A stretch of 64,000 nt of DNA, from the IMG/VR virus record IMGVR_UViG_3300036770_004723, positions 62,001 through 126,000 of that record; one strand, written 5' to 3'. The notes under the pieces were generated by a model that searched no databases, was not told where the DNA came from, and saw only the letters and a program-made list of their open reading frames with translations. The translations under genes and the position numbers were made by a program. This document shows, piece by piece, positions 1 to 64,000 of the stretch (positions are counted from its first letter, which is position 1; each line of letters opens with the position of its first letter).

Positions 1-10
1 GTTTGGCCTT

Positions 11-646
11 TTATTGAGAACAGTCTTTTAAATATCTAGGTATGAGAATATGATTACTTTGTGAAATTTCTTTAAAGAAGCTGTGTTCTTTATTTAAATA
101 CTGTGGAATAAAAACAGTTAGTTCGTGGTCAGCCATGTCCAAACATCTAAGTAAAACACTTTGAATATCAAGCCAAGGCGTAGAATAACTGCTTTCTGCA
201 CCAAAATAAGTTAGACCAAATTTAAAAGAATTTCCATGTATTTTTTCCAAATCTTTTATCAGATCTTTAAATCCACACTCAAATTTATCTAGATCAACAT
301 GTGTTTTCTTATTGTAAGGCAAACGTTTACCAAAAGATGTTTGTACATATAAATGGCTAACGTTCAGTATATGTTCTGAAATACTATTAGATGCCCCAAC
401 AATACTCCGTGTAAAATAATTAGTTTTTAATTCGGTACTTACATAAGTACCGAGTCTATTCGCGTCGGAAACTTTTGGTACTGAAGCCAAGACATTTATA
501 AAGTTTTCTTGTATTACTTTTACTGCACCACGGGCAACTTGTGCAGTATTATGAGGAAGAACTAGTGCGGTATGTTTATTCAGAGTTTGATATACAATTA
601 AATCTAGAACGTTATAGGTACTAGCATAAACTATTTTAGACATCAA
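11..646 (-). CDS. Divergent macro-domain-like protein (Poa1p/T4 Tk.4-like)
   Basis: Pattern LPHN..., SHLYVQTSFG...VDLDKF..., FGAESSYSTPWLDIQSVL resembles the macro-domain ANLYTQ/IGCGLAGGDW layout, but is degenerate. Confidence 0.45.
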   Translation of the reverse strand: MMSKIVYASTYNVLDLIVYQTLNKHTALVLPHNTAQVARGAVKVIQENFINVLASVPKVSDANRLGTYVSTELKTNYFTRSIVGASNSISEHILNVSHLYVQTSFGKRLPYNKKTHVDLDKFECGFKDLIKDLEKIHGNSFKFGLTYFGAESSYSTPWLDIQSVLLRCLDMADHELTVFIPQYLNKEHSFFKEISQSNHILIPRYLKDCSQ

Positions 647-656
647 TGTTAACCTA

Positions 657-1619
657 TTAAATAGTTAATGTTGGCTTGAACTCAAAAGATTTTTCTAGTT
701 TTCTTACTTTCTTTTCTACTTCTTTTAGGTCAGGCACGAGGTAAGAACTTATTTTTTTATCAACTTTTAAATCTGTTTTAATGGTTACAAGTTCTCTACA
801 CATAAGGGCAAGAGACTGATAGAAAGGATCTGATAACTTTTTACCTAAAGCGCCTTTATGTTGAGCAGACAAGATTTCTTCAAGTGTATCGTATTCTTGA
901 ATTAGTTTAATTGCTGTTTTTTCACCTAACCCCGGTATACCTGGAATGTTATCAGACGCATCGCCACAAAGAGCCAGAAAATCAACAAAAGTAGAAGGCA
1001 ATACACCATATTTCATCAAACAGTCTTGATAAGTAACCGTTAATTCTTCACAGTTAGCTTGTTTAGGTAAACGTAGTCTTGTATCAGGTTTTAATAATTG
1101 GGCAAAATCTCCATCACGACTATGTATAAGTTTTCTACATTTCAGTTGAAAGCATAAACTACCTATAACATCATCAGCTTCACCTAAAGGACTTCTAATA
1201 GTTTGAATGCCACGAGCTTTTAAGATTTCAATGGCCATATCAATTTGAGGTCTCAGGATTGAAGATTTTTCGTCGTTCTCTCTATTTCCTTTATAGCCTG
1301 TTAAGAACTTTTCGGCCAATTTATTTGCATTTTCACCAACAGCATAACTTAAAAATGTTTGCATTAAAAGCTTACGGTAGTCGCTTCCTTTTTTATGGTC
1401 AAAGACAACTACAAGATTAATACTATCGTTTGTACGTAATCTTCTTTCCATCAAATGATTTATCATTGCAAGGAAAGTCTTTAAAGCCCCTGTAGGTACT
1501 CCTTTGCTTGTATGCAACTTTTGAGATTCTGCATTAGCATAAAACGCACGATTCATAAAGTTGTGGCCGTCAACTATATCCAAAACTTTTGACGCTTTTC
1601 CTGATTTAGTTTTTTTCAT
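657..1619 (-). CDS. 5'-3' exonuclease / flap endonuclease (Pol I N-terminal type)
   Basis: VDGHN..RAFYA, YKGNR, EADDVIG, SRDGDFAQL, GDASDNIPGIPGLGEKTA motifs. Confidence 0.95.
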   Translation of the reverse strand: MKKTKSGKASKVLDIVDGHNFMNRAFYANAESQKLHTSKGVPTGALKTFLAMINHLMERRLRTNDSINLVVVFDHKKGSDYRKLLMQTFLSYAVGENANKLAEKFLTGYKGNRENDEKSSILRPQIDMAIEILKARGIQTIRSPLGEADDVIGSLCFQLKCRKLIHSRDGDFAQLLKPDTRLRLPKQANCEELTVTYQDCLMKYGVLPSTFVDFLALCGDASDNIPGIPGLGEKTAIKLIQEYDTLEEILSAQHKGALGKKLSDPFYQSLALMCRELVTIKTDLKVDKKISSYLVPDLKEVEKKVRKLEKSFEFKPTLTI

Positions 1620-1662
1620 CGCATCTTTTCCGCTTATATGTTTATACTAAGTATTTACAGTA

Positions 1663-1974
1663 TTAATGCTGCCAACTATTATTATTTTTAATTATTTCTT
1701 GATTTGGATGTTTTTCCAGATACTCACGTAGATTGCCATATAGCTTTCGTGTGTTCAATTTTCTGTCGGACATATAACAATAACAGGTTAGCTTATCATC
1801 AGAATCTAACATAGGTAAACACTGTTTTACTTTTTCCATGAAGTTAAACATAAAATTGTGTGCATCATTTACATCAGATGTTTCGCAGAGAATAACTGTT
1901 TTAACCCCACTTAAAGTATTTTTAGCAAAATGCGGTACGGTAAGAACGCTAGAATGTACAAGTTGAATTTCCAT
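1663..1974 (-). CDS. Hypothetical protein
   Basis: ORF in operon context. Confidence 0.6.
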   Translation of the reverse strand: MEIQLVHSSVLTVPHFAKNTLSGVKTVILCETSDVNDAHNFMFNFMEKVKQCLPMLDSDDKLTCYCYMSDRKLNTRKLYGNLREYLEKHPNQEIIKNNNSWQH

Positions 1975-1995
1975 AGCATAATCCTTGAGTTGTGT

Positions 1996-2023
1996 TTGGT
2001 GGGTATGGATCCATACCCACCAA
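1996..2023. terminator. 28-bp perfect palindrome, probable terminator
   Basis: TTGGTGGGTATGGA-TCCATACCCACCAA, intergenic. Confidence 0.55.
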
Positions 2024-2034
2024 TAGTTTAAAGA

Positions 2035-2436
2035 TTAAACTCCAAAATCATCTTCATCATCTTCAGCTTCAAAATCATCTTCACCATCTTCTGTTTCTTG
2101 TTCAGAAGTTTTAGTAAGCTCTATTAGTAAGGTTGCTTTTGAGCCTATTAAAATTTGAGTTACTGAAGTAATCATAGCAAGTACATTTACTTCATCGTCA
2201 TCATTAGATTCTACCATGCCATTTCTTTCTAAAAAGTCCTCAAAGGCAGGCATTAATTGTTCAGCAGTTTCATAGTTATGGATTTCCATAACATTGACGT
2301 ATTTATGAAAATCCTGCTCGAAGGCACGTAAAGCATTTTCTTCTTGTTCAGTAAATCCTTCCGAGAATACTAAAGAGATTGCAGGAACAGCACTTAGGTC
2401 AATACTATTGAATGTGAAAAGTCTCATATTATACAC
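2035..2436 (-). CDS. Hypothetical acidic protein
   Basis: ORF with acidic tail ending DDFGV. Confidence 0.7.
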   Translation of the reverse strand: MYNMRLFTFNSIDLSAVPAISLVFSEGFTEQEENALRAFEQDFHKYVNVMEIHNYETAEQLMPAFEDFLERNGMVESNDDDEVNVLAMITSVTQILIGSKATLLIELTKTSEQETEDGEDDFEAEDDEDDFGV

Positions 2437-2689
2437 CTTTTATTTTTAAAACAGCTTGCATTATCATTGAATTTTCTACAGTAAGTAACATAAAGTAGAA
2501 AATATAAGGATCTTGTTCGTTTTGAGGTTTCGCGTAAAAATCTTCTGACACAGAGCCTGCGATCTCAGAAGCTACAGCTGCACGGTCGGCATTACTTAGA
2601 AAATTTAAATCTAATTTAAAAGAATCAGATTCCCAGTCCTTGACGTTTTGATTTGTTAGTTGCGCCCATTTATTATTTAATTCGCTCAT
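2429..2689 (-). CDS. Hypothetical protein
   Basis: Overlaps neighbouring ORFs (translational coupling). Confidence 0.65.
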   Translation of the reverse strand: MSELNNKWAQLTNQNVKDWESDSFKLDLNFLSNADRAAVASEIAGSVSEDFYAKPQNEQDPYIFYFMLLTVENSMIMQAVLKIKGV

Positions 2690-3060
2690 TTATGATCCCT
2701 ATACACTAGTATTGTATTGTATTCAGTAGAATTAAGTGGCACAGAGCCTAAGTTTGTTTTGCCTTCTACCCAAGATCTTAATCTGCCGTGAATTAAACCT
2801 GCGGGTAAATAAAGTTCTGCTGGAATGACGTTTACACTGTTAAGTGGTAAAATATTCTCTAATGGTGTATTCTGGTCTAAAGCGGTTCCATCAGAAGTAC
2901 AGAAAAATCCAATACAAGGAATAATACGCTGTACAGTATATTCAAATCTTACTGCAACACAAAAATTCGGCAAATTGGCCAAAGTAACCAGAATTTTTAA
3001 ATTAGATCCAGATTTTTTATGTATGAAATGTTCTTCGAACGTATTCCAATCTAAATCCAT
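2686..3060 (-). CDS. Hypothetical protein
   Basis: GGAG Shine-Dalgarno (SD), coupled ORF. Confidence 0.65.
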   Translation of the reverse strand: MDLDWNTFEEHFIHKKSGSNLKILVTLANLPNFCVAVRFEYTVQRIIPCIGFFCTSDGTALDQNTPLENILPLNSVNVIPAELYLPAGLIHGRLRSWVEGKTNLGSVPLNSTEYNTILVYRDHK

Positions 3061-3855
3061 TTAATTCTCCTTTTTAAATAAATAGATGTCGGAGGGTTTT
3101 CTTTTTTGTTGGAAAAAATACCTGCCTTCCGATATCATTTTTTGCTTCATCTTAGTTGAGACCATTCTATTCGAATAATAGATCGGCAAGGAATTAAGAG
3201 TTTTCTCGTACAGATTAAAACTATATATTCCAACACTGTCATTTAAAACTTCAAACAAATACTCTTCTAAGGCAGTATGGGCTTTTATACTATCTTCCGT
3301 ATCAAGGGAAAGATAATTATGCCGTTCATACACTAGATGGGCTGAAATTGCATGAATATAACTATCTACGAAATTTCTGGCATCTGTTCCCGCGAAGAAT
3401 TTTAAAAGCAATATAGAGATAAGATCATCAAATATCTTTACGTATGTGCTTTCATTAAAGTCCGGTGAATAATCATTACTCTCAACATGAAAGTTTTTTC
3501 TTAATTCGATACAAACTTTTATTATTTCAGGTGAACTATTACTTTTTATTGATTGCTTTGATACCTTATTATACAGCTCACTATATTCATAGTCAGTTAT
3601 ATCAAACAGGTCTTTGGTAATCAAATCCCTTAAAAGGAAAGCTCCGTACTGATTAAACATACCATTAGCAAACAAGGCTGGCAATTTATCAGGTAACGAG
3701 TTTAATACTTTATAAATTCGATCTACTTCACACTGTATCTTTTCCTTTAACGTAGATTCAAAGAAAGACAAAGGCTTTGTTCTAAACCTGTGGTAAACTA
3801 AAAAGTCAGATAAACGGGCACAACTTTTATGGTAAAAATTACGCAACTTTATCAC
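3061..3855 (-). CDS. Hypothetical protein
   Basis: 264-aa ORF with GAGG SD. Confidence 0.7.
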   Translation of the reverse strand: MIKLRNFYHKSCARLSDFLVYHRFRTKPLSFFESTLKEKIQCEVDRIYKVLNSLPDKLPALFANGMFNQYGAFLLRDLITKDLFDITDYEYSELYNKVSKQSIKSNSSPEIIKVCIELRKNFHVESNDYSPDFNESTYVKIFDDLISILLLKFFAGTDARNFVDSYIHAISAHLVYERHNYLSLDTEDSIKAHTALEEYLFEVLNDSVGIYSFNLYEKTLNSLPIYYSNRMVSTKMKQKMISEGRYFFQQKRKPSDIYLFKKEN

Positions 3856-3859
3856 GGTA

Positions 3860-5716
3860 TTACCTCAAAAATCTTTTAGCTTTAGCTGCAATACTAGAAA
3901 GATCTGTGGTTGTGTTTGAAGTTAATAATGGAGCATTACCACTACGTTTCATCGCACGTACAGCCTTAAATATTTTATCATTGATTTTTCTGTTTTCAGC
4001 AGCTTGATTAAATACATGGTGCTTTTTACCACCACCACCTACAGTAAACAATTCAGAGTCTCCGCCAAAATTATGCCGTAGTAAACTTTGCTTACTACCT
4101 TGCAGTATAGTGCTAAAGCCGTGATCTTTATCAGAATTTATTTTTCGTAAAGAATTATCACTACTAAAAGAACCCATACCTCCACCTTCACCGCCTTCTG
4201 GATTTCCTGCTATTTCAGTAAGGCGCTTTTTATAATCAGTTAGCTGTCTTTGTATTGCAAGATCTTCATCTCGATCCATAAGCAACTTGTCTAAATTCAT
4301 ACCTCCAGCGGCGGCCATCATTCTGATAGGAACTGGAATACCTGCCGCTGTCATACGATCAAGAATATCCATAAATGCAGCATCCTGCTCAGGCTTTAAA
4401 CTTTTCGCCCAATGTACTGTAGGTATAAGAAGTTTAGATCCATCTTGCATTAAACGCAATCGTTCTTCGGTATTACCATCCATCAAGCCTTCTTTACGTA
4501 AGATTTTTCCTTTTCTCATTGTAAATCCATGCAACAATGAAACTAAAGGAAACACTTTATCGTAAAAAACATTTCTTGTTTGAGTATCACGATATGCGCG
4601 AAGTGTTTCAGTAAACACTGTCATAGCGCCTTCCATCGTTTGATAACTTGCATCACCACTCAAAAAAGCTTCGCTGATGCCCAATGCCCGCATTTTATGT
4701 GGGTTAGTTTGATCCCAAATATCTGTGACTTTCCAGAAATCACCACCTGGTCTCAATTCGCTGACACTAATGCCTAAACGTGTGGCAACCACAGCACCGA
4801 TTGGATCTGCATCTGCATCCAAAAACAAATCTGTTGCCTGATCGTAATCTTCCGGTGTAGGTTCCCAACCTTCTTCACCTAACATAATGTGCATGATTGC
4901 ACGTTGACGCCGACCACTTTCTATTAAAGTACCACGATATAAATTCTTTTCAATCAACCAAAGAGGCAATACACGTTTGTAGTAACTAACACCTTCACCA
5001 AATGAAAAAGTTTTACGTGGAACATAAATAGTTCCTACAGGATCTAATTCAACTTGGCCTGACATTAGTTTGCTTACAAACTCTTCACCTAAACTTTTCT
5101 TTATCTGGTCTATACGTGGAGAAGCCAAACTGAGTGTTTTTCTAAATTCAGGATCTATATCAAGATACATAATAGGATCTTGACTGTACAAAGGTAAAGT
5201 ATGAATGGTTATATTTTCGTATTTATGGCACATTAGGTCAATAAATGATTTCTTTTTACGATCATATAAAATGCTGGCACAAAAAGCGCCTGTAACTTGA
5301 TGGTCAACACTCATGCGAGGCATAGCAGTTCTTAAATTTAAGATTTCAACCGCTTGCCTGTAGTGATCTAGGTACTTATCTTCAGCACCACCTAAACTAA
5401 ATTCTGAAAAAGGTAAAGTACTATAAAGGTCAACACATGATCCACAAACAGGATCATGCCAGTACATATCTCGATAAACTCGAAATAATTTTTGATCTTT
5501 AAGATCACTATCCATACCTTCTAACAGTAGACTAGTATCCAGATTTACATCTAGTCCTCCTACTCTAGCTCCTGCACCGGAACCCGTACTACTTTCACTT
5601 TTAAATGAGTTTTGAGTTTTCTTGTGTTTCTTATCTTCTATATGTTTTTTTGAGCTAATACCTAAAACGCTAGATTTATCTTCTTTAGGTTTAAATGTTT
5701 TTTTAAAGTCAAACAT
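3860..5716 (-). CDS. Portal protein
   Basis: YRDMYWHDPVCGSCVD and GVSYYKRVLPLW portal-like motifs, size, near TerL; start moved to ATG 5716 (GGAG SD, promoter motif at 5748-5757). Confidence 0.75.
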   Translation of the reverse strand: MFDFKKTFKPKEDKSSVLGISSKKHIEDKKHKKTQNSFKSESSTGSGAGARVGGLDVNLDTSLLLEGMDSDLKDQKLFRVYRDMYWHDPVCGSCVDLYSTLPFSEFSLGGAEDKYLDHYRQAVEILNLRTAMPRMSVDHQVTGAFCASILYDRKKKSFIDLMCHKYENITIHTLPLYSQDPIMYLDIDPEFRKTLSLASPRIDQIKKSLGEEFVSKLMSGQVELDPVGTIYVPRKTFSFGEGVSYYKRVLPLWLIEKNLYRGTLIESGRRQRAIMHIMLGEEGWEPTPEDYDQATDLFLDADADPIGAVVATRLGISVSELRPGGDFWKVTDIWDQTNPHKMRALGISEAFLSGDASYQTMEGAMTVFTETLRAYRDTQTRNVFYDKVFPLVSLLHGFTMRKGKILRKEGLMDGNTEERLRLMQDGSKLLIPTVHWAKSLKPEQDAAFMDILDRMTAAGIPVPIRMMAAAGGMNLDKLLMDRDEDLAIQRQLTDYKKRLTEIAGNPEGGEGGGMGSFSSDNSLRKINSDKDHGFSTILQGSKQSLLRHNFGGDSELFTVGGGGKKHHVFNQAAENRKINDKIFKAVRAMKRSGNAPLLTSNTTTDLSSIAAKAKRFLR

Positions 5717-5760
5717 GCCATACTCCAAATATTTAGTATATACTACGTATTTACAGTATA

Positions 5761-5991
5761 TTATTCTTTTACTGGAGTAGCTACACAACAAGATTCACAA
5801 TAATAGGTATTTAATACTCCGCGTGTGTGAGTATTAGCTTCGACCATTTTCATACTCGATCCGCATTTAGGGCAGATACCTGCAATTTCATTATTAACTG
5901 AACTTTTACTTGTTAGTTCTGAAGACGTAGATTCAGTTTTTTTAACATTACGTACTCTATCGAACAAAGGTGACGCATGTAAAGGTTTCAT
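5761..5991 (-). CDS. Small zinc-ribbon protein
   Basis: CPKC...CESC. Confidence 0.65.
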   Translation of the reverse strand: MKPLHASPLFDRVRNVKKTESTSSELTSKSSVNNEIAGICPKCGSSMKMVEANTHTRGVLNTYYCESCCVATPVKE

Positions 5992-6058
5992 ATTGGTATC
6001 CTTAGGTTTCTTTGCTGAATTTAACTATAAATTATTGACTATAGTGCCTATATTTTTA

Positions 6059-6553
6059 TCATATTGAGAGACTTTTAAACGGACGTACACCACGAAGTTC
6101 TTTATCTTTGGATAATCTTATTAATTCTACCTTAGCAAAATCTATGAATACATGACTATTTTTTAACATAACATACTTATAATGATCCGTATTCTGTTTA
6201 ACAAGTTCAAGTACCTTACGTAAAAATTTGTTAACATACATATCTTCCATTAAAGATCTAAAAATTTGCTCTGAAGACTGCACTGTGAAAATAAATTTTT
6301 GCCTAACACCTAAAGTGGTTATTTGAGTATATAAATCGAATAGAAAAGTAAAACGATTTGTTCTCGAATAATCAATCATTAAACCGTCAGGCATTTTGAC
6401 TAATACACTATAGCCAGCATTGCTATTTTTGTCTATTACTGTGGTATAGGGTGTGTTTTCAAATCCAGCTACAAATTCAGGAAAAGTAACAGGTTGTATA
6501 TTAAACTGCTTTAAAACTTTTTCATGATCTCTTTCAGAATATACATAACTCAT
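6059..6553 (-). CDS. Hypothetical protein
   Basis: ORF directly after TerL, GAGG SD. Confidence 0.7.
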   Translation of the reverse strand: MSYVYSERDHEKVLKQFNIQPVTFPEFVAGFENTPYTTVIDKNSNAGYSVLVKMPDGLMIDYSRTNRFTFLFDLYTQITTLGVRQKFIFTVQSSEQIFRSLMEDMYVNKFLRKVLELVKQNTDHYKYVMLKNSHVFIDFAKVELIRLSKDKELRGVRPFKSLSI

Positions 6554-6556
6554 TAG

Positions 6557-9424
6557 CTACCTCGAAGATTTTTTAACGCCTATATATTTAGTACTACCAC
6601 TAAATACGCGGTTGCCGCTAGAACTAGTCAATTTATCGTAACTGCCAAGTTTACGTACAACAGCTAACGGCGGTTGTTTAATTTTAGATTGCTCTACTTT
6701 CTTAGCCAATATTTCTTGATACTCTGGATGCACTAGTCCCCAATGACATAAAGCGCCTGCCCTCCAAAGATCATCTGTAAAGCCATCACCTTTATCAATA
6801 GTCTTTTTACCTACATCCACAACCGTAGCCATTTGAACAAGTAAATGTTCTACAGGTTTTCCGTCAAAACAATTTGGATATGAATCTATATTTATGTTTT
6901 CCATTATGTCTTTTATAGATGGATTTTCAATGTAAGGTATTTTTATGGCACCCAACTCTACGGCGGTTTTGACATCACACATGTCGTTATATTTTAAACT
7001 GTACTGCGCAGATATTTCTAGCCCAGGATAGCTTGCCTTTGCATCTTGCAGTAGTTTTATACTGTTCCATCTATCAGCTAATAATATTTTTACATTCCTG
7101 TGTTCAATAAGTGGAAGTATAACATCAGAAAATATACGAGTATGGCTAATTGGAATACCAGGTAAAGATATTATTTCTATCAGAATATCTAAATGTGGTG
7201 TTCCGTCATGTATAGATCCACATACAACTGCAAAGCTATTATTTGAATAACCAGCATCAATAGCTAACACACTAACACTATCATTGCGTTTTATATTAAG
7301 TAGCTCTACTGTTCTGTATTTTTCATCTTTAGATACACGATCAATTTTAGATCTGTACTTGACCCAATTCTTTTGCCCTGTCCTAACAGTTTCCTGTATA
7401 AGTCTGTGATTGGACATGAATGGGTTACTGGATAAACTAGGTTGTGCGCCAAAGTCGCGTTCAGCACCTATAGGGTCTTTACGATATTCTTCTTGAATAA
7501 GAGGTCCATCAAATGTAATATGTGGATTCATTTTCCATGTTGGTTTATGTAGACCTAAACTTTTTTTACTGCCTATACTTTGTTTATAAAGTTCCATGAT
7601 TTTATCACGGATGTTATTTGGAGAACTAACGTTTAACATATAACCTGTTAATAAGAATTGATCGTACCCAAGTGCCACCAATCTTTTTTCACTTTGCCTT
7701 GCAGTAGCTAAACTATTAGACATTGCTTTATAAACTTCGTGTGCGTTATCCTTAACTTTTTTAGTATCTCTATTACTATCAAACCAGCCTAATTCATCTA
7801 AAACACCTAAGAACCTGGTACGTCCACGTAAGGTTCTTTTGTCGGGTGTAGCAGGATAAAGCTGAAGATTTCGGTGCCTGTATTCAATAAATGTATCTTT
7901 AAGCTTTAATATTGTTTCACCGTACTTGCGCTCATACTTACGTAACAAAGAATGGTACGATTTAAACCAAGGACTGTTATTAATGTAACCTAAGAATGGT
8001 TGCCATAAGTTTTGTGTTGCTTGACCTAAAGTAAGGGCAAGGAAAGTTCCGTGCAGCACTTCGTTACTACGAATACCGAATAACTCTGTTGGTTTACCGC
8101 ACTTTAAAAACAAGTGCAGAACATAAGCGCTGATCATTGTAGATAACGCAGATTTTCCACTATTATGTGATTGTACTCCGCTTGTTATAAATTCCTGTGT
8201 TTTAGGCATAGTGAAATCATACATACGCTCAATGCGTTCTGTTTTGCCGGAAGAGATAACAGGCAAATAGTATGTTTTTTTACCTATATAAATAAGATTT
8301 GTCAAATAGTCCAGTGCCTTGTTATTAACAAGTTTAAAACTGTCTGAGTCTATTTCTACTATGGAGGGAAGTATACCTATATTCAAACTCAAGGAATACA
8401 ATGCGTAGGCTGCTTGTTTTGATATTATGCGTTGTTCTTTATAGTAACCTAAAAGAAATTCTTTAACGAAAGATAGCTTTAAATCAAAGAATTTTTTTAC
8501 TGTATTTTGATCTGGAGATTTCCCTAATTCTTGTATTTGACTAGCCGAAAGATCAATTGATTTAGTTCCAAAACTATTTAATCCTGTCACAACTTTTACA
8601 TAATCTTTTTCAGTAAGTTGCGTTATTGCTTTATATCCAAAATCTTTGGTCAGTACAGGATGTTCGTGTGTTCCACACAACTCAAATCCGTTTTTAAGTT
8701 TTAAATAGTAAACTTTCTCAGGATCTGTAACATATAGCTCTTTTGATTTTTCTTTGGATTTACCATTATGTACAGATAGTTCAAGCTTGTTATATCCAGT
8801 ATTTAATTCGTTTCCTATGTCACCTATGTATTTTAAGCCTTTATCCGTAAAAACTATTGTATCACCTGTAACACAACGCTGTCCGGCTACTACAGCTAAT
8901 TCATTATAAAAATTTAGTTCTCCATTAGCTATTAACTCAGATTTACGTGCGCCACATTTAGGGCAAATACCGTTACGTAATAAAGAAACTTTTTTTGTTA
9001 GATTGGACATTGGTTCATTTGCTTCATGTCCATCATCGCTAAACCATTTCATGTCTGTACAGGTAGGTCTTGGGCAATATTCGGCCATTAGTTTGATACC
9101 GATTATTGCTTGTTCTAGATAAGGAGGGGAATTAAGAAAGGCTTCGTCCATACAGAAATGGTAAAAATTTTTAGCTGTAGGCATTGAACTATCATCAATA
9201 CGTAGATCTCTAGATACAGGATGAAAAGCATCTAATTCATCCTGTATCATTTTTTGAATATTTAATAATTGCTTGTCATCAAGATCTTGTAGATGTAATT
9301 CTGGAACAACATCATCAAAATCTTTAACTACTTTAACGTCAGTAAGATCAATAAGTTTTGCAAATTCACTTCTAATAGATCTATTGTTGCTTATTTTTAT
9401 TTTCGGTGCCGGTTTCTTTTTCAT
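6557..9424 (-). CDS. Terminase large subunit, intein-containing
   Basis: Walker A AGQR|SGKS interrupted by intein, Walker B GVLDELG, nuclease AIDAG and GFTDDL. Confidence 0.9.
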   Translation of the reverse strand: MKKKPAPKIKISNNRSIRSEFAKLIDLTDVKVVKDFDDVVPELHLQDLDDKQLLNIQKMIQDELDAFHPVSRDLRIDDSSMPTAKNFYHFCMDEAFLNSPPYLEQAIIGIKLMAEYCPRPTCTDMKWFSDDGHEANEPMSNLTKKVSLLRNGICPKCGARKSELIANGELNFYNELAVVAGQRCVTGDTIVFTDKGLKYIGDIGNELNTGYNKLELSVHNGKSKEKSKELYVTDPEKVYYLKLKNGFELCGTHEHPVLTKDFGYKAITQLTEKDYVKVVTGLNSFGTKSIDLSASQIQELGKSPDQNTVKKFFDLKLSFVKEFLLGYYKEQRIISKQAAYALYSLSLNIGILPSIVEIDSDSFKLVNNKALDYLTNLIYIGKKTYYLPVISSGKTERIERMYDFTMPKTQEFITSGVQSHNSGKSALSTMISAYVLHLFLKCGKPTELFGIRSNEVLHGTFLALTLGQATQNLWQPFLGYINNSPWFKSYHSLLRKYERKYGETILKLKDTFIEYRHRNLQLYPATPDKRTLRGRTRFLGVLDELGWFDSNRDTKKVKDNAHEVYKAMSNSLATARQSEKRLVALGYDQFLLTGYMLNVSSPNNIRDKIMELYKQSIGSKKSLGLHKPTWKMNPHITFDGPLIQEEYRKDPIGAERDFGAQPSLSSNPFMSNHRLIQETVRTGQKNWVKYRSKIDRVSKDEKYRTVELLNIKRNDSVSVLAIDAGYSNNSFAVVCGSIHDGTPHLDILIEIISLPGIPISHTRIFSDVILPLIEHRNVKILLADRWNSIKLLQDAKASYPGLEISAQYSLKYNDMCDVKTAVELGAIKIPYIENPSIKDIMENINIDSYPNCFDGKPVEHLLVQMATVVDVGKKTIDKGDGFTDDLWRAGALCHWGLVHPEYQEILAKKVEQSKIKQPPLAVVRKLGSYDKLTSSSGNRVFSGSTKYIGVKKSSR
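8162..8875 (-). mobile_element. Cis intein in TerL Walker A (238 aa, endonuclease degenerate)
   Basis: Starts CVTGDT, block B GTHEHPVLT, ends YDFTM...SHN|S. Confidence 0.92.
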
Positions 9425-10199
9425 TCTTTTTCCTAGATCTTAAGGTCCCTATTGAGGTCTGCTTAATCTGGCCTACAGGATTATCTAGATTTGGGCGGTA
9501 TCTATTCATGTTGTAATCTAGCATAGAGGCTTCTCTTACTTGATTTTTTGAAGTAGCTATCGCATCCTGTACTAATCCGCTTAAATAGGCTTCTTTAACA
9601 CTAACAGGTATGTTAGGTAAATCCATTATTACACTTGCAACGAAATCTACTTTAATGCCGTTTTTAATATAAGGTAATAAGTTGTTATCTATATTAAAGC
9701 CATCTATACCCAAGCCGTCACGGACAAAAGCTTCAGTTCTGGCAGAAGCATGTTCTATACCTAAAAGTTTAGGTATATACTTTGATACAAACATAGAGTC
9801 AAAAGCTTTGGTTTCTTGATCTAAAATTTTGTTAAATTTAGCCAAATCCCTTTTATCTATTTTTATTACGTTCTCAGGTTCTTCTCTTTCATACTTGAAT
9901 CTAGAAGGTTCGAGATAAGGTTTTTCCTCTACATCATCGCGTTTTCTTAGAACGTCAAGATCTACATAACTTGAGTTAAATACAGTATCCTCATTTTTTA
10001 CTTTTTGTTTTTTAATAGGTTTTACTATAAAAAGATTGCCACTGAATATAGGCAAACGTCCTTTGCAGTAAGATATTTCACCGACAACATAATCTGATAT
10101 TAAAGGTTTATCTATTTCATTAAATAAAATACTTACTGAATCTAATAAACCATAAGGGGATTCGTCATGTGACCTGAACATAATTTTTTCCAAAGACAA
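9381..10199 (-). CDS. Hypothetical protein upstream of TerL
   Basis: 272-aa ORF overlapping the TerL start; TerS identity not supported by any motif. Confidence 0.65.
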   Translation of the reverse strand: MSLEKIMFRSHDESPYGLLDSVSILFNEIDKPLISDYVVGEISYCKGRLPIFSGNLFIVKPIKKQKVKNEDTVFNSSYVDLDVLRKRDDVEEKPYLEPSRFKYEREEPENVIKIDKRDLAKFNKILDQETKAFDSMFVSKYIPKLLGIEHASARTEAFVRDGLGIDGFNIDNNLLPYIKNGIKVDFVASVIMDLPNIPVSVKEAYLSGLVQDAIATSKNQVREASMLDYNMNRYRPNLDNPVGQIKQTSIGTLRSRKKNEKETGTENKNKQQ

Positions 10200-10221
10200 A
10201 AGGCCGCAATTGCGGCCTTTT
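10198..10221. terminator. Intrinsic terminator
   Basis: AAAAGGCCGCAATTGCGGCCTTTT after the helicase gene. Confidence 0.75.
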
Positions 10222-10230
10222 TATCAAATT

Positions 10231-11607
10231 TTAAGAAAGTGCGTTTGGACTGTCATCTTCGTCATCTTCGTCGTCATGGGCTGGATTATTATTCCTTGTC
10301 CCGAACTGAGAGTTTTCAACTCCTGGGGGATTTTCAACCCGCATGATTTCGAATTTCTCTTGAAGATCCATTCTAAACAATTCACCGTCCCGTGCTTTAG
10401 CTACATCAACTGGTAATGTTTTAGTTTCACGAACTTCAGGTTTGCTGTAGTTCCATGTCCAAACAATATCAGCATGTTCTTTCATACCGCGAGAATAACG
10501 TAAGTTGTTGCTATCACTGTCTAACTGAGCAAGAACAATAAAAAGAACTTTAAACTCTGAAGCATAAACTTTAGCTTTACGACATATAGCACTTAACATA
10601 CGCCATTGATTATCATCATCAACACCTTCTAACAGACTAATGTAATCTAGAATGACCACTTTATAGTTGTAAGGTTTAACCATGTTAATAACATCATCAA
10701 TGGTCATAGATCCTGTTGGGCTACTATAACTAAATTTCGACTTAAGCTTTTTAAGCTTTTTGTCGTGTTTCATAGCTGCTTTTAGGATTTTTTGTTTTTC
10801 AATTCTTGTAAGCTTTTGTTGCTTTATCTTCCAGAAAGGAATTCCAGTTAACATAGAAAGAATACGGTTTGTTTCTTGTTCCGCAGTCATTTCAAGTGTT
10901 ATCTTGATAGCTGTTAATCCTGGATTTAATACAGACAAATTGTGTTCTAAGTTTGTTGCAAGTACAGACTTACCTCCACTTGTCGTACCTGCAAGTATCA
11001 TCACTCCTGTTGTAGGTAATCCACCGTTTTTGCGATCATACTCAGCAAAACCAGTTCTGTACATTTTCTCTTGGGGTTTAAACAATGTACGCTTTAATAC
11101 TGCTTTAATATTACCGCCAGCACCAAACGTATGTATTTCCTGTTCTTTACCGAACTCTTTACGGTTATTCGCCAACTTATCGGCAACGCTATTAGCTAGT
11201 TCCTCTGGATCTAAACTATCTTGCTGATCAAAGTAAGATACAATATCTTTACCTATGTCAAACAAAGATCTTAGTTTTCGATAACGATCTAGATTTTGAA
11301 TAAGACTAAGAGTTTTCTGTTTTGAAGATAGTGATTCAATTTCGTCACTATCTTCCAAAAATTCTCGGACTTTTGCATCAAAAGTAGGATCGTCTACCAA
11401 ATCATCCCACACAGGTACTCGTTGCTTTATCTCGACAATTTTTCTTAATCGAGTGTAAGCTTTTTTCACGGCCGGAGTGTGGAATAAGCTTGCATCTGTT
11501 TTACCTAACAACATGGATCTCTGTCTGTCGTTAAGTTTAGCGTTGGTCAATGTTTTTAATAAGCGAATTTCCGATTTAGGCGAAAATAGCTTTTTAGACA
11601 TTGACAC
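10231..11607 (-). CDS. dnaB: Replicative helicase, DnaB/SF4
   Basis: AGTTSGGKS, TLEM, VILDYISL, LAQL, KARDG. Confidence 0.93.
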   Translation of the reverse strand: MSMSKKLFSPKSEIRLLKTLTNAKLNDRQRSMLLGKTDASLFHTPAVKKAYTRLRKIVEIKQRVPVWDDLVDDPTFDAKVREFLEDSDEIESLSSKQKTLSLIQNLDRYRKLRSLFDIGKDIVSYFDQQDSLDPEELANSVADKLANNRKEFGKEQEIHTFGAGGNIKAVLKRTLFKPQEKMYRTGFAEYDRKNGGLPTTGVMILAGTTSGGKSVLATNLEHNLSVLNPGLTAIKITLEMTAEQETNRILSMLTGIPFWKIKQQKLTRIEKQKILKAAMKHDKKLKKLKSKFSYSSPTGSMTIDDVINMVKPYNYKVVILDYISLLEGVDDDNQWRMLSAICRKAKVYASEFKVLFIVLAQLDSDSNNLRYSRGMKEHADIVWTWNYSKPEVRETKTLPVDVAKARDGELFRMDLQEKFEIMRVENPPGVENSQFGTRNNNPAHDDEDDEDDSPNALS

Positions 11608-12040
11608 TACCTTTTCTAAATTCTAAATCATTTATCACAGTATTTATTAAGAGCAGAGTACAATTTTCATTTTCTAATTTAGTGGTCCATTCATCTAATA
11701 ACTCTTTATTGTTAATATCATAGAACACCTTACTAGGTTTTCTAGCTTGTGGTCTATTCTGTCTTTGTCTTAAGATTGGTGGATTCCCAGTTACATCTGT
11801 TTGTAGTGCCGAAAGCATTTGATTAATAGATTCCAGACTGTAAGGAAATCTCTTCCCTAAATGAAAAGTGATCATGTTATTTGAGATACCTGGATATCTC
11901 TTTACGGTCTTAAGAACAACATAAAGTAAATTATTTTTCTCAGCAAACATGCCCTGAGAAATCATGCCAAACAGAACAGACCTTTTCACCATTAAGTCGT
12001 GGTCTACTTTACCTGCCAGCAGCAACTCTGTGGTACTCAT
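11594..12040 (-). CDS. Hypothetical protein (possible winged helix)
   Basis: VKRYPGIS...helix pattern. Confidence 0.6.
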   Translation of the reverse strand: MSTTELLLAGKVDHDLMVKRSVLFGMISQGMFAEKNNLLYVVLKTVKRYPGISNNMITFHLGKRFPYSLESINQMLSALQTDVTGNPPILRQRQNRPQARKPSKVFYDINNKELLDEWTTKLENENCTLLLINTVINDLEFRKGSVNV

Positions 12041-12057
12041 TATAGTTTTCCCTTTAG

Positions 12058-13182
12058 CTACACAGATACGCCAAGTTCGATAGCTGCTTCACGTAAACAG
12101 CTCATTATATATTTTTCGTCACGGTCAATGTACTTACCTACTATTTGCATTGCCTCTGACCGCGACTTAGAACAAATGAAATCTTGAGAAGTCTTATCTG
12201 CGGATCTAAGCAATCTTTTTGCCTTTAACCATTCAGTAAACTTTTCTACTTCCCTTCCTATAAAAACAGACAATACAAATCCTTTACGTGTTTCTCCGAA
12301 TTTGTTTAGCCATCTGTCAACGCTGTAGTCGAAATCACTAATAAGTTTAGTTAAGGCAGATTCATCATAATAGTTCTCAACAGGAATTTCTTGCCCTTCA
12401 GAATCATAATTAATGAACATCTGAGATTCAGCTACAACATTTAGTTGATAGGTTCGTTTTTCACCTTCCCCTGAGCCAACTAAATTTTGACGTTTTTCAG
12501 TCGTATAATATTCTATTAAATTCACAACTTTGTTATTTACAGAAGATCTTAAATAGTTGCAAACGTATTCATCACTTTTAGTGCATGGATGTAATAAGTA
12601 GTAAGCACGTAAAGCACAGATTAACAGTTCAGCATGGAAATCTTTTTTATCCATGTTGTTGAACTGGTAGATAAATCTCAATTTTTTCTTTGTTTTAAAT
12701 CGGATAAATCTAGTAATGTTTTCATAATGCTTATCAAAACCCACACGTATCAAATTGAATTGCTTAGGATCAAAACTTTTAAAAGTGTGACCTAGGCTAA
12801 CGTATTTTTTCTTTATGTCTGTTCTAAGTTTTTTAACAGACTGATAAATGCGTACAGCGTCACAGCGACATAAATCGTATTTAGTGTAAGATTCTTCTGC
12901 CACGTTAGCATCAAGGCCACGGTAGCCTGATAAGTAGCAGGCATAAAATCTCATGTTAAAAATAGCTTGTCCCGATTCAGCCAAGCTAATTCTAAATTGG
13001 CTAGGTGAAATATCGAGTTTTTTGAAATCAACTAAGGTTTCCAATTTTTTGTGAAACTTAGATATGGAAGTCTGCATCGTAAAATGTTCAACTACAGCAT
13101 CGAACAGTTCTTTATTGTTTGAGTATTCTACATTTAAAACATTTTGAAAAACATAGGATAATGATCTTGAGTCGAGTATCAT
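12058..13182 (-). CDS. Sigma-factor-like protein (region 2-like)
   Basis: MDKKDFHAELLICALRAYYLLHP...NYLRSSVNNKVVNLIEYYTTEKR resembles sigma70 region 2. Confidence 0.5.
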   Translation of the reverse strand: MILDSRSLSYVFQNVLNVEYSNNKELFDAVVEHFTMQTSISKFHKKLETLVDFKKLDISPSQFRISLAESGQAIFNMRFYACYLSGYRGLDANVAEESYTKYDLCRCDAVRIYQSVKKLRTDIKKKYVSLGHTFKSFDPKQFNLIRVGFDKHYENITRFIRFKTKKKLRFIYQFNNMDKKDFHAELLICALRAYYLLHPCTKSDEYVCNYLRSSVNNKVVNLIEYYTTEKRQNLVGSGEGEKRTYQLNVVAESQMFINYDSEGQEIPVENYYDESALTKLISDFDYSVDRWLNKFGETRKGFVLSVFIGREVEKFTEWLKAKRLLRSADKTSQDFICSKSRSEAMQIVGKYIDRDEKYIMSCLREAAIELGVSV

Positions 13183-13195
13183 TTTAAATATTCCC

Positions 13196-14296
13196 TTACT
13201 TAATCAAACTACCCAATTCAACACGAGAAGACTTTTTAGTCTTTTTGGCTTTAGCTTTAGTTGTTTCCTCTTGTTCTTCCATACGCGCATCTAAAACTTT
13301 TTCCAAGTGCGCTAAATATGAAGTCGCTAGTATTTCACGTATTTCATCAAGATCTTCATTTTTTATCAAATCCTTAGGGATCCGAATTTTATACTTACGT
13401 GCGAAACGTTGCAGCTGACGCAGACCCATATCAACAAGATCTTCGGCGCAGGTAATTTCTTTACCATAATCAACGCCTTCATCTAAGGATACATGACCCT
13501 CTTCGTCTTCATAAGCAGCTTTAGCTATACCTTTATCAATATCACGGGCTATGTCACTAAGGCTGTAGATCTTAGTGCCTGCATCTTCAGCACGTTTTAG
13601 TTGATCACGGTTTCGTTTTGCAACAGAGCCAATGTCATCAATAAAGCCCATCACCCCGTTAGTGTTTAGTTTAAGATCAAAATCTGATTCAAGAGGTTTA
13701 ACTTTCTTATCAAACTTTTCAGGACTAGGATCTAAATAGAGACCTTTAAATTCTAACTTACGGCGCAACACTTCAAATTGAGGCAAAGTAAAAACATTTT
13801 TTTCATTACCCATATTCTGAAAAGACATAACAATCTTTCCATCATCACTACAGACTCTAATAAGGTTACTGTCCACACTCAAAATACGAGCAGTCATGAA
13901 ATTAGATAAATACGTGCGCGAAAGTGTACCACGATATCTAACATAAACTTTCTGCAAAAAAGTATAATTGTGTTTTCTAGTAATATTTTCATTTAATAAA
14001 ACCGCAGCAAAAGTACGTAATTGCTCTAAACTGAAGCCGCGAATTACGTCAGCTAATTCGAAAAGACTGCTGCCATTTTTTTCCACACTTTCAGCAAGCG
14101 CAACACTGTTAGGTGTAAAACTAGAACAAGATACATGGCTGGCTTTTTTGCCTTGTTTGCTACAAGTAACGTTTTCCCCGTTAATTAAACGTTCTCTGGT
14201 TAACCCTATACATTCACCACAGGTTAGTTTTTCTTCGGTTAATACTCTTACCCGAATTTTTTGTCCTGTCTTCTGAATAGTTGAGTTCTTTGCCAT
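13196..14296 (-). CDS. Hypothetical protein with Cys cluster and C-terminal HeH/Rho-N-like module
   Basis: CGEC..C..C; LVDMGLRQLQRFARKYKIRIP; ends SSRVELGSLIK. Confidence 0.7.
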   Translation of the reverse strand: MAKNSTIQKTGQKIRVRVLTEEKLTCGECIGLTRERLINGENVTCSKQGKKASHVSCSSFTPNSVALAESVEKNGSSLFELADVIRGFSLEQLRTFAAVLLNENITRKHNYTFLQKVYVRYRGTLSRTYLSNFMTARILSVDSNLIRVCSDDGKIVMSFQNMGNEKNVFTLPQFEVLRRKLEFKGLYLDPSPEKFDKKVKPLESDFDLKLNTNGVMGFIDDIGSVAKRNRDQLKRAEDAGTKIYSLSDIARDIDKGIAKAAYEDEEGHVSLDEGVDYGKEITCAEDLVDMGLRQLQRFARKYKIRIPKDLIKNEDLDEIREILATSYLAHLEKVLDARMEEQEETTKAKAKKTKKSSRVELGSLIK

Positions 14297-14792
14297 TTTT
14301 CTTATATCCTTTGGAACTTAATGTAAAGTTTATGCAAAACAGAAGAGTTTGTTCCATGTTTGTAATACCAGCCAAATCCTTTTTCAGCAATTCAAGACCT
14401 TGCCTTGTGGCAGGATCTGCATGTACCATAGGAAGCAACGTCATTTTTGCATTCGATGATACTGGAGGTCTTAATAGTGCATCTACTAATATCTTTAACC
14501 AAACTTCGGCACGTCTTTCCGCAGTTTCATCTGACCAGAATTTTTGAAGAGGACCAGACTTCTTTGCTCCTATACGCGCAACCACAGCATCTGCTTTTGC
14601 GTGAAGTGTTGTATGACAAGATCCATCAAGAGGTATTTGCAGACTTTCATGGCCACCGCACGATCTAGGTATAGTATGATGCCAATTAATATTTTTAAAA
14701 AAATTACCGCAAATACAACACTGTTCGAATCCATCTGATCTAGCAACTACAGGTAACTTATTTTCTATTTTTGTTTTTGACATTACGACCAC
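14214..14792 (-). CDS. HNH-family protein
   Basis: CCIC...WHHTIPRSCGG...SCHTTLH. Confidence 0.75.
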   Translation of the reverse strand: MVVMSKTKIENKLPVVARSDGFEQCCICGNFFKNINWHHTIPRSCGGHESLQIPLDGSCHTTLHAKADAVVARIGAKKSGPLQKFWSDETAERRAEVWLKILVDALLRPPVSSNAKMTLLPMVHADPATRQGLELLKKDLAGITNMEQTLLFCINFTLSSKGYKKNGKELNYSEDRTKNSGKSINRRKTNLW

Positions 14793-16071
14793 CTAAAGGC
14801 AGTCCCCAAGATAAAACTTTAACGTTGCCTTTAGTTTGGCTATAAAGGTTTCTATATACAGATGAAGGAACTACCCAAGCTAATGCAATGTCATTGTTTT
14901 TGGGGCTAGTTAAAAATTCAGAAGACATTAAACTATATTCATGCCCTCGCTCACGCAACTGTTCTAAAAATTCTGTTACTCTAGTGTAGTAAACATTAGA
15001 AGATTTTTTCTCAAGCGCTCTTACACGAGATTGATGTAAAGACTTTGATTCACTGACTCTTTTAATTGCTTTACCTATATTAGAATCTTGTCGATCTAAC
15101 TCTGATTGTTTTAAAGAAAGTTGTTCAGTAAGTTCCAGCTTTTTTACTTTAGTAAGTGTACCAATACGCTTATATGAAAGCAAAAGATTCTCAATCTTTT
15201 CTATTTCAGATTTAAGTTTACGCAGTTTAGATCGCTCAGACTTTAAATTAATTTTAGCCAATTTTAACTTGTTGGCAATCGGGTCATTGTCTACAATGTT
15301 ATGCGCGATTTCTTCGGCAGAAGTACGGCTAAATTGAAGAATTGTCTGCTTGGTCAATATCAAAGCTATATCACTGCTATCCGCAGCTGCCAGACCTAAA
15401 GGCTCTACAGTTTTAAAAACATTACGTAAAATTTTAGTGTTACGTAATGCAACGTTTTCGAATGAAACAGTAATAGGTAATTCAACTGGTAATACTGCGT
15501 CACGGGATATATCTAATTTCTCATTTTTAATTTTACTGACTAACGAATTTGATATCAACTTGGTGTAAGCAGAAAGCTTATTATTGACATATTCGTATTG
15601 AGCGTTAGAAAAATCACAATCGTTTTCTGTTACCTCAGAAGAAACTTTTTCTAAAGCTGCTTCAGGGTCTTCGTTGTATTTTTCAATTTGATTGTATGCT
15701 GCTGCTTGTAGATCTTGCAACCTATCGAATACATCTGTGCGAACTTCTTTGCAGAAAGTTGGTACATTTATTTCTCGATTGCTTACAGCATACTTTAAGG
15801 ATCTTATAGTATTAATTAGGTAGATTGTCGGCTTTTTCTGTTTTGAAAACTTACGATTTGATTTCGAAGCCGTCAAAAAATCTTCTAATTGATCTATAGT
15901 TGTTTGAAGGGTTTTTAAAGTTATATCTGCATTTTTAAAGTTTAAAGCATTATCTGCTTTTTTTATCAATTTTTGAGTTGAGCTAATGCTCGACATCAAT
16001 GATTGAAGTGCGTTGACTTCTGACATTGTTGTTATTCCTTTTTCCATTTTTTTAATAATATGGGTTTTCAC
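14758..16071 (-). CDS. Hypothetical coiled-coil protein
   Basis: Long ORF; start may be MSEVN (16025). Confidence 0.7.
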   Translation of the reverse strand: MKTHIIKKMEKGITTMSEVNALQSLMSSISSTQKLIKKADNALNFKNADITLKTLQTTIDQLEDFLTASKSNRKFSKQKKPTIYLINTIRSLKYAVSNREINVPTFCKEVRTDVFDRLQDLQAAAYNQIEKYNEDPEAALEKVSSEVTENDCDFSNAQYEYVNNKLSAYTKLISNSLVSKIKNEKLDISRDAVLPVELPITVSFENVALRNTKILRNVFKTVEPLGLAAADSSDIALILTKQTILQFSRTSAEEIAHNIVDNDPIANKLKLAKINLKSERSKLRKLKSEIEKIENLLLSYKRIGTLTKVKKLELTEQLSLKQSELDRQDSNIGKAIKRVSESKSLHQSRVRALEKKSSNVYYTRVTEFLEQLRERGHEYSLMSSEFLTSPKNNDIALAWVVPSSVYRNLYSQTKGNVKVLSWGLPLGGRNVKNKNRK

Positions 16072-16132
16072 CCGAAAGAGCTAGAGAATAAAAATTAGTG
16101 TTCTCTAGCTCTTTTCCTAAAGGTCTAAATTG

Positions 16133-19100
16133 TCAGTTTTTAGCCTTTTTCTTTTTGGCCGATTTTTTAGTTTCGGCAATAGAAGCGTTCATTAGCTTTA
16201 TATACTTATTTACAGATTCACTCAATGAAGAGGAAATACGCGGATTAGGATTTTTTAAATCTTTCTTCCAACCTTTAATATCAGCCTGCGCAGTCTTTAG
16301 CTTATCTTTAATAGTATTAAGCTCTAGCTTAGCCAAGCTACGCAACTTTCTTTCAATAATATAGGTTGCGCGTTCTCGATCAATCTTTAATGTTTTTGCT
16401 GCGTAGGTATCTGGATCATCTTTGTCCAAAGCCTTTTTCATTACCTCCAATACTTTATCTTTATTTATAACAGCAAACATTTGTGTTTCATATTCCCAAA
16501 TGTCACGCTCACGTTTGCTAATAACGTTTTCGAGATATTTTTGTTCTAAAACTATGCGGTATTTTACCCATTGGGTAATGTAATTACTAAAGTTTACATA
16601 AGCAAACTTTGTTTTCGTTTCATCGACATGGTTAACTACTAAACCTAAATTGTAGAATTGACTACCAGTTAAAATCTTTTTAACTTTTTCAGCTAAATCA
16701 TACAGGCCGTCGTCGTCAACACCGCGTTTAGGTACAACGTAGTAATATGCTCCGAATGCGCCAGCGTTCGGTCGCTTATCACCACAGTCGCTTACCCAAC
16801 GACTTACTCCAGGTAATTCACGAATTTTATCTCGCTTCTTTTCAACCATTTCTTCAGATTGAAAACCAGGTGCATAAGAAACAATTTCAATGATTTTATT
16901 TTTATAGTCAATATTTATCTTAGGGCGATATTTTATTGCCTTAGCTCGACCTGTTTTAATAAAATCTTCTAGTTCTTCTTTGGTAGAAACACATTCAGAT
17001 CCAAACGGCGCATTTATTCTTAAATGCTTGACACATTCTTCATCCGTAACTTTGCCTTTATTCAAAGCAATTTCAACCAACTTTGCAACACCTTCAATTT
17101 CAAAACTTGGATTACAGGCACGAACGCCATAGGCAATACCACCTTCGTTACCAATCAATAACATTGTTGGAAGCAATGAAGGCAAATATAATGGAATATC
17201 TTCACTGTCATCGAAGTTTTTAATTCTGGGAACAACTTCAAGATAACCACTATCAAGTAAAAACATTTTTGCGTAGTCGGCTAATCGCACTTCGGTATTA
17301 TGTACAATCATACCGTTCGCTGTATAAGAATTACTCACAGGAACAGTGAGATCGTAAGTAGGTTCATCTCCTATATACTCGATACGTTTGATAGGCACTA
17401 AGAAATAGTTCTTATCTAAAATATTAGTCAGTTTATCCACAAAAGTAGGGAAATATTTCCCTACAAATTTACCGACCTGTGTTAGCCAAAGTTTTAAAGA
17501 TTCTAAAGTCAATGGCATACTGCGTCCAGATAGTCCATATAGCATAGAGGCTATGTACTTAGGAATTGGATTGCCTTCTTCATCTTCTTGTTTACTCAGA
17601 ATGTCTTCATAATAAGATCGCACAACTTCAGGTAAGAAACTTAGTTTCTGATTATCATACGCCGAATTGAGTACATTACCGCTTTTACGTTCAGATAAAA
17701 ATCCGATTTCAGATTGAAATCTGTCGTGCATTAGTTTACTGCATAGATAAAGAGTGTCTTTAGTTTGTGCAAAAGGTAATCCAAATTTAGATACTAGAAT
17801 CGTCTGAAGTTGATCTAAAAGTTTGGAACTTTTGGATGTATACGTAACGCCGGACGCATGTGCAGATCCATCTCCTTCAAATAGTGAGGAAAGAAATGAA
17901 ACCATCTCGACTTTACTCGACATAAGTACGCATAGCGGAACTTCTTTCTCACGAGCAACACACGGAAAAATTCCATTAGCAGATAAAAAAGAAATTAAAT
18001 GCGTACTATTTATAGTACATTGGGCATACGGACGTTTAGCCCAATTTATACCATCAGGCTCACGCCATGTGACTGATACATGTACGTTTTCAAATAAAGA
18101 TTCAGTCAATTCTACAAATAAATCAACCATATCTTTATCAGAATTCATAAATTGGACTGTGTGTTTAGTAATGCTACCTTCTGAAATAACCAAACCTAAC
18201 CAAGTGGCGAATTCCGAAGACATTTTCTTGGGGAGACCTAATATCTTCATGGAAGAACTTCTACCTTCAATATCAGGCTGGTTTAAAAGTTTTGATCCTT
18301 TAGTCCATTTAATTTTAGGATCTCTTTTATAGCAAACTATGTCTCCTTCAGAAATATCTTCAATAGTTTTCCAACTAAAGTCTAGATTAGAATCTAAAGT
18401 AAGTAAAGGTTCATTACTTGTACCTTTAATTTTACCTAAGCGAGTTTCAACTTCAAAGATCTCACGAACACCACTGTCTAACCAGTGTGTAGCTAATTCA
18501 ACACCATCACGCGATTCAACTTTCAAAGAAATTTCTAGTTTGCGTTTAGGTGTCTTGCCTAAGACTTCAGGTATACGTCCAATAGGAAGTAAGCCTAATT
18601 CAGAACTAACTAAAGTATCAGCGGTAAAACAATAACGCTGGGCGGCAGCATTATCAATCGGTGAACCCCAGTTTCCACGACCTTGCGCAAGTTTTGGAAA
18701 AGTATTTGCAATAGTAACTAACGCGCCATAGCAGGCGCTATTATGCGCAAGCATTACTCTTAAACTGTTATCTTGTGAATTACGTCCAGTAGCAATCAAC
18801 ATGTTTTCATTACCTTTAACAGTAAAATCATACATTGGAATTGCTTTTTTACTTTTAACCAGTTTAATACTACGTACTGCTAAATATCCAGCAGTAGGTA
18901 ATCCTTCAATATAATCTCCATGATGTGAGGCATGTTCAGATCTATCAAGAACTACGATATTGTCCGGTCTATTATTTTCACGATCACCGTCACTATGATG
19001 ATAAATTTCGTCAGTGTCTTTATCATCATACAAGTAAGCTCCAGACAACTCATGAAGATTACAAGATACATGCGTATTCAGCGAAAGTTTATGGTAAGAT

Positions 19101-19747
19101 TCTCTTAAGATCTGCCCACCTACCAATTGCTGACCTACCTCCAAATTTTCTGTACTAATCCATTTACCTTCAACAGACATAAATGGATGGTTGCCAGTTG
19201 CTTTTACTACATCACCATTAGAAAGTTCAATATGATAAATGTCTTTAGTAACTTGCCCTACTCTAAATGAGTGCGCTAAAGCAGGCTCAATTATTTGTTT
19301 TTCTTCATTGTAAGACCAGACCCATATAGGATCTGATCCTAAAAGGTTTTTAATTTTGCGTACAGATCCATCACAACCTAACACACGAGTATTACCAGAT
19401 AGGCAATCGCCATGAGGGTGGTATTTACCTATGGTATCACCAATAACACGGGCAGATTTTTTAAAATCTGATCCATGTAAATTAAGTTTGTGCATTGCAT
19501 AAATCAAATGCCTGTGTACAGGTTTAAGTCCATCACGAAATTCTGGAACAGCTCTATCTTTTACAACATACTCACCATATTCAAATAAATTTTCTTTTGC
19601 AAAAACAGACATCATTGCAATAGAAATTTTGCTCTGTTTAATCGTGTTAGGTAAAACAAAATCGGTTTTAGTTGCCGGAAGTTTTTTAACTTTTTTTGTT
19701 TTAATTTCACCCAGCTCTACTCTGCCAGTCTTTTTTGTTTTTTTCAT
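16133..19747 (-). CDS. gyrA: Type IIA topoisomerase subunit A (GyrA/ParC-like, no beta-pinwheel CTD), two inteins
   Basis: DRAVPEFRDGLKPVHR, KSAR, GKYHPHGD|S, AAQRY|TE; start set at ATG 19747 because the -10 element lies at 19783-19788; about 537 aa after splicing. Confidence 0.93.
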   Translation of the reverse strand: MKKTKKTGRVELGEIKTKKVKKLPATKTDFVLPNTIKQSKISIAMMSVFAKENLFEYGEYVVKDRAVPEFRDGLKPVHRHLIYAMHKLNLHGSDFKKSARVIGDTIGKYHPHGDCLSGNTRVLGCDGSVRKIKNLLGSDPIWVWSYNEEKQIIEPALAHSFRVGQVTKDIYHIELSNGDVVKATGNHPFMSVEGKWISTENLEVGQQLVGGQILRESYHKLSLNTHVSCNLHELSGAYLYDDKDTDEIYHHSDGDRENNRPDNIVVLDRSEHASHHGDYIEGLPTAGYLAVRSIKLVKSKKAIPMYDFTVKGNENMLIATGRNSQDNSLRVMLAHNSACYGALVTIANTFPKLAQGRGNWGSPIDNAAAQRYCFTADTLVSSELGLLPIGRIPEVLGKTPKRKLEISLKVESRDGVELATHWLDSGVREIFEVETRLGKIKGTSNEPLLTLDSNLDFSWKTIEDISEGDIVCYKRDPKIKWTKGSKLLNQPDIEGRSSSMKILGLPKKMSSEFATWLGLVISEGSITKHTVQFMNSDKDMVDLFVELTESLFENVHVSVTWREPDGINWAKRPYAQCTINSTHLISFLSANGIFPCVAREKEVPLCVLMSSKVEMVSFLSSLFEGDGSAHASGVTYTSKSSKLLDQLQTILVSKFGLPFAQTKDTLYLCSKLMHDRFQSEIGFLSERKSGNVLNSAYDNQKLSFLPEVVRSYYEDILSKQEDEEGNPIPKYIASMLYGLSGRSMPLTLESLKLWLTQVGKFVGKYFPTFVDKLTNILDKNYFLVPIKRIEYIGDEPTYDLTVPVSNSYTANGMIVHNTEVRLADYAKMFLLDSGYLEVVPRIKNFDDSEDIPLYLPSLLPTMLLIGNEGGIAYGVRACNPSFEIEGVAKLVEIALNKGKVTDEECVKHLRINAPFGSECVSTKEELEDFIKTGRAKAIKYRPKINIDYKNKIIEIVSYAPGFQSEEMVEKKRDKIRELPGVSRWVSDCGDKRPNAGAFGAYYYVVPKRGVDDDGLYDLAEKVKKILTGSQFYNLGLVVNHVDETKTKFAYVNFSNYITQWVKYRIVLEQKYLENVISKRERDIWEYETQMFAVINKDKVLEVMKKALDKDDPDTYAAKTLKIDRERATYIIERKLRSLAKLELNTIKDKLKTAQADIKGWKKDLKNPNPRISSSLSESVNKYIKLMNASIAETKKSAKKKKAKN
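17297..18631 (-). mobile_element. GyrA intein 2 (445 aa, LAGLIDADG endonuclease) right after the catalytic Tyr
   Basis: RY|CFTADT...WLGLVISEG...FLSSLFEGDG...IVHN|T; same site as mycobacterial GyrA inteins. Confidence 0.95.
18740..19405 (-). mobile_element. GyrA intein 1 (222 aa, HNH motif)
   Basis: HPHGD|CLSGNT...ATGNHPF...HHSDGDRENNRPDN...LAHN|S. Confidence 0.93.
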
Positions 19748-19782
19748 AAACTTTTCCAGTTCCGTAGATAAATACGTCAAGC

Positions 19783-19841
19783 ATTATACGGGATTAAAAT
19801 TTGAAAATCAATACAAGGCTTTTGACACACCTCGATCAGTT
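19783..19841 (-). promoter_or_regulatory. Sigma70 promoter with conserved upstream box (gyrA)
   Basis: AACTGATCGAGGTGTGTC-N12-TTGATT-N17-TATAAT. Confidence 0.8.
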
Positions 19842-20275
19842 CACAGTAAACTTGGTAAACCTTTAGGCAATATTACTTTTAAAAAAGCTGTATACAGTGG
19901 ACGATCAAAAGGAGAATTTGAAGAAATATAAGAAATATACGATTTCATATCAGGTAGCTTCAAACAGCTCAAAGTTTTTTCATTTGAAACTTTTATAGCT
20001 TCTTCAGGAATTAAAACAGAATTAGTGTTCAACCAAGCAAGACCTTCTGTGAAGACACGCGGAACCGAACCAATCAATTCATTTGGAGGATATTTTATAA
20101 AAAATCCTTGACTATCTATAATTGTCAAGGCTGCTTGATGTAGTTTTGTATCAGCTAAACATTCAAGCTTTGAATTGTATTCTACTTTAGATTTTACCCA
20201 TGACACATCGTTCTGTAAAACGCCTTGCGAAAAAAACATGTATACGTATTTTTTACTCATTAAACACCTCAACAA
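19841..20275 (-). CDS. Hypothetical protein
   Basis: ORF between gyrB-C and gyrA. Confidence 0.6.
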   Translation of the reverse strand: MLRCLMSKKYVYMFFSQGVLQNDVSWVKSKVEYNSKLECLADTKLHQAALTIIDSQGFFIKYPPNELIGSVPRVFTEGLAWLNTNSVLIPEEAIKVSNEKTLSCLKLPDMKSYISYISSNSPFDRPLYTAFLKVILPKGLPSLL

Positions 20276-20655
20276 ATATTGTATAAACTATTTTGAGTGA
20301 ATGGAAGAAGTGCCATCTTTTTCTTAAAGATTTCTCTTGATCCGTAATTATTTTTTATGTTAGCTCTAATTGATTTAAGATCAAGCAGTGTTTTCGTATC
20401 CCAATCACTAGCTTCAATACTAATGCGATCAAGTACATTTATTATAATGCTGGATACTCTGTTTACTTTTTTAGGCCATACACATTTTATTATATAACCA
20501 CTGTCATCAAGAATAATAAAAGAAAGTTTTTTAACTCTGTGATCTAAATGATTTACCTTCAACCAAAAAACTGAAAGACTACTATTTTGCATGTAGTCTG
20601 GATTCATTTTAAACGGAGTAAAACTCAGATCCACAAGTAAATAGTAGTTTTTCAT
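20269..20655 (-). CDS. Hypothetical protein
   Basis: IILDDSGYIIK resembles IIDSQGFFIK of the neighbouring ORF; possible paralogs. Confidence 0.6.
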   Translation of the reverse strand: MKNYYLLVDLSFTPFKMNPDYMQNSSLSVFWLKVNHLDHRVKKLSFIILDDSGYIIKCVWPKKVNRVSSIIINVLDRISIEASDWDTKTLLDLKSIRANIKNNYGSREIFKKKMALLPFTQNSLYNIC

Positions 20656-20662
20656 AACTCTT

Positions 20663-21403
20663 TTAATCCGATTCAGTTAGACCTAATAGTTTTCTACGTG
20701 CTGAAGCATCTTCACCAACAACAGATTTAAAGAAATCTAGATCTTGTTTTACACTATCATATTCAATCTGAATAAGATTACGGTTAGTTGGATCGAACGC
20801 AATCGCCTCTAAAAGATCTGCGTTAGTTTCTCCCCAACCTTTAGCACGGAATACACTTCCCTTAGGTGCATTCTTAGGCAGCTGCTTTAAACATTCCTCA
20901 AATGAATCACCGCTGTAGTGTTTGCCATCAACCAAAGCATTGTACAAACTTGCTTGAACAACAAACAAACGTCCTTCCCGAATGAAATCTGGAAGCAACT
21001 TATAAAACAGTGCAATCAATAGTGTATTGATGTGTGAACCATCTGCGTCAGCATCTGCAAGTAACAAGCAAACTGCTGCACGTAGATTCTTGGTGCTGAA
21101 TGTTGGATTATCTGCTTTAACATCCAAACTTTTTATATCAACACCGAGACTTGCCAAAATATCTTGAATACGATCATTAGAAAGCAACTTAGGTAAACTA
21201 ACGTTTAAAGCATTCGGAATTTTACCACCGAGTTTCAATACTTCTTGATTGTAACCACGCGCATTCTTAGCGGAATTATGAACTACCGCTCCATTACCTA
21301 AACAGAAATTATGATTCTGCGTTACAGTTAGATCGTATACAGGTACAGGATTATCCAGCTTAATAGTCCGGATCGACCTTACCTTTATTGTTGATGGTGT
21401 CAC
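20663..21403 (-). CDS. gyrB: GyrB C-terminal gene: 43-aa C-intein plus 203-aa TOPRIM/tail extein
   Basis: AAAGGGGA SD then GTG at 21403; PVYDLTV..NHNF..NGAVVHN|SAKNAR...LGGKIPN...DADADGSHI...RAKGWGE. Confidence 0.92.
   Translation of the reverse strand: MTPSTIKVRSIRTIKLDNPVPVYDLTVTQNHNFCLGNGAVVHNSAKNARGYNQEVLKLGGKIPNALNVSLPKLLSNDRIQDILASLGVDIKSLDVKADNPTFSTKNLRAAVCLLLADADADGSHINTLLIALFYKLLPDFIREGRLFVVQASLYNALVDGKHYSGDSFEECLKQLPKNAPKGSVFRAKGWGETNADLLEAIAFDPTNRNLIQIEYDSVKQDLDFFKSVVGEDASARRKLLGLTESD
21275..21403 (-). mobile_element. Split intein, C-half (IntC)
   Basis: Blocks F and G, terminal HN followed by Ser+1; no N-terminal intein blocks. Confidence 0.92.
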
Positions 21404-21455
21404 ATGAATCCCCTTTAACAATGATAATTTAGACTTTTAATAAATAGGAGTTTAT

Positions 21456-22661
21456 ATGAACCTAATCAAGCTACATGCACAAGTATTAAAATTTCCAAAA
21501 GAGCTTAAAAAGATTCTGACTATGTTTATATCAAACAGAAACAGACGAGGTTGTAATGCTTTGCTTAATAAGCCTAATTCCAATATAGGTAAATTACTAC
21601 GTGATTCGTTTAAGTCCCCTATAAATAAGATTGCTATTTCAGATCTACATACAGCGTTAACAGGTGAAGCTTCTGCCGTATGTTTAAGAAAAGGATGTAC
21701 AAACAAAACAAATTACTGCTATGCCGACCGCAAATTTCGAGCGTGCTGTTCTAAGAAATGTGCAAACATATCAGGTTATACTCAAGCTAAACGTGAAGAA
21801 GTAATGCTTGATCGTCACGGTGTAAAAAACCCATACCAAATGCCTTCTACTAAGAAGAAAATTGAGGAAACTAATCTCAAAAAATATGGCGTAAAAAATC
21901 CTTCTTCGTCTGAAAAAGTAAAGCTTAAACGTAAGAAAACTTTTCAGGATCGTTATGGTATAAATTCACCAATGGAAAGTTCTGAATTTAAAGACAAACA
22001 AAGAGCCGTACTTTTAGAAAATCATGGTGTAGATAATCCAATGAAGTCTTCTAAAATTCGATCTGAAATGTCAGAAAGATTTAGAATGAAGCATGGTGTA
22101 ACTAATCCAATGCAAGTTCAAGAATTCGTAACTAAATCTCAGAAAAACTACGAATTGGCTTGCATTAAAAAGTATGGAGTACGTAATGCAATGCAGTCTC
22201 CAGAAATTCTTAAAATATGGTCCAGTGCGCAATCAAAAAGAACTGAAATTTCACTATGTGGTACAACACTAAATCTACAAGGCTATGAAGAACATGCGTT
22301 AAATTGTCTTTACCGATCAAAACCTTTCAAGTCAATAACTAATGATCCTACAAAGATGCCTCAGGTCAATTACACAATTAACGGTAAGTCGAGGGTGTAT
22401 CTGCCTGATGCTGCAATCAAAATGTTTGATGAATCTATAAGAGTGATCGAAGTAAAAAGCTGGTACACACTATCAAAAAAAGACAACTACTACAAATTTC
22501 GTGCAGCTACTAAATTTTATAACTCAATAGGTGTCGATTTTATTCTTGTAATCGTAGACGACAAAACAGGCGCATTAAAGATCTTATTTAATCCATATAA
22601 AGGGTTAAGATCTTTAATACGCGCAGCGAAAGTTCTTAGCTCAGGCCGTCGAACTTGGTAA
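21456..22661 (+). CDS. Free-standing putative homing endonuclease, antisense inside fractured gyrB
   Basis: GGAG SD; Cys motifs (CCSKKC), six [KR][YH]G[VI]x[NS][PA] repeats, C-terminal YLPD...VIEVK PD-(D/E)xK domain. Confidence 0.85.
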   Translation: MNLIKLHAQVLKFPKELKKILTMFISNRNRRGCNALLNKPNSNIGKLLRDSFKSPINKIAISDLHTALTGEASAVCLRKGCTNKTNYCYADRKFRACCSKKCANISGYTQAKREEVMLDRHGVKNPYQMPSTKKKIEETNLKKYGVKNPSSSEKVKLKRKKTFQDRYGINSPMESSEFKDKQRAVLLENHGVDNPMKSSKIRSEMSERFRMKHGVTNPMQVQEFVTKSQKNYELACIKKYGVRNAMQSPEILKIWSSAQSKRTEISLCGTTLNLQGYEEHALNCLYRSKPFKSITNDPTKMPQVNYTINGKSRVYLPDAAIKMFDESIRVIEVKSWYTLSKKDNYYKFRAATKFYNSIGVDFILVIVDDKTGALKILFNPYKGLRSLIRAAKVLSSGRRTW

Positions 22662-25600
22662 TGTGATCTTCTACTGTAAGATCTTTTGCTTTAGTATATT
22701 CACTTCCAGTCAACCACAGATGATCTGGTGTACACAGCCAAACACTGTTATCTTCCAAAGTAACCTCAATAAGTTCATCCACGTATTTAGTTATACGTGG
22801 ATGTTCTAGTAGTGATATCTCAAAAGCGTCTTTTTCAATCGAATAGCTAACTCCTTCACAAACAAAACCTCTTTCATACATATATACAAGTTCTTCGAAA
22901 GTAATTGTATTCCCGTTCGACAATTTTACAGGTGTACTTGCAATAAAACAACCTCCCGCAGAATCGCCCTCCACCAAGTATAATTCGCGTTCATGAGGTT
23001 TGCAGTTTGGTGCTTCATAGAGTTTGACAGGTAAACTGCCTTGACTCTTTTTGACCTCGCTCATTCCTTTCATGACTTTTGCAAGATCTTCACGCGAAGC
23101 AGCAACTTCAGATGCACGTTTAATAATTGCTTTTGCCAGACTTTTGTTTTTCTTAAAGAATTCCGTTAAAGGCTCTGTTAAAAGATCCGTAACTTCATTG
23201 TCAATTTTACTTACAAGTTTATCCTTTACCTGTCCGCTAAACTGAGCGCTGTTCATTTTCCAGTTTATTAAGGCAACGGCACCAACATACAAATCATCTG
23301 GTTTAAATGCGCCAGATTTTTTAGGCATATAATCTTTTAAGGCTTTCGACATAGCTGCACGGAAACCTGTTACGTGTGTACCATGATCAACTGTTGGGCT
23401 ACTGTTTACGTAGCTACGAAATAAATCTGTGTCGTGGTAATTGGACCACTGAATAGCTACCTTTAATCTGCCTGAATCGAATTCGAAAGGCTTACCTATA
23501 CCTTCAAGCTCACGATCTTGTAGAATGTTTCCAATTATACCTGATAAACCTTTATCATTGTAAAATTCTTTGATTTTATTTGTTTCAAGATCGTGTAAAG
23601 TCAAAAGAAGTTTAGGGTTCATGGTACTCATGAACTTTAAATAATCTTCAACTATAGTCGGCTGTAAAATAGCCTGAGTGTATGTTTTTAATTTTTTTGT
23701 TCGGTTAGCGTCAACGCTGATCACACTTTGGTCAGGAACAAAGCGAACAATAGATCCTAAACGTTTATACTTTTTCTTGATAGTAGCTAGATAACCAAAT
23801 TGTTTTTTCAGAAAAGAATCAGAAACTTTTTTAACTTCAGTTATTGCTTTACCACAACTAAAGCCTTGGTAATACCATTGATTTTCACGGCAAGTCCAAA
23901 CTTCAAATTCTTTACTTATAGCATTCAGCGCAGAAATCCCGACACCATGAGTATTACCAACAAACACACCACTAGCTAATAAGTAGGTATGATCATTTTC
24001 AACACTCAGCCCGTATACAGGAACCTTGTCAACTTTTTTGATTTCAACAGAAACAACTTTATGGTTACGTTCTTGAGCTAATGATGCAAGTTCTGAATTC
24101 GAAGAACACGAATCAAAATATTTAGCCAATTCAACACCAGTTTCCCAGTTCGGACTGCCAGCTGTACGATTGTTTTCATACCAATCTTTATCTATATGTC
24201 CTACTTCTGACAAGCAAGCATTCAATGTAATCAAAAAACGAGAATACGCAGTTTGTTTACGTCTGTCTGTGTAATCAGAAACTTTTTGTTTGGCTTCTAA
24301 TCTACGTTGTTTGGCTTCAAGCTTAATTCTTCTGTTTTCAGCCTCTACACCAGTATATAGAAACACATCTGGATTAAGTCCGTGAGCAACACAGTCAACA
24401 AAACGTCCAATCGTAATATATTTTAAAACGGAAGCAGCATTTAAAGTTTTAGCTGATTTTAAAATGGCATAAATTTTGTTGAAGTCTAAGTCCAATAATT
24501 CTTCCTGAGTTAATTTTTGATCAAAAACAAAATTCAAAGCTTTACCTACAATTCGTTTTGCAGTCATGAACTCTGAGTTATCAAAAATCATTGAATTGGC
24601 AGATAGACCAACTTCGTAATCTAACGAATCAAAAAATCTCTGGCCAATTTCTTGTTTCTTATCAAGTCGATCTTGGAAATAAGCAACAGTATCTTCTACG
24701 TACTTTCTGAAAGTAGCAGGCTTATCAAAATAATATTTTAAAGTTGACCAGCTAGGAGCGCCATGAAACCTGTTAGCTTCGTAAAGCTCTTTATTAATTC
24801 GTCCAAATTTTACGAGACAACGGCTACCAATTTTAATTGCTTTGCCTGTAACTTGCTTGAATATAAAATCTGGATCTGTATTTAGCTCTGTAAGCATTTC
24901 AGATTTTAAATGAGCAGTTTCTTTTACGAAATCCATCCAAGCAAACCATTTATCAGGATGTTCTTCATAATGTTCTTTCTGTGTAATCGCTTTTAAATTT
25001 TCATAACGATTATCAGTCTTATCTTCGTTTTCGTGGTGAACGTGAAGATTATCAATATCTTCACCGTTATACTCCATGACGAATCTGTGAACACGACCTA
25101 ATTCACGGCTAACTAAATAGCCATCTTTATCTTGTTTAAAATCCAATGATCTCAAGCTCATACCAGCTTTTAGTTTTTGAGCCTGAACTTTCTTTAAACC
25201 TGTTGTGTAGAATGGATGGTCAACTGTACATTCAATTGTTTCACCGTTATCAAGTTCAATAACTGCAAGTTGATCGACATACTTAGTTATTTGGACATTG
25301 TAACAGGCGTTGATTCCGACTTCACCTGTTTTAGGATCTAAACTAAACACATCGAAAGGTTTAGCGTCATCTTCAAAACGTGAATACAATTCTTCAAAAG
25401 TTGGAGTAGTTCCATCAAGCAACCTGACACGAGTTGATCCTACAAAACAGCCACCAGATGTTTCATAAGCACTACTGTCAAATTTGCCTCCAGCATGTAG
25501 CTCAGTCAGGATTAATGTCAATGCACTAATCTTTTTACCGTCGATCAACTTATCGCCTACAGGGATACCTTGCGCACAATCTGCAATAACGTATTCACCT

Positions 25601-25812
25601 ACTTTATTATTATAAGCAACGTAAATAGCATTGTTACGGCCAGCTTCGTATTCGTCACGGCTGTTTTCAACAGGCTCTTTGATAGCCCGAAACATCATGG
25701 CGTCACCTAATTCACCTAAATACATCGCGACATTGCCACGAACTTTATCTAGACCTAAAAGGGCTTTGATGTCATCTTCATTATATGTTTTAGTTTTTAA
25801 CTTTGCCATCAA
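22636..25812 (-). CDS. gyrB: GyrB N-terminal gene: GHKL ATPase and transducer, cis intein, C-terminal N-intein
   Basis: EPVENSRDE, GIPV, LHAGGKF, SGG|THGVG, GTHVTGF, FSGQVK, ELYLVEGDSAGG|C. Confidence 0.94.
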   Translation of the reverse strand: MMAKLKTKTYNEDDIKALLGLDKVRGNVAMYLGELGDAMMFRAIKEPVENSRDEYEAGRNNAIYVAYNNKVGEYVIADCAQGIPVGDKLIDGKKISALTLILTELHAGGKFDSSAYETSGGCFVGSTRVRLLDGTTPTFEELYSRFEDDAKPFDVFSLDPKTGEVGINACYNVQITKYVDQLAVIELDNGETIECTVDHPFYTTGLKKVQAQKLKAGMSLRSLDFKQDKDGYLVSRELGRVHRFVMEYNGEDIDNLHVHHENEDKTDNRYENLKAITQKEHYEEHPDKWFAWMDFVKETAHLKSEMLTELNTDPDFIFKQVTGKAIKIGSRCLVKFGRINKELYEANRFHGAPSWSTLKYYFDKPATFRKYVEDTVAYFQDRLDKKQEIGQRFFDSLDYEVGLSANSMIFDNSEFMTAKRIVGKALNFVFDQKLTQEELLDLDFNKIYAILKSAKTLNAASVLKYITIGRFVDCVAHGLNPDVFLYTGVEAENRRIKLEAKQRRLEAKQKVSDYTDRRKQTAYSRFLITLNACLSEVGHIDKDWYENNRTAGSPNWETGVELAKYFDSCSSNSELASLAQERNHKVVSVEIKKVDKVPVYGLSVENDHTYLLASGVFVGNTHGVGISALNAISKEFEVWTCRENQWYYQGFSCGKAITEVKKVSDSFLKKQFGYLATIKKKYKRLGSIVRFVPDQSVISVDANRTKKLKTYTQAILQPTIVEDYLKFMSTMNPKLLLTLHDLETNKIKEFYNDKGLSGIIGNILQDRELEGIGKPFEFDSGRLKVAIQWSNYHDTDLFRSYVNSSPTVDHGTHVTGFRAAMSKALKDYMPKKSGAFKPDDLYVGAVALINWKMNSAQFSGQVKDKLVSKIDNEVTDLLTEPLTEFFKKNKSLAKAIIKRASEVAASREDLAKVMKGMSEVKKSQGSLPVKLYEAPNCKPHERELYLVEGDSAGGCFIASTPVKLSNGNTITFEELVYMYERGFVCEGVSYSIEKDAFEISLLEHPRITKYVDELIEVTLEDNSVWLCTPDHLWLTGSEYTKAKDLTVEDHITKFDGLS
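22639..22950 (-). mobile_element. Split intein, N-half (IntN, 104 aa)
   Basis: DSAGG|CFIASTPV...CTPDHLWLT...AKDLTVEDHI then stop; blocks A and B only. Confidence 0.92.
23953..25449 (-). mobile_element. GyrB cis intein (499 aa, HNH) in the ATP lid
   Basis: SGG|CFVGST...CTVDHPF...HVHHENEDKTDNRYEN...VFVGN|T. Confidence 0.92.
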
Positions 25813-25814
25813 GG

Positions 25815-26174
25815 TTAACCTTCTATAAATCTTTCACTGAGAATTCTAATGCAAGTCTGTGTGACTATTTCATTTTTTTCTGGAAGAATATTTGAATTCA
25901 AATTCAAAACAAGTTCAGCATATTCTTTTAATATATCAGGATCAGTAATATCATTTATGGCTATTTCTGAAAAATTACTATCCATTGCTGTTACTTTAAA
26001 CAGCATTTTAGAATTAAGGCCATCACCATTTAAAGTAATAAGGAAAAAACAAGAATTTCTTTTTACTACACGAAAAATTTCCTTTTTTAATTCTTCGATA
26101 AGTTCTATGTGTTTACTTATAAAACTATGTGCTTCCAGTTCGGCAGCTTTGACCTTTCCTATTAACCAAGACAT
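25815..26174 (-). CDS. Hypothetical protein
   Basis: Coupled ORF. Confidence 0.6.
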   Translation of the reverse strand: MSWLIGKVKAAELEAHSFISKHIELIEELKKEIFRVVKRNSCFFLITLNGDGLNSKMLFKVTAMDSNFSEIAINDITDPDILKEYAELVLNLNSNILPEKNEIVTQTCIRILSERFIEG

Positions 26175-26584
26175 ATATTTTTGCCTATACGAGAAATAAG
26201 GTTTTTAGTTTTTTGTGTTACGTCGTTAATTATTTTTTCAGCGTTGTATCCACCGTCCTCAAGTCTTTTTACTAAAGGATTAAGAATATCTATAGCCGCT
26301 AAGAATCCGTTTTGTTTTTGTTCTAAAAGGGATAACTCAAGAGCGTAGGTAGATACAACAAATTCATGGTAGCATTTATCTTCTGGATCTAAATTAGATC
26401 CATTTATTAATCTAATAGATTTTAGATTATCTTGATTTAGACGAAAGATTGCTTTCTCTGTTTCTAGCAGATTAAGTTTATTTAAAAGTAAATGGTTTGA
26501 TAGAGTGGAGTAAATAGAGGAAATTTCCATAGAAGAGTTCAATATACAGTCTATATCATTAGAAAGCCCTAACAAATTTTCCAT
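26162..26584 (-). CDS. Hypothetical protein
   Basis: GGGAG SD. Confidence 0.65.
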   Translation of the reverse strand: MENLLGLSNDIDCILNSSMEISSIYSTLSNHLLLNKLNLLETEKAIFRLNQDNLKSIRLINGSNLDPEDKCYHEFVVSTYALELSLLEQKQNGFLAAIDILNPLVKRLEDGGYNAEKIINDVTQKTKNLISRIGKNICLG

Positions 26585-26616
26585 AATTTTTCTCCCGAAA
26601 AAAGATTAGTACAAGC

Positions 26617-26654
26617 ACAAATAGCCAGTAAATTCGAATTTACTGGCTATTTGT
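26617..26654. terminator. 38-bp perfect palindrome after the H1-like gene
   Basis: ACAAATAGCCAGTAAATTC-GAATTTACTGGCTATTTGT. Confidence 0.6.
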
Positions 26655-26662
26655 TTTATAGA

Positions 26663-27097
26663 TTAATTATCAAAAGCGAATTCGTTTGATTTCTTTTTTG
26701 ATTTTTTATCGGCCTTTGGATCGGCTTTTTTGTCGGCTTTTTTGTCGGCTTTTTTGTCAGCTTTAGCTGGAGCTTTCTTGTCAGCTACTTTTTTATCAGC
26801 AGCTTTCTTGTCAGCTTTAGCTGGAGCTTTTTTGTCAGCTTTAGCTGGAGCTTTTTTGTCAGCTTTAGCTGGAGCTTTTTTGTCGGCTACTTTTTTATCA
26901 GCAGCTTTTTTATCGCCTTTTGCTGGAGCAGCAACAACGCCAGCTAAAGAATCGGCTTGCAGTTTTGTAGCAGCAGCCAAAGCGTCAGCTTGATCAGCTT
27001 GTTTAGCCAATGCTTCGGCTTGTTTACGTAAAGCAGCTGCTTGTTTAGAAGAAGCGTTCGCAGATTTATTTAAGGCAGAAATGGCTTGTTTACTCAT
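26663..27097 (-). CDS. Histone H1-like Lys/Ala-rich protein
   Basis: N-terminal Ala-rich coiled coil, tandem KKAPAKAD repeats. Confidence 0.8.
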   Translation of the reverse strand: MSKQAISALNKSANASSKQAAALRKQAEALAKQADQADALAAATKLQADSLAGVVAAPAKGDKKAADKKVADKKAPAKADKKAPAKADKKAPAKADKKAADKKVADKKAPAKADKKADKKADKKADPKADKKSKKKSNEFAFDN

Positions 27098-27183
27098 GAT
27101 GTTTTTCTCAATTTTAATTTTAAATAAAAGGTAGGCTAACTTTAGCCTACCACAAAAAGATTAATTACGGATTGAATGGTAGA

Positions 27184-27930
27184 TTATTCTTCTTCTGACC
27201 ATTCTTCCTCTTCTTCATCTTCATCTTCATCTTCGTCAGATGAATAATTTTCTTCTAACCACCCACGAAGTTTATCTTCTGTCTTCAAGTATTTCGCCGG
27301 TACTTCAAGATCATTGTCTTTTACAAACTTTTTCAGTTCTTTTAAATCCATTTCGTCGAAGTCAGGAGCGTCATCTTCCTCTTCCTCTTCTTCGTCTTCA
27401 TCTTCGTCAGATGAATAATTTTCTTGCAAGAATTCACGAAGATCATCTTCGCTTTTTACTTTCTTAGGAACTTCAATATCATTATCTTTCGCAAACTTTT
27501 TCAGTTCCTTGAGGTTCATTTCGTCGAAGTCAGGAGCGTCATCTTCCTCTTCCTCTTCTTCGTCTTCGTCTTCATCCGAAGCAAATTCTTCTTGTAAGAA
27601 TTCACGTAAGGCGTCTTCGGTTTTTGCTTTCTTTGGAATTTCGATTTCGTTATCTTTACAGAATTTCTTCATTTCCTTGAGGTTCATTTCGTCGAAGTCA
27701 GGAACTTCCTCTTCCTCTTCTTCGTCTTCATCTGAATCTTCCTCTTCTTCCTCTTCCTCTTCTTCCTCTTCGTCTTTCTTTTTCTTTGACTTAGAAGGTG
27801 TACCTGAAGATCCAATTACAGCAGAAACTTCAGCAGAAGTAACAGCACCTTCTTCAATTGCTACGCCTAAAAGTTCCAATAAAGCCGATGCAACTGTTTT
27901 GCCTGAAGATGCTTTTGATTTTTTAGCCAT
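27184..27930 (-). CDS. Hyper-acidic protein with three HeH/Rho-N/SAP-like repeats
   Basis: 3x PDFDEM[ND]LKE[ML]KKFxKDNxxE[IV]P...EDxLR separated by poly-E/D. Confidence 0.85.
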   Translation of the reverse strand: MAKKSKASSGKTVASALLELLGVAIEEGAVTSAEVSAVIGSSGTPSKSKKKKDEEEEEEEEEEEDSDEDEEEEEEVPDFDEMNLKEMKKFCKDNEIEIPKKAKTEDALREFLQEEFASDEDEDEEEEEEDDAPDFDEMNLKELKKFAKDNDIEVPKKVKSEDDLREFLQENYSSDEDEDEEEEEEDDAPDFDEMDLKELKKFVKDNDLEVPAKYLKTEDKLRGWLEENYSSDEDEDEDEEEEEWSEEE

Positions 27931-28037
27931 TTTTAGTTTTCCCTTATTACTTTGAATTTGAGAGATTAATCGAGAGTTTTTAAAGAGTAGGTTTTGTTCC
28001 CTACTCTATTAGATTTACAGTTTTGAAATTGTAGAAC

Positions 28038-28535
28038 TTAATCTGCTAAAGACGTTTCTAAAACGAAACCTTGCTTGTTATTGTTGTTGAATACTGTGGT
28101 ATCGCCAGTAGCTGAATTTGTAATTACAACTGAATCGCCTTTGATTGTAATACGTGCGCGTTTACATTCAAACATAACATCACGTTGAATTACAGTCATT
28201 TTCACATTTTCACCTACAGCGCCAGTAAAGAACATAACATCATCTGCTTTAATTAAGCTGACGGTGTTTTTTGATGATCTAGGCTTTAAGTGGGCAACTT
28301 GGAAAATATTCCCATCAGCAGACAATAAACGACCTAATAATTCAACAGGTGCGTGTGCTACAATACGAACAGCAAATTCCGTTTTAGGATCTGCTTTTTT
28401 GGTTGTGATCTTAGAAAGCTTACCTTCGTACTTTTCAAGCATACCGCCTGAAACGTTTTTCTTTGCAACTACTTTTTTACCGGCCGCTTTAACAGCTACA
28501 TTAGGTTTAACACTTGGGCGTTTATTATTAGACAT
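28038..28535 (-). CDS. Hypothetical beta-rich protein with basic N-tail
   Basis: ORF with its own promoter motif and terminator. Confidence 0.75.
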   Translation of the reverse strand: MSNNKRPSVKPNVAVKAAGKKVVAKKNVSGGMLEKYEGKLSKITTKKADPKTEFAVRIVAHAPVELLGRLLSADGNIFQVAHLKPRSSKNTVSLIKADDVMFFTGAVGENVKMTVIQRDVMFECKRARITIKGDSVVITNSATGDTTVFNNNNKQGFVLETSLAD

Positions 28536-28657
28536 ACACTTACCTTCTTTGTTTGTTTATTAACAGTGTTATTAGATTATCAAGTTCAGGCCGGAAAATA
28601 AAAAATCGACCTGAACTTTAATCTTAACCATTATTTACAGTTTTGTACCACGCACGA

Positions 28658-30439
28658 TTAAGCTGAGATAAGATCAACTACAACGGCGTTGTCCCATAAA
28701 GTCAGACTATCGACGCCTTGGTGTGACTGGGCGAAGTCTACTAACAGAGGCTGATATGGTTGCTCTTCAGTCTCAGCTTCAGAATTTTCCAGATAACTTT
28801 CGTCAGTTTCGTCAGTTTCTTCAAAGTCTTCTTCAGATTCTTCTTCAGATTCTTGCTCTGCGATTGAAATCAATTCGGTTAGTTTATAGTTCGGCTGTGA
28901 CGAAACATAGTCACGAATAGCGTCATTATTCAAAATGCTCGACACGGAAGCCGCAAAAACAAATCCATGTTCAACATTTGAGTCTGTATCTTCTAAAACA
29001 GAATCAGTAATCTTTGACAAGATTTTAGTCAAAGACACTAACATCTGTTCAAACTTTTGTTCAGACCGGACAGAATTCAAAAAAGGCACATTTAAATGTA
29101 CTACTACGTCAAAGAACGATGTAGTATCAATTTTGTCTGAGTTTAAGCAAACTTTAATACCTAAGAAATTGTTGATACTGAAATCTTCAGGTAGATTAAG
29201 TCCGCAATTTTCAGACAACATTGTTACACTGTCCAGTGCTTCTGTTAAGTTATTTAACAGCGTGTGCATGGTGATCTGAATATAATTCAGAGGACCTACA
29301 TAAGTACGGTTTGCTGCATTAAATTCTGCAAGTAAACGCACTACGCCTTCAATGGCGGTAGTGGCAAACCCGACATTATGGTCGTTATTTCTGGCAGCGG
29401 AAAGAGATCTTAATGGATGCTGTAAATCGTAAACTTCACCATCAATACCAGAAACGTTCTCTAATTCTGAAATTTCTACAGAAGTCAGATCTTGATTACT
29501 TTCAGCATAAAGCTGAATGATTAAACGTGCTTGAGTTTGGATCTCAATATGAGGCACGTTAGTATCACGCAAGTAGTTTACTGATTCTACACGATTCATT
29601 ACATAATCTTGAGTCGTTTCGTTTTCTTCGTTTTCTTCGAATTCGGTTTCTTCGAATTCGGTTTCTTCGAATTCGTTTTCTTCGTTTTCTTCGAATTCGT
29701 TTTCTTCGTTTTCTTCGAATTCGTTTTCTTCGAATTCGTTTTCTTCTTCGGTTTCTTGATCAGGATCAAAATCAGAATTTAGACTATCAATATCCAGATC
29801 CAGTTCTTCATCTGTAGAGTCTGAAGATTCTGCTTGAATACCTTCAAATTCTGATTCGTCATCAACGGCGTTTAAGCCGGTTTGAATCTCATAGTAGTAT
29901 TCTAACAGCATACCGCGTAAATCTGTTGTTGAAAAATCACGCCAACCTTCATACGTATTTTGAGCCGGTAAATATTTTTCAACATGATCCACACAAGCTT
30001 GACGATCCATTTTGTCAACTGTAGAAGTTACAAGATCCATAGGATCTTCCACACCAGCGGATTCCAAATCATCTAAAAGAATACCGTTTAGCGGATCTTC
30101 TTCTGTAGTCCCATCTACAGAACCAATGTCATCAAGTGAATCTTCCTCAGATTCACTTGCATTAGATTCAGACGCAGATTCAGACGCAGATTCACTTACA
30201 TTGGTTTCAGATTCATCAAATGAAAAATCACGATCAGCTTTTAAAATCAGCTGCAATTCATCCAGAAGAATCTGACGAAGACCGCGCGTATTATTAGCGT
30301 ATTCTCTTTGAATTTCGTTATACTTATTCGAGCCTAAGCTAGAGAGTAAGTCACCTAAACCACGTACAGATAAGTTGTCCAGATTTTCTTGCACAGAATA
30401 ATCTGTTTTAGAATCATACGGAAGTTTGATTGTTTGCAT
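28658..30439 (-). CDS. Large acidic protein with FEENE repeats
   Basis: 593 aa, strongly D/E-rich. Confidence 0.8.
   Translation of the reverse strand: MQTIKLPYDSKTDYSVQENLDNLSVRGLGDLLSSLGSNKYNEIQREYANNTRGLRQILLDELQLILKADRDFSFDESETNVSESASESASESNASESEEDSLDDIGSVDGTTEEDPLNGILLDDLESAGVEDPMDLVTSTVDKMDRQACVDHVEKYLPAQNTYEGWRDFSTTDLRGMLLEYYYEIQTGLNAVDDESEFEGIQAESSDSTDEELDLDIDSLNSDFDPDQETEEENEFEENEFEENEENEFEENEENEFEETEFEETEFEENEENETTQDYVMNRVESVNYLRDTNVPHIEIQTQARLIIQLYAESNQDLTSVEISELENVSGIDGEVYDLQHPLRSLSAARNNDHNVGFATTAIEGVVRLLAEFNAANRTYVGPLNYIQITMHTLLNNLTEALDSVTMLSENCGLNLPEDFSINNFLGIKVCLNSDKIDTTSFFDVVVHLNVPFLNSVRSEQKFEQMLVSLTKILSKITDSVLEDTDSNVEHGFVFAASVSSILNNDAIRDYVSSQPNYKLTELISIAEQESEEESEEDFEETDETDESYLENSEAETEEQPYQPLLVDFAQSHQGVDSLTLWDNAVVVDLISA
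29613..29757. repeat. Coding tandem repeat (9/15-bp units encoding EEN/FEENE/FEETE)
   Basis: Repeated ttcgttttcttcgaa. Confidence 0.85.
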
Positions 30440-30476
30440 TTTAAATCCTTAGCGCTTTAGCGCAATTTGCCATTTA

Positions 30477-31574
30477 TTAAAAACCTAAACTTTTGAGTTT
30501 CTTCATTACTCGCGTTTTGTCTACATTAGGGTAAATTATTTCAGTACCATCTTTTGCAGCACAAAACATTTGATCAATTTTCACAAAAAACTTAGTTGAA
30601 GGATCGTTTGCTTTAGCTTCAGCTCTAGCATTACGACGCAACTCTCTATGAGCTAAACGCTTACGCTCAAAGGCTTCAACTAATTGACGCGCAGATTCTG
30701 CTTTTTCCAAAGCTTTTGCATTAGGTTTAGCTAGCTTACTAAATTCTGCCAAATAAAGCTGAGCAAGACCATTCTTTTCACGATATTTTTTCATCCAATG
30801 TAAATAAGGTGAATTTATATCAGTCTTTTCTCTAGCAATTTCATCCAATCGATCAAGGTCTAGATTAATCCATTGATCAATTAGATTTTTTTGATCACCT
30901 ACAGCATCCTTTAGTTTCAACTTACCTTTTAAAACATAAAGTTTATCGCTAGAACCAAAACAGTGCTGAGGTAAAACTTTAGGGAATAGACTATTTCCTT
31001 GAAACGTAAAATCCACGCACTTGGAAAATGTACGCTCTTTTCCCTTTTTTAAATAAGCCAAAAAAACTGAAACTAATTGAGTATCGTGCTGGCAGTTTTT
31101 ATAGACAGCATAAATATCATAAGATTTTTCGTTAATGTCTTTGGCTATGTTGACCATAAATCTAAGATAGTCAGTGCTAGGTATATACATACCGCTGACC
31201 TCACAAGATTTGTTTATATGTTCTTTCAAAGCACTAAGTAAAGTTTTTTTAGTTATTCGTTGATCTCTAAACTCTAAAGCGTCATAGCCTGCAATGTTAA
31301 ACCACAACATTGCATTAAGAGAATCTTTCGGCAAGCCAAGACCTACATAATAAAGTTTAGAAATATTTTCACAGGCAACAGAACTCCCACGCTTAGCCTG
31401 ATCGTAAAGACTACGCAAAAGATTTTTGGAAATTCTGTGCATAAAGTTGTTGCCTGTTTTTTGGTACTTATCTCCAGCAACAGGAACAGATTTAACTATC
31501 AAGGATTGTGTAGAAATAGTCGAAGGAGCTGTTTCAAACAAAATTCCTGAATACACTAAGTTCGAATAGTGCAT
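30477..31574 (-). CDS. Protein with a Sel1-like repeat
   Basis: AKRGSSVACENISKLYYVGLGLPKDSLNAMLWFNIA. Confidence 0.65.
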   Translation of the reverse strand: MHYSNLVYSGILFETAPSTISTQSLIVKSVPVAGDKYQKTGNNFMHRISKNLLRSLYDQAKRGSSVACENISKLYYVGLGLPKDSLNAMLWFNIAGYDALEFRDQRITKKTLLSALKEHINKSCEVSGMYIPSTDYLRFMVNIAKDINEKSYDIYAVYKNCQHDTQLVSVFLAYLKKGKERTFSKCVDFTFQGNSLFPKVLPQHCFGSSDKLYVLKGKLKLKDAVGDQKNLIDQWINLDLDRLDEIAREKTDINSPYLHWMKKYREKNGLAQLYLAEFSKLAKPNAKALEKAESARQLVEAFERKRLAHRELRRNARAEAKANDPSTKFFVKIDQMFCAAKDGTEIIYPNVDKTRVMKKLKSLGF

Positions 31575-31620
31575 AAGTACCTCTAAAGCTAGGGCAGAAT
31601 TTCTGCCCTAGCTTGATTTT

Positions 31621-33153
31621 TTAAGCGATAATACCGGCGTCTTTTAAACGATTGACTGCCCAAGCTTTCAATTTTTTGAAAGTAACTGGTTCACGGGTTA
31701 AAGTCTTAACTGTGTAGTTTGACTTGATTTTGATATCATTATCAGAACACAGTTGCAGAATCTGTGAAGGATCCATAGAAAGAACTGCGTCTTCAGTTAA
31801 AAGATCAGACTCTTCTTCCTCTTCTTCCTCTTCAGTGTAAGAAAATTCATCAGAGTCTACAGCAGACTCTTCTTCCTCTTCTTCCTCTTCCTCTTCTTCC
31901 TCTAAGGAATCTGATTCGTCAGGAAAGAAAGCATCCAGAATAAATTCAATTAACTGGTCGGAATCTGCTTCATCGACAAAACTTTCGTTCTGTTCCAGGT
32001 CTTCAGATTCTTCTTCACCTAAATTAATATAGGTGTAAATAAAGTTGCGTAGCTGTTTCTCTGTCTGTTCCTCTAAAACAGCCTGAGCTTCGTCACGATC
32101 TTCACAACCTGACAGAATGTGATCTTCATCTTCATCCATATCAGCTTCTTCGCGGTTATCATCCGCTTCTTCTTCAATGAAGTCTTCATCTTCTTCAATG
32201 AAGTCTTCATCTTCTTCGATGATATCTTCAGATTCAGTTAATGCCTGAAGATCCAACTTTTCAAAGTCTTTAGATCCAAGATCTAAAGTTTCACCGTCTT
32301 CAGTTTCAACAATTAAACGTGCAACAGGCTCACGTTGCAGGCCAGCAAAATACATTGCATTACCGTCTTCGTCAACCAAACGGGATCCGACAACAAAACT
32401 GTTCTGTTCTTCTTCTGTTTCCAAAGCTAAAGCCGCGAAAACTTTTTGGGCAATTCCTGCATTTTTTGCCACTTGTGTTTCCCACAAACCTGCAACAACT
32501 CGACTTAAGGTTGTTTCTGAGAAATTGAATTCGATATCATCTTCTTCAATTTCTTCAGGTAAATCAAAGCCGATGTCACAGATAATAACAACTCGATCCG
32601 TTAAAGCACCATCCAATTCAGGATCTTCAACTTGACCAGAACAAACAACACCAGAAACATTGGTAAAGCGTGATTCTAAATATTCACGCACTAAAGATTC
32701 AATACCTGGACGCACAACAGCAGCAACTTGCCGAACGTCAGTTACCAGTTCTTTTTCAATTTCAGGCTCTGATTTTTTCTCGGCTACTTTTGTCTTTGCC
32801 TTTGCCTTAGGTTGATCATCTTCAAAACTTTCAGCTACTTTAGCTTTTTGTTTTGTTTTTGTTTTTGTCTCAGGTTTCTTTTCGACCTCAGGAATGATCA
32901 GATAACCTTCACGCACTTTAATTTTGTCGGTGATATCAGCATAAGCTTCAGGATCTACTTCAAAAAAGTTTTGTCCTTTACGTGCCAAACAAGTTGCAGG
33001 CAACGCTTTGCGCCGATCTCGCATTTTGTACGATCTTGCACTAGCTTCAACAATCTTATCACGAGAACCGTCAAGCATCGTTACCATTTTACCCACTAAA
33101 GATTCGTTCGGTACTACATTAATTTTCTTAGCCATCTTATTCACCTTTTGCAA
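31621..33153 (-). CDS. Large protein with basic N-part, acidic C-part and HeH-like modules
   Basis: Probable start MAKKIN (33135); C-terminal VLSMDPSQILQLCSDNDIKI. Confidence 0.8.
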   Translation of the reverse strand: MQKVNKMAKKINVVPNESLVGKMVTMLDGSRDKIVEASARSYKMRDRRKALPATCLARKGQNFFEVDPEAYADITDKIKVREGYLIIPEVEKKPETKTKTKQKAKVAESFEDDQPKAKAKTKVAEKKSEPEIEKELVTDVRQVAAVVRPGIESLVREYLESRFTNVSGVVCSGQVEDPELDGALTDRVVIICDIGFDLPEEIEEDDIEFNFSETTLSRVVAGLWETQVAKNAGIAQKVFAALALETEEEQNSFVVGSRLVDEDGNAMYFAGLQREPVARLIVETEDGETLDLGSKDFEKLDLQALTESEDIIEEDEDFIEEDEDFIEEEADDNREEADMDEDEDHILSGCEDRDEAQAVLEEQTEKQLRNFIYTYINLGEEESEDLEQNESFVDEADSDQLIEFILDAFFPDESDSLEEEEEEEEEEEESAVDSDEFSYTEEEEEEEESDLLTEDAVLSMDPSQILQLCSDNDIKIKSNYTVKTLTREPVTFKKLKAWAVNRLKDAGIIA

Positions 33154-33224
33154 AAGATATTTTTGAATTTGATAATGAATTTACAGTATTGGCGCTGTTA
33201 AGTGCCAGCGCCAAGCACAAACTT

Positions 33225-33815
33225 TTAAAAGGAAATGAATTCGCTGGCGTCAACTGACACTTCACGGCCTTTTGAAGTAACACACTTAAACTTGCATACA
33301 CCAGCACGAATACTTACACCATAAATGGCCATATCGCCAAACTTTTCATTGGTAATTGTTTTGCCGAACATGGCTAAGGCTACACCATGTTCTTTAGCCT
33401 TAGCCAAAGAAACTTTAAAGTCGTCTTTGTATTCAGCGGCGTAATCGCCTTCACGCCAAACTTTTCCTAACGCACCAACAGTACGAACAAACTGTTCGGT
33501 TGTTTGTTCGTTTGGTGGTGTTTTAGTATTTACAGTTTTCGGTTTTGCAGATCCTGAATTTTGTTGAATCTGCGCTTTAGTAACCAGTAACAAACTTTCA
33601 ATTGATTTTAAAATGCGCTCAATTGATTTTGCATCAAGAGCATCCACTTTTAAACCGGCACCTGCTAAAACTTTTTTATCTTTAGCCGGTAATTCTTCAA
33701 AAGAAAAATTCTCTTCTTTTTGTTTGACAATACGTGGCTTGACCTGACCTTTTTGGTCACGATTTACAACTTTTTGATCACGTACTGGGAAACGATTGCT
33801 TTTGTTGATAGCCAT
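33225..33815 (-). CDS. Hypothetical early protein
   Basis: GAGGA SD, downstream of boxed promoter. Confidence 0.75.
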   Translation of the reverse strand: MAINKSNRFPVRDQKVVNRDQKGQVKPRIVKQKEENFSFEELPAKDKKVLAGAGLKVDALDAKSIERILKSIESLLLVTKAQIQQNSGSAKPKTVNTKTPPNEQTTEQFVRTVGALGKVWREGDYAAEYKDDFKVSLAKAKEHGVALAMFGKTITNEKFGDMAIYGVSIRAGVCKFKCVTSKGREVSVDASEFISF

Positions 33816-33880
33816 TTTAAGATCCTCACAATTAAAGTTTGATTTTGGAAAGTAGCACTATTGCCCTAACCAATGCCGCT

Positions 33881-33938
33881 ATTATACCAAGATCGATTAG
33901 TTTATGCAAAGTATTTTTTTGACACACTTCGATCAGTT
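33881..33938 (-). promoter_or_regulatory. Sigma70 promoter with upstream box
   Basis: AACTGATCGAAGTGTGTC-N11-TTGCAT-N17-TATAAT. Confidence 0.85.
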
Positions 33939-33947
33939 AACTTACTG

Positions 33948-34043
33948 TTGATTGCGCAAGTTCTAAAGTTTGTACTTAAGTAGACTTGCTTCAGATTATC
34001 CACTTAGATACAAACTTTTTTGTATCTAGTTCTCTGCAACCAA
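33948..34043 (-). ncRNA. Candidate ~96-nt three-way-junction small RNA
   Basis: Closing stem TTGGTTGC/GCAATCAA, two internal hairpins, begins just after a -10 element, no ORF. Confidence 0.5.
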
Positions 34044-34050
34044 TGACGAT

Positions 34051-34108
34051 ATTATAACAAAATACATAGTAAGGTACAACATGTATTTTTGACACACCAA
34101 GATCAGTT
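34051..34108 (-). promoter_or_regulatory. Sigma70 promoter with upstream box
   Basis: AACTGATCTTGGTGTGTC-N11-TTGTAC-N17-TATAAT. Confidence 0.85.
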
Positions 34109-34471
34109 GGCGTTATACCTATCCAACATCAGACGTAGTTGACTTTCTTTTGTAGGAAAACCAATAACAGTAAAATCCGTAAACAATTTCAGGGCATTAT
34201 GCAATGACAGTTTAAATAGATCTTCAGACTTATTTGTACGTACCGTAACATTGAAAATATCTTGCGTTGATTTTGATAAGGTAACTACACGGTAAGTCAT
34301 GCCAGACTGAGTGAATACCAACTTCGTATCCACATATTTAAATTGAGATAAAAAGATTGGACGTTCTTTACCGTATCCAATCAATAATTCCAGTTTCCTC
34401 CAGTGACTATAATTAATGTCAGTCACATGTTCAGCAATAAATTGCTGTATTGCTTGTTTACCTTCAAACAT
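34103..34471 (-). CDS. Hypothetical protein
   Basis: ORF with SD. Confidence 0.65.
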   Translation of the reverse strand: MFEGKQAIQQFIAEHVTDINYSHWRKLELLIGYGKERPIFLSQFKYVDTKLVFTQSGMTYRVVTLSKSTQDIFNVTVRTNKSEDLFKLSLHNALKLFTDFTVIGFPTKESQLRLMLDRYNAN

Positions 34472-34482
34472 AACTGGTTTCC

Positions 34483-34734
34483 TTAAGTAAGTTCAAGATT
34501 GGGTTTAACCAGTTTAATTATATTTAGCTGGTCACTACGGAAACAATTTCCGTCCTGTGTTATACCTGTAAAGTATCTCTGGCCTTTATGAGATTGAGCA
34601 ACTTTTTCAACAATCAAAACTAAGGCGTTTTGTTGTTTACCGTCTAAAAATACGGAAATGACGGTTAAAGGTTTTAAGTCTTCAGGCTTCATATTAGCCG
34701 GAAAACCTTTATTAACATTTAGTACGTTAATCAT
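34483..34734 (-). CDS. Hypothetical protein
   Basis: ORF downstream of boxed promoter. Confidence 0.65.
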   Translation of the reverse strand: MINVLNVNKGFPANMKPEDLKPLTVISVFLDGKQQNALVLIVEKVAQSHKGQRYFTGITQDGNCFRSDQLNIIKLVKPNLELT

Positions 34735-34763
34735 GCTGTTTCCTTTTGCTTTAACTTGAGTAC

Positions 34764-34821
34764 ATTATAACAAAAGGCGGCATTTATGTATACCGCCTTT
34801 TTTGACACACCAAGATTAGTT
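34764..34821 (-). promoter_or_regulatory. Sigma70 promoter with upstream box, overlapping a terminator-like hairpin
   Basis: AACTAATCTTGGTGTGTC-N11-TATACA-N17-TATAAT; AAAAGGCGG/CCGCCTTTT inverted repeat inside. Confidence 0.75.
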
Positions 34822-36822
34822 GGCGGTTGAGTTCAATTTTAAAATAGTTGTCAACTGCGAAAGTAATGAACCTACTTTATTTGGTGCCATATTAATGCGC
34901 TGTTTAGATAGTGTTTCGGTATATGAATCAAAGATTTGAAATACAGCATCAAACACTTTAATGGTAGAATCTCCAATTTCATTTTCTTGATCAGCGAACA
35001 GATTCAACGATACACCAAACTGTTTGATTATACTCATTAAAGGCTTTTCAGGCATTGTGGTCGATCCTAATGCCTGAACATTAAGGAGTTCCGAAGATAT
35101 TACACTAACACCTCGAATAATAGCTGCCATATCGACAAGCGAACTTAATTCATCAAGATTATTAATCAAGCGAATTAAGTTTTTTGCCCGCATTCCGGTA
35201 GTAATAGTAGTAGGTAATCCATAAGGAACATCCTGATAGATGTTTTTGATGTCACTGCTTTCTTTAACTCCCACAGTGTATTGGAAAATATCTTCTAAGC
35301 CTAAAGCAACGAATAAGGCTCTTAGAGTATTTCCGCCGTAAGTAAGTAATTCACCTGCAAGATTTTCGTCAAACTGTCCATCTCGGCTATACAAGCTTTT
35401 CATAGTAACTAAGGCCGTATATGCACTGTTACTATCATAATCTACTTTTTTATCCAAGAAACCTTGGAAGAAGTTCATAAGGAAAAAAGAAATAGGGGCT
35501 TTACTTCTCTTCAACCAGTTTCTGTAATTGGTTAATTCAGGATTATGTAAAGCACTTAAAATATTTATTACAGGCTCCAGAACCACATTACCTAAGTGGT
35601 GTGTCAGAGTTAAAAACTTTTCTATTGTAGTGTAATCAATAATCGGTTCTTTTTGAGTCAGACAACGCAAAAGACTCATTAAATCAATCAGAACACCTAG
35701 ATTAGTTGTACGACTATTTCTTGCAACTCGTACATGTGCCTGTGTATTTAAAAACATGGCGGTTACTTGAGTCAAAAGTAATCTTAAAGATGTATCAAGT
35801 ACCGCAATATTCTTTTCATTCGACCTAATAAGAGTATTTACATCGTAAGGTTCAAATAAAAGGCTAATGTAGATCTTGGCTAAGTTTACCGCTTGTTTTT
35901 CACTTACTTCAGTGAATTTACCTACGCAAGTTAAACTCAAAGGATTAGGTTGAAGATTAACATAATCAGGTAATACCGAAATTAATTTATCAGGATCCAT
36001 TAAAAGTTGTTCAGCTGGTTCCTTATTACCTAAAGCTTTCAATGTCTGTTTAAATTCAGAAAGCAATTGTTTTGAATGCTTTTCCGTAAACCAACTTAAA
36101 TCAGGCAAAGCTTCGATAGCATTTTCTGACAGATCCACTTCAGGTCCTAGAACATCAACTGATTTGTTACCTGCCTGACTTTCTTCTGTTTCTACTGGCT
36201 CGGGTTTAGTTTGAACTTTTACAAAACTACTTAATTCAACACGTCCCGATTTTGTAGATGATTGTGTTGATAAGTCCGTGTCTGTTTTTACGGGTGTAAT
36301 TTCATCAAGCATTTTATTTCGGATTTCCTTTGAATCCAAAAGTGCATATAATTGATGGAACATAAACGATGATACGAGGATCATCCAATTGTTTTCATTA
36401 CACTTTCTTAACCATTGTACGATCTCAGGGTACACGGAACCTAAACTTGTAGATTTTTCATTTAAGATAGCGTGTTTGTAATTAAGTGCAGCCCCAAGCG
36501 GAAGTAAATTGCACTTAGAGATATCCTCAAGTTTTATACCTTTAACTTTAGGTCGCTGAACATTTTCAATTTTCTCCATAATAGGTTCGGAGAATTCGAT
36601 TTGAAAAAACACAAAAGACTCTGGAACATTACATACATTACGCAAAGAAGAAAGCCTTTCTTCTGAAAGTAACTGGAAATGCTCACTAACGTTCAACATG
36701 TTGACACCATTCACAAGAATGAGTCCATTTCCACGAATAGATTTCATAACGAATAATTCGGAAATACCTACTATTACTGAATTAACGCTAACGAAACTTA
36801 ATGGTGTATTTGCAGCTATCAT
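34816..36822 (-). CDS. Hypothetical protein (668 aa)
   Basis: Long ORF, GAGGA SD; KSGRVELSSF in the linker. Confidence 0.8.
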   Translation of the reverse strand: MIAANTPLSFVSVNSVIVGISELFVMKSIRGNGLILVNGVNMLNVSEHFQLLSEERLSSLRNVCNVPESFVFFQIEFSEPIMEKIENVQRPKVKGIKLEDISKCNLLPLGAALNYKHAILNEKSTSLGSVYPEIVQWLRKCNENNWMILVSSFMFHQLYALLDSKEIRNKMLDEITPVKTDTDLSTQSSTKSGRVELSSFVKVQTKPEPVETEESQAGNKSVDVLGPEVDLSENAIEALPDLSWFTEKHSKQLLSEFKQTLKALGNKEPAEQLLMDPDKLISVLPDYVNLQPNPLSLTCVGKFTEVSEKQAVNLAKIYISLLFEPYDVNTLIRSNEKNIAVLDTSLRLLLTQVTAMFLNTQAHVRVARNSRTTNLGVLIDLMSLLRCLTQKEPIIDYTTIEKFLTLTHHLGNVVLEPVINILSALHNPELTNYRNWLKRSKAPISFFLMNFFQGFLDKKVDYDSNSAYTALVTMKSLYSRDGQFDENLAGELLTYGGNTLRALFVALGLEDIFQYTVGVKESSDIKNIYQDVPYGLPTTITTGMRAKNLIRLINNLDELSSLVDMAAIIRGVSVISSELLNVQALGSTTMPEKPLMSIIKQFGVSLNLFADQENEIGDSTIKVFDAVFQIFDSYTETLSKQRINMAPNKVGSLLSQLTTILKLNSTAN

Positions 36823-36831
36823 AAAATCCTC

Positions 36832-37095
36832 TCAATGATTTAAACTTAGTTCAATGGTAAATAAATAATCTTCGATCATGAATTCGTAGGATGTTTCCGA
36901 AATTTTCGTTACTTCGACTTCATTACAAAAATCTTTTAATTCGGCTTCATCAAGTTCTTCACAAAAGCCTTCTAGGCTAAGGTGAACGTAGGCATTTTGA
37001 ATGGCCTCTAAAATAAGATGTTCAATATTATTGTCAGTTGAGATAAATGAGCCTACTATCTCAACCTCGTCACTTTCAGTATTTAAATATTCCAT
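36832..37095 (-). CDS. Small acidic protein (DNA-mimic candidate)
   Basis: 87 aa, very E/D-rich. Confidence 0.6.
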   Translation of the reverse strand: MEYLNTESDEVEIVGSFISTDNNIEHLILEAIQNAYVHLSLEGFCEELDEAELKDFCNEVEVTKISETSYEFMIEDYLFTIELSLNH

Positions 37096-37138
37096 TTTAA
37101 GATTCTCACAAAAATTTGTTGTTATATTGGTTAGGGTT

Positions 37139-37906
37139 TTACTGTTTATCCTTTATGCTTTTCTTTTTCATTACTGATTTAAAGATTCTACTTTTTTGGT
37201 CATCATCAAGAATAACTTCTTCAGCTTTTTCTATAAGCTGAAAACAATTAGATACATCGACGACCTTATCAAACTTTTTATACTTTGATAAGTGATTTAG
37301 TTTTTTAGGTGAAACGAAAACTAAATCACGCCAATCAAGCCTGTCAATAGGTCGGAAACTTTGGCTTATACCTACCTTGCCCGACTGGTCAAGTACCACC
37401 GTAAATTCTGTTGCTTTCAACGATTGCTGACAGCGAATACATTTACCGTGCTTACTTGTAGATAATCGACTATGACCTATTGATTTACATACCATCGGAG
37501 CAATATCTTCCAATGGAAGATTTAATCTTTCCAAATTTTTGATATCTACGAAAGTGGTAGATCTATCTTTCAATTGAAAGATAAACTCTTCATCATTGTA
37601 GCCAATCGCGTCTTCAAAAGCTGAATGATTGTCACGAAACAGATAATAATGCTTTTTGGGTTTTTGTTCATCACTTGCTTTTTGTATAGTAGGCAAGCTA
37701 ATAAGGCTAATACCTACCAGCATCAGATTTTCCTGCAAACGAACAATTGCAGTAGTATCTTCTTTAAGTTCTTGACCAGAAATATCAAGAACAGATGCAA
37801 GCTGCTCAAAAGTAAGCTTTATGATGGTGTCCCCATTTAAAATTCTTGATACGAATTGCTGCACTGATAATACCATCTGATCCATTTTTGCATCAGTCAA
37901 TTTCAT
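37139..37906 (-). CDS. Hypothetical protein
   Basis: C..GH...CIRC possible zinc site. Confidence 0.7.
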   Translation of the reverse strand: MKLTDAKMDQMVLSVQQFVSRILNGDTIIKLTFEQLASVLDISGQELKEDTTAIVRLQENLMLVGISLISLPTIQKASDEQKPKKHYYLFRDNHSAFEDAIGYNDEEFIFQLKDRSTTFVDIKNLERLNLPLEDIAPMVCKSIGHSRLSTSKHGKCIRCQQSLKATEFTVVLDQSGKVGISQSFRPIDRLDWRDLVFVSPKKLNHLSKYKKFDKVVDVSNCFQLIEKAEEVILDDDQKSRIFKSVMKKKSIKDKQ

Positions 37907-38523
37907 AAGAACGCTCCAACGTAAATTTTAACAACTCTATTTTCTTCCATTTCACGCAACCACTCACGAACTTGCATGGTTAGTTTTCCAGACTTGTTTT
38001 CACCGTTACCACTATCATCGGTTCCCCAAAACAATTCTTTGTCCCAAGGCGACAGTTCGATCAATTCTGCTTTATCTGTAGCAATTAACCACTTGCGGAG
38101 ATAGTAGTTCTGCATGTACTTTGCTTTTAGTACAGCCAACATTACAGGCTCTCGAATATCAAACCAATCTTTACGCATTACACATCCGGCTTTTTCGCTG
38201 CCTTGATAACGGGCATCACTGGCTTTCACGCAGTTGTAGATTTTTTGTCTTTGTTCTGGACTGCGCGTTTTGAAATACTGAAAAGCGGCTTCAGCATTAG
38301 CAAACGTTAGTGTTTCGTCGCTGCCTTTTTCAAGGTAAAGGACGATCATACAATTTTGAAAATTACTTAACCAACTATGTTGGGTGATACTGGCATTATA
38401 CCGAATGTAGTTTGCTTCTGATTTTTTTGAAGAAACAGATTTTAACGGCTTTACTTTAACTACATTTTTCACTTTGTCACTTTTTTTCACAATCTTTTCA
38501 TTGCCTACTTTTAATTTTTTCAT
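37903..38523 (-). CDS. NADAR (YbiA-like) protein
   Basis: WLSNF, AEAAFQYFK, DWFDIREPVM..VLKAK, LIELSPWD.FWG, GENKSGKLTMQVR. Confidence 0.92.
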   Translation of the reverse strand: MKKLKVGNEKIVKKSDKVKNVVKVKPLKSVSSKKSEANYIRYNASITQHSWLSNFQNCMIVLYLEKGSDETLTFANAEAAFQYFKTRSPEQRQKIYNCVKASDARYQGSEKAGCVMRKDWFDIREPVMLAVLKAKYMQNYYLRKWLIATDKAELIELSPWDKELFWGTDDSGNGENKSGKLTMQVREWLREMEENRVVKIYVGAFL

Positions 38524-38637
38524 CAGATTCTCGCTTATTTAATAGTTTAACAACGTCAACACCCAAGGATTTGAGTGCATCAGATAGAATTTTCTTTTGT
38601 TGTCGTAAAAGCACAACTTTCTTCTTAAGTCTCCTAT

Positions 38638-39159
38638 TTAAACTTGCTGTTCCTTCCATAAGGATTTACACTCCAGTAAATGCTGGTCGGCCAATACAGG
38701 AAAGTGATTCTGCAAACGACGCACAGCGTTTTTATTGTAAGTCAAAAACACGAAACAATTATCAAACTCGGTTGCCCAAATAGTATTCCGTAAATCGTTA
38801 GTATCACGGTCATGGATAGATTTTAAGTCGTGGCAGCTATCTAAATCCATAAGGGAAATGCTTAGTTTTCTCTGTAGATCAAGAAAACTTAGATTATGAT
38901 CTACAGGCTTTACAATCAAAGCTCGCATATTCCAAGTGGACATAGATTCCTGTTTTATTTCAAAAACCTCTATGAATTGAGGTAAAGAATAGCTAGCTAC
39001 TTCATGAGATTTACTTATTACAGAATAAATATTTTTGTTTAAAAATTCCAAATCCGTAACAGAATTTGCTACAACCACGTCACGGAAACTAACTGGATTT
39101 TCAGGCCAACTTTTTAGGCGTGAAAATCGGTTGATGAATATTAAGGGTACTACTTTCAT
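38638..39159 (-). CDS. Hypothetical protein
   Basis: Coupled ORF. Confidence 0.6.
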   Translation of the reverse strand: MKVVPLIFINRFSRLKSWPENPVSFRDVVVANSVTDLEFLNKNIYSVISKSHEVASYSLPQFIEVFEIKQESMSTWNMRALIVKPVDHNLSFLDLQRKLSISLMDLDSCHDLKSIHDRDTNDLRNTIWATEFDNCFVFLTYNKNAVRRLQNHFPVLADQHLLECKSLWKEQQV

Positions 39160-39668
39160 TTTTTCACCTGTAGAAAAACACTGCTTTTACCTGTGTAATA
39201 ATAAAAAAGAACTAGATCTGTATAAGTGAGATTTTTTACTGCAAGATCATACCATTCATTGCTGTCGAGATACGATCTTTTACGTTCTTCGAAAATATTA
39301 TATGGAATTATGTATTTTGTCTTTCCGTAACCTTGCACAAAATTGTAATGAAGTAAACTATTAACAAAATCGTTAGATAATGTTCTAACTTCAGGCTTTT
39401 CAATTTCAAAAACTGTAGCAGGATCCGCAAGAGAAAAGGCGCTGTCCACGACATGATAGAAATTTACTTCAGCGTTTCTTATTCTTGTCAACATTGATCT
39501 AGATAAAAAGTCTTCACTTACATCAATCAAGTTTAAGTTGTTAGCATTAAGTGCCAAACTTTTTAGTAATCGCTTTTTATCTCGGCTTTTAAAATAAGCA
39601 AGCAGTGGAATAGATCGGCTAATTAACTCAAGTACAAAAAACAAAGGTATACCAAAAATTTTATACAT
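39156..39668 (-). CDS. Hypothetical protein
   Basis: AGGAG SD, hydrophobic N-terminus. Confidence 0.65.
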   Translation of the reverse strand: MYKIFGIPLFFVLELISRSIPLLAYFKSRDKKRLLKSLALNANNLNLIDVSEDFLSRSMLTRIRNAEVNFYHVVDSAFSLADPATVFEIEKPEVRTLSNDFVNSLLHYNFVQGYGKTKYIIPYNIFEERKRSYLDSNEWYDLAVKNLTYTDLVLFYYYTGKSSVFLQVKK

Positions 39669-39680
39669 CGTTATAATCTC

Positions 39681-39854
39681 CTAAAAATAGGGCGGACGCG
39701 GCCGCCAGAAAATAAAATAAATTAAGTAGATAACACAAATCAACATTAAAAGAGGGGACATATAAGAATATTCTATTTTATACGTAAACAAACAGCCGAA
39801 AAATAATAATACTGCTAGTAGTGCTAACACACGTAAAAAATATTCAAATACCAT
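39681..39854 (-). CDS. 57-aa two-helix membrane protein (absent from the ORF track)
   Basis: MVFEYFLRVLALLAVLLFFGCLF...LLMLICVIYLIYFIFWRPRPPYF; fills the gap after uvsE. Confidence 0.6.
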   Translation of the reverse strand: MVFEYFLRVLALLAVLLFFGCLFTYKIEYSYMSPLLMLICVIYLIYFIFWRPRPPYF

Positions 39855-39855
39855 T

Positions 39856-40863
39856 CTACAATCCTTTTAAATATTGATCCACTAATTGGTCTCGGGCGAG
39901 ATTTTTTAATTTGGCCTCGCACATGATATCAAAATCAGGTAAAAAACTTAAGGCCCAGCGATTAGAGTGTTCATTAGGATAATCATCACTATGCTGCCGC
40001 AACAAACTGTCGTTGACGTCCAAGGTAAAATAGTTTGGTTTTTTATCACCAGAATGTTTTATCAAAGCTTCGGGTTTAGAGTAAGAGTAATGTATAACCG
40101 GCCGCACACCTCTCCAACTGTCAATTACTTTTTTGGCTTTAGAGCTTTTAGGATTTATGTAACCGCCCGTATTTACCCAGTTATGGTGGATGTCTAAAAC
40201 TATAGGTACAATATCAGAAACCTGTAGTACGTAATCCAAACCTGCTTGAAATTCATCGTTTTCAATTGTAAGTATGTTTTTAGCTACATCACTTAATTTT
40301 GAAAAGGATTTTCTAAATACATTAATGCCGCCTTTGCCACTTAAATGCACATTACATTTAAAATCTTGAAACTCCTTACCTAAGCCCATACAACTTACAA
40401 GATACGCATGGTACTCTATTTCACGTATAGAGTTTTCTACTATTTGCGGATTCTCGCTGGATAGAACACAAAATTGATCTGGATGAAAACTCAAACGAAC
40501 GCCGTGTGTTTTTACCAAACGCCCTATGTTAGGCAAAGAGGTTTCGACTAGATTCTTTACATCTGTACGTTCATAAAATTTGCCGTATTTTGGGTGAGTA
40601 TACATAGGTAAAAAGTCTGAAGATAACCTGACCATTCTTTTTATAGGTTCTTTGTCGGTTGCAACTTTTAATACCAATTTATGGATAGCCAACAAATTAT
40701 GTTTTACAATCTGCCACAATTTGTCTTCGTAGTCTTTGTTTTGATCACAAAACTTGACAGTGGTGGTTGTACATCTAAAAGGTGCTTCTAGTTCTTTTAT
40801 TTCTTTATCTGTTTTACCTGAACGTTCAGATGTTAACCACTGACAAGCAAAGCCAATTTTCAT
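39856..40863 (-). CDS. uvsE: UV damage endonuclease
   Basis: KIGFAC, RLSSD, RLSFHPDQF, TIENDE, LDIHH, HYS, HSD, DIMCEAK. Confidence 0.95.
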   Translation of the reverse strand: MKIGFACQWLTSERSGKTDKEIKELEAPFRCTTTTVKFCDQNKDYEDKLWQIVKHNLLAIHKLVLKVATDKEPIKRMVRLSSDFLPMYTHPKYGKFYERTDVKNLVETSLPNIGRLVKTHGVRLSFHPDQFCVLSSENPQIVENSIREIEYHAYLVSCMGLGKEFQDFKCNVHLSGKGGINVFRKSFSKLSDVAKNILTIENDEFQAGLDYVLQVSDIVPIVLDIHHNWVNTGGYINPKSSKAKKVIDSWRGVRPVIHYSYSKPEALIKHSGDKKPNYFTLDVNDSLLRQHSDDYPNEHSNRWALSFLPDFDIMCEAKLKNLARDQLVDQYLKGL

Positions 40864-40871
40864 ATTTACTC

Positions 40872-41270
40872 CTAAGTAACCATAATCTTATTATGTTTGA
40901 GGCTGATAACTAAAATAATCCAGCCTTTTTTCCAGCAAAACAAATCAATTGGATATAGTGACTTATTTACAGTATAGCGATCTTTAATAGGTTGACTTAG
41001 GTTAAGACACAGTTTAAAAGACTTTAGTAGATAAGTATAATAAAATAAAACAGATTCTTCATCTTTTACGAAAAATGCAGTTGGATTGTAACCGCATTCA
41101 AGCCTAATTACATAACTGGCCTTGTTTGTATAGTAGGTTGTAAGTGTCGGACAGAATTTTTCCGGTATATTTGGAAATATTACTTTGTCCTTATATCCGT
41201 TAGATAATTGAGTGCTTTTAATCAAACAACCAAAATCCTTCAACTTTTTAAGAAGGGTAAGTCTATCCAT
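40872..41270 (-). CDS. Hypothetical protein
   Basis: GAGG SD. Confidence 0.6.
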   Translation of the reverse strand: MDRLTLLKKLKDFGCLIKSTQLSNGYKDKVIFPNIPEKFCPTLTTYYTNKASYVIRLECGYNPTAFFVKDEESVLFYYTYLLKSFKLCLNLSQPIKDRYTVNKSLYPIDLFCWKKGWIILVISLKHNKIMVT

Positions 41271-41311
41271 ATCAGCCTCAAAATAAATTGGGGAGCCATG
41301 CTCCCCAAAAG

Positions 41312-42664
41312 TTAAATGTACATAGCTACTTCAACAATTTGTTTTCTAAGTAAATTGTTGTCGCACAGAACACTCATTAAATTCCACATGTCTCCGCTGT
41401 CATGTGTTTTAATTTTTAAATGCAATAACTGGTCACGTACAACCCTAAGGAAAGCATGAAATAAATCTCTGCCTTCTAAATTTTTGATTGCACAAATTTT
41501 ATATCCTTCAATTTCAGGACGTTTTACCACAAGCCCCGCAGCTGAAATTTCAGTACTTAAGGACATGAAGTGTTCAACTTTACCTTCATGGATTCCAGCA
41601 AAAAGATTTAAATACACAGATTCACCATTTAAATTTAATGTGAATCTTAGTAGATGCAGTCCGTCACGAGTTTTAACAGGAATAAGAGAAATTAAACTGT
41701 TGCTTCCTAGTAAATTCGTCTTAAACAGTTTGCTAACTAATTCGGCGGTTTGTTCTGTCAGGCTTGACGTCAATTCAAAATCTGAAAGTTCATGACTGGT
41801 GCAATAATTGTCATATAAAATACCATGAACTTCTCTAGACAATTCTGACGCCGATTTAGATTTTTCCTTATCATTTAAATGATCATCATGTAGATCGATA
41901 GAAAGAGAAAGAAGTTGTTCCATCTTAGGATGATCTTCACCTAAAAGATCTACAGCTAAGGCGATAAGACCGTCGGCGCTAAGATCTTTGAAATTTTCAT
42001 CATCAAGATAATTGAGTGAACGATCAAACTTCAGACTGCCTTGAATATGCTTCAGTTTAGGGTTAGCAGGATTAGATTTTCTGCTATACTTTCTTTTTAC
42101 CGAAAGCTTTTTAGCTGCAATTTTAGGCTTAGCTACTTTAGGTTCGATTGTCGCCAGCGCCTTAGTGTCTTCAGAAGTTTGATCAGTGCTTGAAACGTTT
42201 TCCTCCAAAACTACTTCAAATTTCGCCAAAACTATTTCAAACATAAATTCAATCTTTGTATACGGATGATCAGGATTATAATCCTTGTGATCTTTTCCTA
42301 CAGGTAAAATGCCTTTTAGTTTTTGGTTAAGATTATACACACGCTGTCTTAGTAGTTTTCGTTCATACTTGATGTGCATATAAAATTGATTCAAGAACTT
42401 TAAAGTTTCAGTTTTGGACTGAATAATCAGCAATCCGGCGGCGTCGGCATTTTTGTCTGTGATAAAATAAATAATCTCGTTACAAACACTGATTATACTA
42501 CTGACTAATGTGTCAGACTTTTGTTCAGGCAAAGCTTTCTTGTCAACAAATGTTTTTAATTCGTCCCGAAATAATTGGCTTGCCCTAAAGTTTGTGTAAT
42601 AATCGTTTGACAAGAAAGCACATAAAGCGTAAAAGTTCAGATCGAATTTCTTAGTATTTTTCAT
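41312..42664 (-). CDS. Hypothetical protein
   Basis: 450-aa ORF. Confidence 0.75.
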   Translation of the reverse strand: MKNTKKFDLNFYALCAFLSNDYYTNFRASQLFRDELKTFVDKKALPEQKSDTLVSSIISVCNEIIYFITDKNADAAGLLIIQSKTETLKFLNQFYMHIKYERKLLRQRVYNLNQKLKGILPVGKDHKDYNPDHPYTKIEFMFEIVLAKFEVVLEENVSSTDQTSEDTKALATIEPKVAKPKIAAKKLSVKRKYSRKSNPANPKLKHIQGSLKFDRSLNYLDDENFKDLSADGLIALAVDLLGEDHPKMEQLLSLSIDLHDDHLNDKEKSKSASELSREVHGILYDNYCTSHELSDFELTSSLTEQTAELVSKLFKTNLLGSNSLISLIPVKTRDGLHLLRFTLNLNGESVYLNLFAGIHEGKVEHFMSLSTEISAAGLVVKRPEIEGYKICAIKNLEGRDLFHAFLRVVRDQLLHLKIKTHDSGDMWNLMSVLCDNNLLRKQIVEVAMYI

Positions 42665-42701
42665 GATGTTTTTCCTTAGATTCTCATTGATGGTAAATGT
42701 T

Positions 42702-43100
42702 TTAGATCATTGTGCGTAAAGCATGTTTTATAATAAGTGCATCTACGCTGTTTTCACAAATATTGTAATAAAGGCAAAGGCGCAAACATAAATAAGAAAT
42801 ATCTGCTTCTTTAGTTTCGTGCCGAATTTTTAAAGTTTTTGATTTAGTGCCTAGCTTTAGTTTAAAGCTGTTGTTTACGATTACCACGTTACGTAATCGG
42901 CCGTTAGGTTTGAATACTTTATTCAAAGAATAAGAATCCAAACTTTTTTGTTCCAACAGCTTTTCTTCTGCTCCTCGGATTCTATTTTTTAAGATTGAGG
43001 TGAATCCTTTAGCTAAATCACCTAAATAAACACAATAGGACTCAGACTTAGCGTATAGACGCACAGGAAAGTCTGAAGTTTCAATCAAGGTTATTTCCAT
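42702..43100 (-). CDS. Hypothetical protein
   Basis: ORF in operon context. Confidence 0.6.
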   Translation of the reverse strand: MEITLIETSDFPVRLYAKSESYCVYLGDLAKGFTSILKNRIRGAEEKLLEQKSLDSYSLNKVFKPNGRLRNVVIVNNSFKLKLGTKSKTLKIRHETKEADISYLCLRLCLYYNICENSVDALIIKHALRTMI

Positions 43101-43104
43101 GAGA

Positions 43105-43338
43105 TTAATCTCTTTTTAATAAACTTTTTCGTCCTAGCTTAAAATTTTTGGCAGCATACCAAAAGCCGGAAATAAAAAGACAAATTGAAGACAAGGCGAA
43201 AACAAAAACCAACGCACCATAAATAAAATACGAGGCCATTTTAGTATTATAGGTATCAAATAACATAATACTAAGTACTGTCAATGCCGTGGAAATAAAA
43301 GCGCCTAATAGACGTCTTTGCCAGCGATAAGTGTACAA
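43105..43338 (-). CDS. Small two-TM membrane protein
   Basis: Two hydrophobic segments, AGGAG SD. Confidence 0.65.
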   Translation of the reverse strand: MYTYRWQRRLLGAFISTALTVLSIMLFDTYNTKMASYFIYGALVFVFALSSICLFISGFWYAAKNFKLGRKSLLKRD

Positions 43339-43373
43339 ACTTTTTCTCCTATATTTGTTTAACTTATGGACTT

Positions 43374-43431
43374 ATTATACCAAAAATCAATAACTAGGTA
43401 AATCACTATTTTTGACACAGCTCGATCAGTT
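43374..43431 (-). promoter_or_regulatory. Sigma70 promoter with upstream box
   Basis: AACTGATCGAGCTGTGTC-N11-TTTACC-N17-TATAAT. Confidence 0.85.
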
Positions 43432-43824
43432 AGAAGAATCTATTTCTTTAATGTCTTCTAACTCTTCTCTTACGATCTCAGCAATGCGTTTATCAAGACG
43501 AGAACGTTTTTTCTTTTTCTCTGCCTTAAGTTTGTTGCGCATTAAACGATTATGAATGATCATACCGCTAACGTAACCAAGACCTATACCTAATCCACTA
43601 AAGCACCCCATAATTAGTGCTTTATCCAGTCCAGAATCTGAAACGGATTTAGCGATCAACGCAAATACAATAGCGTCACATAGTCCCATAAACAAGCCAG
43701 TTAACCCTGCTGCAAATTTCAGGTCAGCATTTACGTTTTTGTTTTGAGTACTACGTAAAAAAGCACTTAACCAACCAACTAGAAGAATGGACACATAAGG
43801 CAAATAGATAGCAAACTTTTCCAT
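43426..43824 (-). CDS. Three-TM membrane protein with basic tail
   Basis: Three hydrophobic segments. Confidence 0.7.
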   Translation of the reverse strand: MEKFAIYLPYVSILLVGWLSAFLRSTQNKNVNADLKFAAGLTGLFMGLCDAIVFALIAKSVSDSGLDKALIMGCFSGLGIGLGYVSGMIIHNRLMRNKLKAEKKKKRSRLDKRIAEIVREELEDIKEIDSSN

Positions 43825-43825
43825 A

Positions 43826-44116
43826 CTAACCTCTTTTTAACTCATAGACTATTAATATAGGGAGTGGATCTTCTGGATCGTAAGAACCGTAAACTCTAAT
43901 GTACTTACGTCCTTGTTTTTCCACGTATTCGTAATCGTGAATTAAATCAAGTAAAAAGATTGTATCGTGATGAAACATCAATCCTTTATACTTAAAAAAC
44001 TTTTCACGATCTAATAGAAGACAAACTTTTTCAGGTTTCTGTTTTACCTCAATAAGTGTTTTGTGTGGATCCGTCTTTAGATCGTAGCAATAGACTTTAC
44101 CGGACTTAGCTTCCAT
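43826..44116 (-). CDS. Hypothetical protein
   Basis: Coupled ORF. Confidence 0.6.
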   Translation of the reverse strand: MEAKSGKVYCYDLKTDPHKTLIEVKQKPEKVCLLLDREKFFKYKGLMFHHDTIFLLDLIHDYEYVEKQGRKYIRVYGSYDPEDPLPILIVYELKRG

Positions 44117-44288
44117 GTGAAATTCTCTTTTTCACAGGATCTAATTTCTTCAGTTCTTCGATTATATCCTGTAACATTGCCAACTTTTTAGCCCTAGTAG
44201 GTGAAGGCTTAACGCTTATCCGTCGCATTTCAGACTCTAAATAATTAATTTGGTCTGTGCGGGTGAAACACTCAACTTTATCTAACAT
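44106..44288 (-). CDS. Hypothetical protein
   Basis: Coupled ORF. Confidence 0.55.
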   Translation of the reverse strand: MLDKVECFTRTDQINYLESEMRRISVKPSPTRAKKLAMLQDIIEELKKLDPVKKRISHGS

Positions 44289-44746
44289 TGGTAATATACC
44301 CCTGAATAATCATCAACCATATTATATTCGACACCGTTACCATCTTCAGCTTTCTGCTCTGCCCATAGTTGATCCCAAGAAATAGATGCAACAGCTTTAT
44401 AATTAAAGATAGAAATCAAATAGTGTAAATCCACTAAAAATTCCTTTGAATCACTTATTCTGTTTTTACCTAAAACATAAAGTGTATGAGTAAACAAAGA
44501 ACTACGTGCTGGATTAGTGACCCCCAATCCCAATAAAGCATAAAGTAAGGCTTCAGTAGTTAGACGTATATTCAAACTTTTTGTTCTGGCTTGAATTATC
44601 TTTATCATAAAGTTTACAGTAGAATCTTCTTTCAGTGAGTTAAAAAATTCTTCTACTTTTGAAGCATCAGCCGTAGAAATACTAAGAACAAAATTTAATG
44701 TTTGAGTATCTAGATCAACCAAAAGACACTGATCTAATGTTTTCAT
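44282..44746 (-). CDS. Hypothetical protein
   Basis: AAGGA SD. Confidence 0.65.
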   Translation of the reverse strand: MKTLDQCLLVDLDTQTLNFVLSISTADASKVEEFFNSLKEDSTVNFMIKIIQARTKSLNIRLTTEALLYALLGLGVTNPARSSLFTHTLYVLGKNRISDSKEFLVDLHYLISIFNYKAVASISWDQLWAEQKAEDGNGVEYNMVDDYSGVYYQC

Positions 44747-44755
44747 TGTTTTTCC

Positions 44756-44953
44756 TTAAATTTTAAGAACATTTTTAAGTTTGAGATCTCTGACCTCTAG
44801 AATTTTGTCGTATCTTAATTTTTTGGTTTCACCTGTAGTAACGCACATACAGTTAAAAGTATATTTATCTACTGCGCCAACTACTGCAACACGATTCTGA
44901 TCTTTGATCCACCAGACATCTACTATATCAAAAGGTTTAACTTCCGTTTTCAT
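44756..44953 (-). CDS. Hypothetical small protein
   Basis: AAGGA SD. Confidence 0.6.
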   Translation of the reverse strand: MKTEVKPFDIVDVWWIKDQNRVAVVGAVDKYTFNCMCVTTGETKKLRYDKILEVRDLKLKNVLKI

Positions 44954-44991
44954 AAAGATCCTTACATGAGTTAAGTTAAAAAAGTTCTAAC

Positions 44992-45330
44992 TTAACTCAG
45001 CTGAATTAGTTTAGTTTCTGCGCAAGTTGTTCGACTGTTGGTAATACGTGCTTCACATACTAAAGCGTAAAGATCGTTATCTGCGTCAGCATCAATATCA
45101 GATAAATGTTCGACAAGAATATCAATAGGAATTTTAGGTTCTCGTATATCCATATCAACAATCTTTTCGATCAAAGCAATTTCAATTGCTTCAGATTTAT
45201 GTGAATCTTCATTTAGCACATACGCATGTAAAGGACTTGCAGTGTAATAAAGGAAAACAAAAGTTTCTTTACGTCCAGCGACAGTAACGCGCATCATAGC
45301 TTTAAGCTCTGTATTCAATTTAATTCTCAC
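44992..45330 (-). CDS. Hypothetical protein
   Basis: Downstream of boxed promoter. Confidence 0.6.
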   Translation of the reverse strand: MRIKLNTELKAMMRVTVAGRKETFVFLYYTASPLHAYVLNEDSHKSEAIEIALIEKIVDMDIREPKIPIDILVEHLSDIDADADNDLYALVCEARITNSRTTCAETKLIQLS

Positions 45331-45376
45331 TTATATTAGCAGATTTGAATAGGTTCTGCCTTTAACCTATTAACAC

Positions 45377-45434
45377 ATTATATCAAAAATCTGTAGGTCA
45401 GTAAATCACTGTTTTTGACACAGCTCGATCAGTT
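45377..45434 (-). promoter_or_regulatory. Sigma70 promoter with upstream box
   Basis: AACTGATCGAGCTGTGTC-N11-TTTACT-N17-TATAAT. Confidence 0.85.
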
Positions 45435-45474
45435 GACTAATTTAAGTAAGGTCAAACAGAAAGAGGTATGTTAC

Positions 45475-45705
45475 ATGAGTGAAGTAGGTAATAAAATTTT
45501 ATCCGTCATTGAAGGAAGCTCTAACTTAGCGGAACTGGAAAATGTTTTAAGTAATAACAGTAAAGACCAGTATAGCGATGATCGTGCTGTCCGAGGAATT
45601 TATCGTTTAGGTACTTTGCTTATGCAATCACCAGATAAAGTAAAAGACTATCAATTTACTAATAGATTAAATGAATTAATCAAAGAAGTAGATACGGAAC
45701 AATAA
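45475..45705 (+). CDS. Hypothetical protein (76 aa)
   Basis: GAGGT SD before ATG 45475; bidirectional terminator follows. Confidence 0.7.
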   Translation: MSEVGNKILSVIEGSSNLAELENVLSNNSKDQYSDDRAVRGIYRLGTLLMQSPDKVKDYQFTNRLNELIKEVDTEQ

Positions 45706-45707
45706 AC

Positions 45708-45739
45708 TAGAAAAGGCCGCAAAATTGCGGCCTTTTCTA
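45708..45739. terminator. Bidirectional terminator
   Basis: TAGAAAAGGCCGC-AAAATT-GCGGCCTTTTCTA between convergent genes. Confidence 0.85.
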
Positions 45740-46369
45740 TTAAATGACGTAACCTAAGGTCATAATACTATTAAAAATACTTTCAGAAGTTTCGGAGATC
45801 GTTTGCCCAGCAATATCAACAGTAACATGGTTTTTAGGCATAAGAGTGTGATCAAAACTACCGTTAATTATTCTTTCGTATGCCAAAGAGACTTGTTTTT
45901 TCTTAGTAGAATATTCTTCTTCTATCCTATCATCGAAGACTTCTAGATCTTTTCCACGACTGTTTGACATATAAAATAAAATGTCAGGACGCATACTACG
46001 CAAATCACACATATCAATACAGTTAGCAAAGTGTTTTTCTTCTACGCCTTTACCACCACATTGGTAAGCATAAGTTGAATAAAACCATCTATCACAAACA
46101 ACTATAGCTTCAGTTTTCAATAATTCACGTATTTGCGTTGAAAGTTGCTTACGAGAAGCAAACATCAAAAGCAATTCAGTAACAGGACTTACTGATTCTT
46201 CATAATTGTCTTTAACAGTATCTCGAATTTTTTCCGCCATAGGTGTACCACCGGGTTCACGAAAAATAAAGATTCTCTTATTTGGATACTTGGCCGAAAG
46301 ATTCTTAATTAATTGAAAAGATTGCACAGATTTACCGCAATTATCAAGACCTTCGAAAACAATGAACAT
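45740..46369 (-). CDS. tmk: Thymidylate kinase
   Basis: FIVFEGLDNCGKS, REPGGT, ELLLMFASR, CDRW..STYAYQ; start at ATG 46369 with GAGG SD. Confidence 0.95.
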   Translation of the reverse strand: MFIVFEGLDNCGKSVQSFQLIKNLSAKYPNKRIFIFREPGGTPMAEKIRDTVKDNYEESVSPVTELLLMFASRKQLSTQIRELLKTEAIVVCDRWFYSTYAYQCGGKGVEEKHFANCIDMCDLRSMRPDILFYMSNSRGKDLEVFDDRIEEEYSTKKKQVSLAYERIINGSFDHTLMPKNHVTVDIAGQTISETSESIFNSIMTLGYVI

Positions 46370-46380
46370 AATTACCTCGC

Positions 46381-46408
46381 AAAAAAGGCGGCTCAAGTGG
46401 CCGCCTTT
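46381..46408 (-). terminator. Terminator closing the tRNA/ncRNA transcript
   Basis: AAAGGCGGC-CACTTGA-GCCGCCTTTTTT. Confidence 0.75.
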
Positions 46409-46416
46409 ACGTTTAA

Positions 46417-47668
46417 CTAACTTGGATCTGAGTATCTGGCAGTTTTGTAATATGCACCAGAAACTTTTCTAACGTGGCCGAACCTTTTCTGATAGCCAGA
46501 TACTCAGATCAAAATTAGCTAGAGGCTGTTGTCTTATTTTCCATGCAACACAAACTTCGTTACTTTATAAGGCAACAGCTTTTTCTATTGGTTTATTTTA
46601 TAGACTAATGTTTAGCACATTAAAATAATCGCGATCATCAATTCAGTTAATGCTATTCGAGGCTAAACATTCAATAGATCTTTACCTCAGTGAGTTTTTA
46701 TAATGCGCAGGCTTGTGCGCAATTTGTACGGCCTTTTCCAGTTTACTATCATATAGTGATTGATAGTAAAAAAGTGGCCGGAGTTTTAATTGCCTACTAC
46801 ACATCAAAGACGTATATGATCGATAGTATTTAATGTGTACCAAAATTTTTAAAAGAAAAACAAATATCAAGTGCATAATAAACTTACTCTGTTGAGGTGA
46901 CTGTATAATGTGATAGGTACACGATCTTGGTAGTTACATAAAAATACCGAACGCAATAATTGAAAATGGCGTAACAATTAAAGGTTTAAGATTAGTATCA
47001 GCAATTTGCAGGTCGTACAAATTGAGAATTCGTGTCACATTTTCTTTGACTAGAGCTTTAATGGAGAAAAACCCTATTCAAGGTTTTAACAATGAACGGT
47101 CGAGAGGACGCAATCTGACACCCCAGTTTAATCAGATAAAACAATTCATTGTTTAATAAACTAATACAGTCGAAATCTTTAAGGGATGGCTTACCTTGCA
47201 AGCTGGAACCCCTTCCATTTTAAGGTAAGCCATTTAAAAAAATGTTTTGATCACACTGCTAGACAATCGCAGGCTGGCGACCCACGCAAGAGATCCTACT
47301 GCCTTTAGTCTTCGGCGATCATTGGAATCCTTATCTGTCAAAGCGAACAAATTTAAAATTCTACGCAAAATGTTTTCTTGCCATACAGCAGAGAATACAA
47401 AATGGTGAACCCGAAATTTTTCGTAGATAATACACGCTAGATAAGATGACTAGTCTTACCAACACAAGCACAGTAAGTAATATAAGATGCCATGTTGCTG
47501 CCGTGTTAGAGTCTAGCAGTGTGATCAAAACATTTTCATTAAATTGATTTTAAAGTAAACACTAATGGCTTAGTACGTGTCAGCAATGCGTTTGAACTGC
47601 CCGATGTCACCTAAAAGACTTCAACGCACCTACATCTTTTATTTTAGAAGTGCTTACATTAAAATTAA
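46417..47668 (-). ncRNA. Array of eight abutting stem-closed structured RNA domains
   Basis: Closing inverted repeats at 46417-46518, 46525-46579, 46584-46678, 46684-46898, 46899-47171, 47186-47233, 47239-47536, 47544-47668; no credible ORF. Confidence 0.65.
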
Positions 47669-47682
47669 CTTTTATAATAAAT

Positions 47683-47759
47683 TGGAGCGTGATATGGGAA
47701 TCGAACCCATGATGACGGAGTGGAAGTCCGACGGTTTACCTAGCTAACTCTAATCACGC
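47683..47759 (-). tRNA. tRNA-Gly(TCC)
   Basis: GCGTGAT/ATCACGC-T-CCA, loop CTTCCAC, GGTTCGATTCC; weak D-stem. Confidence 0.85.
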
Positions 47760-47770
47760 GCGTTATTAGA

Positions 47771-47899
47771 TTAGGTAACTGCAAAGTAAATTAAAGCTTA
47801 GTTTCGCACTTACAAATGTTGGCGATTTACCTCTAATCTATTCTTTACACAAAGCGTAAAGCCCGAAATTTAATTCTGCTACGATACACAATTACCTAA
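47771..47899 (-). ncRNA. Structured RNA between the two tRNAs
   Basis: TTAGGTAATTG/CAGTTACCTAA closing stem, internal CTTTACGC/GTGTAAAG; G-U pairs on the minus strand. Confidence 0.55.
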
Positions 47900-47914
47900 A
47901 AAACTTTTATAAAA

Positions 47915-47991
47915 TGGTGGCCCCAACTGGACTTGAACCAGTGACCCATCGCTTATGAGGCAATCGCTCTAACCAACTGAGCTATGGGGCC
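47915..47991 (-). tRNA. tRNA with CAT anticodon, Ile2 (lysidine) type
   Basis: GGCCCCATAGCTCAGTTGGTTAGAGC...CTCATAA...GGTTCAAGTCCAG..GGGGCCACCA, closely resembles ileX. Confidence 0.9.
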
Positions 47992-48001
47992 ATACGAAAA
48001 C

Positions 48002-48331
48002 TTAAATCATTGTGATACAGCTTAAATGACTAACAATATTGTCATCTACATCAAGCTCTAAAAGAGGAATTTTCTTACCATTTAGTCTATTTACAGCTGA
48101 GGCATTTATTATTGTTTTACGTGCAGTTTCTGAAAGTTCTTTAAAAGACATACCTTTTAAAATAACCGATCCTATGTTTCTACCACGTACAGGATATAAA
48201 ACAGAATTTTTATTACAATCAACTACAATTAATTCAGCTGAATTGAATTTAGAGTCAACTGAATCTTCTGAAGATTCAGAATGAATCAACATCAAAGTTG
48301 TAGTTTTCATACAAATCCTTATAATGCTCAA
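48002..48331 (-). CDS. Hypothetical protein
   Basis: Likely start MKTTT (48310) with AAGGA SD. Confidence 0.6.
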   Translation of the reverse strand: MSIIRICMKTTTLMLIHSESSEDSVDSKFNSAELIVVDCNKNSVLYPVRGRNIGSVILKGMSFKELSETARKTIINASAVNRLNGKKIPLLELDVDDNIVSHLSCITMI

Positions 48332-48468
48332 CCTATAGCACTATAATCTTATTTAAGACTTAGGTGCCAGCTAGGTGCCATGATTAAATAAGATCTTAAT
48401 ACGTTTCAGTTTCATATCTTTATATTTACAGTTTTCGAAAAACAGCATTTTCAGAATTTAAGGCAATT

Positions 48469-48834
48469 TTAACCTTGACCGTCTTTAATAAGCGCTGTGA
48501 ATTTAGCCCTACCTGTAGAGTAAATTACAACTGCTGTTAAGGCGTGTTCTATAAACTCAATTTTATTGTCGTCGATTTCACCGTGATCCCATTTAACTGT
48601 ATTAAATTTAATATCGACTTTATTATCTTTGACTTCCAATTTTTCAATTTTTTCAGCAGTATATTCAAGATGTGCCTTGCCTTCATAAGTAGAAAGCTGA
48701 AAGGTTATAAATGAAAAGTTTTTTGGTAGAATGAAAACAACAGGTGTTGTTTCTACAATACATTCTACACTAGTATTCTGAACATTAGAGTCAATTACAC
48801 CGTTAGTTAAGTTGCCTAATAATAAAGCTTGCAT
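48469..48834 (-). CDS. Hypothetical beta-rich protein
   Basis: AGGA SD. Confidence 0.65.
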   Translation of the reverse strand: MQALLLGNLTNGVIDSNVQNTSVECIVETTPVVFILPKNFSFITFQLSTYEGKAHLEYTAEKIEKLEVKDNKVDIKFNTVKWDHGEIDDNKIEFIEHALTAVVIYSTGRAKFTALIKDGQG

Positions 48835-48899
48835 AAAGTTTTCCTACAGTAGGCTGTGTGTTATTAAATTACAACACACAGCTTATTTACCGAAAGTTT

Positions 48900-49334
48900 T
48901 TAACTAGATTTTTTACGTTGCTTTGATACAGCAGTTTCTTCTTTAGTAGCAGTTGTTTCTTCTTTCTCAGTATTTACAGTTTCGCCTTTTGTAGAATCTA
49001 CCTCACGGCTACGGCTTACATGAATATAAGCGTTAACGCTCTTATTAATTTTTGCGAGTCTAGCATTAAGCTGTACCATGTAACTTTGGATACTTTGAGA
49101 AAGAGCATCACGCATATTAATCAAAGTATCCAAATGATCGATTAAACTATCAACGAACAAATCTGATAGTTCTGTACGTAGTAACGTTTCGGCTTCTACA
49201 TACAGACAGTCAGTTGGTGCCACAGAGAACTTAGACTTAGCGTATAAAATTAAGTCTTCAATTTGAACTTTAACACATTTAATTGAATCTAAAATTTCGT
49301 CGTCGGTAAAAGGTTGTTCTATTTTTTGTAACAT
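48900..49334 (-). CDS. Hypothetical protein
   Basis: GGAG SD before MLQKIEQ. Confidence 0.65.
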   Translation of the reverse strand: MLQKIEQPFTDDEILDSIKCVKVQIEDLILYAKSKFSVAPTDCLYVEAETLLRTELSDLFVDSLIDHLDTLINMRDALSQSIQSYMVQLNARLAKINKSVNAYIHVSRSREVDSTKGETVNTEKEETTATKEETAVSKQRKKSS

Positions 49335-49359
49335 GTGAGATTCTCCATTGTAAAGAAAA

Positions 49360-50172
49360 CTAGAATAAAGAAGGAATTTTCTGAATATCAGGCAATGCGA
49401 TAATTGCTTTAGACCACATTTCAAGATCTTCAAAATACTTGTCTTTGATCTCTTGCTGGGTAAACCAACCAATCAAATTTAACTGATCTTCAATAACAAG
49501 TTCTTCTACGTTTTTTACTTCTACACGGTAGACTAATGCCAGATGTCGCTTATCAACTTCATTGGCATTACTTACAATAATTGCGTGGTCACGCAAACCA
49601 TATTGTCTGACTACTTCTTGATCATAGTCGAGATCTTCAAATGAAGTTTCAGTAACAATATTGCTGTCTCTTAATTTAAATTCTTCAGCTAATTCACGAA
49701 GCGCACTTGAAATTAAAGTAGAAACTAAATCAATAGAGTCTTTTTCATAAAGACTTCCTTGAACACTTAGTTCCTCACCAAAATAAGCACATTCACTTAA
49801 TTCAATATGACCACCAAAACCAATACTTAGTTTTCCATGCAGCTCAGCCTCAGTTCCTTTCGGTGTTCTTGAATATAAAGCAATTTTACCCTTTGACGTA
49901 ACTGGCATGTATGGAATGAAATGCCGATGTTGAATCTTTTGAAAACGATTTTTAGAGTCATCCAACAACTCTCTACTTGCACCAAACATATAAATTGGAT
50001 TAAATAGGTCTCTAAAGCTTTCATTAGAAAAAAAGATATTTGTAGGAATAAAGGCACCGTCTTTATCACTAAGTAAAGGTGAAACTTTACATTTGGTAAC
50101 AGATTCAATATAATAATTAAGTCCACGATCAAAAGATTGATCCAAAGTACCTAAGATTAATTCGGTTCTCAT
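49360..50172 (-). CDS. NUDIX-family hydrolase/phosphoesterase
   Basis: LHGKLSIGFGGHI, SALRELAEE, HLALVY, LEMWS. Confidence 0.85.
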   Translation of the reverse strand: MRTELILGTLDQSFDRGLNYYIESVTKCKVSPLLSDKDGAFIPTNIFFSNESFRDLFNPIYMFGASRELLDDSKNRFQKIQHRHFIPYMPVTSKGKIALYSRTPKGTEAELHGKLSIGFGGHIELSECAYFGEELSVQGSLYEKDSIDLVSTLISSALRELAEEFKLRDSNIVTETSFEDLDYDQEVVRQYGLRDHAIIVSNANEVDKRHLALVYRVEVKNVEELVIEDQLNLIGWFTQQEIKDKYFEDLEMWSKAIIALPDIQKIPSLF

Positions 50173-50174
50173 GG

Positions 50175-50516
50175 CTATGCCTTAATTGCGTATGTTTCAT
50201 CTGAAGCAGATTCTTCATCTACATCTGAATTTACAGTTTGATCAGCAGCAGAAAGATCTGTTGTAGGAATATCTGCATTGTTATTTACAGCACCGTAAGC
50301 ATAAACAGGATCTTGTGGTGACATAGAATCTAACGAAGCTTTAATAGCATGAACAGTTGAAATAACTGCGAGTGCAGAGTTTTCCCAAGCTTGAATAACT
50401 TCAGGTCTTTGTTGATCATACTGAGGTAAGGCAGCACCCGTATAAACTGATTTCCACTCTGTAGATTCACAATATGCGTTATATGCAATGTTACCTAAAG
50501 ATAAAGTTGTGTTCAT
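50175..50516 (-). CDS. Hypothetical protein
   Basis: Coupled ORF. Confidence 0.65.
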   Translation of the reverse strand: MNTTLSLGNIAYNAYCESTEWKSVYTGAALPQYDQQRPEVIQAWENSALAVISTVHAIKASLDSMSPQDPVYAYGAVNNNADIPTTDLSAADQTVNSDVDEESASDETYAIKA

Positions 50517-50812
50517 TATTTTTCCTTAACAGATTTAAGTTGCTGACTGTAAAGTTCGTCGGATTTAATATCAAAAGCTTTTATGATTGATTTTACGACC
50601 AAAATCCATAACGAACGTCTATTAAGAAATTGCTCGTTAGGATATTCTAGTTGTGCCTGCATTACAATTTTATTTGATTGCTGGGATTCACAATTACTAA
50701 ATGTGACTGTGTTTATAAATTTAGGTGAATTTTTTATTGTTGGGTCTACATGTACAGAAAATTTAATCTCAAACTTAGATCCACAAAAAGAATCAGACAT
50801 AAATTTCTCCAA
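50516..50812 (-). CDS. Hypothetical protein
   Basis: Coupled ORF; likely start MSDSF. Confidence 0.6.
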   Translation of the reverse strand: MEKFMSDSFCGSKFEIKFSVHVDPTIKNSPKFINTVTFSNCESQQSNKIVMQAQLEYPNEQFLNRRSLWILVVKSIIKAFDIKSDELYSQQLKSVKEK

Positions 50813-50841
50813 ACTAAAACATCCATGTTCAGTATAATTAT

Positions 50842-52335
50842 TTAATCATCGTCGCCTACGATCTTGTCTTTACTGCGTTTAACAATTTGATCTTTGAATC
50901 GTTGGGTGCCTTTACCACTTTCACAATGTTTAGCGCACCATGCACGAATATTACCAGCCTTCTTAAGACCTGCACGTTCACAAACTTCAGTGATCTGTTT
51001 TTTGTTACCTAAAACCAAGACCTTAAAGTCATCGTAGCTTAGTTTTTTAGCTCCATGTAAAGGTACATCAGGATGAAACTTAAGATTGTTTCTAGTGCCG
51101 TCAATGTAACCTAGCTGTTTAAGATATTCGAACGTATCAAAAACAGGATCAAAACCACGGGCTTGGCCATTACCATCACTTACCCAAACACGCGCCCATA
51201 CTTCTCTGTTAGGAATACCACCTAGTTTATTTTTGGTAGTACGTAAACAAATAAAACGATAAATATCTTTGCCGTCAGGCACTGTAACAGAACTTTCTTC
51301 CATTATGCCTTTATCAAGAACGAATCCGTAAGGCGCAGATCCACGAGAAGTAGATTTTATCCTCACGTCGCTGAAAAATTTTAAACTTTCTCCGCAACTT
51401 TCATACTCAGGATTTCCGTGCATAACAGCAGGACGTAAACGTAATTGGTTTACACCAAAAACAGTCATACGTTTTTTACGCATACCCGATCTGATTTTCT
51501 TAATACCTGTACTAAACATACGTGCTTGTTCGGCCATAGCATCATTGCGATCATCGTCATCTAGACCTTCAGGAAGCATTGCAGGATAACTATCAACGAT
51601 TGATACTGCTTGCATAAAACCGTCAGGGGCAGGAATGCGAATTTTATTTGTTTTAGTCAAATATTTAGTATCGTATAAGCCTGCAAGTTTTTTCTTATTT
51701 TCTTGTGTATGTTCGTAGATATACCAATACTGATCGCCAATTTTTTGTACATCAGGAAGGGCACGACGAAGTTTTGCTTGATATCTAAAAAAGTCTTCTC
51801 CGACATCAGGCATGTAATACCTGATTTTAGGTTTTACCAGCCAAGATCCTGTATCATCGTCTTTGATACCAAAGATTGTACTAGCATCAGATTTTAATCC
51901 AAGTGCTTCCATCATATTACTGATATACTCAATATCAGTAGATCCTTCGTAGTCGAAAATACTTGCTGCCATTTTTCTGTTTAATTCATCAATTGCGTTC
52001 TGAATCATACAAAGCAACGTCATAGTCAAAGTCGATTTACAACTTTGTTCACCACCATAAATGGTATACCAACCACCACCAACAATGCCGCCGTTAAGAA
52101 GTAAATCAAGAGCCAAAAGCCCTGTGGATAATCTTTTTTCATCTCGATCTACCAAACTACTGGATAAGCCATATTTCTTTTCAATTGAATCCAAAAGATC
52201 ATCAATATCTTCCGAAGGTGAATAAGTTTTGGCTCTTACAATAGCTTCATCTACGATTTCTTTAGATGATTTTTTTGTTTTCTTTTCAACTACAACAATT
52301 TCATCATCAACATTAAGTTTTTTCTTTTTGGCCAT
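50842..52335 (-). CDS. recA: RecA/UvsX-like recombinase
   Basis: STGLLALDLLL.GG, GGEQSCKST, IVDS, QARMFS, VNQLR, GESLKFFSDVRI, KNKL. Confidence 0.92.
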   Translation of the reverse strand: MAKKKKLNVDDEIVVVEKKTKKSSKEIVDEAIVRAKTYSPSEDIDDLLDSIEKKYGLSSSLVDRDEKRLSTGLLALDLLLNGGIVGGGWYTIYGGEQSCKSTLTMTLLCMIQNAIDELNRKMAASIFDYEGSTDIEYISNMMEALGLKSDASTIFGIKDDDTGSWLVKPKIRYYMPDVGEDFFRYQAKLRRALPDVQKIGDQYWYIYEHTQENKKKLAGLYDTKYLTKTNKIRIPAPDGFMQAVSIVDSYPAMLPEGLDDDDRNDAMAEQARMFSTGIKKIRSGMRKKRMTVFGVNQLRLRPAVMHGNPEYESCGESLKFFSDVRIKSTSRGSAPYGFVLDKGIMEESSVTVPDGKDIYRFICLRTTKNKLGGIPNREVWARVWVSDGNGQARGFDPVFDTFEYLKQLGYIDGTRNNLKFHPDVPLHGAKKLSYDDFKVLVLGNKKQITEVCERAGLKKAGNIRAWCAKHCESGKGTQRFKDQIVKRSKDKIVGDDD

Positions 52336-52454
52336 GAATCAAATGCTCAAAGTTATTGTGGCCTATCGAATAGGCCACATTTAAAACAAACTATCATTAC
52401 CTAAATAGGTATCATAGTCGTAATCTTGATACGTAGTTATTACACCACTACATT

Positions 52455-53519
52455 TTACTTCTTTGCTTTTTTCTTTAATGGCTTTTTCAGATCAGATTTC
52501 TTCTTAAGAGGTTTTTTAGGTTTTTTCTTACCTAAAGAGTCGTCGTCATCGTTGTCGATTTTAGATTTCTTCTTAAGAGGTTTTTTAGATTTTTTCTTAC
52601 CTAAAGAGTCGTCATCGTCGTCATCGTCATCGTCGTCATCGTCGTCGTCATCGTCGTTGTCGATTTTAGATTTCTTCTTAAGAGGTTTTTTAGATTTTTT
52701 CTTACCTAAAGAATCATCATCGTCTTCATCGTCTTCAATATCGGTCCCACCAATAATGTCCATCTTTTTAAAATCTTCATCGGCTTCTTTTTGAGATTTA
52801 ACTCCCAATTTCTCTATTAAGCTAGAGCTTAGATCCCATACCAGATATTGTTTTTCTTCTTCTGTCAGTGGACTATGTTCTCCACGATCTATACTATACT
52901 TGTCGCCGCCACTTTTGGAATTATCAAAAGAGATAGCAATATCAATACCGAACTTATCGTGAGTGACAGGGAAAGGTTTCTTTTCACCTGATTTTTTATC
53001 TTTATGTACGTTACGTTTTTCTAATTTCTGGATTTTCTCAGCTAAACTTCCAGGAAGTGAAACTACTTTAACAGGCGACCATGTTTTGCTTCCCATCTGA
53101 ATAAAGCCAGTTTTCTTTTCTTCAGAACTGAGTTTTTGCTTTAAAGCAGCTCGTGGCATGTCAGCTTGTAGATCACGTACAATGGCATTTGCATAATATT
53201 TTACACTGGTCTGGCAGGCACCATCTTCACCTTGAGATAATTCACAGTAAGGGCATTTTACACCTTTTAAAGGAACTTTTTCATTAGTTGGATCAAAGGC
53301 CACACACCAACGACTTACCTTGATCTCACGCTTGTCTTTTCCTCCACGGATTTTAATCCAATGTTGCTTTAGAGGTAAGATAGGTAGATTTAAAAAACGA
53401 AAATCACTGAAATCCCCGTTATCAGGAAACTTATGGATACCTAAAATTTCATCTAGGCGTCCTTCATCTTTGTATTTATTGTTACCTGATTTTGGATCGA
53501 TAGAGCCGAATCCCGACAT
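52455..53519 (-). CDS. Single-stranded DNA-binding protein (gp32-like) with block-charged tail
   Basis: FRFL, HW, CPYC, YYANAIVR, GIDIAI; located next to recA. Confidence 0.75.
   Translation of the reverse strand: MSGFGSIDPKSGNNKYKDEGRLDEILGIHKFPDNGDFSDFRFLNLPILPLKQHWIKIRGGKDKREIKVSRWCVAFDPTNEKVPLKGVKCPYCELSQGEDGACQTSVKYYANAIVRDLQADMPRAALKQKLSSEEKKTGFIQMGSKTWSPVKVVSLPGSLAEKIQKLEKRNVHKDKKSGEKKPFPVTHDKFGIDIAISFDNSKSGGDKYSIDRGEHSPLTEEEKQYLVWDLSSSLIEKLGVKSQKEADEDFKKMDIIGGTDIEDDEDDDDSLGKKKSKKPLKKKSKIDNDDDDDDDDDDDDDDDDSLGKKKSKKPLKKKSKIDNDDDDSLGKKKPKKPLKKKSDLKKPLKKKAKK
52490..52737. repeat. Coding repeat (Dn-SLGKKKSKKPLKKKSKID) x3
   Basis: Repeated gatttcttcttaagaggttttttag. Confidence 0.85.
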
Positions 53520-53550
53520 TGTTATTCTCCGAAAGGTTTATGAAGCTTCA

Positions 53551-54579
53551 TTATTTATTTACAGATTTCGTAGATTTAAGATTTTCCATTATCTTAAGTT
53601 CTTCGTTTGTAAATACTTCTGGTAAGTCTAAATACAATCGTGCCAATCCATGAGGATCTGCACGTTTTGCAAATAGATACAACATTCTTAGTTCGCTGTT
53701 CACAGCATATTCTTCATCTAGATCTTCAGTTTCAGCACTTAAAATTTCATGTAGTGTGCTATCACCATCTTCTTCACCTGAAGCTAAAAGATAATCCATT
53801 GATGTAGAAAAATTAACAGACGTTTTATTGTCTGACATTATCTTTTTCTGATTTTGTGGAATAGTATAAGCTATTCCGTACTCATGTTCGCTGCTGTTAC
53901 AAGTTAAACTATTTAACATCCAATATTTTATATAACTTGTTAGTGCGCCTTTACTGCTATCATATTTATTCAAGGCCACTACAACATTACGCATAAAATT
54001 TTGAACTACATCCCGATAATCGTATGTATTACCTGTGTTAGTATCACGTAAATGTTTTGCTTGCGTATGGGAAAGTTTTATGTATTGGTCTACAATACTT
54101 GAGAAGTAGTCATAAAATTGCTTTAATGGAACACTAGGTAAAGTAACTGAAACAAACATGTCTTGTATGGAATTAGATCCTACTTCTTTAACATAGGGAT
54201 CCATCCTTTCTTTGTAGGAAATTCTTTTGCTTGAATCCGACAAATAACAATAATAAAGATCTAAAAAAGGTTTTCTATACTCTTCTAAAAATTTTTTAAC
54301 AAAAACATGTATAAAGCTTCTTTCGATCTTTAATTTTTTTATTAACTCAAGTTTTTTAACTCTATCTGTTGTTATGATGGCTTGACTTAAGTGATCGATG
54401 GTTTCATTTCTATCTAGTGCGCAGAATCTTCGTTTTTTATTCTTTATTACAGCGGTTAAAAGGTAACAAAGCTGACTATCAAATACATCTGTGTGTAGCA
54501 CTATAGGTTCCAATGCTTTGTATAAGAAACTATCCATGATTTCTTGTATTTGACCGCCGGTAAGATTTTCTTTGGTCAT
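53551..54579 (-). CDS. Phage RNA polymerase sigma factor
   Basis: YRDVVQNFMRNVVVALNKYDSSKGALTSYIKYWM matches region 2; STSMD...STLHEIL matches region 3; region 4 not evident. Confidence 0.8.
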   Translation of the reverse strand: MTKENLTGGQIQEIMDSFLYKALEPIVLHTDVFDSQLCYLLTAVIKNKKRRFCALDRNETIDHLSQAIITTDRVKKLELIKKLKIERSFIHVFVKKFLEEYRKPFLDLYYCYLSDSSKRISYKERMDPYVKEVGSNSIQDMFVSVTLPSVPLKQFYDYFSSIVDQYIKLSHTQAKHLRDTNTGNTYDYRDVVQNFMRNVVVALNKYDSSKGALTSYIKYWMLNSLTCNSSEHEYGIAYTIPQNQKKIMSDNKTSVNFSTSMDYLLASGEEDGDSTLHEILSAETEDLDEEYAVNSELRMLYLFAKRADPHGLARLYLDLPEVFTNEELKIMENLKSTKSVNK

Positions 54580-54673
54580 AAGAAATTCCTTATAGCAAGT
54601 ATTAACCTATATTTACAGTTTTGTCATTTATACGAAAAAAGGCAGCCATAATAGGCCGCCTATTTAAACAATA

Positions 54674-55435
54674 CTAAATTTGTTTAAGGTGCGATATAAC
54701 TTTAGAAAGTAGCCATAAGGACTGATACATATTTGTCACACGGTCTGCATCTACTGAATTTGAGTCCAGTTTATCAAACTTTTCTACATGATTACGTAAA
54801 GCTTGGCATTCAGCATCCTCGTACTTTAAGTCTAAACCTGTATTCAAAATGAATAATTCAACAAGATCCTTTAAGGTAAAGGTCCCGCCAACAAATTCTT
54901 TAATCTTCTTAGATGTCTTGTTTTCACTCAACATAGAGAACATAACGTTAAATATGTTACGTGCTAAAGTTTCAGTATATGCAATAGTCTGCGTCTTTTT
55001 AAGAATTTGACCTACGTTTATAACTGCCTGTTCTTTAAGCTTATTTATTTCTTTAGATTGTACAGAAATTTGGTCGTTCAAACAATTACGTTCAGATTCC
55101 GAAGATTTATTTAAGATACTAATAACGTCTTCTAAATTAAAAACTCGTACTTGCTCTTGCAAGTACTGTTCTTTAAGCTGTTCCATTAGATTCCGTAAAG
55201 ACCTAGATATATTTTCTAGATTTTTATTTTCACCTAATAAGGTTCCTTTTTCGGCTTCTAATTTTTGTATAGTTTGTTTGGCTAATTGAAGTTCTTGAAC
55301 TAATCGATCGTTTTCAAGAGAAAGTTTTGTTATCAGATCATCTTCAGTCATATTTTTCTCAACAATTACATTTAGGTTTTTCTTTGTGAGGTACAGGTTT
55401 AGCAACGCTTTCAGCTTGACATATACTGCAAACAT
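54674..55435 (-). CDS. Coiled-coil protein
   Basis: Heptad pattern; likely start MTEDD (55351). Confidence 0.7.
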   Translation of the reverse strand: MFAVYVKLKALLNLYLTKKNLNVIVEKNMTEDDLITKLSLENDRLVQELQLAKQTIQKLEAEKGTLLGENKNLENISRSLRNLMEQLKEQYLQEQVRVFNLEDVISILNKSSESERNCLNDQISVQSKEINKLKEQAVINVGQILKKTQTIAYTETLARNIFNVMFSMLSENKTSKKIKEFVGGTFTLKDLVELFILNTGLDLKYEDAECQALRNHVEKFDKLDSNSVDADRVTNMYQSLWLLSKVISHLKQI

Positions 55436-55607
55436 TTACCCAACCATTTACCGTAACTTTAGTGGTACAATTTCTACAGGCGGTTTGAACATTATTAGTT
55501 TCTTGTACTTTACTATTCACATGTGATGCAGGTACAATAGATTTTAATATATTTACCGCAAATCGCTTAGCGCTTTCTCTTCGTTTTTCACAAGCAGAAC
55601 AAGACAT
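55359..55607 (-). CDS. Small Cys-rich zinc protein
   Basis: CSAC, CRNC, CSIC, CNC. Confidence 0.65.
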   Translation of the reverse strand: MSCSACEKRRESAKRFAVNILKSIVPASHVNSKVQETNNVQTACRNCTTKVTVNGWVNVCSICQAESVAKPVPHKEKPKCNC

Positions 55608-55608
55608 A

Positions 55609-56292
55609 TTACCATCCTTTGTCTGTTATTTCTTTGGTTATGGCGACCAAATGTTTGCACATGCCAGGTAAGTTATCAGGGTTAGTAAATGTTGCAGGAT
55701 CTCCATTACCATAAACTAGTTTACTTGCTCCATGAAGTGCGTTAGCATACTCCCAAGTAAATATGTAATTTTCACACGAACATGAAATCATTACTCTACG
55801 CTGTTTTGTTATAGGTTGATCTTGGCTATCAATACCTATAATATAAGCTTTATGGTCTCTTCTAGATTTATTAGGTCTGTAAGGATCTGCTGTGTATGTA
55901 ACTGCTTCTACGGCAGGTAATCCGCTTTTAGTTTTTTTACGGACAAGTTTTGAAACCACTACATCCATTGAATTATTTTTCATGAGTTTAGGTGTGGTTC
56001 TAAGCAATTGCTTTAAACTTAACCCTTTACGCATTAAAGAAGTTTCAGGTAACTGCTTTACCACGCTAGCTTGCCTGATTGGAACAACACGCATAACCCG
56101 TTGAGATGAATCCAGTTTATTCTGACGGGCTTTATCCTGTGAAGTTTTAACTGCACTGACTGAAGTTTTATTTTTACTGTAGGAAGCAAAAACTCTAATC
56201 TTTTTTTGGCGTTCCTCAAACATTTTTTTCGCCATAGATTTTAAATGACGCACACTAGATTTAATAGGTTTGTACATACTATACATCCTCAA
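55609..56292 (-). CDS. SWIM zinc-finger protein
   Basis: ISCSCENY...NP...GMCKHL. Confidence 0.8.
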   Translation of the reverse strand: MRMYSMYKPIKSSVRHLKSMAKKMFEERQKKIRVFASYSKNKTSVSAVKTSQDKARQNKLDSSQRVMRVVPIRQASVVKQLPETSLMRKGLSLKQLLRTTPKLMKNNSMDVVVSKLVRKKTKSGLPAVEAVTYTADPYRPNKSRRDHKAYIIGIDSQDQPITKQRRVMISCSCENYIFTWEYANALHGASKLVYGNGDPATFTNPDNLPGMCKHLVAITKEITDKGW

Positions 56293-56746
56293 ATTCAGTA
56301 GAGTCAGATTTCTCTTCAGAAGATTCTTCAGTAGATAATAAAGAATCTAAATCGTCACTTTCAGATTCTTCACCTGATTCTTCTGGTTTTTCAGAAATTT
56401 CTTCAGAAACTGCTTCATCTACTTCATTCTTATTTTTCTTTTTAACTAGGGGCTTGTCAATATCATCAAACGCCCACTCAGCAATAGTTGCTTTTTCTTT
56501 ATCTAGTTTCTTCTTTGTTTTAGTGTTTTCTTTTATATCTGAAATCAGCTTAAGTTCTAAATCTAGATTTTGTTTTTGGAGCCTTTGCTTTGTTCTCTTA
56601 CGTTCTAAACTAATTAGATCCTTTCTACCTTCAGGTACTTGCTGTGCAAAAGATTCATCACTTAATCTATGTGAATATTGAGAACTTTTGTTTGCTGATT
56701 CTGATACTATACTTTTTCTGCTCAAACATAAAAGCTTCTTTATCAT
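56279..56746 (-). CDS. Hypothetical protein, acidic tail
   Basis: Coupled ORF, GGAG SD. Confidence 0.65.
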   Translation of the reverse strand: MIKKLLCLSRKSIVSESANKSSQYSHRLSDESFAQQVPEGRKDLISLERKRTKQRLQKQNLDLELKLISDIKENTKTKKKLDKEKATIAEWAFDDIDKPLVKKKNKNEVDEAVSEEISEKPEESGEESESDDLDSLLSTEESSEEKSDSTEFEDV

Positions 56747-57087
56747 GTTAGTAGCTCCGTTAAAATTTTAAGCAATCGAGATACAACAATTTGTTTATTG
56801 TTTATATCTATACGTAGTTGATTTATCTGTTCACGACAGTTTGCCAACACTGGATGATCTATGTCATGCACTTTTTTTAATTTAGTGTAATGCTTTCTTA
56901 AAGAAGTTAGGTTAATTTTAAATTCGGACAAATACTCAAGGTTTACACGTAACAGATACGTATGTACGGCTAAACCTTGAGTATCGTATCTAGCTGTACG
57001 CAGTTTAATTAAAAATTCTGTAGGTATGTCATGCTTAGCCAATAATCTAAGATTGTCTTCATGTTTCTCTATTTTACTTTTATTCAT
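56743..57087 (-). CDS. Hypothetical protein
   Basis: Coupled ORF. Confidence 0.6.
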   Translation of the reverse strand: MNKSKIEKHEDNLRLLAKHDIPTEFLIKLRTARYDTQGLAVHTYLLRVNLEYLSEFKINLTSLRKHYTKLKKVHDIDHPVLANCREQINQLRIDINNKQIVVSRLLKILTELLT

Positions 57088-57096
57088 TTTTAAGTC

Positions 57097-58221
57097 TCAA
57101 AGCTTAATCTTTGTTTCTGTTTCCATTTTAAGTTTTTGAAAATCAGAATTACTAACGATGGATATTGCTTGATTAAAAGTTATCAATCGTTTAGGTGAGT
57201 CATCGTGGTAATCAGTCCATGATTGTAAAAAATTTCTGAGCTTCTTACGGGCAAAGCAAATATTTAATAAAGGACATTCTTCAAAAACGTGCATTAAAGA
57301 TCTATAATCAGATTCGCACTTACATGGCTTTGTCCTAACAACTTCATCAAAGGTTTCGTTTTCAACGTCGTGATTGATTGCTTCCCATTTTTCGTATTCC
57401 TCTTCAAAACGATTTCTACATTTGATACGCCAAGCTTGTGTCCATTTTTCTTTATATTCAACAAAAGCTCTAGGGTTATCTCTTGGTATGTAGATAAGAG
57501 AGAAACCTGTTATTTTCATGCCATATTTTTTAGCGTATTTTTTCTCTAGTGCATATACATAAAAGGGTAATTGATGTAAGTGTTTCTTTTCTGGAAAAAC
57601 AGCATTATTAACTTTTTTCATGCTAGTGGTTTTATAGTCCATTACAATCCACGAACCGTTATCAAGTTTTATAATCGCATCTATGTGGCCATCAATACCA
57701 CGATACTTAATAGCGAACTCAATGTAATCCATCGGTTCACCGCAGCAAGGACATTTGTTATTTGTACTATGTTTGCGCGTAGGTTTACCTTCACGTACCA
57801 TATTACCTAAATGATCGTAAAGATTACGTGCTTTTTTACTTTCCTTGCATACTGGATTAATACATTTCCAGTTTCCCCAAAATTTACCAGTGAAACCTGC
57901 GAAGTATTGTATTTTAGCATGTACCGTAGTTCCTACACTAGTATAGTACTCCATACCGAAATATTTATGTTCTTCATTGTTTCCAAGTTTTTTAAAACGA
58001 TACAATTTCATCCAATTTAAAATAGAGCAGCAAGGAAAACTACTAGGGCGAAATTGAGGTGAGCGGCCACGAGGTAATACTACTTCGGCCTCCATAGCTT
58101 CAGCCACTAACTTACTAACAGGACTCAAACGATTCGGATTCATTTTTTGAAAGTCAAATGAAAAAGGTTCGCTGTTAGAAAATTTTCTGTGTGAAGAAGG
58201 AGCGAGATTAGAAAAACTCAT
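57097..58221 (-). CDS. Cas4-like PD-(D/E)xK exonuclease
   Basis: RPSSFPCC, GTTVH, GHIDA, MDYKT, QLPFY, C-terminal cysteines. Confidence 0.85.
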   Translation of the reverse strand: MSFSNLAPSSHRKFSNSEPFSFDFQKMNPNRLSPVSKLVAEAMEAEVVLPRGRSPQFRPSSFPCCSILNWMKLYRFKKLGNNEEHKYFGMEYYTSVGTTVHAKIQYFAGFTGKFWGNWKCINPVCKESKKARNLYDHLGNMVREGKPTRKHSTNNKCPCCGEPMDYIEFAIKYRGIDGHIDAIIKLDNGSWIVMDYKTTSMKKVNNAVFPEKKHLHQLPFYVYALEKKYAKKYGMKITGFSLIYIPRDNPRAFVEYKEKWTQAWRIKCRNRFEEEYEKWEAINHDVENETFDEVVRTKPCKCESDYRSLMHVFEECPLLNICFARKKLRNFLQSWTDYHDDSPKRLITFNQAISIVSNSDFQKLKMETETKIKL

Positions 58222-58520
58222 AAATTCCCTATCAAAATAAACTTATCTGACAATGTTATTAAATAACTATCGCCAGATTTTAAATAAAGATGTGATATGC
58301 CATCCAAATCTGTTTTTACTACTCTGTGCCCTTGTAAACTGATTTTCTTGGCAAACAATTCAAATTTAGATGGATCAATATTAATATAATAGGAATTTAC
58401 ACTATTGCCATTCATAACAGGTTTAACTCGATCCTGATCAAAAAAAGCGTAAAGCATTTGACGCAATTCATACATTTTAGGTGAATGACAAATGGCTTGA
58501 TGGTTAGTTACTTGAATCAT
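58218..58520 (-). CDS. Hypothetical protein
   Basis: AAGGA SD. Confidence 0.6.
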   Translation of the reverse strand: MIQVTNHQAICHSPKMYELRQMLYAFFDQDRVKPVMNGNSVNSYYINIDPSKFELFAKKISLQGHRVVKTDLDGISHLYLKSGDSYLITLSDKFILIGNL

Positions 58521-58592
58521 GGCTATTTTCCTTCTAACAGGTTAAACTGTAAATACTGTAGTATAAATTATGATTAAACCTGAGTATGTAAC

Positions 58593-59663
58593 GTGACAAA
58601 CCAAAAGAAGAAAAGTTTGAACATATCGGATATGCAATCTATAATAGTGTCAGAACTTGAACATGTAGATGGAGATAAAAAAAGTACACAAGATCGTATA
58701 ATGGTATGTTGCCCATTTCACAGTGATAATACGCCTAGCTGCGGTGTTGTTGTAAGTGAAGGCAGTAGATATCCATTAGGTACATTTAATTGCTTAGGTT
58801 GTGGTGCAAGTGGTGATTGGAATAAATTTGCAAAGCAATTGGGCTTACGTCAGATAAGTGATCTTATCCCAAAAGTAGGTTCGGTTGATACCCACGGTCT
58901 TAATAAGAAATTACGTGAAATGTCAGGTTCTCTGCTAACTGACAAAAATGATGATATGGAAGCTATGTTGGAATCTTTAGGTAATCCGAGTTATATCTCA
59001 TGGCCTAAATATAGTGAATGGCGTGGGTATCCAGGTTGGTTGATCAAAAATTTGAATGGCTTGGCATCTGTTAATAGACGTAATGAATTTAAGTGTATAT
59101 TACCTGTAAAAGTAGGTAAAGAAATTAAAGGTGTTATTGAAGCACTTGAAGAAAAGCAAGAAGGTAAATTAAGTTACTTAAGTAGTCCAGGAGATTGGGT
59201 AAAAGAGAGCGGTTTGTTTCCTTTTAATTTTGTCAAGAAAATGCTTTCGAAATTAAAATTCAAATATGTGATTTTAGTTGAAGGTCCTCGTGATGCACTA
59301 CGTTTAATAATGGAAGGTATACCGGCTTTGGCTGTTTTAGGCTCACAGAATATAAGTGGTAAAAAATTAAAGTTGCTTGAAAGATTAGATATTGATTTAG
59401 TTTGCTGGCTTCCAGATAATGACAACGCAGGAAGAGAGATGGGTAAGAAACTAACTTGGTTTTTTACTGAAAGCAATATGAAGTTCGAAATAGAGCAACA
59501 TAGAGGATTTAAATTACCTAGAGATAAAGATAAGAAAGGGGATTTAATAAAGTTGGATCCAGATTCAATGAGTAAAAAATTAATGAAGGCATTGAAGTCT
59601 GAATTAAAGGAATATGGGGCAAGGTTTATAAAAGAAGAAAACTTAAAAGAAATAGTACAATGA
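58593..59663 (+). CDS. DNA primase (CHC2 zinc finger plus TOPRIM)
   Basis: CCPFHSDNTPS...FNCLGCG; LVEGPRDAL; PDNDNAG. Confidence 0.92.
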   Translation: MTNQKKKSLNISDMQSIIVSELEHVDGDKKSTQDRIMVCCPFHSDNTPSCGVVVSEGSRYPLGTFNCLGCGASGDWNKFAKQLGLRQISDLIPKVGSVDTHGLNKKLREMSGSLLTDKNDDMEAMLESLGNPSYISWPKYSEWRGYPGWLIKNLNGLASVNRRNEFKCILPVKVGKEIKGVIEALEEKQEGKLSYLSSPGDWVKESGLFPFNFVKKMLSKLKFKYVILVEGPRDALRLIMEGIPALAVLGSQNISGKKLKLLERLDIDLVCWLPDNDNAGREMGKKLTWFFTESNMKFEIEQHRGFKLPRDKDKKGDLIKLDPDSMSKKLMKALKSELKEYGARFIKEENLKEIVQ

Positions 59664-59665
59664 AT

Positions 59666-59693
59666 AAAGGGGAGGCCATTGGCCTCCCCTTTT
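59666..59693. terminator. Bidirectional terminator
   Basis: AAAGGGGAGGCC-ATT-GGCCTCCCCTTTT between convergent genes. Confidence 0.85.
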
Positions 59694-59696
59694 CTT

Positions 59697-60317
59697 TTAC
59701 ATGATCTCAGCTAATAAATTTAATAAGATGTCATTTTTAGTTTTACTTAAAAGTTCATCCTTATCTTCTTCTGTAAGTTCATCCCTTACAGATAAAAATA
59801 AACTTTCTAGTTTATCTGCACTCACTGAATCATCTTTAGCTAACTCCAAAAGTTTTTCTACGTTAGTAGGTTCACCATCTTCATCTTCAACCGATTCACC
59901 TACTTCTTTTTTTGTAAGATCAACAGCTGTTTTAATATCAACTGATGTACCTACGCTGTTGGTAGCAATTTCAGATCCATTAGATGACACAGCTGCCATC
60001 TGACGGGCTAAAATAGGGTCTTTAGCTTTAAGCTGCTCGACTTCTTCATTATCAACAATTAAAAGGATTTGATTGTTGATCAAACGTCTGAAATCAGGAG
60101 TATCCATCAAATTGTTGATTGTAGCGTAAACAGTCAGATCAACTGGAACAGCAGAGTAAGGAACCATAACAGCACTAGCAGCACCGTTAACGTCTTTAAT
60201 ATTAAAAACAATATCCATAGGGTTTTTTGAGTTGTTTACAACGTAAAGACCATTAGCGCGGTCTTTACCATAAGTTGTGTTCCATGCTGATAGTGTAAGT
60301 GTGGTTAGTTTGGCCAT
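59697..60317 (-). CDS. Hypothetical protein
   Basis: GGAG SD. Confidence 0.7.
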   Translation of the reverse strand: MAKLTTLTLSAWNTTYGKDRANGLYVVNNSKNPMDIVFNIKDVNGAASAVMVPYSAVPVDLTVYATINNLMDTPDFRRLINNQILLIVDNEEVEQLKAKDPILARQMAAVSSNGSEIATNSVGTSVDIKTAVDLTKKEVGESVEDEDGEPTNVEKLLELAKDDSVSADKLESLFLSVRDELTEEDKDELLSKTKNDILLNLLAEIM

Positions 60318-60318
60318 T

Positions 60319-60924
60319 CTATTTTCTCCGTTTTGCCTTGCGGCGGTTTTTGTTTTTTGTCATGTTAATAATAGATTCTATAACTTGTTTATGTTTACCA
60401 GGCGTTAAGCCAAGAACATTCACAAGTGGTGTAGAGTCATCTTTTCTATTCTGCTGTTCAATAAAAGCTTTATAAGCTTTTGGGTTAGCGGCGTAATAAA
60501 TCATCCAAGGTTCGAATTTTAATTCTTCTTGGTTAAGTGGAAAACTATTTAACATGTTATCTATTAGACTGTTGGATTGATAAACAAAGTCTAAACTAGG
60601 TTCAAGAGTTTGTTTTATCCAAGAACAGTATAGATAAAGCGTCATGTTTGCTTTTGCAGCTGTAACAGCTTTTTTTCTAGCGTACTCTGCAAACTTTTCG
60701 TTGTATTTCTTGGCTTCAAAATTTTGTTGATTCGGTAATATTTTAAAATTCAATAAAAACAAATCTGTTACAGCACCATCTGCTTTGGACCCTGTGTTGG
60801 GTAATAAGTCAAGGGCTAAGCAAGCCCTTTTAGTTTTGTTGTTATTGAATTGACAAGTTTTTATACAACACTTACCACTAAATTCAAATGTTTTTAGGTT
60901 TGGGCAAACTGAAATCTCTGACAT
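60319..60924 (-). CDS. Hypothetical Cys-containing protein with basic tail
   Basis: CP...CC..C...C; tail KNRRKAKRRK. Confidence 0.7.
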   Translation of the reverse strand: MSEISVCPNLKTFEFSGKCCIKTCQFNNNKTKRACLALDLLPNTGSKADGAVTDLFLLNFKILPNQQNFEAKKYNEKFAEYARKKAVTAAKANMTLYLYCSWIKQTLEPSLDFVYQSNSLIDNMLNSFPLNQEELKFEPWMIYYAANPKAYKAFIEQQNRKDDSTPLVNVLGLTPGKHKQVIESIINMTKNKNRRKAKRRK

Positions 60925-60955
60925 AGGTATATCCGTTAGTGATATTAACTAGTAT

Positions 60956-61513
60956 TTACAGTTTGGCCGTACTCAAAAAGTATTTTATAAATTTTTCCCA
61001 ATTTGTTTCACTAAAGTTTGCGAAGTCTGACATACCAAAATATCTGGTAGCAACATAAAATCCTATAAGTGTTGCATCAAGTTCGTGAGGTGTTTTTGGA
61101 CTAGCTTTTAATTGCAGTCCGTATTTAGTATAAGAAGACTTCAAATCTATTTTTTTATTGATTCTGTTTTTCCATGTAGAAGCCAAGAAAATATAAGGCT
61201 TTTGTTTTCTAAAAATATCTAACATGAATCCTATCATAATACAGATACATTCAATTGTAGTGCCTCTAAGGCCACGACTTTGAAAACGCTCTATGCTTAC
61301 TAAATCTGGCTTATATGTATCTCGCAGTTTTATCATAGCACTTTTAAATCTTTTAATCTGATGGTGCATGTGCCTGCCGTGCAACTGAGTAATGCACCTA
61401 TTAAACATGCCGGTGCCTACTATATTGGTTCTAAGTTTAGTGTTTTCATAAAAATGATCTTGCACACTAAATGCAAAATTTGAAGTACCTGGGTCAAAAG
61501 ACAGTACGCGCAT
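60956..61513 (-). CDS. RuvC-like Holliday junction resolvase
   Basis: MRVLSFDPGTSNFA, PDLVSIER, STWK, HELDA; start at ATG 61513. Confidence 0.85.
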   Translation of the reverse strand: MRVLSFDPGTSNFAFSVQDHFYENTKLRTNIVGTGMFNRCITQLHGRHMHHQIKRFKSAMIKLRDTYKPDLVSIERFQSRGLRGTTIECICIMIGFMLDIFRKQKPYIFLASTWKNRINKKIDLKSSYTKYGLQLKASPKTPHELDATLIGFYVATRYFGMSDFANFSETNWEKFIKYFLSTAKL

Positions 61514-61595
61514 AAACTTATTCCTTAAGTCAAGTGTATCTAAATTAATATCCGATAATTTATATCCGAATATCCTGAAAAGAAGGTACAATGTA

Positions 61596-62750
61596 ATGAG
61601 TTGGTTAGATACCGCTAAAAAACGTGGTAGACGTAATGCCAAGAATTTCACGTATGAACGTGCGCAAAAACGTCTTAACGAAGCACTGCCTATATTCCAA
61701 CAGCAAATTGAAAATGCGTTACAGGTAGATAAAGTACATGCAGTTATTGCAAAACGTTTAAGAACAGGACGTTATTGTACATGCTGTAAAAGACTAGAAT
61801 CAATTAATAACATAGATACAACTTTGATCGACCTAGATCCAGAAAACGAACAAACAGTTTCAACGTCTGTTAGTGTCACACCTGACGCACCAAGAAAAAC
61901 AATCAACGTTGATCTAGGGCCAAGTTCTTTGTTTGGTTCAGATCTAACTCAAAGAGATAATACTGAACCTCTTAAATCTAATAGAGTTGAATTAGGGGAT
62001 TTCGAAACAGAAGAAAGAAATAAGGTAAAGGAAACAGCAACCACAATACCTCTAGATTTTGAGGACTTGGTAACAGAAGGTACTGGAGTAGATTGTGGAA
62101 TTTGTTTTCGTGAAGGACGTGAACCACCTTTTGAATTCACTAACTACCGCCAAAGTTTAATGACAAGTTTGGATATAGGTGAATGTTATGGATATTATTT
62201 AGATGATGGCGCACCTTGCAATATAGTACAGCAAGACAAAGAAGGCTACGTGTGTTTTGATATTCTTGTACCAAAGTATTTTATCAGCGTAGAATACAGT
62301 ATAAGAAATAACACTTCGGTACTACCTTCTTCTGCACGTTTTTATCTTGATAACACTAACGAGTTGCTTACAAAACAACATTTGGAAAATAGTAGAGGTA
62401 AAGCTATTCGTATATGTGTCCGTAACGTAGCTACGTTCACTCATTGTATAGTCATGTTTAAGCTAAGTAACGATAGTATTCAGGCCAATATCAGTCAAGA
62501 AAACGAAATGATCAACTACGAAAACGAAGTTACTATAGGTGACATTACTGTAGTTCTTCCGGCTAGAGTAGGTCTATTTCGGTCAGAAGATTTTATCATT
62601 ATACCAGAACGTAATTTGGTACTAAAGGTAAATGACAACCCACGTAAAAGCACCGCTGATAGGCAAGTATGGGAATGGATGGCAACAACACGCGCTGTTC
62701 AAAGATCAGAAGCAACCAACAGCATTTTTAAACACTATAAACTATATTGA
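61596..62750 (+). CDS. Probable virion neck/head-closure protein
   Basis: YCTC...CGICF..G pattern seen in myovirus neck proteins (inference). Confidence 0.5.
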   Translation: MSWLDTAKKRGRRNAKNFTYERAQKRLNEALPIFQQQIENALQVDKVHAVIAKRLRTGRYCTCCKRLESINNIDTTLIDLDPENEQTVSTSVSVTPDAPRKTINVDLGPSSLFGSDLTQRDNTEPLKSNRVELGDFETEERNKVKETATTIPLDFEDLVTEGTGVDCGICFREGREPPFEFTNYRQSLMTSLDIGECYGYYLDDGAPCNIVQQDKEGYVCFDILVPKYFISVEYSIRNNTSVLPSSARFYLDNTNELLTKQHLENSRGKAIRICVRNVATFTHCIVMFKLSNDSIQANISQENEMINYENEVTIGDITVVLPARVGLFRSEDFIIIPERNLVLKVNDNPRKSTADRQVWEWMATTRAVQRSEATNSIFKHYKLY

Positions 62751-62757
62751 GGTAATT

Positions 62758-62979
62758 ATGAAAGTACTAGTATCTTTAAGTAAAGGTAAGAAAGGCGGCG
62801 GTAAAAAGAAAACAGGTCGAAGTCTGATGTTAAGTACGGTAATGCCACACTTAAGCGGCGAGAATGGAGATCAGCTTGTTGCTGCCGTTGAAAAACTAGA
62901 AGGTGATAAAGTTGAGGCCATAATGGTACGAATTGGCAAGAAGTTACGTGAAGAACTTGAGTTAAAGCGTAAGAAGTAA
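62758..62979 (+). CDS. Small basic protein
   Basis: GAGGT SD before MKVLVSLSKGKKGG. Confidence 0.7.
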   Translation: MKVLVSLSKGKKGGGKKKTGRSLMLSTVMPHLSGENGDQLVAAVEKLEGDKVEAIMVRIGKKLREELELKRKK

Positions 62980-62995
62980 TTTTAAATTCAAGTGT

Positions 62996-63023
62996 AAAAG
63001 GTGGCAAATTTGCCACCTTTTTT
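62996..63023 (+). terminator. Intrinsic terminator
   Basis: AAAAGGTGGCAAATTTGCCACCTTTTTT. Confidence 0.85.
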
Positions 63024-63614
63024 ACGTCTAAATTTTGCCAATTTCAGCCTAAAATAAAAAACTTTTTAGCTTAAAAGCTCTTGACTGTGTTCCTATTATA
63101 GGTCAAAAAAGTCATTTTGAGCATTGAAGCGTGCAAAATGACTGGTTAAAAAATGAACAGCAATCGGCACATTAGTTTGACATAGCACAGAGCTGTCTCG
63201 TTGTATCAAAACGAAGTCCCGTTTTGTACCTTAAAAAGGGTCATAAATAATGGGTACTGTAAATCACTCACTATAGGACCTAATGTATCAATGGCTAAAT
63301 GTCTCCGACTATAAAAACCGTAGGTTTTAGGATGGACGTAACGAAGTGAAGTCCAGCCTGAATCAATGATTCTTACTTTTAAAAATTTCTCCAGACCCCG
63401 GCAGACAACAGACAAATAGTAAAAATTAAGGATCATTTATAATAAATTTAAACGGATACGGGTCTTAGTAAATTTATTTAATGCCATAGATCTGCCTGCG
63501 TTTTCTCTTGCAGGATCTTTTGATAGAAGTCTTTTCTCTGCGCTAGATAGCTCTAAAGAGCAAACAAGCAAAACCGATGATCTGTATAAAGATCTTTAGT
63601 AAAATAGATTTTAC

Positions 63615-63897
63615 TAGTTGTTTGCCGGGTGTTGGGGTTCCGGGGAAATATTCTATAATGTATTAAAGCTATTCGCTTCGCTCATAGCTACTAATGTGTT
63701 GCAAGCTAACGCTTGCACTTTTTCTTTTCTTTTCTTTTCTTTTCTTTTCTTTTCTTTTCTTTTCTTTTCTTTTCTTTTCTTTTGATCTTTAGTTGTTTGC
63801 CGGGTGTTGGGTCCTGGAGTAATTGTTTATTAATGTGTTTTAGGTTGTTTCGCTTCGCTACACAACCAAAACGGATTGCAAGCGTTAGCTTGCATCC
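63615..63897. repeat. Two ~105-bp imperfect direct repeats with conserved hairpins flanking the microsatellite (origin-like)
   Basis: TAGTTGTTTGCCGGGTGTTGGG x2, TTCGCTTCGCT loops x2, TGCAAGC-N4-GCTTGCA x2. Confidence 0.75.
63718..63783. repeat. (CTTTT) x ~13 microsatellite
   Basis: Directly visible. Confidence 0.95.
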
Positions 63898-64000
63898 TTT
63901 ATTATCTAATAGATCCCTTTACAAATATTTGGGTTAATAGATCTTGATCAGATCCGGGGGCTGTGGCTCGACCCGCGCCCACAAAACCCGCGCCCGCGAC

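What the first reader, a model, noticed from the sequence alone, without database searches (positions are those of the whole stretch)
21404..22661. Endonuclease is inverted, overlapping IntN tail-to-tail and IntC head-to-head
Seen: the 401-aa + strand ORF overlaps the gyrB-N 3' end by 26 nt and starts 52 nt from the gyrB-C start codon. It has Cys motifs, six [KR][YH]G[VI]x[NS][PA] repeats and a PD-(D/E)xK domain, rather than the LAGLIDADG or HNH domains normal for inteins. Inference: a foreign endonuclease invaded the endonuclease loop of a cis intein in reverse and split it. gyrB read-through RNA would be fully antisense to the endonuclease mRNA, which could silence the nuclease early; a TAATTTA motif at 21425-21431 may drive it late.
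Basis: partly seen in the sequence, partly recalled or inferred. Interest (0 to 1): 0.7.

Follow-up and report, generated by a model that had tools for sequence, protein, structure and literature searches.

The report
Phage gyrB split by backwards endonuclease
A jumbo phage's only topoisomerase (gyrB-like) gene is cut in two inside an intein by a selfish nuclease gene lying on the opposite strand; this backwards version of a known "fractured gene" layout is conserved in many uncultured phages.

Summary
ORF 21456-22661 (+, 401 aa) lies between gyrB-N/IntN (22636-25812, -) and IntC/gyrB-C (20663-21403, -). It overlaps IntN's tail by 26 nt and starts 52 nt from the GTG start of IntC.

The ORF has four parts: an N-terminal helical domain, a C4 zinc ribbon, six 23-aa DUF7487 repeats, and a TnsA-like PD-(D/E)xK nuclease. 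DUF7487 marks the "Hef-like" free-standing homing endonucleases.

All eight other split-gyrB loci I sampled carry the same backwards ORF, and at least 29 50%-identity clusters of split gyrB N-fragments exist. Relatives with a contiguous mini-intein at the same EGDSAGG|S/T site exist, and so do relatives with an empty site.

The ORF is under purifying selection (dN/dS 0.115). The two intein halves are predicted to dock.

So this is a "fractured gene" in the sense of Dassa et al. 2009, with three departures: a new host gene, a new endonuclease type, and an inverted orientation where the published cases are all same-strand.

The late TAATTTA promoter has circumstantial support. Antisense silencing is untested and somewhat weakened. 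No RNA data exist.

Verdict: a new variant of a known kind, of moderate interest.

The parts
22636..25812 (-). N-terminal fragment of the phage's only gyrB-like topoisomerase II large subunit (1058 aa). It runs N-extein, then a complete cis HNH intein, then more N-extein ending ...VEGDSAGG, then IntN.
   Evidence: Pfam DNA_gyraseB, Intein_splicing and HNH_3; PHROG 543 topoisomerase II large subunit. It is the single PF00204 match in the 286.6-kb genome.
23953..25449 (-). Separate, contiguous 499-aa intein with an HNH endonuclease domain (aa 122-620 of gyrB-N). It is not part of the split.
   Evidence: Pfam Intein_splicing 138-620 and HNH_3 241-281; boundaries CFVGSTRV...VFVGN found.
22639..22950 (-). 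IntN, 104 aa: Cys1 (CFIASTPV, block A), block B CTPDHLWL, then a tail ...ITKFDGLS. The last 8 sense codons and the stop of the IntN frame lie within the 26-nt overlap, on the antisense of the ORF's last codons.
   Evidence: It is 46-57% identical to IntN of other split and cis gyrB inteins. Predicted to dock with IntC: ipSAE 0.76, best control 0.00.
21456..22661 (+). Inverted free-standing endonuclease gene (401 aa). Parts: N-terminal helical domain (aa 1-70); C4 zinc ribbon (C76, C81, C98, C102); six 23-aa DUF7487 helix-loop repeats (aa 107-245); TnsA-like PD-(D/E)xK nuclease (aa ~258-395; E278, D318, E332, K334).
   Evidence: Pfam DUF7487 at 122 bits (cut-off 27) and Tn7_TnsA-like_N at 25.7 bits. 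PHROG 3339 and 12131, 'homing endonuclease'. AlphaFold pLDDT 90.4. Fold matches to TnsA Z 8.6, Vsr 6.3, I-Ssp6803I 6.0. Invariant catalytic residues. dN/dS 0.115 in a close pair of orthologues.
22636..22661 (.). 26-nt tail-to-tail overlap. The ORF frame (...SGRRTW*) is conserved across the 402-aa clade. The IntN frame on the other strand is not (KFDGLS, KYDDLS, KFDGHY, KCVDPY, TPITR).
   Evidence: Relatives show overlaps of 24-26 nt in the closest clade and 41-74 nt in distant ones.
21404..21455 (.). 52-nt divergent spacer. It holds the gyrB-C ribosome-binding site AAAGGGG (21416-21410, -), the conserved box CAATGATAATTTA containing TAATTTA (21425-21431, +), and the ORF's ribosome-binding site AGGAG (21446-21450, +).
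   Evidence: Read directly. The box is conserved in window, L002, L003, L006 and L020. TAATTTA enrichment and its association with sheath genes.
21275..21403 (-). IntC, 43 aa from GTG 21403: ...VYDLTVTQNHNFCL (block F) and GAVVHN (block G), followed by the +1 Ser of the C-extein.
   Evidence: Pfam Intein_splicing positions 122-155; docking prediction.
20663..21274 (-). C-extein of gyrB: the rest of the Toprim domain plus the GyrB C-terminal domain, 203 aa, then the stop codon.
   Evidence: Pfam Toprim and DNA_gyraseB_C; PHROG 543. About 51% identical to the uninterrupted genes of Dickeya JA13 and phage NCTB.
22561..22622 (-). 17-bp hairpin (22570-22622) followed by CUGUUUUGU (22561-22569), 18 nt downstream of the gyrB-N stop and inside the ORF's 3' coding region. 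It may be a terminator or stabiliser for the gyrB-N transcript. It is specific to this lineage.
   Evidence: MFE -27.7 kcal/mol, z -4.1. Comparable hairpins occur in L002, L023 (with a U6 run) and L024, but not in L003, L006, L020 or L022. No conserved register or covariation.

Best explanation
This is a fractured gene. The phage's single gyrB-like topoisomerase II large-subunit gene carries a class-1 intein in the Toprim motif EGDSAGG|S. The intein is physically broken at its canonical endonuclease-insertion loop by a cassette of about 1.25 kb, roughly 21404-22661.

The cassette encodes, on the opposite strand, a free-standing Hef-like homing endonuclease. Its predicted parts are an N-terminal helical domain, a zinc ribbon, six DUF7487 repeats (probably DNA-binding) and a TnsA-like PD-(D/E)xK nuclease.

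Shown here:
- The anatomy of the locus.
- The family memberships of the ORF.
- Conservation of the catalytic residues and purifying selection on the ORF.
- Recurrence of the layout in 8 other diverged loci.
- Existence of cis-intein and empty-site alleles.
- Predicted docking of IntN with IntC.

Inferred:
- The two gyrB halves are translated separately and joined by protein trans-splicing.
- The nuclease cuts intein-less gyrB alleles of related co-infecting phages near the EGDSAGG|S/T codons. Repair then copies IntN, the ORF and IntC together.
- The cassette supplies the extra codons and stop of IntN (the antisense of the ORF's last codons) and the ribosome-binding site and start of IntC.
- The ORF is transcribed from the short divergent spacer, probably from the late-type TAATTTA box, convergently with gyrB-N.
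- The inverted orientation is inherited from one ancestral insertion rather than being a trait of the family.
For: Anatomy:
- Layout and coordinates.
- Splice-site residues are all present: Cys1, block B TxxH, blocks F and G, terminal HN, +1 Ser.
- IntN/IntC complex: ipSAE 0.76, best control 0.00, run agreement at least 88%, partner pLDDT at least 72. That mark was reached by 51 of 78 solved complexes and 2 of 108 mismatched pairs.

Insertion point:
- The cis mini-intein P0157 (143 aa) aligns across the break...GTVLK-SNSMKL-IAVTNTEK....
- Empty sites occur in PaBG and JA13.

Endonuclease identity:
- DUF7487 at 122 bits.
- PHROG 'homing endonuclease' families.
- The same repeat module is in F-LimIII, which Adriaenssens et al. 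class as Hef-like. Hef is reported to cleave nrdB (PMC2988022).
- PD-(D/E)xK fold and invariant E...D...ExK residues.

Maintenance of the gene:
- dN/dS is 0.115 at dS 0.41, and low in all three domains.
- 9 of 9 loci carry an intact inverted ORF.
- ORF and intein identities co-vary (r = 0.84).
- Intein halves are more alike than both exteins in 27 of 28 locus pairs, which fits lateral spread.

Promoter.

This is the only gyrB in the genome, so the split gene must work.
Against: - No biochemical data exist for any DUF7487+TnsA-like protein, and the target site is unknown.
- No RNA data.
- Intein halves being more conserved than exteins could reflect tighter structural constraint rather than transfer. 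The closest pair, L006/L035, shows even divergence across the cassette and its flanks, which looks like vertical descent.
- The conserved spacer box is anchored to the gyrB-C start, not the ORF start.
- TAATTTA lies 24 nt before the ATG here, against 35-49 nt at most other sites.
- The IntN tree does not show a single origin of splitting.
- The docking score may partly reflect the model's memory of solved split inteins.
Confidence: 0.7

Rival explanations
1. Early gyrB transcription reads from gyrB-N through the whole ORF antisense into gyrB-C. This RNA silences the nuclease early, and a late TAATTTA promoter then switches the nuclease on.
For: - No consensus intrinsic terminator is called on the - strand between gyrB-N and gyrB-C.
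- gyrB-C has only a 52-nt spacer upstream.
- None of the phage's three promoter-like motifs lies at the usual distance on the - strand. The only one is a TAATTTA 187 nt upstream, at 21590-21596.
- TAATTTA precedes two tail-sheath genes, whereas replication genes carry CTGTAAAT and gyrA carries GTGTGTCAA plus a sigma-70-like promoter.
- In T4, endonuclease-specific promoters are middle or late. For the one inverted gene, segD, antisense orientation was argued to keep transcript levels low (PMC2988022).
Against: - A 17-bp hairpin plus a U-run lies 18 nt after the gyrB-N stop on the - strand (z -4.1). Strong hairpins occur in 3 of 7 relatives, one followed by U6. Either could stop or trim read-through.
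- The conserved box next to the gyrB-C ribosome-binding site could be gyrB-C's own promoter.
- No RNA data.
- Convergent transcription does not by itself prove silencing.
Confidence: 0.2
2. Domesticated cassette. The nuclease no longer homes. It is kept because the phage needs it, either to degrade or exclude competing phage genomes or as a repair nuclease, or because the cassette's control signals are now needed to express gyrB-C.
For: - Strong purifying selection (dN/dS 0.115).
- Intact ORFs in every locus sampled, across deep divergence. The classical homing cycle would predict frequent decay after fixation.
- Divergence is even across cassette and flanks in the closest pair.
- The conserved box is tied to the gyrB-C start.
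Against: - Empty-site and cis-intein alleles still circulate in related phages, so targets for homing exist.
- Intein halves are more alike than exteins in 27 of 28 pairs, which favours ongoing lateral movement.
- Dependence on the cassette's control signals would not by itself preserve the catalytic residues.
Confidence: 0.2
3. Different order of events. The intein was already naturally split, with the halves as adjacent genes. The endonuclease gene then landed in the intergenic gap, as free-standing endonuclease genes usually do, so it did not break a contiguous intein. The cis mini-inteins seen today may be re-fusions after loss of the cassette.
For: - On the IntN tree, split and cis labels need 12 changes, and starred branches force only 2. 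Cis mini-inteins (P0157, P0143, P0154, P0167, P0221) are scattered among split ones.
- Dassa et al. found one split gp41 locus without an endonuclease.
Against: - None of the 9 split-gyrB loci lacks the ORF.
- The IntN frame ends inside the ORF's antisense tail, and the IntC start lies at the other edge of the cassette. The stop and start signals therefore look cassette-derived, as in the Dassa model.
Confidence: 0.15
4. The ORF is a remnant of a Tn7-like transposon (a TnsA homologue), not a homing endonuclease.
For: TnsA is the best structural match (Z 8.6; Foldseek probability 1.00, rmsd 4.0) and the only Pfam nuclease hit.
Against: - No TnsB, TnsC or TnsD genes and no transposon ends flank it in any locus.
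- The Pfam hit is below its cut-off.
- The protein lacks the TnsA C-terminal domain and instead carries the Hef-type DUF7487 module.
- It always sits at one site, inside an intein.
Confidence: 0.02

Closest known systems
Fractured genes: split intein plus free-standing endonuclease gene between the halves (Dassa, London, Stoddard, Schueler-Furman, Pietrokovski 2009, PMC2677866)
   Same: - An essential DNA-metabolism gene of a phage is broken in place.
- The break lies between intein blocks N4 and C2.
- A free-standing endonuclease gene fills the gap.
- The stop of the upstream half and the start of the downstream half lie at the edges of the inserted element.
- The endonuclease is not LAGLIDADG or HNH, and has a restriction-endonuclease-like fold.
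   Different: - In the published set all three coding regions are on one strand, and the endonuclease's 3' end overlaps the IntC start. Here the endonuclease is inverted, overlaps the IntN tail instead, and is divergent from IntC.
- The host gene, gyrB/topoisomerase II, is not among the published hosts (gp41, IMPDH, DnaE, NrdA, NrdJ, ligase, terminase).
- The endonuclease is DUF7487+TnsA-like, not GIY-YIG or Vsr-like.
Hef and Hef-like free-standing homing endonucleases of T4-related and Vi1-like phages (Sandegren et al. 2005; F-LimIII, VII, VIII and X in LIMEstone1, PMC3296691)
   Same: They share the DUF7487 repeat module. They are free-standing phage genes next to or inside conserved essential genes. 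One relative, in E. coli phage ZQ1, is also inverted relative to its neighbours.
   Different: - F-LimIII and the ZQ1 protein pair DUF7487 with an MTES_1575/DUF559-type (Vsr-like) nuclease and are 547-594 aa. This ORF pairs it with a TnsA-like nuclease and has an extra N-terminal domain found only in the gyrB-associated clade.
- None of those is inside an intein.
- My link to Hef itself rests on the LIMEstone paper's table. I did not align Hef here.
PD-(D/E)xK and related homing endonucleases I-Ssp6803I and I-Bth0305I (PMC3239194)
   Same: Restriction-endonuclease-like catalytic core used for homing. Fold similarity is Z 6.0 and 5.6.
   Different: Those are encoded in group I introns, have other DNA-binding parts, and show no detectable sequence similarity. 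TnsA is the closer structural match.
T4 segD, the one T4 homing-endonuclease gene in opposite orientation to its neighbours (Edgell, Gibb, Belfort 2010, PMC2988022)
   Same: A free-standing endonuclease gene antisense to flanking essential genes. Antisense effects on expression have been discussed for it.
   Different: segD is GIY-YIG, sits between genes 23 and 24, splits nothing, and has no recognisable promoter of its own.
Other split phage genes: Aeh1 nrdA split by mobE (PMC3045599) and MIJ3 PolB split intein with an HNH gene (PMC6892783)
   Same: A free-standing endonuclease gene interrupts an essential replication-related gene. The MIJ3 case also involves a split intein in a jumbo phage.
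   Different: Aeh1 has no intein; the halves assemble non-covalently. MIJ3 uses an HNH endonuclease in PolB, and no inverted orientation is reported in the passages read.

Membership tests
Fractured gene (Dassa et al. 2009) | One conserved enzyme gene broken into two genes that keep the original order and orientation at one locus | tested here: met
   gyrB-N 22636-25812 (-) and gyrB-C 20663-21403 (-); together they match an uninterrupted topoisomerase II large subunit.
Fractured gene (Dassa et al. 2009) | Split-intein halves at the broken ends, with the break between blocks N4 and C2 | tested here: met
   IntN is 104 aa with blocks A and B; IntC is 43 aa with blocks F and G. It aligns to the cis mini-intein P0157 across the break. 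Docking ipSAE 0.76 against 0.00 for the best control.
Fractured gene (Dassa et al. 2009) | A free-standing endonuclease gene lies between the halves | tested here: met
   ORF 21456-22661; DUF7487 plus PD-(D/E)xK.
Fractured gene (Dassa et al. 2009) | All three coding regions on the same strand, with the endonuclease 3' end often overlapping the IntC start | tested here: not met
   The ORF is on the opposite strand. It overlaps the IntN tail by 26 nt and is divergent from IntC.
DUF7487 / Hef-like homing endonucleases | Match to Pfam PF24308 above its gathering score; tandem ..YGVxNP.. repeats | tested here: met
   122.4 bits against a cut-off of 27; six 23-aa repeats; F-LimIII and ZQ1 share the module.
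DUF7487 / Hef-like homing endonucleases | Site-specific DNA cleavage and homing (reported for Hef of phage U5) | not testable with these tools
   Only the literature statement that Hef cleaves nrdB (PMC2988022). The primary paper is not held.
PD-(D/E)xK nuclease superfamily | alpha-beta-beta-beta-alpha-beta core with E / (P)D / (D/E)xK catalytic residues | tested here: met
   E278, P317-D318 and E332-V-K334 are invariant or nearly so in 62 sequences. Fold matches to TnsA, Hjc, Vsr, Cas4 and I-Ssp6803I.
TnsA (Tn7 transposition protein) | TnsA N-terminal nuclease domain plus C-terminal domain, encoded with TnsB and TnsC inside a transposon | tested here: not met
   Pfam PF08722 scores 25.7 bits, below its 26.5 cut-off; PDB sequence E-value 0.38. 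There are no TnsB or TnsC neighbours in any of 9 loci. Only the nuclease fold is shared.
Class-1 intein (HINT) competent for splicing | Cys/Ser1, block B TxxH, block F, block G HN, and a +1 Cys/Ser/Thr | tested here: met
   C1; CTPDH; VYDLTVTQNHNF; VVHN; +1 Ser here and Thr in relatives. Splicing activity itself cannot be tested here.
Intein with nested (in-frame) homing endonuclease | Endonuclease domain translated in frame within the intein | tested here: not met
   The endonuclease is a separate gene on the other strand. By contrast, the same gyrB-N also holds a true nested HNH intein at aa 122-620.

The most novel reading that the evidence does not exclude
The inverted orientation is functional, not an accident. 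In this reading the cassette is a self-contained bidirectional control module. It ends the gyrB-N transcript, restarts gyrB-C from a conserved box beside its ribosome-binding site, and places the nuclease gene in convergent, antisense conflict with gyrB transcription. Nuclease production and assembly of the phage's only topoisomerase II would then be timed against each other during infection. This coupling would be why the nuclease stays intact in every lineage.
Probability: 0.15. Interest if true: 0.7.

Novelty: new variant of a known kind. Interest (0 to 1): 0.5.

Why it matters
1. It extends the fractured-gene model of how split inteins arise. The new case has a new host gene, a new endonuclease architecture and, above all, the opposite orientation. 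An invading endonuclease gene therefore need not be co-transcribed with the gene it breaks.

2. It gives a large natural family of split inteins: at least 29 clusters at 50% identity, with IntN of about 100-113 aa and IntC of about 38-47 aa, Cys1, and +1 Ser or Thr. The same family includes close contiguous mini-intein relatives. Earlier metagenomic split inteins (gp41-1, NrdJ-1, IMPDH-1) became widely used protein-ligation tools.

3. It gives a concrete, testable target for the uncharacterised DUF7487 repeat module. Six repeats, a known insertion site and known empty alleles are at hand. Searches of solved structures found no counterpart for this module.

4. It offers a natural system in which to ask whether antisense or convergent transcription controls a selfish nuclease.

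Tried and rejected
- RNA evidence. The only public run holding this DNA is a subsurface metagenome DNA run, probably its source. No RNA run holds it.
- Sigma-70 and terminator consensus scans of 20400-26300 were at or below shuffle expectation (16 against 19.9; 3 against 3.1) and gave nothing usable.
- The T4 late box TATAAATA is not enriched upstream of genes in this phage: 0 oriented sites against 1.4 expected. A near-match right before the ATG (AATAAATA, 21439-21446, read) is too close to leave room for the ribosome-binding site. I dropped it.
- The hairpin after the gyrB-N stop is strong in the window but has no consensus structure or covariation across 7 orthologous loci. Cells paired are 41%, the same as in shuffles. 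I do not claim it as a conserved element.
- PaBG seemed to match IntC (query residues 9-244). Its gyrB is an uninterrupted 671-aa gene, so the extension was alignment spill-over. It is an empty-site allele.
- Tn7-like transposon reading: rejected for lack of partners (see rivals).
- A tree of 76 IntN cores, meant to ask whether splitting happened once, has too few columns (96); most forks are open.
- Identity profile of L006 against L035, meant to detect a recent transfer boundary: divergence is even, with no boundary.
- Whether inverted orientation is a trait of the DUF7487 family: in 7 more distant viral loci the gene is mostly co-oriented with its neighbours, so it is not.
- Literature. I found no paper describing an inverted endonuclease gene inside a split intein, or a split gyrB intein in phages. 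The primary Hef paper could not be read.
Full report
**Context.** The window is bases 62001-126000 of a 286,584-bp IMG/VR phage record with 34.6% G+C, rated complete by CheckV. The only public run holding it is a subsurface metagenome. Its topoisomerase genes are most like those of jumbo phages PaBG, NCTB and the Dickeya and Erwinia Salmondvirus/Alexandravirus group, at about 50% protein identity. Genes from about -4.4 to 63.4 kb in window coordinates run almost entirely on the - strand. The ORF in question is one of a handful of lone + strand genes there.

**Observation.** ORF 21456-22661 (+) encodes 401 aa.
- To its right, on the - strand, is a 1058-aa ORF (22636-25812) matching DNA_gyraseB and PHROG 543, 'DNA topoisomerase II large subunit'. 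It contains one complete HNH intein (aa 122-620). It ends, after ...VEGDSAGG, in a 104-aa N-terminal intein half.
- To its left, also on the - strand, is a 246-aa gene. It begins with a 43-aa C-terminal intein half ending ...GAVVHN and continues SAKNARGY... into Toprim and the GyrB C-terminal domain.
- The ORF and gyrB-N overlap tail-to-tail by 26 nt.
- The mechanical ORF call starts gyrB-C at TTG 21421. The head-to-head relation is adjacency, not overlap.

**What the ORF is.**
- Pfam gives DUF7487 (122 bits, cut-off 27) and Tn7_TnsA-like_N just under its cut-off (25.7 against 26.5). PHROGs gives two 'homing endonuclease' families.
- An AlphaFold model built on 62 homologues is confident (pLDDT 90.4). 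It shows a five-helix N-terminal domain, a small beta-ribbon carrying C76, C81, C98 and C102, six helix-loop units with a 23-residue period, and an alpha/beta C-terminal domain.
- That C-terminal domain matches only PD-(D/E)xK nucleases. TnsA is first (VIA Z 8.6, 125 residues), followed by tRNA-splicing endonucleases and Hjc. Vsr (6.3), I-Ssp6803I (6.0) and the I-Bth0305I catalytic domain (5.6) rank lower.
- Q275, E278, D318, E332, K334 and S335 are invariant in 62 sequences.
- Nothing in the solved-structure searches matched the repeat array.
- In cultured phages the DUF7487 module occurs in proteins annotated as homing endonucleases, including F-LimIII of Dickeya phage LIMEstone1. The LIMEstone paper classes F-LimIII as 'Hef-like' (PMC3296691). 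Hef of phage U5 is reported to cleave nrdB (PMC2988022).
- F-LimIII and an E. coli phage ZQ1 homologue join DUF7487 to a different, Vsr/DUF559-like nuclease. DUF7487 therefore behaves as a portable, presumably DNA-binding, module.
- The genome holds no second copy of this ORF.

**The layout is conserved, not a one-off.** The nine closest ORF homologues (P0002-P0010; 37-48% identity, 402 aa) and several much more distant ones were traced to contigs. In L002, L003/L004, L005, L006/L035, L020/L021, L022, L023 and L024 the ORF (336-402 aa) lies inverted between a gyrB N-fragment ending in IntN and an IntC-gyrB-C gene.
- Tail-to-tail overlaps are 24-74 nt. In L005 a 50-aa ORF sits between, and it takes the overlap instead.
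- A full-database search with IntN plus 20 extein residues found 845 relatives. Among the best 150 cluster representatives, at least 29 are N-fragments ending in IntN at the EGDSAGG|C site. At least 28 carry a contiguous intein there: 15 mini, and 13 with inserts, including LAGLIDADG.
- The 143-aa mini-intein of P0157 aligns to IntN and IntC across the break point, which falls in the loop between blocks N4 and C2.
- PaBG and Dickeya JA13 have the site empty.
- The split gene is the phage's only gyrB.
- IntN and IntC are predicted to dock. ipSAE is 0.76 against 0.00 for the best of three controls, runs agree at 88% or more, and partner pLDDT is at least 72. That mark was reached by 51 of 78 solved complexes and 2 of 108 mismatched pairs. 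The pass may owe something to solved split inteins.

**Is the nuclease alive?**
- Between L006 and L035 (dS 0.41), dN/dS is 0.115 overall. By part it is 0.07 for the N-terminal part, 0.13 for the repeats and 0.11 for the nuclease domain.
- ORF identity tracks intein identity across loci (r = 0.84).
- In 27 of 28 locus pairs the intein halves are more alike than both exteins. Mean identities are IntN 0.49 and IntC 0.63, against N-extein 0.41 and C-extein 0.42. In the L002/L003/L006/L020 group the ORF too is at least as conserved as the exteins. This is what repeated lateral spread of the cassette would give, but tighter constraint on a small fold is an alternative.
- The closest pair shows no transfer boundary.

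**Edges of the cassette.**
- The ORF's last residues (...SGRRTW) are conserved. The IntN residues encoded on the other strand are not (KFDGLS, KYDDLS, KFDGHY, KCVDPY, TPITR).
- IntN therefore reads a few codons into the antisense of the ORF's tail and stops there.
- At the other edge, IntC homology to the cis intein begins 4-5 residues after the start codon.
- This matches the Dassa model, in which the invading element provides the stop of the upstream half and the start of the downstream half, except that here the element is reversed.

**Transcription signals (sequence only).** Upstream regions of this phage are enriched for three motifs.
- aaaCTGTAAATA: 14 oriented sites against 0.2 expected. 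It lies before the DNA polymerase, clamp loader and primase genes.
- GTGTGTCAA followed by a sigma-70-like promoter: before gyrA and in several other - strand upstream regions.
- TAATTTA: 14 oriented against 3.7 +/- 1.9 in shuffles and 7 antisense, mostly 35-49 nt before the start. It lies before both tail-sheath genes.
- The ORF's TAATTTA is 24 nt before its ATG. A ..C(G/A)ACAA..GATAATTT box is conserved in window, L002, L003, L006 and L020. It stays next to the gyrB-C ribosome-binding site even where the ORF start is 205 nt away, as in L006. The box is nearly palindromic (TAATTTA/TAAATTA), so it could serve either gene or both.
- On the - strand, 18 nt after the gyrB-N stop, a 17-bp hairpin followed by CUGUUUUGU folds far better than shuffles (z -4.1). 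L002, L023 (with U6) and L024 have comparable hairpins; L003, L006, L020 and L022 do not. There is no conserved register.
The claim of fully antisense read-through is open and somewhat weakened.

**Comparison with what is known.**
- Dassa et al. 2009 defined fractured genes from 26 metagenomic loci. They state that all three coding regions are on the same strand. The hosts are gp41, IMPDH, DnaE, NrdA, NrdJ, ligase and terminase, and the endonucleases are GIY-YIG or Vsr-like.
- The present family differs in host gene, endonuclease type and orientation.
- Inverted free-standing endonuclease genes are known (T4 segD; ZQ1), but not, in the papers I could search, inside a split intein.
- More distant DUF7487 genes are mostly co-oriented with their neighbours. 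The inversion is therefore best read as inherited from one ancestral insertion, although the IntN tree cannot confirm a single origin.

**Verdict.** The regulatory part remains speculative. This is a new variant of a known kind. It is widespread, conserved and directly testable.

Noticed in passing
window 6557-25812 (- strand): All five inteins of the 286-kb genome lie within about 19 kb: one in the large terminase (6557-9424, PHROG 17415), two in gyrA (16133-19780; one HNH, one LAGLIDADG), one contiguous HNH intein in gyrB-N, and the split one. Every PF14890 match in the genome falls here.
   Followed up: partly
whole genome G000; examples at window 19781-19840, 58521-58592, 54580-54673: There are three upstream motif classes that look like promoter classes. 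aaaCTGTAAATA lies before replication genes. GTGTGTCAA followed by a sigma-70-like TTGATT-17-TATAAT lies before gyrA and small - strand genes. TAATTTA lies before tail-sheath and other large + strand genes.
   Followed up: partly
G000:C1:162625-164283 and 198978-200597 (outside the window): The phage has two tail-sheath paralogues (552 and 539 aa, PHROG 23). Each is preceded by TAATTTA about 40 nt before its start.
   Followed up: no
window 22570-22622: A perfect 17-bp inverted repeat lies inside the ORF's coding sequence (codons for ...LKILFNPYKGLRSLI...). It forms on both strands. L002 has a different but equally strong hairpin around the same NPxKG codons.
   Followed up: yes
L005:1475-1627; L035:587-748 and the 238-nt spacer of L006:4763-5000: Some relatives have picked up an extra small ORF at an edge of the cassette. 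In L005 a 50-aa ORF lies between the endonuclease tail and IntN. In L035/L006 a 53-aa ORF lies in an enlarged spacer between IntC and the endonuclease start.
   Followed up: no
window 58593-59663 (+) and 61596-62750 (+): There are two more lone + strand genes in the - strand block. They are not endonucleases. The first is a DnaG-type primase (CHC2 zinc finger plus Toprim) behind a CTGTAAAT box. The second belongs to PHROG 21298, of unknown function.
   Followed up: yes
L003:8082-10058; L024:1-975: Relatives are also rich in inteins. L003 has a primase with a LAGLIDADG intein. L024 has a 1608-aa protein with Intein_splicing and LAGLIDADG matches next to the split gyrB.
   Followed up: no
window 13196-14296 (-): A further topoisomerase-family gene (PHROG 17701, 'DNA topoisomerase', 366 aa) lies a few kb downstream of gyrA.
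   Followed up: no

What the first reader, a model, noticed from the sequence alone, without database searches (positions are those of the whole stretch)
26663..33153. H1-like basic protein clustered with hyper-acidic HeH-repeat proteins: phage chromatin or condensate kit?
Seen: a KKAPAKAD-repeat protein sits next to a protein with three FDEMNLKELKKFAKDNDIEVP..EDDLR modules in poly-E/D, followed by two further large acidic proteins with similar modules (LDNLSVRGLGDLL, VDKMDRQACVDHV, LEEQTEKQLRNFI, VLSMDPSQILQLC). A basic version occurs in the 13196 ORF (LVDMGLRQLQRFARKYKI). Three genes in the cluster have their own CTGTAAAT motif and several have terminators. Established: such modules resemble SAP/Rho-N/HeH folds, and polyacidic proteins chaperone basic DNA-condensing proteins. 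Inference: a system that organises phage DNA or builds a membrane-less replication compartment.
Basis: partly seen in the sequence, partly recalled or inferred. Interest (0 to 1): 0.66.

Follow-up and report, generated by a model that had tools for sequence, protein, structure and literature searches.

The report
Conserved jumbo-phage H1-like/polyacidic HeH gene cassette
A jumbo phage carries, among its DNA-replication genes, a conserved but uncharacterised set of genes for one lysine-rich histone-H1-like protein and several extremely acidic proteins with small DNA-binding-type (HeH/SAP) modules; it is most likely a kit for handling DNA inside the infected cell, and it is not head scaffolding.

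Summary
On the minus strand of 26663-33815 lie a 144-aa K/A/P-repeat protein (net +21), a 248-aa protein with 41% D+E and three tandem HeH modules (Pfam Ish1 and DUF6887 above cut-off), a 165-aa beta protein, a 593-aa and a 510-aa acidic protein, a 365-aa protein and a 196-aa protein.

The window is part of a 286.6-kb virus from a subsurface metagenome. It is a distant member of the PaBG/Lu11/NCTB/Y3/JA29 ("Lupandier") jumbo-phage group. The whole cassette is syntenic across that group and is annotated everywhere as hypothetical. The trio of beta protein, polyacidic protein and H1-like protein is present in all seven lineages examined.

The H1-like and HeH proteins are the most constrained proteins of the cassette (82% and 69% identity, against 22-51% for the others). 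Three cassette genes carry CTGTAAAT, the genome's top upstream motif, which also precedes the genes for DNA polymerase, clamp loader, SSB and sigma factor. The head module lies more than 100 kb away.

An AF2 model supports SAP/LEM/Rho-N-like modules in the 593-aa protein, but only weakly.

Function is inferred, not shown. My best reading is an intracellular DNA-organising polycation/polyanion set. I have no evidence for a condensate. The one complex prediction gave no verdict.

The parts
26663..27097 (-). H1-like protein, 144 aa. It has an N-terminal ~55-aa A/Q/K-rich helix (coiled-coil type), then K/A/P/D repeats (KKAPAKAD), then a C-terminal acidic-aromatic tail, EFAFDN.
   Evidence: phrog_38087, E 2.6e-6. 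No Pfam or NCBIfam H1, Hc1 or HC2 hit. Orthologues with the same three-part build occur in L012, Y3, JA29, Yen9-02, NCTB and PaBG. 82% identical to the L012 orthologue.
26621..26650 (-). Hairpin of about 13 bp just downstream of the H1-like gene (terminator-like, weak U-tract).
   Evidence: Sequence read.
27130..27151 (-). Hairpin of 9 bp followed by TTTTATTT, lying between the HeH gene and the H1-like gene (intrinsic-terminator-like).
27184..27930 (-). Polyacidic HeH protein, 248 aa. It has a conserved N-terminal ~45-aa helical domain, a short K-run, poly-E, then three HeH modules (residues 77-118, 133-174, 189-231) separated by poly-D/E. One Trp sits in the acidic C-end.
   Evidence: Orthologues carry 0 (PaBG), 2 (Y3, JA29, Yen) or 4 (NCTB) modules. 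69% identical to the L012 orthologue.
27984..28020 (-). CTGTAAAT motif (28013-28020) followed by an 8-bp hairpin (27984-28007), upstream of the HeH gene.
28038..28535 (-). 165-aa protein: a basic N-terminal tail plus a ~130-aa beta-rich domain.
   Evidence: phrog_22271. Alignment A1 includes PaBG gp126, NCTB 077, Y3 gp322, JA29 gp308 and Yen 223. tblastn finds 60 phage records. No PDB or Atlas fold assignment.
28575..28640 (-). CTGTAAAT motif (28633-28640) followed by a hairpin, upstream of the 165-aa gene.
28658..30439 (-). 593-aa acidic protein. It has two helical SAP/LEM-like modules (residues ~15-67 and ~130-194), acidic low-complexity runs including NEFEE repeats, an alpha/beta C-terminal domain (~295-515), an acidic tail and a final beta-strand.
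   Evidence: AF2 model m8fdcf628f4dd. VIA search. BFVD matches to JA29 gp306, NCTB 076, PaBG gp127 and one further unnamed viral protein, E 4e-10 to 2e-6. Only 8 relatives among 1.84 billion representatives.
30477..31574 (-). 365-aa basic protein with one Sel1-like repeat signature (residues ~70-105) and a conserved C-terminal ...LGF.
   Evidence: Weak profile match to the E. coli locus C5321 protein 4bwr_A, E 0.097. That 4bwr is an SLR protein rests on my own knowledge. Collinear weak hhalign to Yen gp220. No Pfam hit.
31586..31614 (-). 13-bp hairpin between the 510 and 365 genes, with no U-tract in the sense direction.
31621..33153 (-). 510-aa acidic protein. It has a conserved N-terminal small beta domain (residues ~13-60), a K-rich linker, a central domain, poly-D/E, and two HeH-like modules (~355-410 and ~462-505). 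The true start is probably the ATG at 33135.
   Evidence: phrog_33433. hhalign gives 97% probability to Yen gp216. HeH HMM hits at the C-ends of the Yen, Y3 and JA29 orthologues. The AF2 model of residues 1-312 is poor, pLDDT 42.
33179..33186 (-). CTGTAAAT motif upstream of the 510 gene.
33225..33815 (-). 196-aa protein (basic N-half, beta-rich C-half); the first gene of the syntenic block in the close relatives.
25815..26584 (-). Two small genes (140 aa and 119 aa) between the H1-like gene and topoisomerase II; they are conserved in position in all relatives.
13316..13444 (-). Basic HeH module (residues 285-327) at the C-end of the 366-aa ORF 13196-14296. Residues 16-259 of that ORF match phrog_17701 'DNA topoisomerase'.

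Best explanation
The region is a conserved cassette of the PaBG/Lu11/NCTB/Y3/JA29-type jumbo phages. It is expressed with the replication genes and encodes a matched set of polyelectrolyte, DNA-associated proteins that act inside the infected cell.

The proposed mechanism is as follows.
- The H1-like protein oligomerises through its N-terminal helix. It coats, bridges or condenses DNA through its K/A/P repeats.
- The polyacidic proteins (248, 593 and 510 aa) are held on DNA by their small HeH/SAP-type modules, whose loops are lysine-rich. They carry long poly-D/E chains. These chains buffer or chaperone the polycation and other basic DNA binders, and keep the DNA-protein phase dynamic.
- Short acidic-aromatic tails (F-x-F) link members of the set to each other or to replisome proteins.

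Shown: composition, domain content, synteny, strong purifying selection, a shared upstream motif, and distance from the head module.

Inferred: DNA binding, mutual binding, timing of expression, and the effect on DNA.
For: (1) Architecture. The cassette pairs a polycation (net +21) with three polyanions (net -70, -114 and -81) within 6.5 kb. Three of the genome's four large acidic proteins cluster here, P = 0.003.

(2) HeH modules. Pfam Ish1 and DUF6887 are above cut-off. The modules match phrog_3281 (annotated endonuclease VII) and HeH-bearing phage families. The 593 modules match Rho N-terminal domain 1a62 (Z 5.5), emerin LEM 7ndy_G (Z 4.5, rmsd 1.9), the T4 endonuclease VII C-terminus 1e7d (Z 5.1), and SAP domains 2do1 and 1zrj (Z 4.0-4.1). 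The same module type is fused to a topoisomerase-family protein in this genome.

(3) Conservation. The full gene order is kept in L003-L005, L012 and L013, and more remotely in Yersinia fHe-Yen9-02, Erwinia Y3, Dickeya JA29, NCTB and PaBG. Orthology of the 593 protein is confirmed by structure.

(4) Constraint. The H1-like and HeH proteins are 82% and 69% identical to their L012 orthologues, against 22-51% for the other seven genes. Third-codon-position identity is only ~0.5.

(5) Context and regulation. The cassette sits in the block that holds topoisomerase II, DnaB, UvdE, RecA-like, SSB and sigma genes. CTGTAAAT precedes the 510, 165 and HeH genes. It also precedes the genes for DNA polymerase, clamp loader, SSB and sigma factor within 50 nt, and the clamp gene at about 150 nt.

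(6) Not a head module. MCP, the gp81-like protein and the head ATPase lie at 193-198 kb and lack the motif. PaBG gp124-131 are absent from the PaBG virion protein table.

(7) Established knowledge (from memory, not tested here). K/A/P-rich H1 tails and bacterial H1-like proteins condense DNA. Polyacidic proteins such as prothymosin-alpha and nucleoplasmin chaperone linker and core histones.
Against: - There is no experimental or expression datum for any member. The only sequencing run that holds the DNA is a DNA metagenome.
- The H1-like protein is 'H1-like' by composition only. It has no winged-helix, Hc1 or HC2 family match.
- Each repeat also carries an Asp, so the charge density is lower than in true H1 tails.
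- The HeH modules are net acidic, apart from their loops.
- PaBG's polyacidic orthologue has no HeH module at all, so DNA tethering cannot be its core function.
- The structural matches of the 593 modules have Z below 6. For small helical units that may reflect only a common arrangement.
- CTGTAAAT also precedes the portal gene, so it is not strictly a replication-class signal.
- The H1-like gene itself has no CTGTAAAT and sits behind a terminator-like hairpin.
Confidence: 0.35

Rival explanations
1. Host take-over kit. The H1-like protein compacts and silences the host nucleoid. The polyacidic proteins act as DNA mimics or decoys that soak up host nucleoid-associated proteins or DNA-targeting defences (in the manner of Ocr or Arn).
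For: The proteins have extreme negative charge density in long runs. The genes sit in a non-structural block that carries an early/middle-type motif. The PaBG orthologue is almost pure poly-D/E (67%) with no HeH module. Expression of chlamydial Hc1 in E. coli shuts down macromolecular synthesis, as cited in PMC12619734.
Against: Known DNA mimics are folded proteins with patterned charge, not poly-E/D runs interrupted by DNA-binding-type modules (own knowledge). The HeH modules point to binding DNA rather than imitating it. Anti-host genes usually turn over fast, whereas these are the best-conserved genes of the cassette and are present in phages of very different hosts.
Confidence: 0.2
2. Replisome or recombination accessory proteins. 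The acidic-aromatic C-terminal tails work like SSB or T7 gp2.5 tails. They dock the H1-like, 510 and 593 proteins onto polymerase, clamp, topoisomerase II or SSB, so the cassette is a set of replisome-tethered DNA-handling factors rather than a bulk DNA-organising set.
For: The F-x-F acidic tail is conserved at the very C-end of the H1-like protein in all seven lineages, and it recurs in 510- and 593-family proteins. The cassette is adjacent to topoisomerase II in most lineages, and to sigma, SSB and UvsX in PaBG. It shares its motif with the replisome genes. The phage SSB itself has an unusual poly-D/K-rich tail.
Against: No partner has been identified. The only test run (the tail against the 365-aa and 165-aa proteins) gave no verdict. 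The resemblance of the tail to SSB or gp2.5 tails is recalled from memory and was not tested.
Confidence: 0.15
3. Virion-internal (packaged or ejected) proteins or head scaffold. The polycation neutralises packaged DNA, and the acidic proteins act as scaffold or counter-ion peptides.
For: Scaffolds and internal peptides of large phages are often very acidic, and internal proteins are often basic (own knowledge). The terminase and portal genes lie about 17-23 kb away in the same strand block, and the portal gene also carries CTGTAAAT. The authors of PMC12619734 suggest that H1-like proteins of other jumbo phages may compact DNA for packaging.
Against: The cassette lies more than 100 kb from the MCP, gp81-like and head ATPase genes. 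Those genes lack CTGTAAAT. None of PaBG gp124-131 is among the 14 virion bands, although that survey covers abundant proteins only.
Confidence: 0.1
4. No joint function. The genes are unrelated hypothetical genes that happen to be low-complexity, and their juxtaposition is inherited synteny without functional coupling.
For: All functional links are inferential. Synteny among relatives can be purely historical. Charged low-complexity tails occur elsewhere in this genome (SSB, head ATPase).
Against: The trio order is kept even where the surroundings differ, as in PaBG. The number of HeH modules varies, but the polycation/polyanion pairing never breaks. There is unusually strong constraint on exactly the two low-complexity proteins. 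HeH modules are shared between the 248 and 510 families.
Confidence: 0.1

Closest known systems
Orthologous cassette in cultured 'Lupandier'-group jumbo phages: PaBG gp124-gp131, Erwinia Y3 gp315-gp324, Dickeya JA29 gp301-gp310, Yersinia fHe-Yen9-02 genes 216-226, phage NCTB 073-079
   Same: The gene order and protein builds are the same: a 510-like protein with the same N-terminal beta domain, a Sel1-like protein, a large acidic protein with the same C-terminal domain, a beta protein, a polyacidic protein with the same N-domain, and an H1-like protein with coiled coil, K/A/P repeats and an F-x-F tail.
   Different: Sequence identity is about 20-30% or undetectable by BLAST. The enteric phages have extra genes inside the cassette: a basic paralogue of the 510 N-domain, two small genes and a coiled-coil protein. 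The number of HeH modules differs (0 to 4). The basic tail of the beta protein sits at the opposite end. All are annotated as hypothetical, and one (NCTB 079) is misnamed a mechanosensitive channel.
Eukaryotic linker histone H1 C-terminal tail with its polyacidic chaperones (prothymosin-alpha, nucleoplasmin-type); own knowledge
   Same: A K/A/P-rich disordered polycation is encoded next to disordered poly-D/E proteins. The logic is charge-matched chaperoning of a DNA condenser.
   Different: There is no winged-helix globular domain. The repeats contain Asp. An N-terminal coiled coil and an acidic-aromatic tail are present instead. The acidic partners carry HeH modules. There is no evidence of common descent.
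Bacterial H1-like K/A/P-repeat proteins (Chlamydia Hc1/Hc2, Pseudomonas AlgP, PhaF C-terminal domain); own knowledge, and PMC12619734 for Hc1
   Same: They are small, lysine/alanine/proline-repeat DNA-condensing proteins of prokaryotes. PhaF also combines an N-terminal helical domain with an H1-like tail.
   Different: There is no match to the Hc1 or HC2 Pfam families at E up to 5. There is no adjacent polyacidic partner in those systems.
H1-like (Hc1, PF07432) genes reported in metagenomic 'moraphages' (PMC12619734)
   Same: It is a jumbo-phage-encoded H1-like protein of unknown function, for which the authors suggest genome compaction.
   Different: It belongs to a different phage lineage (PolB and T4-like structural genes, against the Pol III-type phrog_17 polymerase here) and to a different protein family. 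No acidic HeH partner or cassette is described there.
SAP / LEM / HeH / Rho-N helix-extended-helix superfamily, including the C-terminal domain of T4 endonuclease VII
   Same: These are ~40-aa two-helix modules with a basic connecting loop. Pfam Ish1 is above cut-off, and there are weak SAP_new25 and Rho_N hits. The modules hit phrog_3281 at E 3.6e-18. The 593 modules give structural matches.
   Different: Here the modules are embedded as beads in poly-D/E strings and occur in up to four copies per protein. DNA binding is untested.
Chimallin-based phage nucleus of Chimalliviridae
   Same: If the condensate reading were right, both would be phage-made compartments or organisers for replicating DNA in jumbo phages.
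   Different: That is a protein shell, not a polyelectrolyte set. This genome has a sigma factor and no detectable RNA polymerase beta-type subunit. I did not search for chimallin itself.

Membership tests
SAP/LEM/HeH (helix-extended-helix) domain superfamily: 248-aa protein | Sequence match to a curated HeH-type family above its threshold. | tested here: met
   Pfam Ish1 scores 27.6 bits against a cut-off of 26.6. DUF6887 scores 28.6 against 24.2. SAP_new25 and Rho_N fall below their cut-offs. The three copies lie at residues 77-118, 133-174 and 189-231.
SAP/LEM/HeH domain superfamily: modules of the 593-aa and 510-aa proteins | Two helices joined by an extended loop, superposable on solved SAP, LEM or Rho-N domains, or a significant sequence match. 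| tested here: inconclusive
   Sequence tests were not significant. AF2 modules with pLDDT ~80-87 match 1a62 (Z 5.5), 7ndy_G (Z 4.5, rmsd 1.9, 42 of 42 residues), 1e7d (Z 5.1), and 2do1 and 1zrj (Z ~4). All Z values are below 8. The C-terminal module of 510 is supported only through its orthologues. The 510 model covered only residues 1-312, which excludes its modules, and it was poor.
SAP/LEM/HeH domain superfamily | Binding to double-stranded DNA (or to BAF-type partners). | not testable with these tools
   Only lysine-rich loops are seen in the sequences.
Linker histone H1/H5 | Winged-helix globular domain (Pfam Linker_histone). | tested here: not met
   No Pfam family was found at E up to 5 for the window protein, and none of that family for six orthologues.
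Bacterial histone-H1-like proteins Hc1 / HC2 | Match to the Pfam Hc1 or HC2 families. | tested here: not met
   No such hit in Pfam or NCBIfam. The resemblance is compositional: 27% K, 31% A and an 8-aa repeat.
Phage head scaffolding / internal head proteins | The gene lies in the head morphogenesis module next to the MCP or prohead protease and is co-regulated with it. | tested here: not met
   The MCP lies at C1:196596-197684 with its gp81-like and ATPase neighbours, more than 100 kb from the cassette. These genes have different upstream sequences.
Phage head scaffolding / internal head proteins | Presence in proheads or virions. | not testable with these tools
   Indirect evidence only: PaBG gp124-131 are not among the 14 Coomassie-visible virion bands.
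Sel1-like repeat (SLR) proteins: 365-aa protein | Several tandem ~36-aa SLR units detectable by profile. | tested here: not met
   No Pfam Sel1 hit at E up to 0.1. One SLR-like signature was seen by eye at residues ~70-105. The match to 4bwr_A has E 0.097.
Chimalliviridae-type nucleus-forming phages | Chimallin shell protein plus phage multisubunit RNA polymerases. | tested here: inconclusive
   No RNA_pol_Rpb2_6 match in the 286.6-kb genome, and a sigma-70-type factor is present. I did not search for chimallin, and divergent phage RNA polymerases may escape Pfam.

The most novel reading that the evidence does not exclude
The cassette builds a charge-driven, membrane-less DNA compartment. The H1-like polycation and the HeH-tethered polyanions, together with the oddly charged SSB tail, would co-condense with replicating phage DNA into a coacervate-like 'phage nucleoid'. 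This would concentrate the replisome and topoisomerase II and exclude host nucleases. It would be a protein-shell-free counterpart of the chimallin nucleus, shared by the whole PaBG/Y3/JA29/NCTB group.
Probability: 0.12. Interest if true: 0.9.

Novelty: new variant of a known kind. Interest (0 to 1): 0.6.

Why it matters
Histone-like and nucleoid-associated proteins are known in bacteria and in a few phages. I found no description of a conserved phage cassette that pairs an H1-like polycation with several HeH-bearing polyanions, in seven full-text searches.

The cassette is present in cultured phages with tractable hosts: PaBG on P. aeruginosa PAO1, and the Erwinia, Dickeya and Yersinia phages. 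The question of how non-nucleus-forming jumbo phages organise and protect 250-300 kb of replicating DNA therefore becomes directly testable.

The strong constraint on two almost entirely disordered proteins is itself unusual. It offers a prokaryotic-virus model for polyelectrolyte chaperone/condenser pairs otherwise known from eukaryotic chromatin.

Tried and rejected
- Megablast of the region against the phage collection found no match. tblastn of the 593-aa and 165-aa proteins found nothing.
- The search for related loci with single proteins found nothing, and the 8-sequence alignment was too diverse to search with. The 3-sequence alignment found two IMG/VR relatives and, in the metagenome collection, only the same contig again.
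- Word-based protein searches were swamped by acidic words and gave 1-3 relatives.
- An HMM of the three window repeats, and a broader HeH HMM, did not detect the 593 and 510 modules of the window. hhalign E-values were 0.004-0.16 and not significant.
- The N-domain of 510, the 165-aa protein and the C-half of the 196-aa protein show no mutual homology.
- ESM Atlas look-ups for the 165-aa protein and the 593 C-domain gave no usable hit. The Atlas shape search of the 593 model gave TM below 0.25.
- Foldseek against the PDB gave nothing below E 0.34 for the 593 model. Its C-terminal domain has only weak POTRA-like rows, Z ~4.2-4.4. I did not fold the domain alone, so I make no claim that the fold is new.
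- AF2 of 510 residues 1-312, with 5 sequences, gave pLDDT 42 and was not searched.
- Complex prediction (365-aa protein, 165-aa protein and H1 tail residues 95-144) returned 'no answer', score 0.00, with controls not run. This is evidence neither for nor against binding.
- PDB profile searches for the 165 and 365 families and for the HeH protein gave nothing significant.
- Sequencing runs: only DNA runs of one subsurface-metagenome study were found and no RNA, so I did not use read laying.
- Sigma-70-type promoter hits in the region are not above the shuffles (22 against 23.2).
- I considered and rejected a link to the 'moraphages'. They have a different polymerase type and a different H1-like family.

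Full report
**What is there.**
The window is bases 62001-126000 of a 286,584-bp virus record. CheckV rates it 100% complete, and its GC content is about 35%. The only sequencing run that holds it comes from a subsurface metagenome.

On the minus strand between 26663 and 33815 lie seven consecutive genes:
- a 196-aa protein;
- a 510-aa protein with 27% D+E;
- a 365-aa basic protein;
- a 593-aa protein with 24% D+E;
- a 165-aa protein with a basic tail and a beta-rich body;
- a 248-aa protein with 41.5% D+E;
- a 144-aa protein with 27% K and 31% A.

Net charges are +21 for the 144-aa protein, and -70, -114 and -81 for the three acidic ones. Only four proteins in the genome have at least 200 aa and at least 24% D+E. 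Three of them lie within these seven genes (permutation P = 0.003). The fourth is a head-module ATPase with an acidic N-half.

The 144-aa gene contains a 24-nt repeat (KKAPAKAD) in 5.6 copies. The 248-aa gene contains a 168-nt repeat in 3.2 copies at 82% match.

**The modules.**
The three repeats of the 248-aa protein match Pfam Ish1 and DUF6887 above their curated cut-offs. They match SAP_new25 and Rho_N below cut-off. They also hit phrog_3281 (annotated endonuclease VII, E 3.6e-18) and several HeH-bearing phage families.

An HMM of these repeats finds one further significant copy in the genome. It lies at residues 285-327 of the 366-aa ORF 13196-14296. The N-terminal 260 residues of that ORF belong to phrog_17701, 'DNA topoisomerase'.

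The modules proposed for the 593-aa and 510-aa proteins are not significant by sequence in the window itself.

For the 593-aa protein I built a 10-sequence alignment from the few relatives that exist: eight hits in a profile search of 1.84 billion representatives. I then folded it. Residues 10-67 and 130-194 form confident helical units (pLDDT about 80-87), separated by disordered acidic runs. Residues 295-515 form an alpha/beta domain.

An exhaustive structural comparison places these units as follows:
- The first unit matches the Rho N-terminal domain (1a62, Z 5.5), the LEM domain of emerin (7ndy_G, Z 4.5, rmsd 1.9 over 42 of 42 residues) and YqbF.
- The second unit matches the C-terminal domain of T4 endonuclease VII (1e7d, Z 5.1) and two SAP domains (2do1 and 1zrj, Z about 4).

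All these hits belong to the helix-extended-helix superfold. But Z values below 8 for small helical units can be chance arrangements. I count this as supportive, not as proof.

For the 510-aa protein, the evidence for the C-terminal module comes from its orthologues. An HeH HMM trained only on the polyacidic proteins hits the C-ends of the Yersinia, Erwinia and Dickeya 510-family proteins at E 5e-12, 5.5e-10 and 2e-4.

**Relatives and conservation.**
The topoisomerase genes first pointed to phage NCTB and to the Dickeya and Erwinia jumbo phages. The N-domain of the 510-aa protein pointed to Yersinia phage fHe-Yen9-02 and Erwinia pEa_SNUABM_5.

Reading those records showed that the whole cassette is syntenic. 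The common order is: 510-like, Sel1-like, large acidic protein, beta protein, polyacidic protein, H1-like protein, two small genes, then topoisomerase II, DnaB, terminase and portal.

The same trio is present in NCTB (genes 077-079) and in PaBG (gp126, gp125, gp124). It is also present in two IMG/VR genomes (L012 and L013) that carry the full cassette. Three Logan contigs carry the cassette genes from the 510-like protein onward, up to the start of the polyacidic gene where each contig ends.

These phages form the 'Lupandier' group described for PaBG (PMC7412058).

Orthology rests on several results:
- hhalign gives 97% probability for the 510 N-domain, plus weaker collinear matches for the 365 and 593 families.
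- The 165 family aligns across eight phages.
- The 593 model has significant structural matches in BFVD to JA29 gp306, NCTB 076, PaBG gp127 and one further unnamed viral protein, E 4e-10 to 2e-6.

Every one of these genes is annotated as a hypothetical protein. NCTB's H1-like gene is mislabelled as a mechanosensitive channel.

**What is invariant and what varies.**
The H1-like protein always has three parts: an N-terminal helix of about 55 aa, K/A/P repeats, and a terminal acidic-aromatic motif. That motif reads EFAFDN, DFDFE, DFDFDME, FEFELDD, EFEFDV, FDFDN or FEDFDDLD in the seven lineages.

The polyacidic protein always has the same N-terminal ~45-aa domain, a poly-D/E stretch, and one aromatic residue near its end. 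It carries 0 HeH modules in PaBG, 2 in the enteric phages, 3 here and 4 in NCTB.

Similar F-x-F motifs in an acidic context recur in some 510- and 593-family proteins.

Between the window phage and L012, the H1-like and polyacidic proteins are 82% and 69% identical. The other seven genes of the block are 22-51% identical. Third-codon-position identity is only about 0.5. So these two largely disordered proteins are under the strongest purifying selection in the cassette.

**Context and regulation.**
The cassette lies within a long minus-strand block of DNA-metabolism genes:
- two intein-laden topoisomerase II subunits;
- DnaB;
- UvdE;
- a NADAR protein;
- a RecA/UvsX-like protein;
- SSB;
- a sigma-70-type factor;
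- a PD-(D/E)XK nuclease.

Terminase and portal lie about 17-23 kb further along the same strand.

CTGTAAAT (extended form AAACTGTAAATA) is the most enriched 8-mer in the 120 nt upstream of genes: 24 regions against 3.9 expected. It usually sits 24-46 nt before the start codon.

It precedes the 510, 165 and HeH genes. It also precedes the genes for DNA polymerase, clamp loader, SSB, sigma factor and UvdE, and the clamp gene at about 150 nt. It precedes the portal gene as well.

The head module lies at 193-200 kb and lacks the motif. That module holds the acidic ATPase, a gp81-like virion protein, the MCP and the sheath. It instead shows AT-rich TAATTTA-type sequences, a set of genes disjoint from the CTGTAAAT set.

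I read CTGTAAAT as a promoter element of a non-late class. This is an inference from position and gene content only.

The H1-like gene has no such motif. It follows a canonical hairpin plus T-tract 33 nt before its start codon, so it may depend on read-through.

**What it most likely does.**
Several lines point to proteins that act on DNA inside the infected cell:
- The proteins have DNA-binding-type modules.
- The module is fused to a topoisomerase-family protein elsewhere in the genome.
- The genes sit among replication and recombination genes.
- They share an upstream motif with the replisome genes.
- They lie far from the head module.
- None of PaBG gp124-131 is among PaBG's abundant virion proteins.

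The invariant pairing of one polycation with a polyanion suggests a charge-matched condenser-and-buffer pair. So does the strong constraint on exactly these two proteins. The closest analogy is H1 tails with prothymosin-alpha or nucleoplasmin-type chaperones; I cite this from general knowledge and did not test it.

My confidence in this general reading is 0.35. The more specific condensate or compartment idea gets 0.12.

The rivals are:
- host-nucleoid shut-off with DNA-mimic decoys (0.2);
- replisome-tethered accessory factors docking through SSB-like tails (0.15);
- packaged internal or scaffold proteins (0.1);
- no joint function (0.1).

**Membership.**
The 248-aa protein is a member of the HeH/SAP/LEM superfamily by sequence.

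The 144-aa protein is not a member of the linker-histone, Hc1 or HC2 families. It is H1-like in composition only.

H1-like (Hc1) genes have been noted in another jumbo-phage lineage, without functional data (PMC12619734). That lineage and that protein family are different from these.

**Limits.**
There are no expression or localisation data. Two of the globular domains could not be modelled or assigned: the 510 N-terminal and central domains and the 165-aa protein. The 593 C-domain has no PDB match so far, but I did not search it as a single domain. The one complex prediction returned no verdict.

Noticed in passing
window 20663-25812 (both strands): The GyrB-like topoisomerase II subunit appears to be a 'fractured' gene. 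ORF 22636-25812(-) ends in an intein N-fragment right after the EGDSAGG Toprim motif. ORF 20663-21421(-) begins with an intein C-terminal splicing block, followed by Toprim and GyrB_C. A + strand gene, 21456-22661 (DUF7487 plus TnsA-like endonuclease), sits between the two. This looks like a split intein with a free-standing endonuclease gene. The relatives L012 and L013 have an uninterrupted 660-aa gene.
   Followed up: partly
window 16133-19780, 6557-9424, 22636-25812: The genome is rich in inteins. The GyrA/ParC-like subunit has two (HNH_3 and LAGLIDADG_3 types). The large terminase has one. The GyrB-like ORF has a further complete one.
   Followed up: partly
window 52455-53519 (-): The SSB (phrog_15004) ends in alternating poly-D runs and K-rich PLKKK-type repeats, instead of the usual short acidic tail. 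It is another replisome protein with polyelectrolyte low-complexity sequence.
   Followed up: no
whole genome; in the window at 1653, 5749, 16208, 28013, 28633, 33179, 40965, 48424, 50229, 53557, 54611, 58547 and 60954: AAACTGTAAATA-type motif: 50 copies genome-wide, 22 of them within 100 nt upstream of genes, and a gene set disjoint from an AT-rich TAATTTA-type set found before the sheath and head ATPase genes. These may be two promoter classes. In front of the HeH and 165-aa genes, the motif is followed within 5-25 nt by an 8-bp hairpin.
   Followed up: partly
window 13196-14296 (-): This 366-aa protein is a phrog_17701 'DNA topoisomerase'-family domain with a C-terminal HeH module. The Yersinia phage gene annotated 'DNA topoisomerase' (gene 235) is only about 288 aa, so it may lack this extension. 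I did not compare them directly.
   Followed up: partly
G000:C1:193555-195843 (outside the window): A 762-aa protein with 29% D+E: an acidic N-half fused to an ATPase (phrog_20988). It lies directly upstream of a gp81-like virion protein and the MCP, and it is the orthologue of PaBG gp82. It is the only other large hyper-acidic protein of the genome.
   Followed up: partly
L012:851-1627 (IMG/VR relative): An extra 258-aa gene upstream of the cassette starts with what looks like another HeH-type module (seen by eye, not tested). The module family seems to spread within these genomes.
   Followed up: no
window 36832-37095 (-): An 87-aa acidic ORF (25% D+E) with a marginal HeH-HMM hit (E 0.06-0.1) lies just upstream of the 668-aa gene.
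   Followed up: no
L011:10508-11092 (phage NCTB gene 079): The H1-like orthologue is annotated 'Large-conductance mechanosensitive channel' in the public record. This is almost certainly a low-complexity artefact.
   Followed up: no

What the first reader, a model, noticed from the sequence alone, without database searches (positions are those of the whole stretch)
47239..47536. 298-nt element closed by a perfect 26-bp inverted repeat
Seen: AAAATGTTTTGATCACACTGCTAGAC ... GTCTAGCAGTGTGATCAAAACATTTT, enclosing nested stems on the minus strand (CTTACTGT/GCAGTAGG, CTTATCT/AGATAAG, TCTACG/CGTAGA). Inference: a long rod-like ncRNA. The terminal repeat recalls retron a1/a2 arms or an RNase III substrate. 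No reverse transcriptase or transposase is in the window, so an orphan or decoy RNA, or a MITE-like element, remain open.
Basis: partly seen in the sequence, partly recalled or inferred. Interest (0 to 1): 0.6.

Follow-up and report, generated by a model that had tools for sequence, protein, structure and literature searches.

The report
Conserved structured RNA in jumbo phages
The perfect 26-bp inverted repeat is real, but it is not a retron, MITE or invertible switch: it is the closing helix of a roughly 300-nt structured RNA, read from the minus strand, that a clade of uncultivated jumbo phages keeps at one fixed place and that matches no described RNA family.

Summary
Window 47239-47264 and 47511-47536 form a perfect 26-bp inverted repeat, the longest in the 286.6-kb phage genome.

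The same element sits at the same slot in 15 related contigs: 13 from public assemblies and two IMG/VR jumbo phages. The slot lies between a small ORF or tRNA cassette and a hairpin whose loop holds GGGGUUCCA.

The closing helix is kept by covariation:
- There are two G-C/A-U compensatory pairs.
- Every non-Watson-Crick cell is G.U on the gene-sense (window minus) strand: 25 G.U and 0 A.C across ten sequences.
- Two further sequence-unrelated versions of the helix exist.

The interior also has conserved helices and invariant motifs. It is more conserved at nucleotide level (77-82%) than the neighbouring thymidylate kinase gene (70-73%). The window copy is simply the only one with no wobble pair.

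Several readings fail:
- The genome has no reverse transcriptase and no serine invertase.
- There is no second copy and no target-site duplication.
- Nothing in Rfam matches.
- The ORFs inside the element are not conserved.

The most likely role is a stable or processed non-coding RNA whose 27-33-bp helix suits RNase III, but its function and expression are untested. It is a new RNA family of moderate interest.

The parts
47511..47536 (-). 5' strand of the closing helix (right arm of the inverted repeat on the + strand).
   Evidence: Perfect 26-nt arm. It is paired in all 10 window-type relatives, with 2 compensatory and 3 wobble positions.
47239..47264 (-). 3' strand of the closing helix (left arm on the + strand).
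   Evidence: Across the helix there are 244 Watson-Crick, 25 G.U, 0 A.C and 0 other cells.
47537..47545 (-). Outer extension of the helix, 5' side: G.U pair, bulge, then 6 bp (AUUUAA).
   Evidence: Minimum-free-energy fold of the minus strand. The extra pair is G.U on the minus strand only.
47230..47238 (-). Outer extension of the helix, 3' side.
47265..47510 (-). Conserved interior of the RNA. Consensus helices are 47500-47484/47474-47460; AGUC 47451-47448 / GACU 47310-47307; 47430-47425/47336-47331; 47423-47407/47361-47344; 47299-47295/47290-47286; and 47285-47278/47276-47269. The motif AAGACUAGUCAUC at 47445-47457 is invariant.
   Evidence: Alignment A9 and RNAalifold, mapped to window coordinates. 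Pairing on the sense strand is 0.92-0.95, against 0.67-0.86 on the antisense strand and 0.2-0.56 in slid controls. Nucleotide identity to relatives is 77-82%.
47185..47234 (-). Hairpin H2 directly after the element. It has a 13-bp stem, and its loop holds the conserved GGGGUUCCAGCUUGC (47198-47212).
   Evidence: Five compensatory pairs. GGGGTTCCA occurs once in the 64-kb window, where 0.10 is expected. The same motif sits in the same hairpin of L005/L006.
47152..47175 (-). Conserved block UUUCGACUGUAUUAGUUUAUUAAA following H2.
   Evidence: Near-invariant in all 12 aligned sequences. It is a shared exact island with L005.
47537..47682 (-). Degenerate remnant of a 41-aa ORF. In relatives the ORF is intact and ends with its stop codon in the first bases of the helix.
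   Evidence: The ORF is intact in L026-L038. All three window frames are full of stops.
47683..47759 (-). tRNA-Gly(UCC), immediately upstream on the same strand.
   Evidence: It is one of only two tRNAs in the genome.
47915..47991 (-). tRNA-Met(CAU), upstream on the same strand.
46682..46876 (-). Small conserved gene downstream (64 aa here, 65 aa in relatives) with a hydrophobic N-terminus.
   Evidence: It is intact in all 9 sequences compared. Differences fall mainly on codon positions 3 and 1.
46414..46521 (-). Long hairpin (27-bp stem) near the end of the tract, with the conserved loop motif CAUAUUACA.
   Evidence: It is 91-93% identical to close relatives. Its two wobble pairs are G.U on the minus strand only.
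46383..46410 (-). Intrinsic terminator (GGCGGC-loop-GCCGCC followed by U6) that ends the tract, 11 nt before the thymidylate kinase start at 46369.
   Evidence: Read from the sequence. It is homologous to the terminator in L005 and about 89% identical to close relatives.

Best explanation
The inverted repeat is the closing helix of a conserved, roughly 300-nt structured non-coding RNA domain transcribed from the window's minus strand, the same strand as all neighbouring genes and both tRNAs.

On that strand the region reads in this order: a variable tRNA cassette, a 41-aa ORF (decayed in this phage), the element, a conserved GGGGUUCCA hairpin, a variable spacer, a 65-aa gene, a long hairpin, an intrinsic terminator, and thymidylate kinase.

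Shown here:
- The helix and several interior helices are maintained by selection at the RNA level on the minus strand.
- The element is an old, vertically inherited feature of a jumbo-phage clade.

Inferred, not shown:
- Once transcribed, the 27-33-bp regular helix brings the ends of the domain together.
- The helix is most likely cut by the host's RNase III. The phage encodes none.
- Cleavage would release or stabilise the interior as a discrete RNA of about 250 nt. Its invariant motifs (AAGACUAGUCAUC, GUAGGAUCUCUUGCGU) would then act in trans or bind a protein.
For: - Relatives. Fifteen related contigs carry an element at the identical slot. 13 come from public assemblies (L026-L038). Two are IMG/VR phages (L005, L006).
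- Closing helix. In alignment A9 it has 2 compensatory G-C/A-U pairs and 3 wobble positions. The cell counts are 244 Watson-Crick, 25 G.U, 0 A.C and 0 other.
- Other versions of the helix. L026/L029 and L005/L006 have closing helices of unrelated sequence, 26-36 bp long. Even so, both ends and both flanks align significantly with the window (z 4.2 and 4.8, 0 of 300 shuffles as good).
- Strand. Pairing is better on the sense than on the antisense strand: closing helix 0.986 vs 0.906, interior long helix 0.949 vs 0.712, 3' helices 0.923 vs 0.673. Slid controls give 0.2-0.56.
- Neighbouring hairpins. In the four imperfect hairpins of the same tract and its relatives, all 7 G.U-compatible mismatches fall on the sense strand. 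A doubtful 15-nt repeat has one on the other strand.
- Conservation. The element is 77-82% identical at nucleotide level to close relatives. The adjacent thymidylate kinase gene is 70-73% identical. L005 and L006 differ at 20 of 1751 sites, and none of these falls in the 648 nt that cover their version of the element.
- Not coding. The internal ORFs are not conserved: L027 has a frameshift and L028 an early stop.
- Transcription unit. An intrinsic terminator on the minus strand closes the tract.
- Independence from the upstream ORF. The element persists although the upstream 41-aa ORF has decayed in this phage.
Against: - No expression data exist. No RNA run holds this phage.
- Folded on its own, the window's interior is not more stable than shuffles.
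- Most aligned sequences are close relatives, so the covariation rests on few independent substitution events. No phylogeny-aware test such as R-scape was run.
- RNase III cleavage and any trans function are inference only.
- The element could instead be a cis-acting part of the mRNAs of the flanking small genes.
Confidence: 0.6

Rival explanations
1. It is a cis-acting mRNA element rather than a free-standing RNA. It would act as a 3' stabiliser or processing signal for the upstream 41-aa ORF, or as a 5'-UTR regulator of the downstream 65-aa gene, within one polycistronic transcript.
For: In relatives the stop codon of the 41-aa ORF lies in the first bases of the helix. In L005 a 110-aa ORF ends inside the 5' arm. 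The 65-aa gene follows on the same strand.
Against: The window phage keeps the element, in its most perfect form, although the 41-aa ORF is dead. A poorly conserved spacer of about 260 nt (47% identity) separates the element and H2 from the 65-aa gene. The invariant interior motifs are more than a stabilising hairpin would need.
Confidence: 0.25
2. It is an invertible DNA segment (inverton). The two perfect repeats would be recombination sites, and the 246-bp core would flip.
For: Perfect 26-bp repeats flanking a segment of about 250 bp fit the usual dimensions of invertons. Putative invertons have been reported on viral contigs (PMC13501310).
Against: - The genome has no serine recombinase. 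The only integrase-like hit is a type IB topoisomerase.
- One 7.2-kb contig at depth 27.7 spans the element, with no alternative joint.
- In nine of ten close relatives the repeats are imperfect, and every mismatch is G.U on one strand. That is RNA-level selection, not DNA-level.
- No sigma-70-like promoter lies inside.
Confidence: 0.03
3. It is a MITE-like mobile element with 26-bp terminal inverted repeats that inserted into the phage.
For: The size and the perfect terminal repeats fit. The interior GC content is 40.7% against 31-35% in the flanks. A read-length contig from another sample carries the arm with a different outer flank.
Against: - There is a single copy in the genome and no target-site duplication.
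- Exact scans of viral, metagenome and genome collections found no other copy.
- Every relative has the element at the same syntenic slot, with homologous flanks on both sides.
- The 'different flank' in the other sample is the 3' end of the 41-aa ORF that relatives keep there. It is therefore the orthologous locus, not a transposed copy.
Confidence: 0.02
4. It is a retron-type msr/msd RNA whose a1/a2 arms are the repeat.
For: The only support is the superficial resemblance of terminal inverted repeats enclosing a structured RNA.
Against: No reverse-transcriptase domain is found in any frame of the complete 286.6-kb genome or next to the element in any relative (gene tables). Nothing in Rfam matches.
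Confidence: 0.01
5. It encodes a small protein. One example would be a hok-like type I toxin mRNA whose 5' and 3' ends pair, using the 55-aa hydrophobic minus-strand ORF at 47361-47528.
For: The ORF is hydrophobic, and pairing of the 5' and 3' ends resembles hok mRNA fold-back inhibition (my own knowledge).
Against: The frame is not conserved: L027 has a 1-nt deletion and L028 reaches a stop after 38 codons. The putative TTG start lies inside the helix, with no ribosome-binding site.
Confidence: 0.02

Closest known systems
RNase III processing helices in phage polycistronic transcripts and in rRNA or tRNA precursors (T7 R sites, the T4 tRNA-region precursor, 16S/23S flanking stems). Comparison from my own knowledge.
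   Same: A long, regular helix (27-33 bp) is formed by sequences that flank a discrete RNA segment. It lies between genes on one transcript and next to tRNA genes.
   Different: Cleavage has not been shown here. The enclosed 246 nt has its own conserved helices and invariant motifs, which is more than a processing signal needs. The phage encodes no RNase III.
Large phage-associated structured RNAs found next to tRNA genes: GOLLD and ROOL (PMC5737381).
   Same: It is a phage-borne, tRNA-adjacent, covariation-supported RNA of unknown function with no linked protein partner.
   Different: It is much smaller (about 300 nt against 581-800 nt). Neither Rfam model matches, even at E<=10. The tRNA cassette upstream is variable and is absent in L034. 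The element is restricted, so far, to one jumbo-phage clade.
T4 tRNA-region stable RNAs (species 1 and 2, also called RNA C and D). Comparison from my own knowledge.
   Same: They are non-tRNA stable RNAs encoded beside the tRNA genes of a large lytic phage, on the same strand.
   Different: No sequence or model similarity was tested or found. Expression and stability here are unknown.
Correia repeat-enclosed elements of Neisseria (PMC2649163).
   Same: They have inverted repeats that enclose a short non-coding core and form an RNase III-binding hairpin when transcribed.
   Different: Correia elements are multi-copy and mobile. This element is single-copy, syntenic and vertically inherited.
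Bacterial and phage Y RNAs (Ro60-bound). Comparison from my own knowledge.
   Same: The 5' and 3' ends pair into a long closing stem around a structured module.
   Different: There is no Rfam match. There is also no credible Ro60/TROVE gene: the only hit is 16.8 bits in a 264-aa ORF, below the cut-off of 23.

Membership tests
Retron msr/msd non-coding RNA | A reverse-transcriptase gene adjacent to, or at least present with, the RNA. | tested here: not met
   PF00078 finds nothing in the complete phage genome, and the search works on control genomes. No such gene is called beside the element in 13 related contigs.
Retron msr/msd non-coding RNA | Production of msDNA branched from a conserved G. 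| not testable with these tools
   This needs biochemistry.
MITE (non-autonomous transposon) | Several dispersed copies at unrelated sites. | tested here: not met
   There is one copy in the genome. Every relative has it at the same slot. Exact scans of three public collections found nothing.
MITE (non-autonomous transposon) | A target-site duplication flanking the terminal inverted repeats. | tested here: not met
   The flanks read CCATTTAAA | element | CATTAAATT, with no direct repeat at any register. The flanks are homologous to those of L005, whose helix has a different sequence.
Inverton (invertible promoter or segment) | Both orientations present in sequencing reads. | tested here: inconclusive
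   Only assembled contigs were available. One contig spans the element in the window's orientation, with no strand-changing joint. Contigs cannot show minor variants.
Inverton (invertible promoter or segment) | A site-specific recombinase in the genome, and repeats conserved as DNA sites. | tested here: not met
   There is no resolvase or invertase. The only integrase-like hit is a type IB topoisomerase. The repeats in relatives carry one-strand G.U mismatches.
RNase III substrate | A regular double-stranded RNA helix of about 20 bp or more. | tested here: met
   The predicted and covariation-supported helix is 27 bp, or 33 bp with its extension.
RNase III substrate | Cleavage by RNase III in vivo or in vitro. 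| not testable with these tools
   No RNA data are available.
Any Rfam 15 family (including GOLLD, ROOL, Y RNA, 6S, tmRNA, group I/II introns) | A covariance-model match at or near the gathering score. | tested here: not met
   Only the two tRNAs pass the gathering threshold. Nothing overlaps 47239-47536 even at E<=10. The same holds for the L005 version.
Y RNA | A Ro60 (TROVE) protein partner encoded nearby or in the genome. | tested here: not met
   The best hit is 15.5-16.8 bits in a 264-aa ORF, below the cut-off of 23 bits.
Type I toxin mRNA (hok-like) | A conserved small hydrophobic ORF inside the folded-back mRNA. | tested here: not met
   The internal ORFs are broken or shortened in relatives.

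The most novel reading that the evidence does not exclude
The element, possibly together with the GGGGUUCCA hairpin and the conserved block after it, is a new class of trans-acting structured RNA specific to a lineage of environmental jumbo phages. It could be a decoy or inhibitor aimed at a host RNA-binding or defence protein, or an RNA with its own biochemical activity. Its invariant palindromic motif GACUAGUC would serve as a contact or dimerisation site.
Probability: 0.25. Interest if true: 0.7.

Novelty: new variant of a known kind. Interest (0 to 1): 0.45.

Why it matters
Jumbo phages carry large stretches of unexplained sequence, and few of their non-coding RNAs have been described. This work yields a well-delimited RNA of about 300 nt, with a covariation-supported fold and invariant motifs. 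It is fixed at one locus while the tRNA cassette and a small ORF next to it come and go.

The result gives a concrete target for transcript mapping, RNase III assays and structure probing, and a seed alignment for a new RNA family. It also shows that a striking perfect inverted repeat can be the extreme member of an ordinary RNA helix rather than a sign of mobile or invertible DNA.

Tried and rejected
- Retron: no reverse transcriptase in the genome.
- Serine-invertase inverton: no resolvase. The weak integrase hit is a type IB topoisomerase.
- MITE: exact scans for the 21-mer of the arm, for the 20-mer of arm plus inner bases, and for the foreign flank found nothing in the viral, metagenome or genome collections. 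BLAST of the element against the phage and plasmid collections also found nothing. These scans need exact words and so miss diverged copies. The relatives were found only through neighbouring proteins.
- The 14-nt match to the arm inside the thymidylate kinase gene (45845-45858): treated as chance, because it lies in a conserved coding region.
- Replication origin: the GC-skew turning point is about 11 kb away, at window ~58.5 kb.
- Phage-encoded RNase III or a dsRNA-binding domain: none.
- Ro60/Y RNA: only a sub-threshold TROVE hit.
- Homology with the 236-nt repeat-closed element of Phage NCTB (L004 11398-11633): no convincing alignment. NCTB also lacks the GGGGTTCCA hairpin.
- The pattern GGGGTTCCA-N33-45-ATTAGTTTA in IMG/VR: apart from the L005 and L006 contigs, all 9 hits were chance matches in coding-like sequence.
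- MAFFT plus RNAalifold on window and L005 alone: this gave an out-of-register alignment and was not used.
- Steps not attempted: a covariance model was not built, because the alignment exceeds the 400-column limit. The count of structure pairs was not used, because it would have needed a 505-character typed structure string. The equivalent counts were made in a script.

Full report
**Setting.** The window is bases 62,001-126,000 of a 286,584-bp IMG/VR virus record judged complete, with 34.6% G+C. It came from a subsurface metagenome. Its UvsX/RecA-like recombinase places it among jumbo phages. The nearest named relative is Phage NCTB (59% identity), followed by Erwinia Y3-like phages.

**Observation.** Arms 47239-47264 and 47511-47536 are 26/26 complementary, with 246 nt between them. 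This is the longest inverted repeat within 3 kb in the whole genome; the next is 19 nt. The element is single-copy. It lies in the largest gene-poor gap of the genome, 46397-48001. The only two tRNA genes, tRNA-Met and tRNA-Gly, are in the same gap, both on the minus strand like all neighbouring genes. Rfam 15 reports nothing here except the tRNAs, even at E<=10.

**First tests pointed away from a structured RNA.** Folded alone, the 246-nt interior is no more stable than dinucleotide shuffles on either strand (z +0.37 and -0.02). Sliding 120-nt windows show no local signal inside it. I therefore considered DNA-level readings.
- The genome has no reverse transcriptase and no serine recombinase. 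Its only integrase-like hit is a type IB topoisomerase.
- Only the source sample holds the phage. One 7.2-kb contig spans the element with no alternative joint.
- A 151-nt contig from a second sample of the same study matched 47504-47536 with one mismatch, then diverged exactly at the outer end of the arm. That looked like a second genomic context.
- Exact-word scans for the arm and for that foreign flank found nothing in three public collections.

**Synteny changed the picture.** Two IMG/VR jumbo phages (L005 and L006; UvsX about 90% identical, interrupted by inteins) are collinear with the window. At the slot of the element they carry a 187-nt domain closed by an imperfect 36-nt repeat, which folds very well (z -7.74).
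- Both ends of the window element and their flanks align significantly with that domain (z 4.2 and 4.8; 0 of 300 shuffles as good).
- Collinear exact islands follow: GGGGTTCCA, ATTAGTTTA, TTGCGTCC, CATATTACA and the terminator.
- GGGGTTCCA occurs once in the 64-kb window, where 0.10 is expected. In both lineages it sits in the loop of a hairpin whose stems differ in sequence.
- L005 and L006 differ at 20 of 1751 sites. None of the differences falls in the 648 nt that cover their domain and its downstream hairpins.
- In the four imperfect hairpins of this tract and its relatives, all 7 G.U-compatible mismatches lie on the gene-sense strand. A doubtful 15-nt repeat has one on the other strand.

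**Closer relatives settled it.**
- Sources. A protein search with the neighbouring thymidylate kinase found five homologues of 68-74% identity. A 41-aa ORF found beside the element in their contigs led to a cluster of eight sequences. Together they gave 13 contigs from at least 13 samples.
- Presence. All of them carry the element at the same place. Ten are 'window-type'. Their arms differ from the window at a few inner positions, and those differences keep the pairs.
- Pair changes. Two pairs switch G-C to A-U on both sides. Three positions vary between Watson-Crick and G.U.
- Cell counts. Over the 27-bp helix in these ten sequences there are 244 Watson-Crick, 25 G.U, 0 A.C and 0 other cells.
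- Status of the window copy. It is simply the only member with no wobble pair.
- Other versions. L026 and L029 have closing helices of unrelated sequence, 26 and 29 bp. L005/L006 have a third version.

**Interior structure and conservation.** The interior has a consensus structure: a 5' hairpin, a long-range AGUC/GACU contact, a helix of about 23 bp and two 3' hairpins (mapped to window coordinates). It also has invariant motifs such as AAGACUAGUCAUC.
- Sense-strand pairing exceeds antisense pairing: closing helix 0.986 vs 0.906, long interior helix 0.949 vs 0.712, 3' helices 0.923 vs 0.673. Slid controls give 0.2-0.56.
- At nucleotide level the element is 77-82% identical to close relatives, more than the adjacent thymidylate kinase gene at 70-73%.
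- The internal ORFs are not conserved.

**The 'second context' dissolves.** Read on the minus strand, the foreign flank of the contig from the second sample is the 3' end of the 41-aa ORF (...SEHKAFTTH, stop). Relatives keep this ORF directly upstream of the helix. In the window that ORF has decayed into a 146-nt spacer full of stops. The contig is therefore the orthologous locus of a relative, not a transposed copy.

**Architecture on the minus strand:**
1. A variable tRNA cassette. It holds Met, Gly, Arg or Pro in various combinations, and L034 has an HNH endonuclease gene and no tRNA instead.
2. The 41-aa ORF, whose stop codon lies in the first bases of the helix.
3. The element, 47536-47239.
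4. Hairpin H2, 47234-47185.
5. A conserved block, 47175-47152.
6. A poorly conserved spacer (47% identity).
7. A conserved 65-aa gene with a hydrophobic N-terminus, 46876-46682.
8. A long hairpin, 46521-46414.
9. An intrinsic terminator, 46410-46383.
10. Thymidylate kinase, whose true start is ATG 46369.

**Mechanism.** It is shown that this is an RNA-level element on the minus strand, conserved across a clade. It is inferred that the 27-33-bp regular helix closes the domain and is a natural substrate for host RNase III; the phage encodes none. Cleavage would yield a processed, stabilised RNA of about 250 nt whose conserved motifs act in trans or bind a protein. A cis role for the flanking small genes is the main rival. 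The persistence of the element after loss of the upstream ORF, and the variable spacer before the downstream gene, argue against that rival. Expression could not be examined, because no RNA run holds this phage.

**Comparison with known systems.** The element works like the long flanking helices that RNase III uses in phage and rRNA or tRNA precursors. It shares its phage and tRNA neighbourhood with GOLLD and ROOL (PMC5737381). It matches no Rfam model and is not a member of any described family. The retron, MITE, inverton, Y RNA and type I toxin readings each fail at least one defining feature that was tested.

**Limits.**
- Most aligned sequences are close relatives, so the number of independent substitutions is small.
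- No phylogeny-aware significance test was run.
- Reads were available only as contigs.

Noticed in passing
window 47537-47682 (-); L028:3689-3814, L027:65-190, L026:62-187, L029:501-626: Relatives carry a conserved 41-aa ORF (MEVD.ELV.KLLKQMSDCADRI.ELN.SIPD.SEHKAFTTH) between the last tRNA and the helix. In the window phage it has decayed to a spacer of similar length, full of stops. It matches no known family.
   Followed up: partly
window 46682-46876 (-): This is a small gene (64 aa here, 65 aa in relatives) with a hydrophobic N-terminus and an invariant C-terminus KAVQIAHKPAHYKNSLR. It is intact in all 9 sequences compared, with a coding-like substitution pattern. The source annotation did not call it.
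   Followed up: partly
window 46414-46521 (-) and 46383-46410 (-): A 108-nt hairpin with a 27-bp stem, whose wobble pairs are G.U on the minus strand only. Its loop motif CAUAUUACA is shared with L005. It is 91-93% identical to close relatives. An intrinsic terminator follows directly, 11 nt before the thymidylate kinase start. It may be a second conserved RNA element.
   Followed up: partly
upstream of the 41-aa ORF in L028, L029, L030, L032, L034, L035, L037: The tRNA cassette upstream of the element varies between relatives: Met+Gly, Met+Arg, Met only, Gly+Arg or Pro+Arg. In L034 an HNH_3 endonuclease gene sits there and no tRNA is found.
   Followed up: partly
L005:9911-12793 and L006:9911-12142: The UvsX/RecA-like gene is 497 aa in the window but 960 and 743 aa in the two IMG/VR relatives, with the match split in two, as if interrupted by inteins. 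In Erwinia jumbo phages the match is also in two pieces.
   Followed up: no
genome 221258-222928 (outside the window; L007:478-2148): A 556-aa protein with a eukaryote-type topoisomerase I catalytic core (PF01028, E 1.6e-17) is encoded by the phage.
   Followed up: partly
L004:11398-11633 (Phage NCTB, LT598654): A 236-nt segment closed by a 20-bp inverted repeat with one G.U on the gene-sense strand lies in an intergenic gap downstream of recA. It shows no clear homology to the window element.
   Followed up: partly
window 46369 vs 46396 (-): Thymidylate kinase most likely starts at ATG 46369, which has a GAGGT ribosome-binding site and gives the 209 aa seen in all relatives. The upstream TTG at 46396 is unlikely to be the start.
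   Followed up: yes
window ~58,470 (genome 120,473): Cumulative GC skew has its minimum here and its maximum at genome 227,466. The two points divide the genome into large blocks that probably follow transcription direction.
   Followed up: no
window 63700-63894: Two copies of an 18-nt sequence that is itself a small hairpin (TGCAAGC-TAAC-GCTTGCA) lie 177 nt apart in a 1.1-kb gene-free gap at a strand switch.
   Followed up: no
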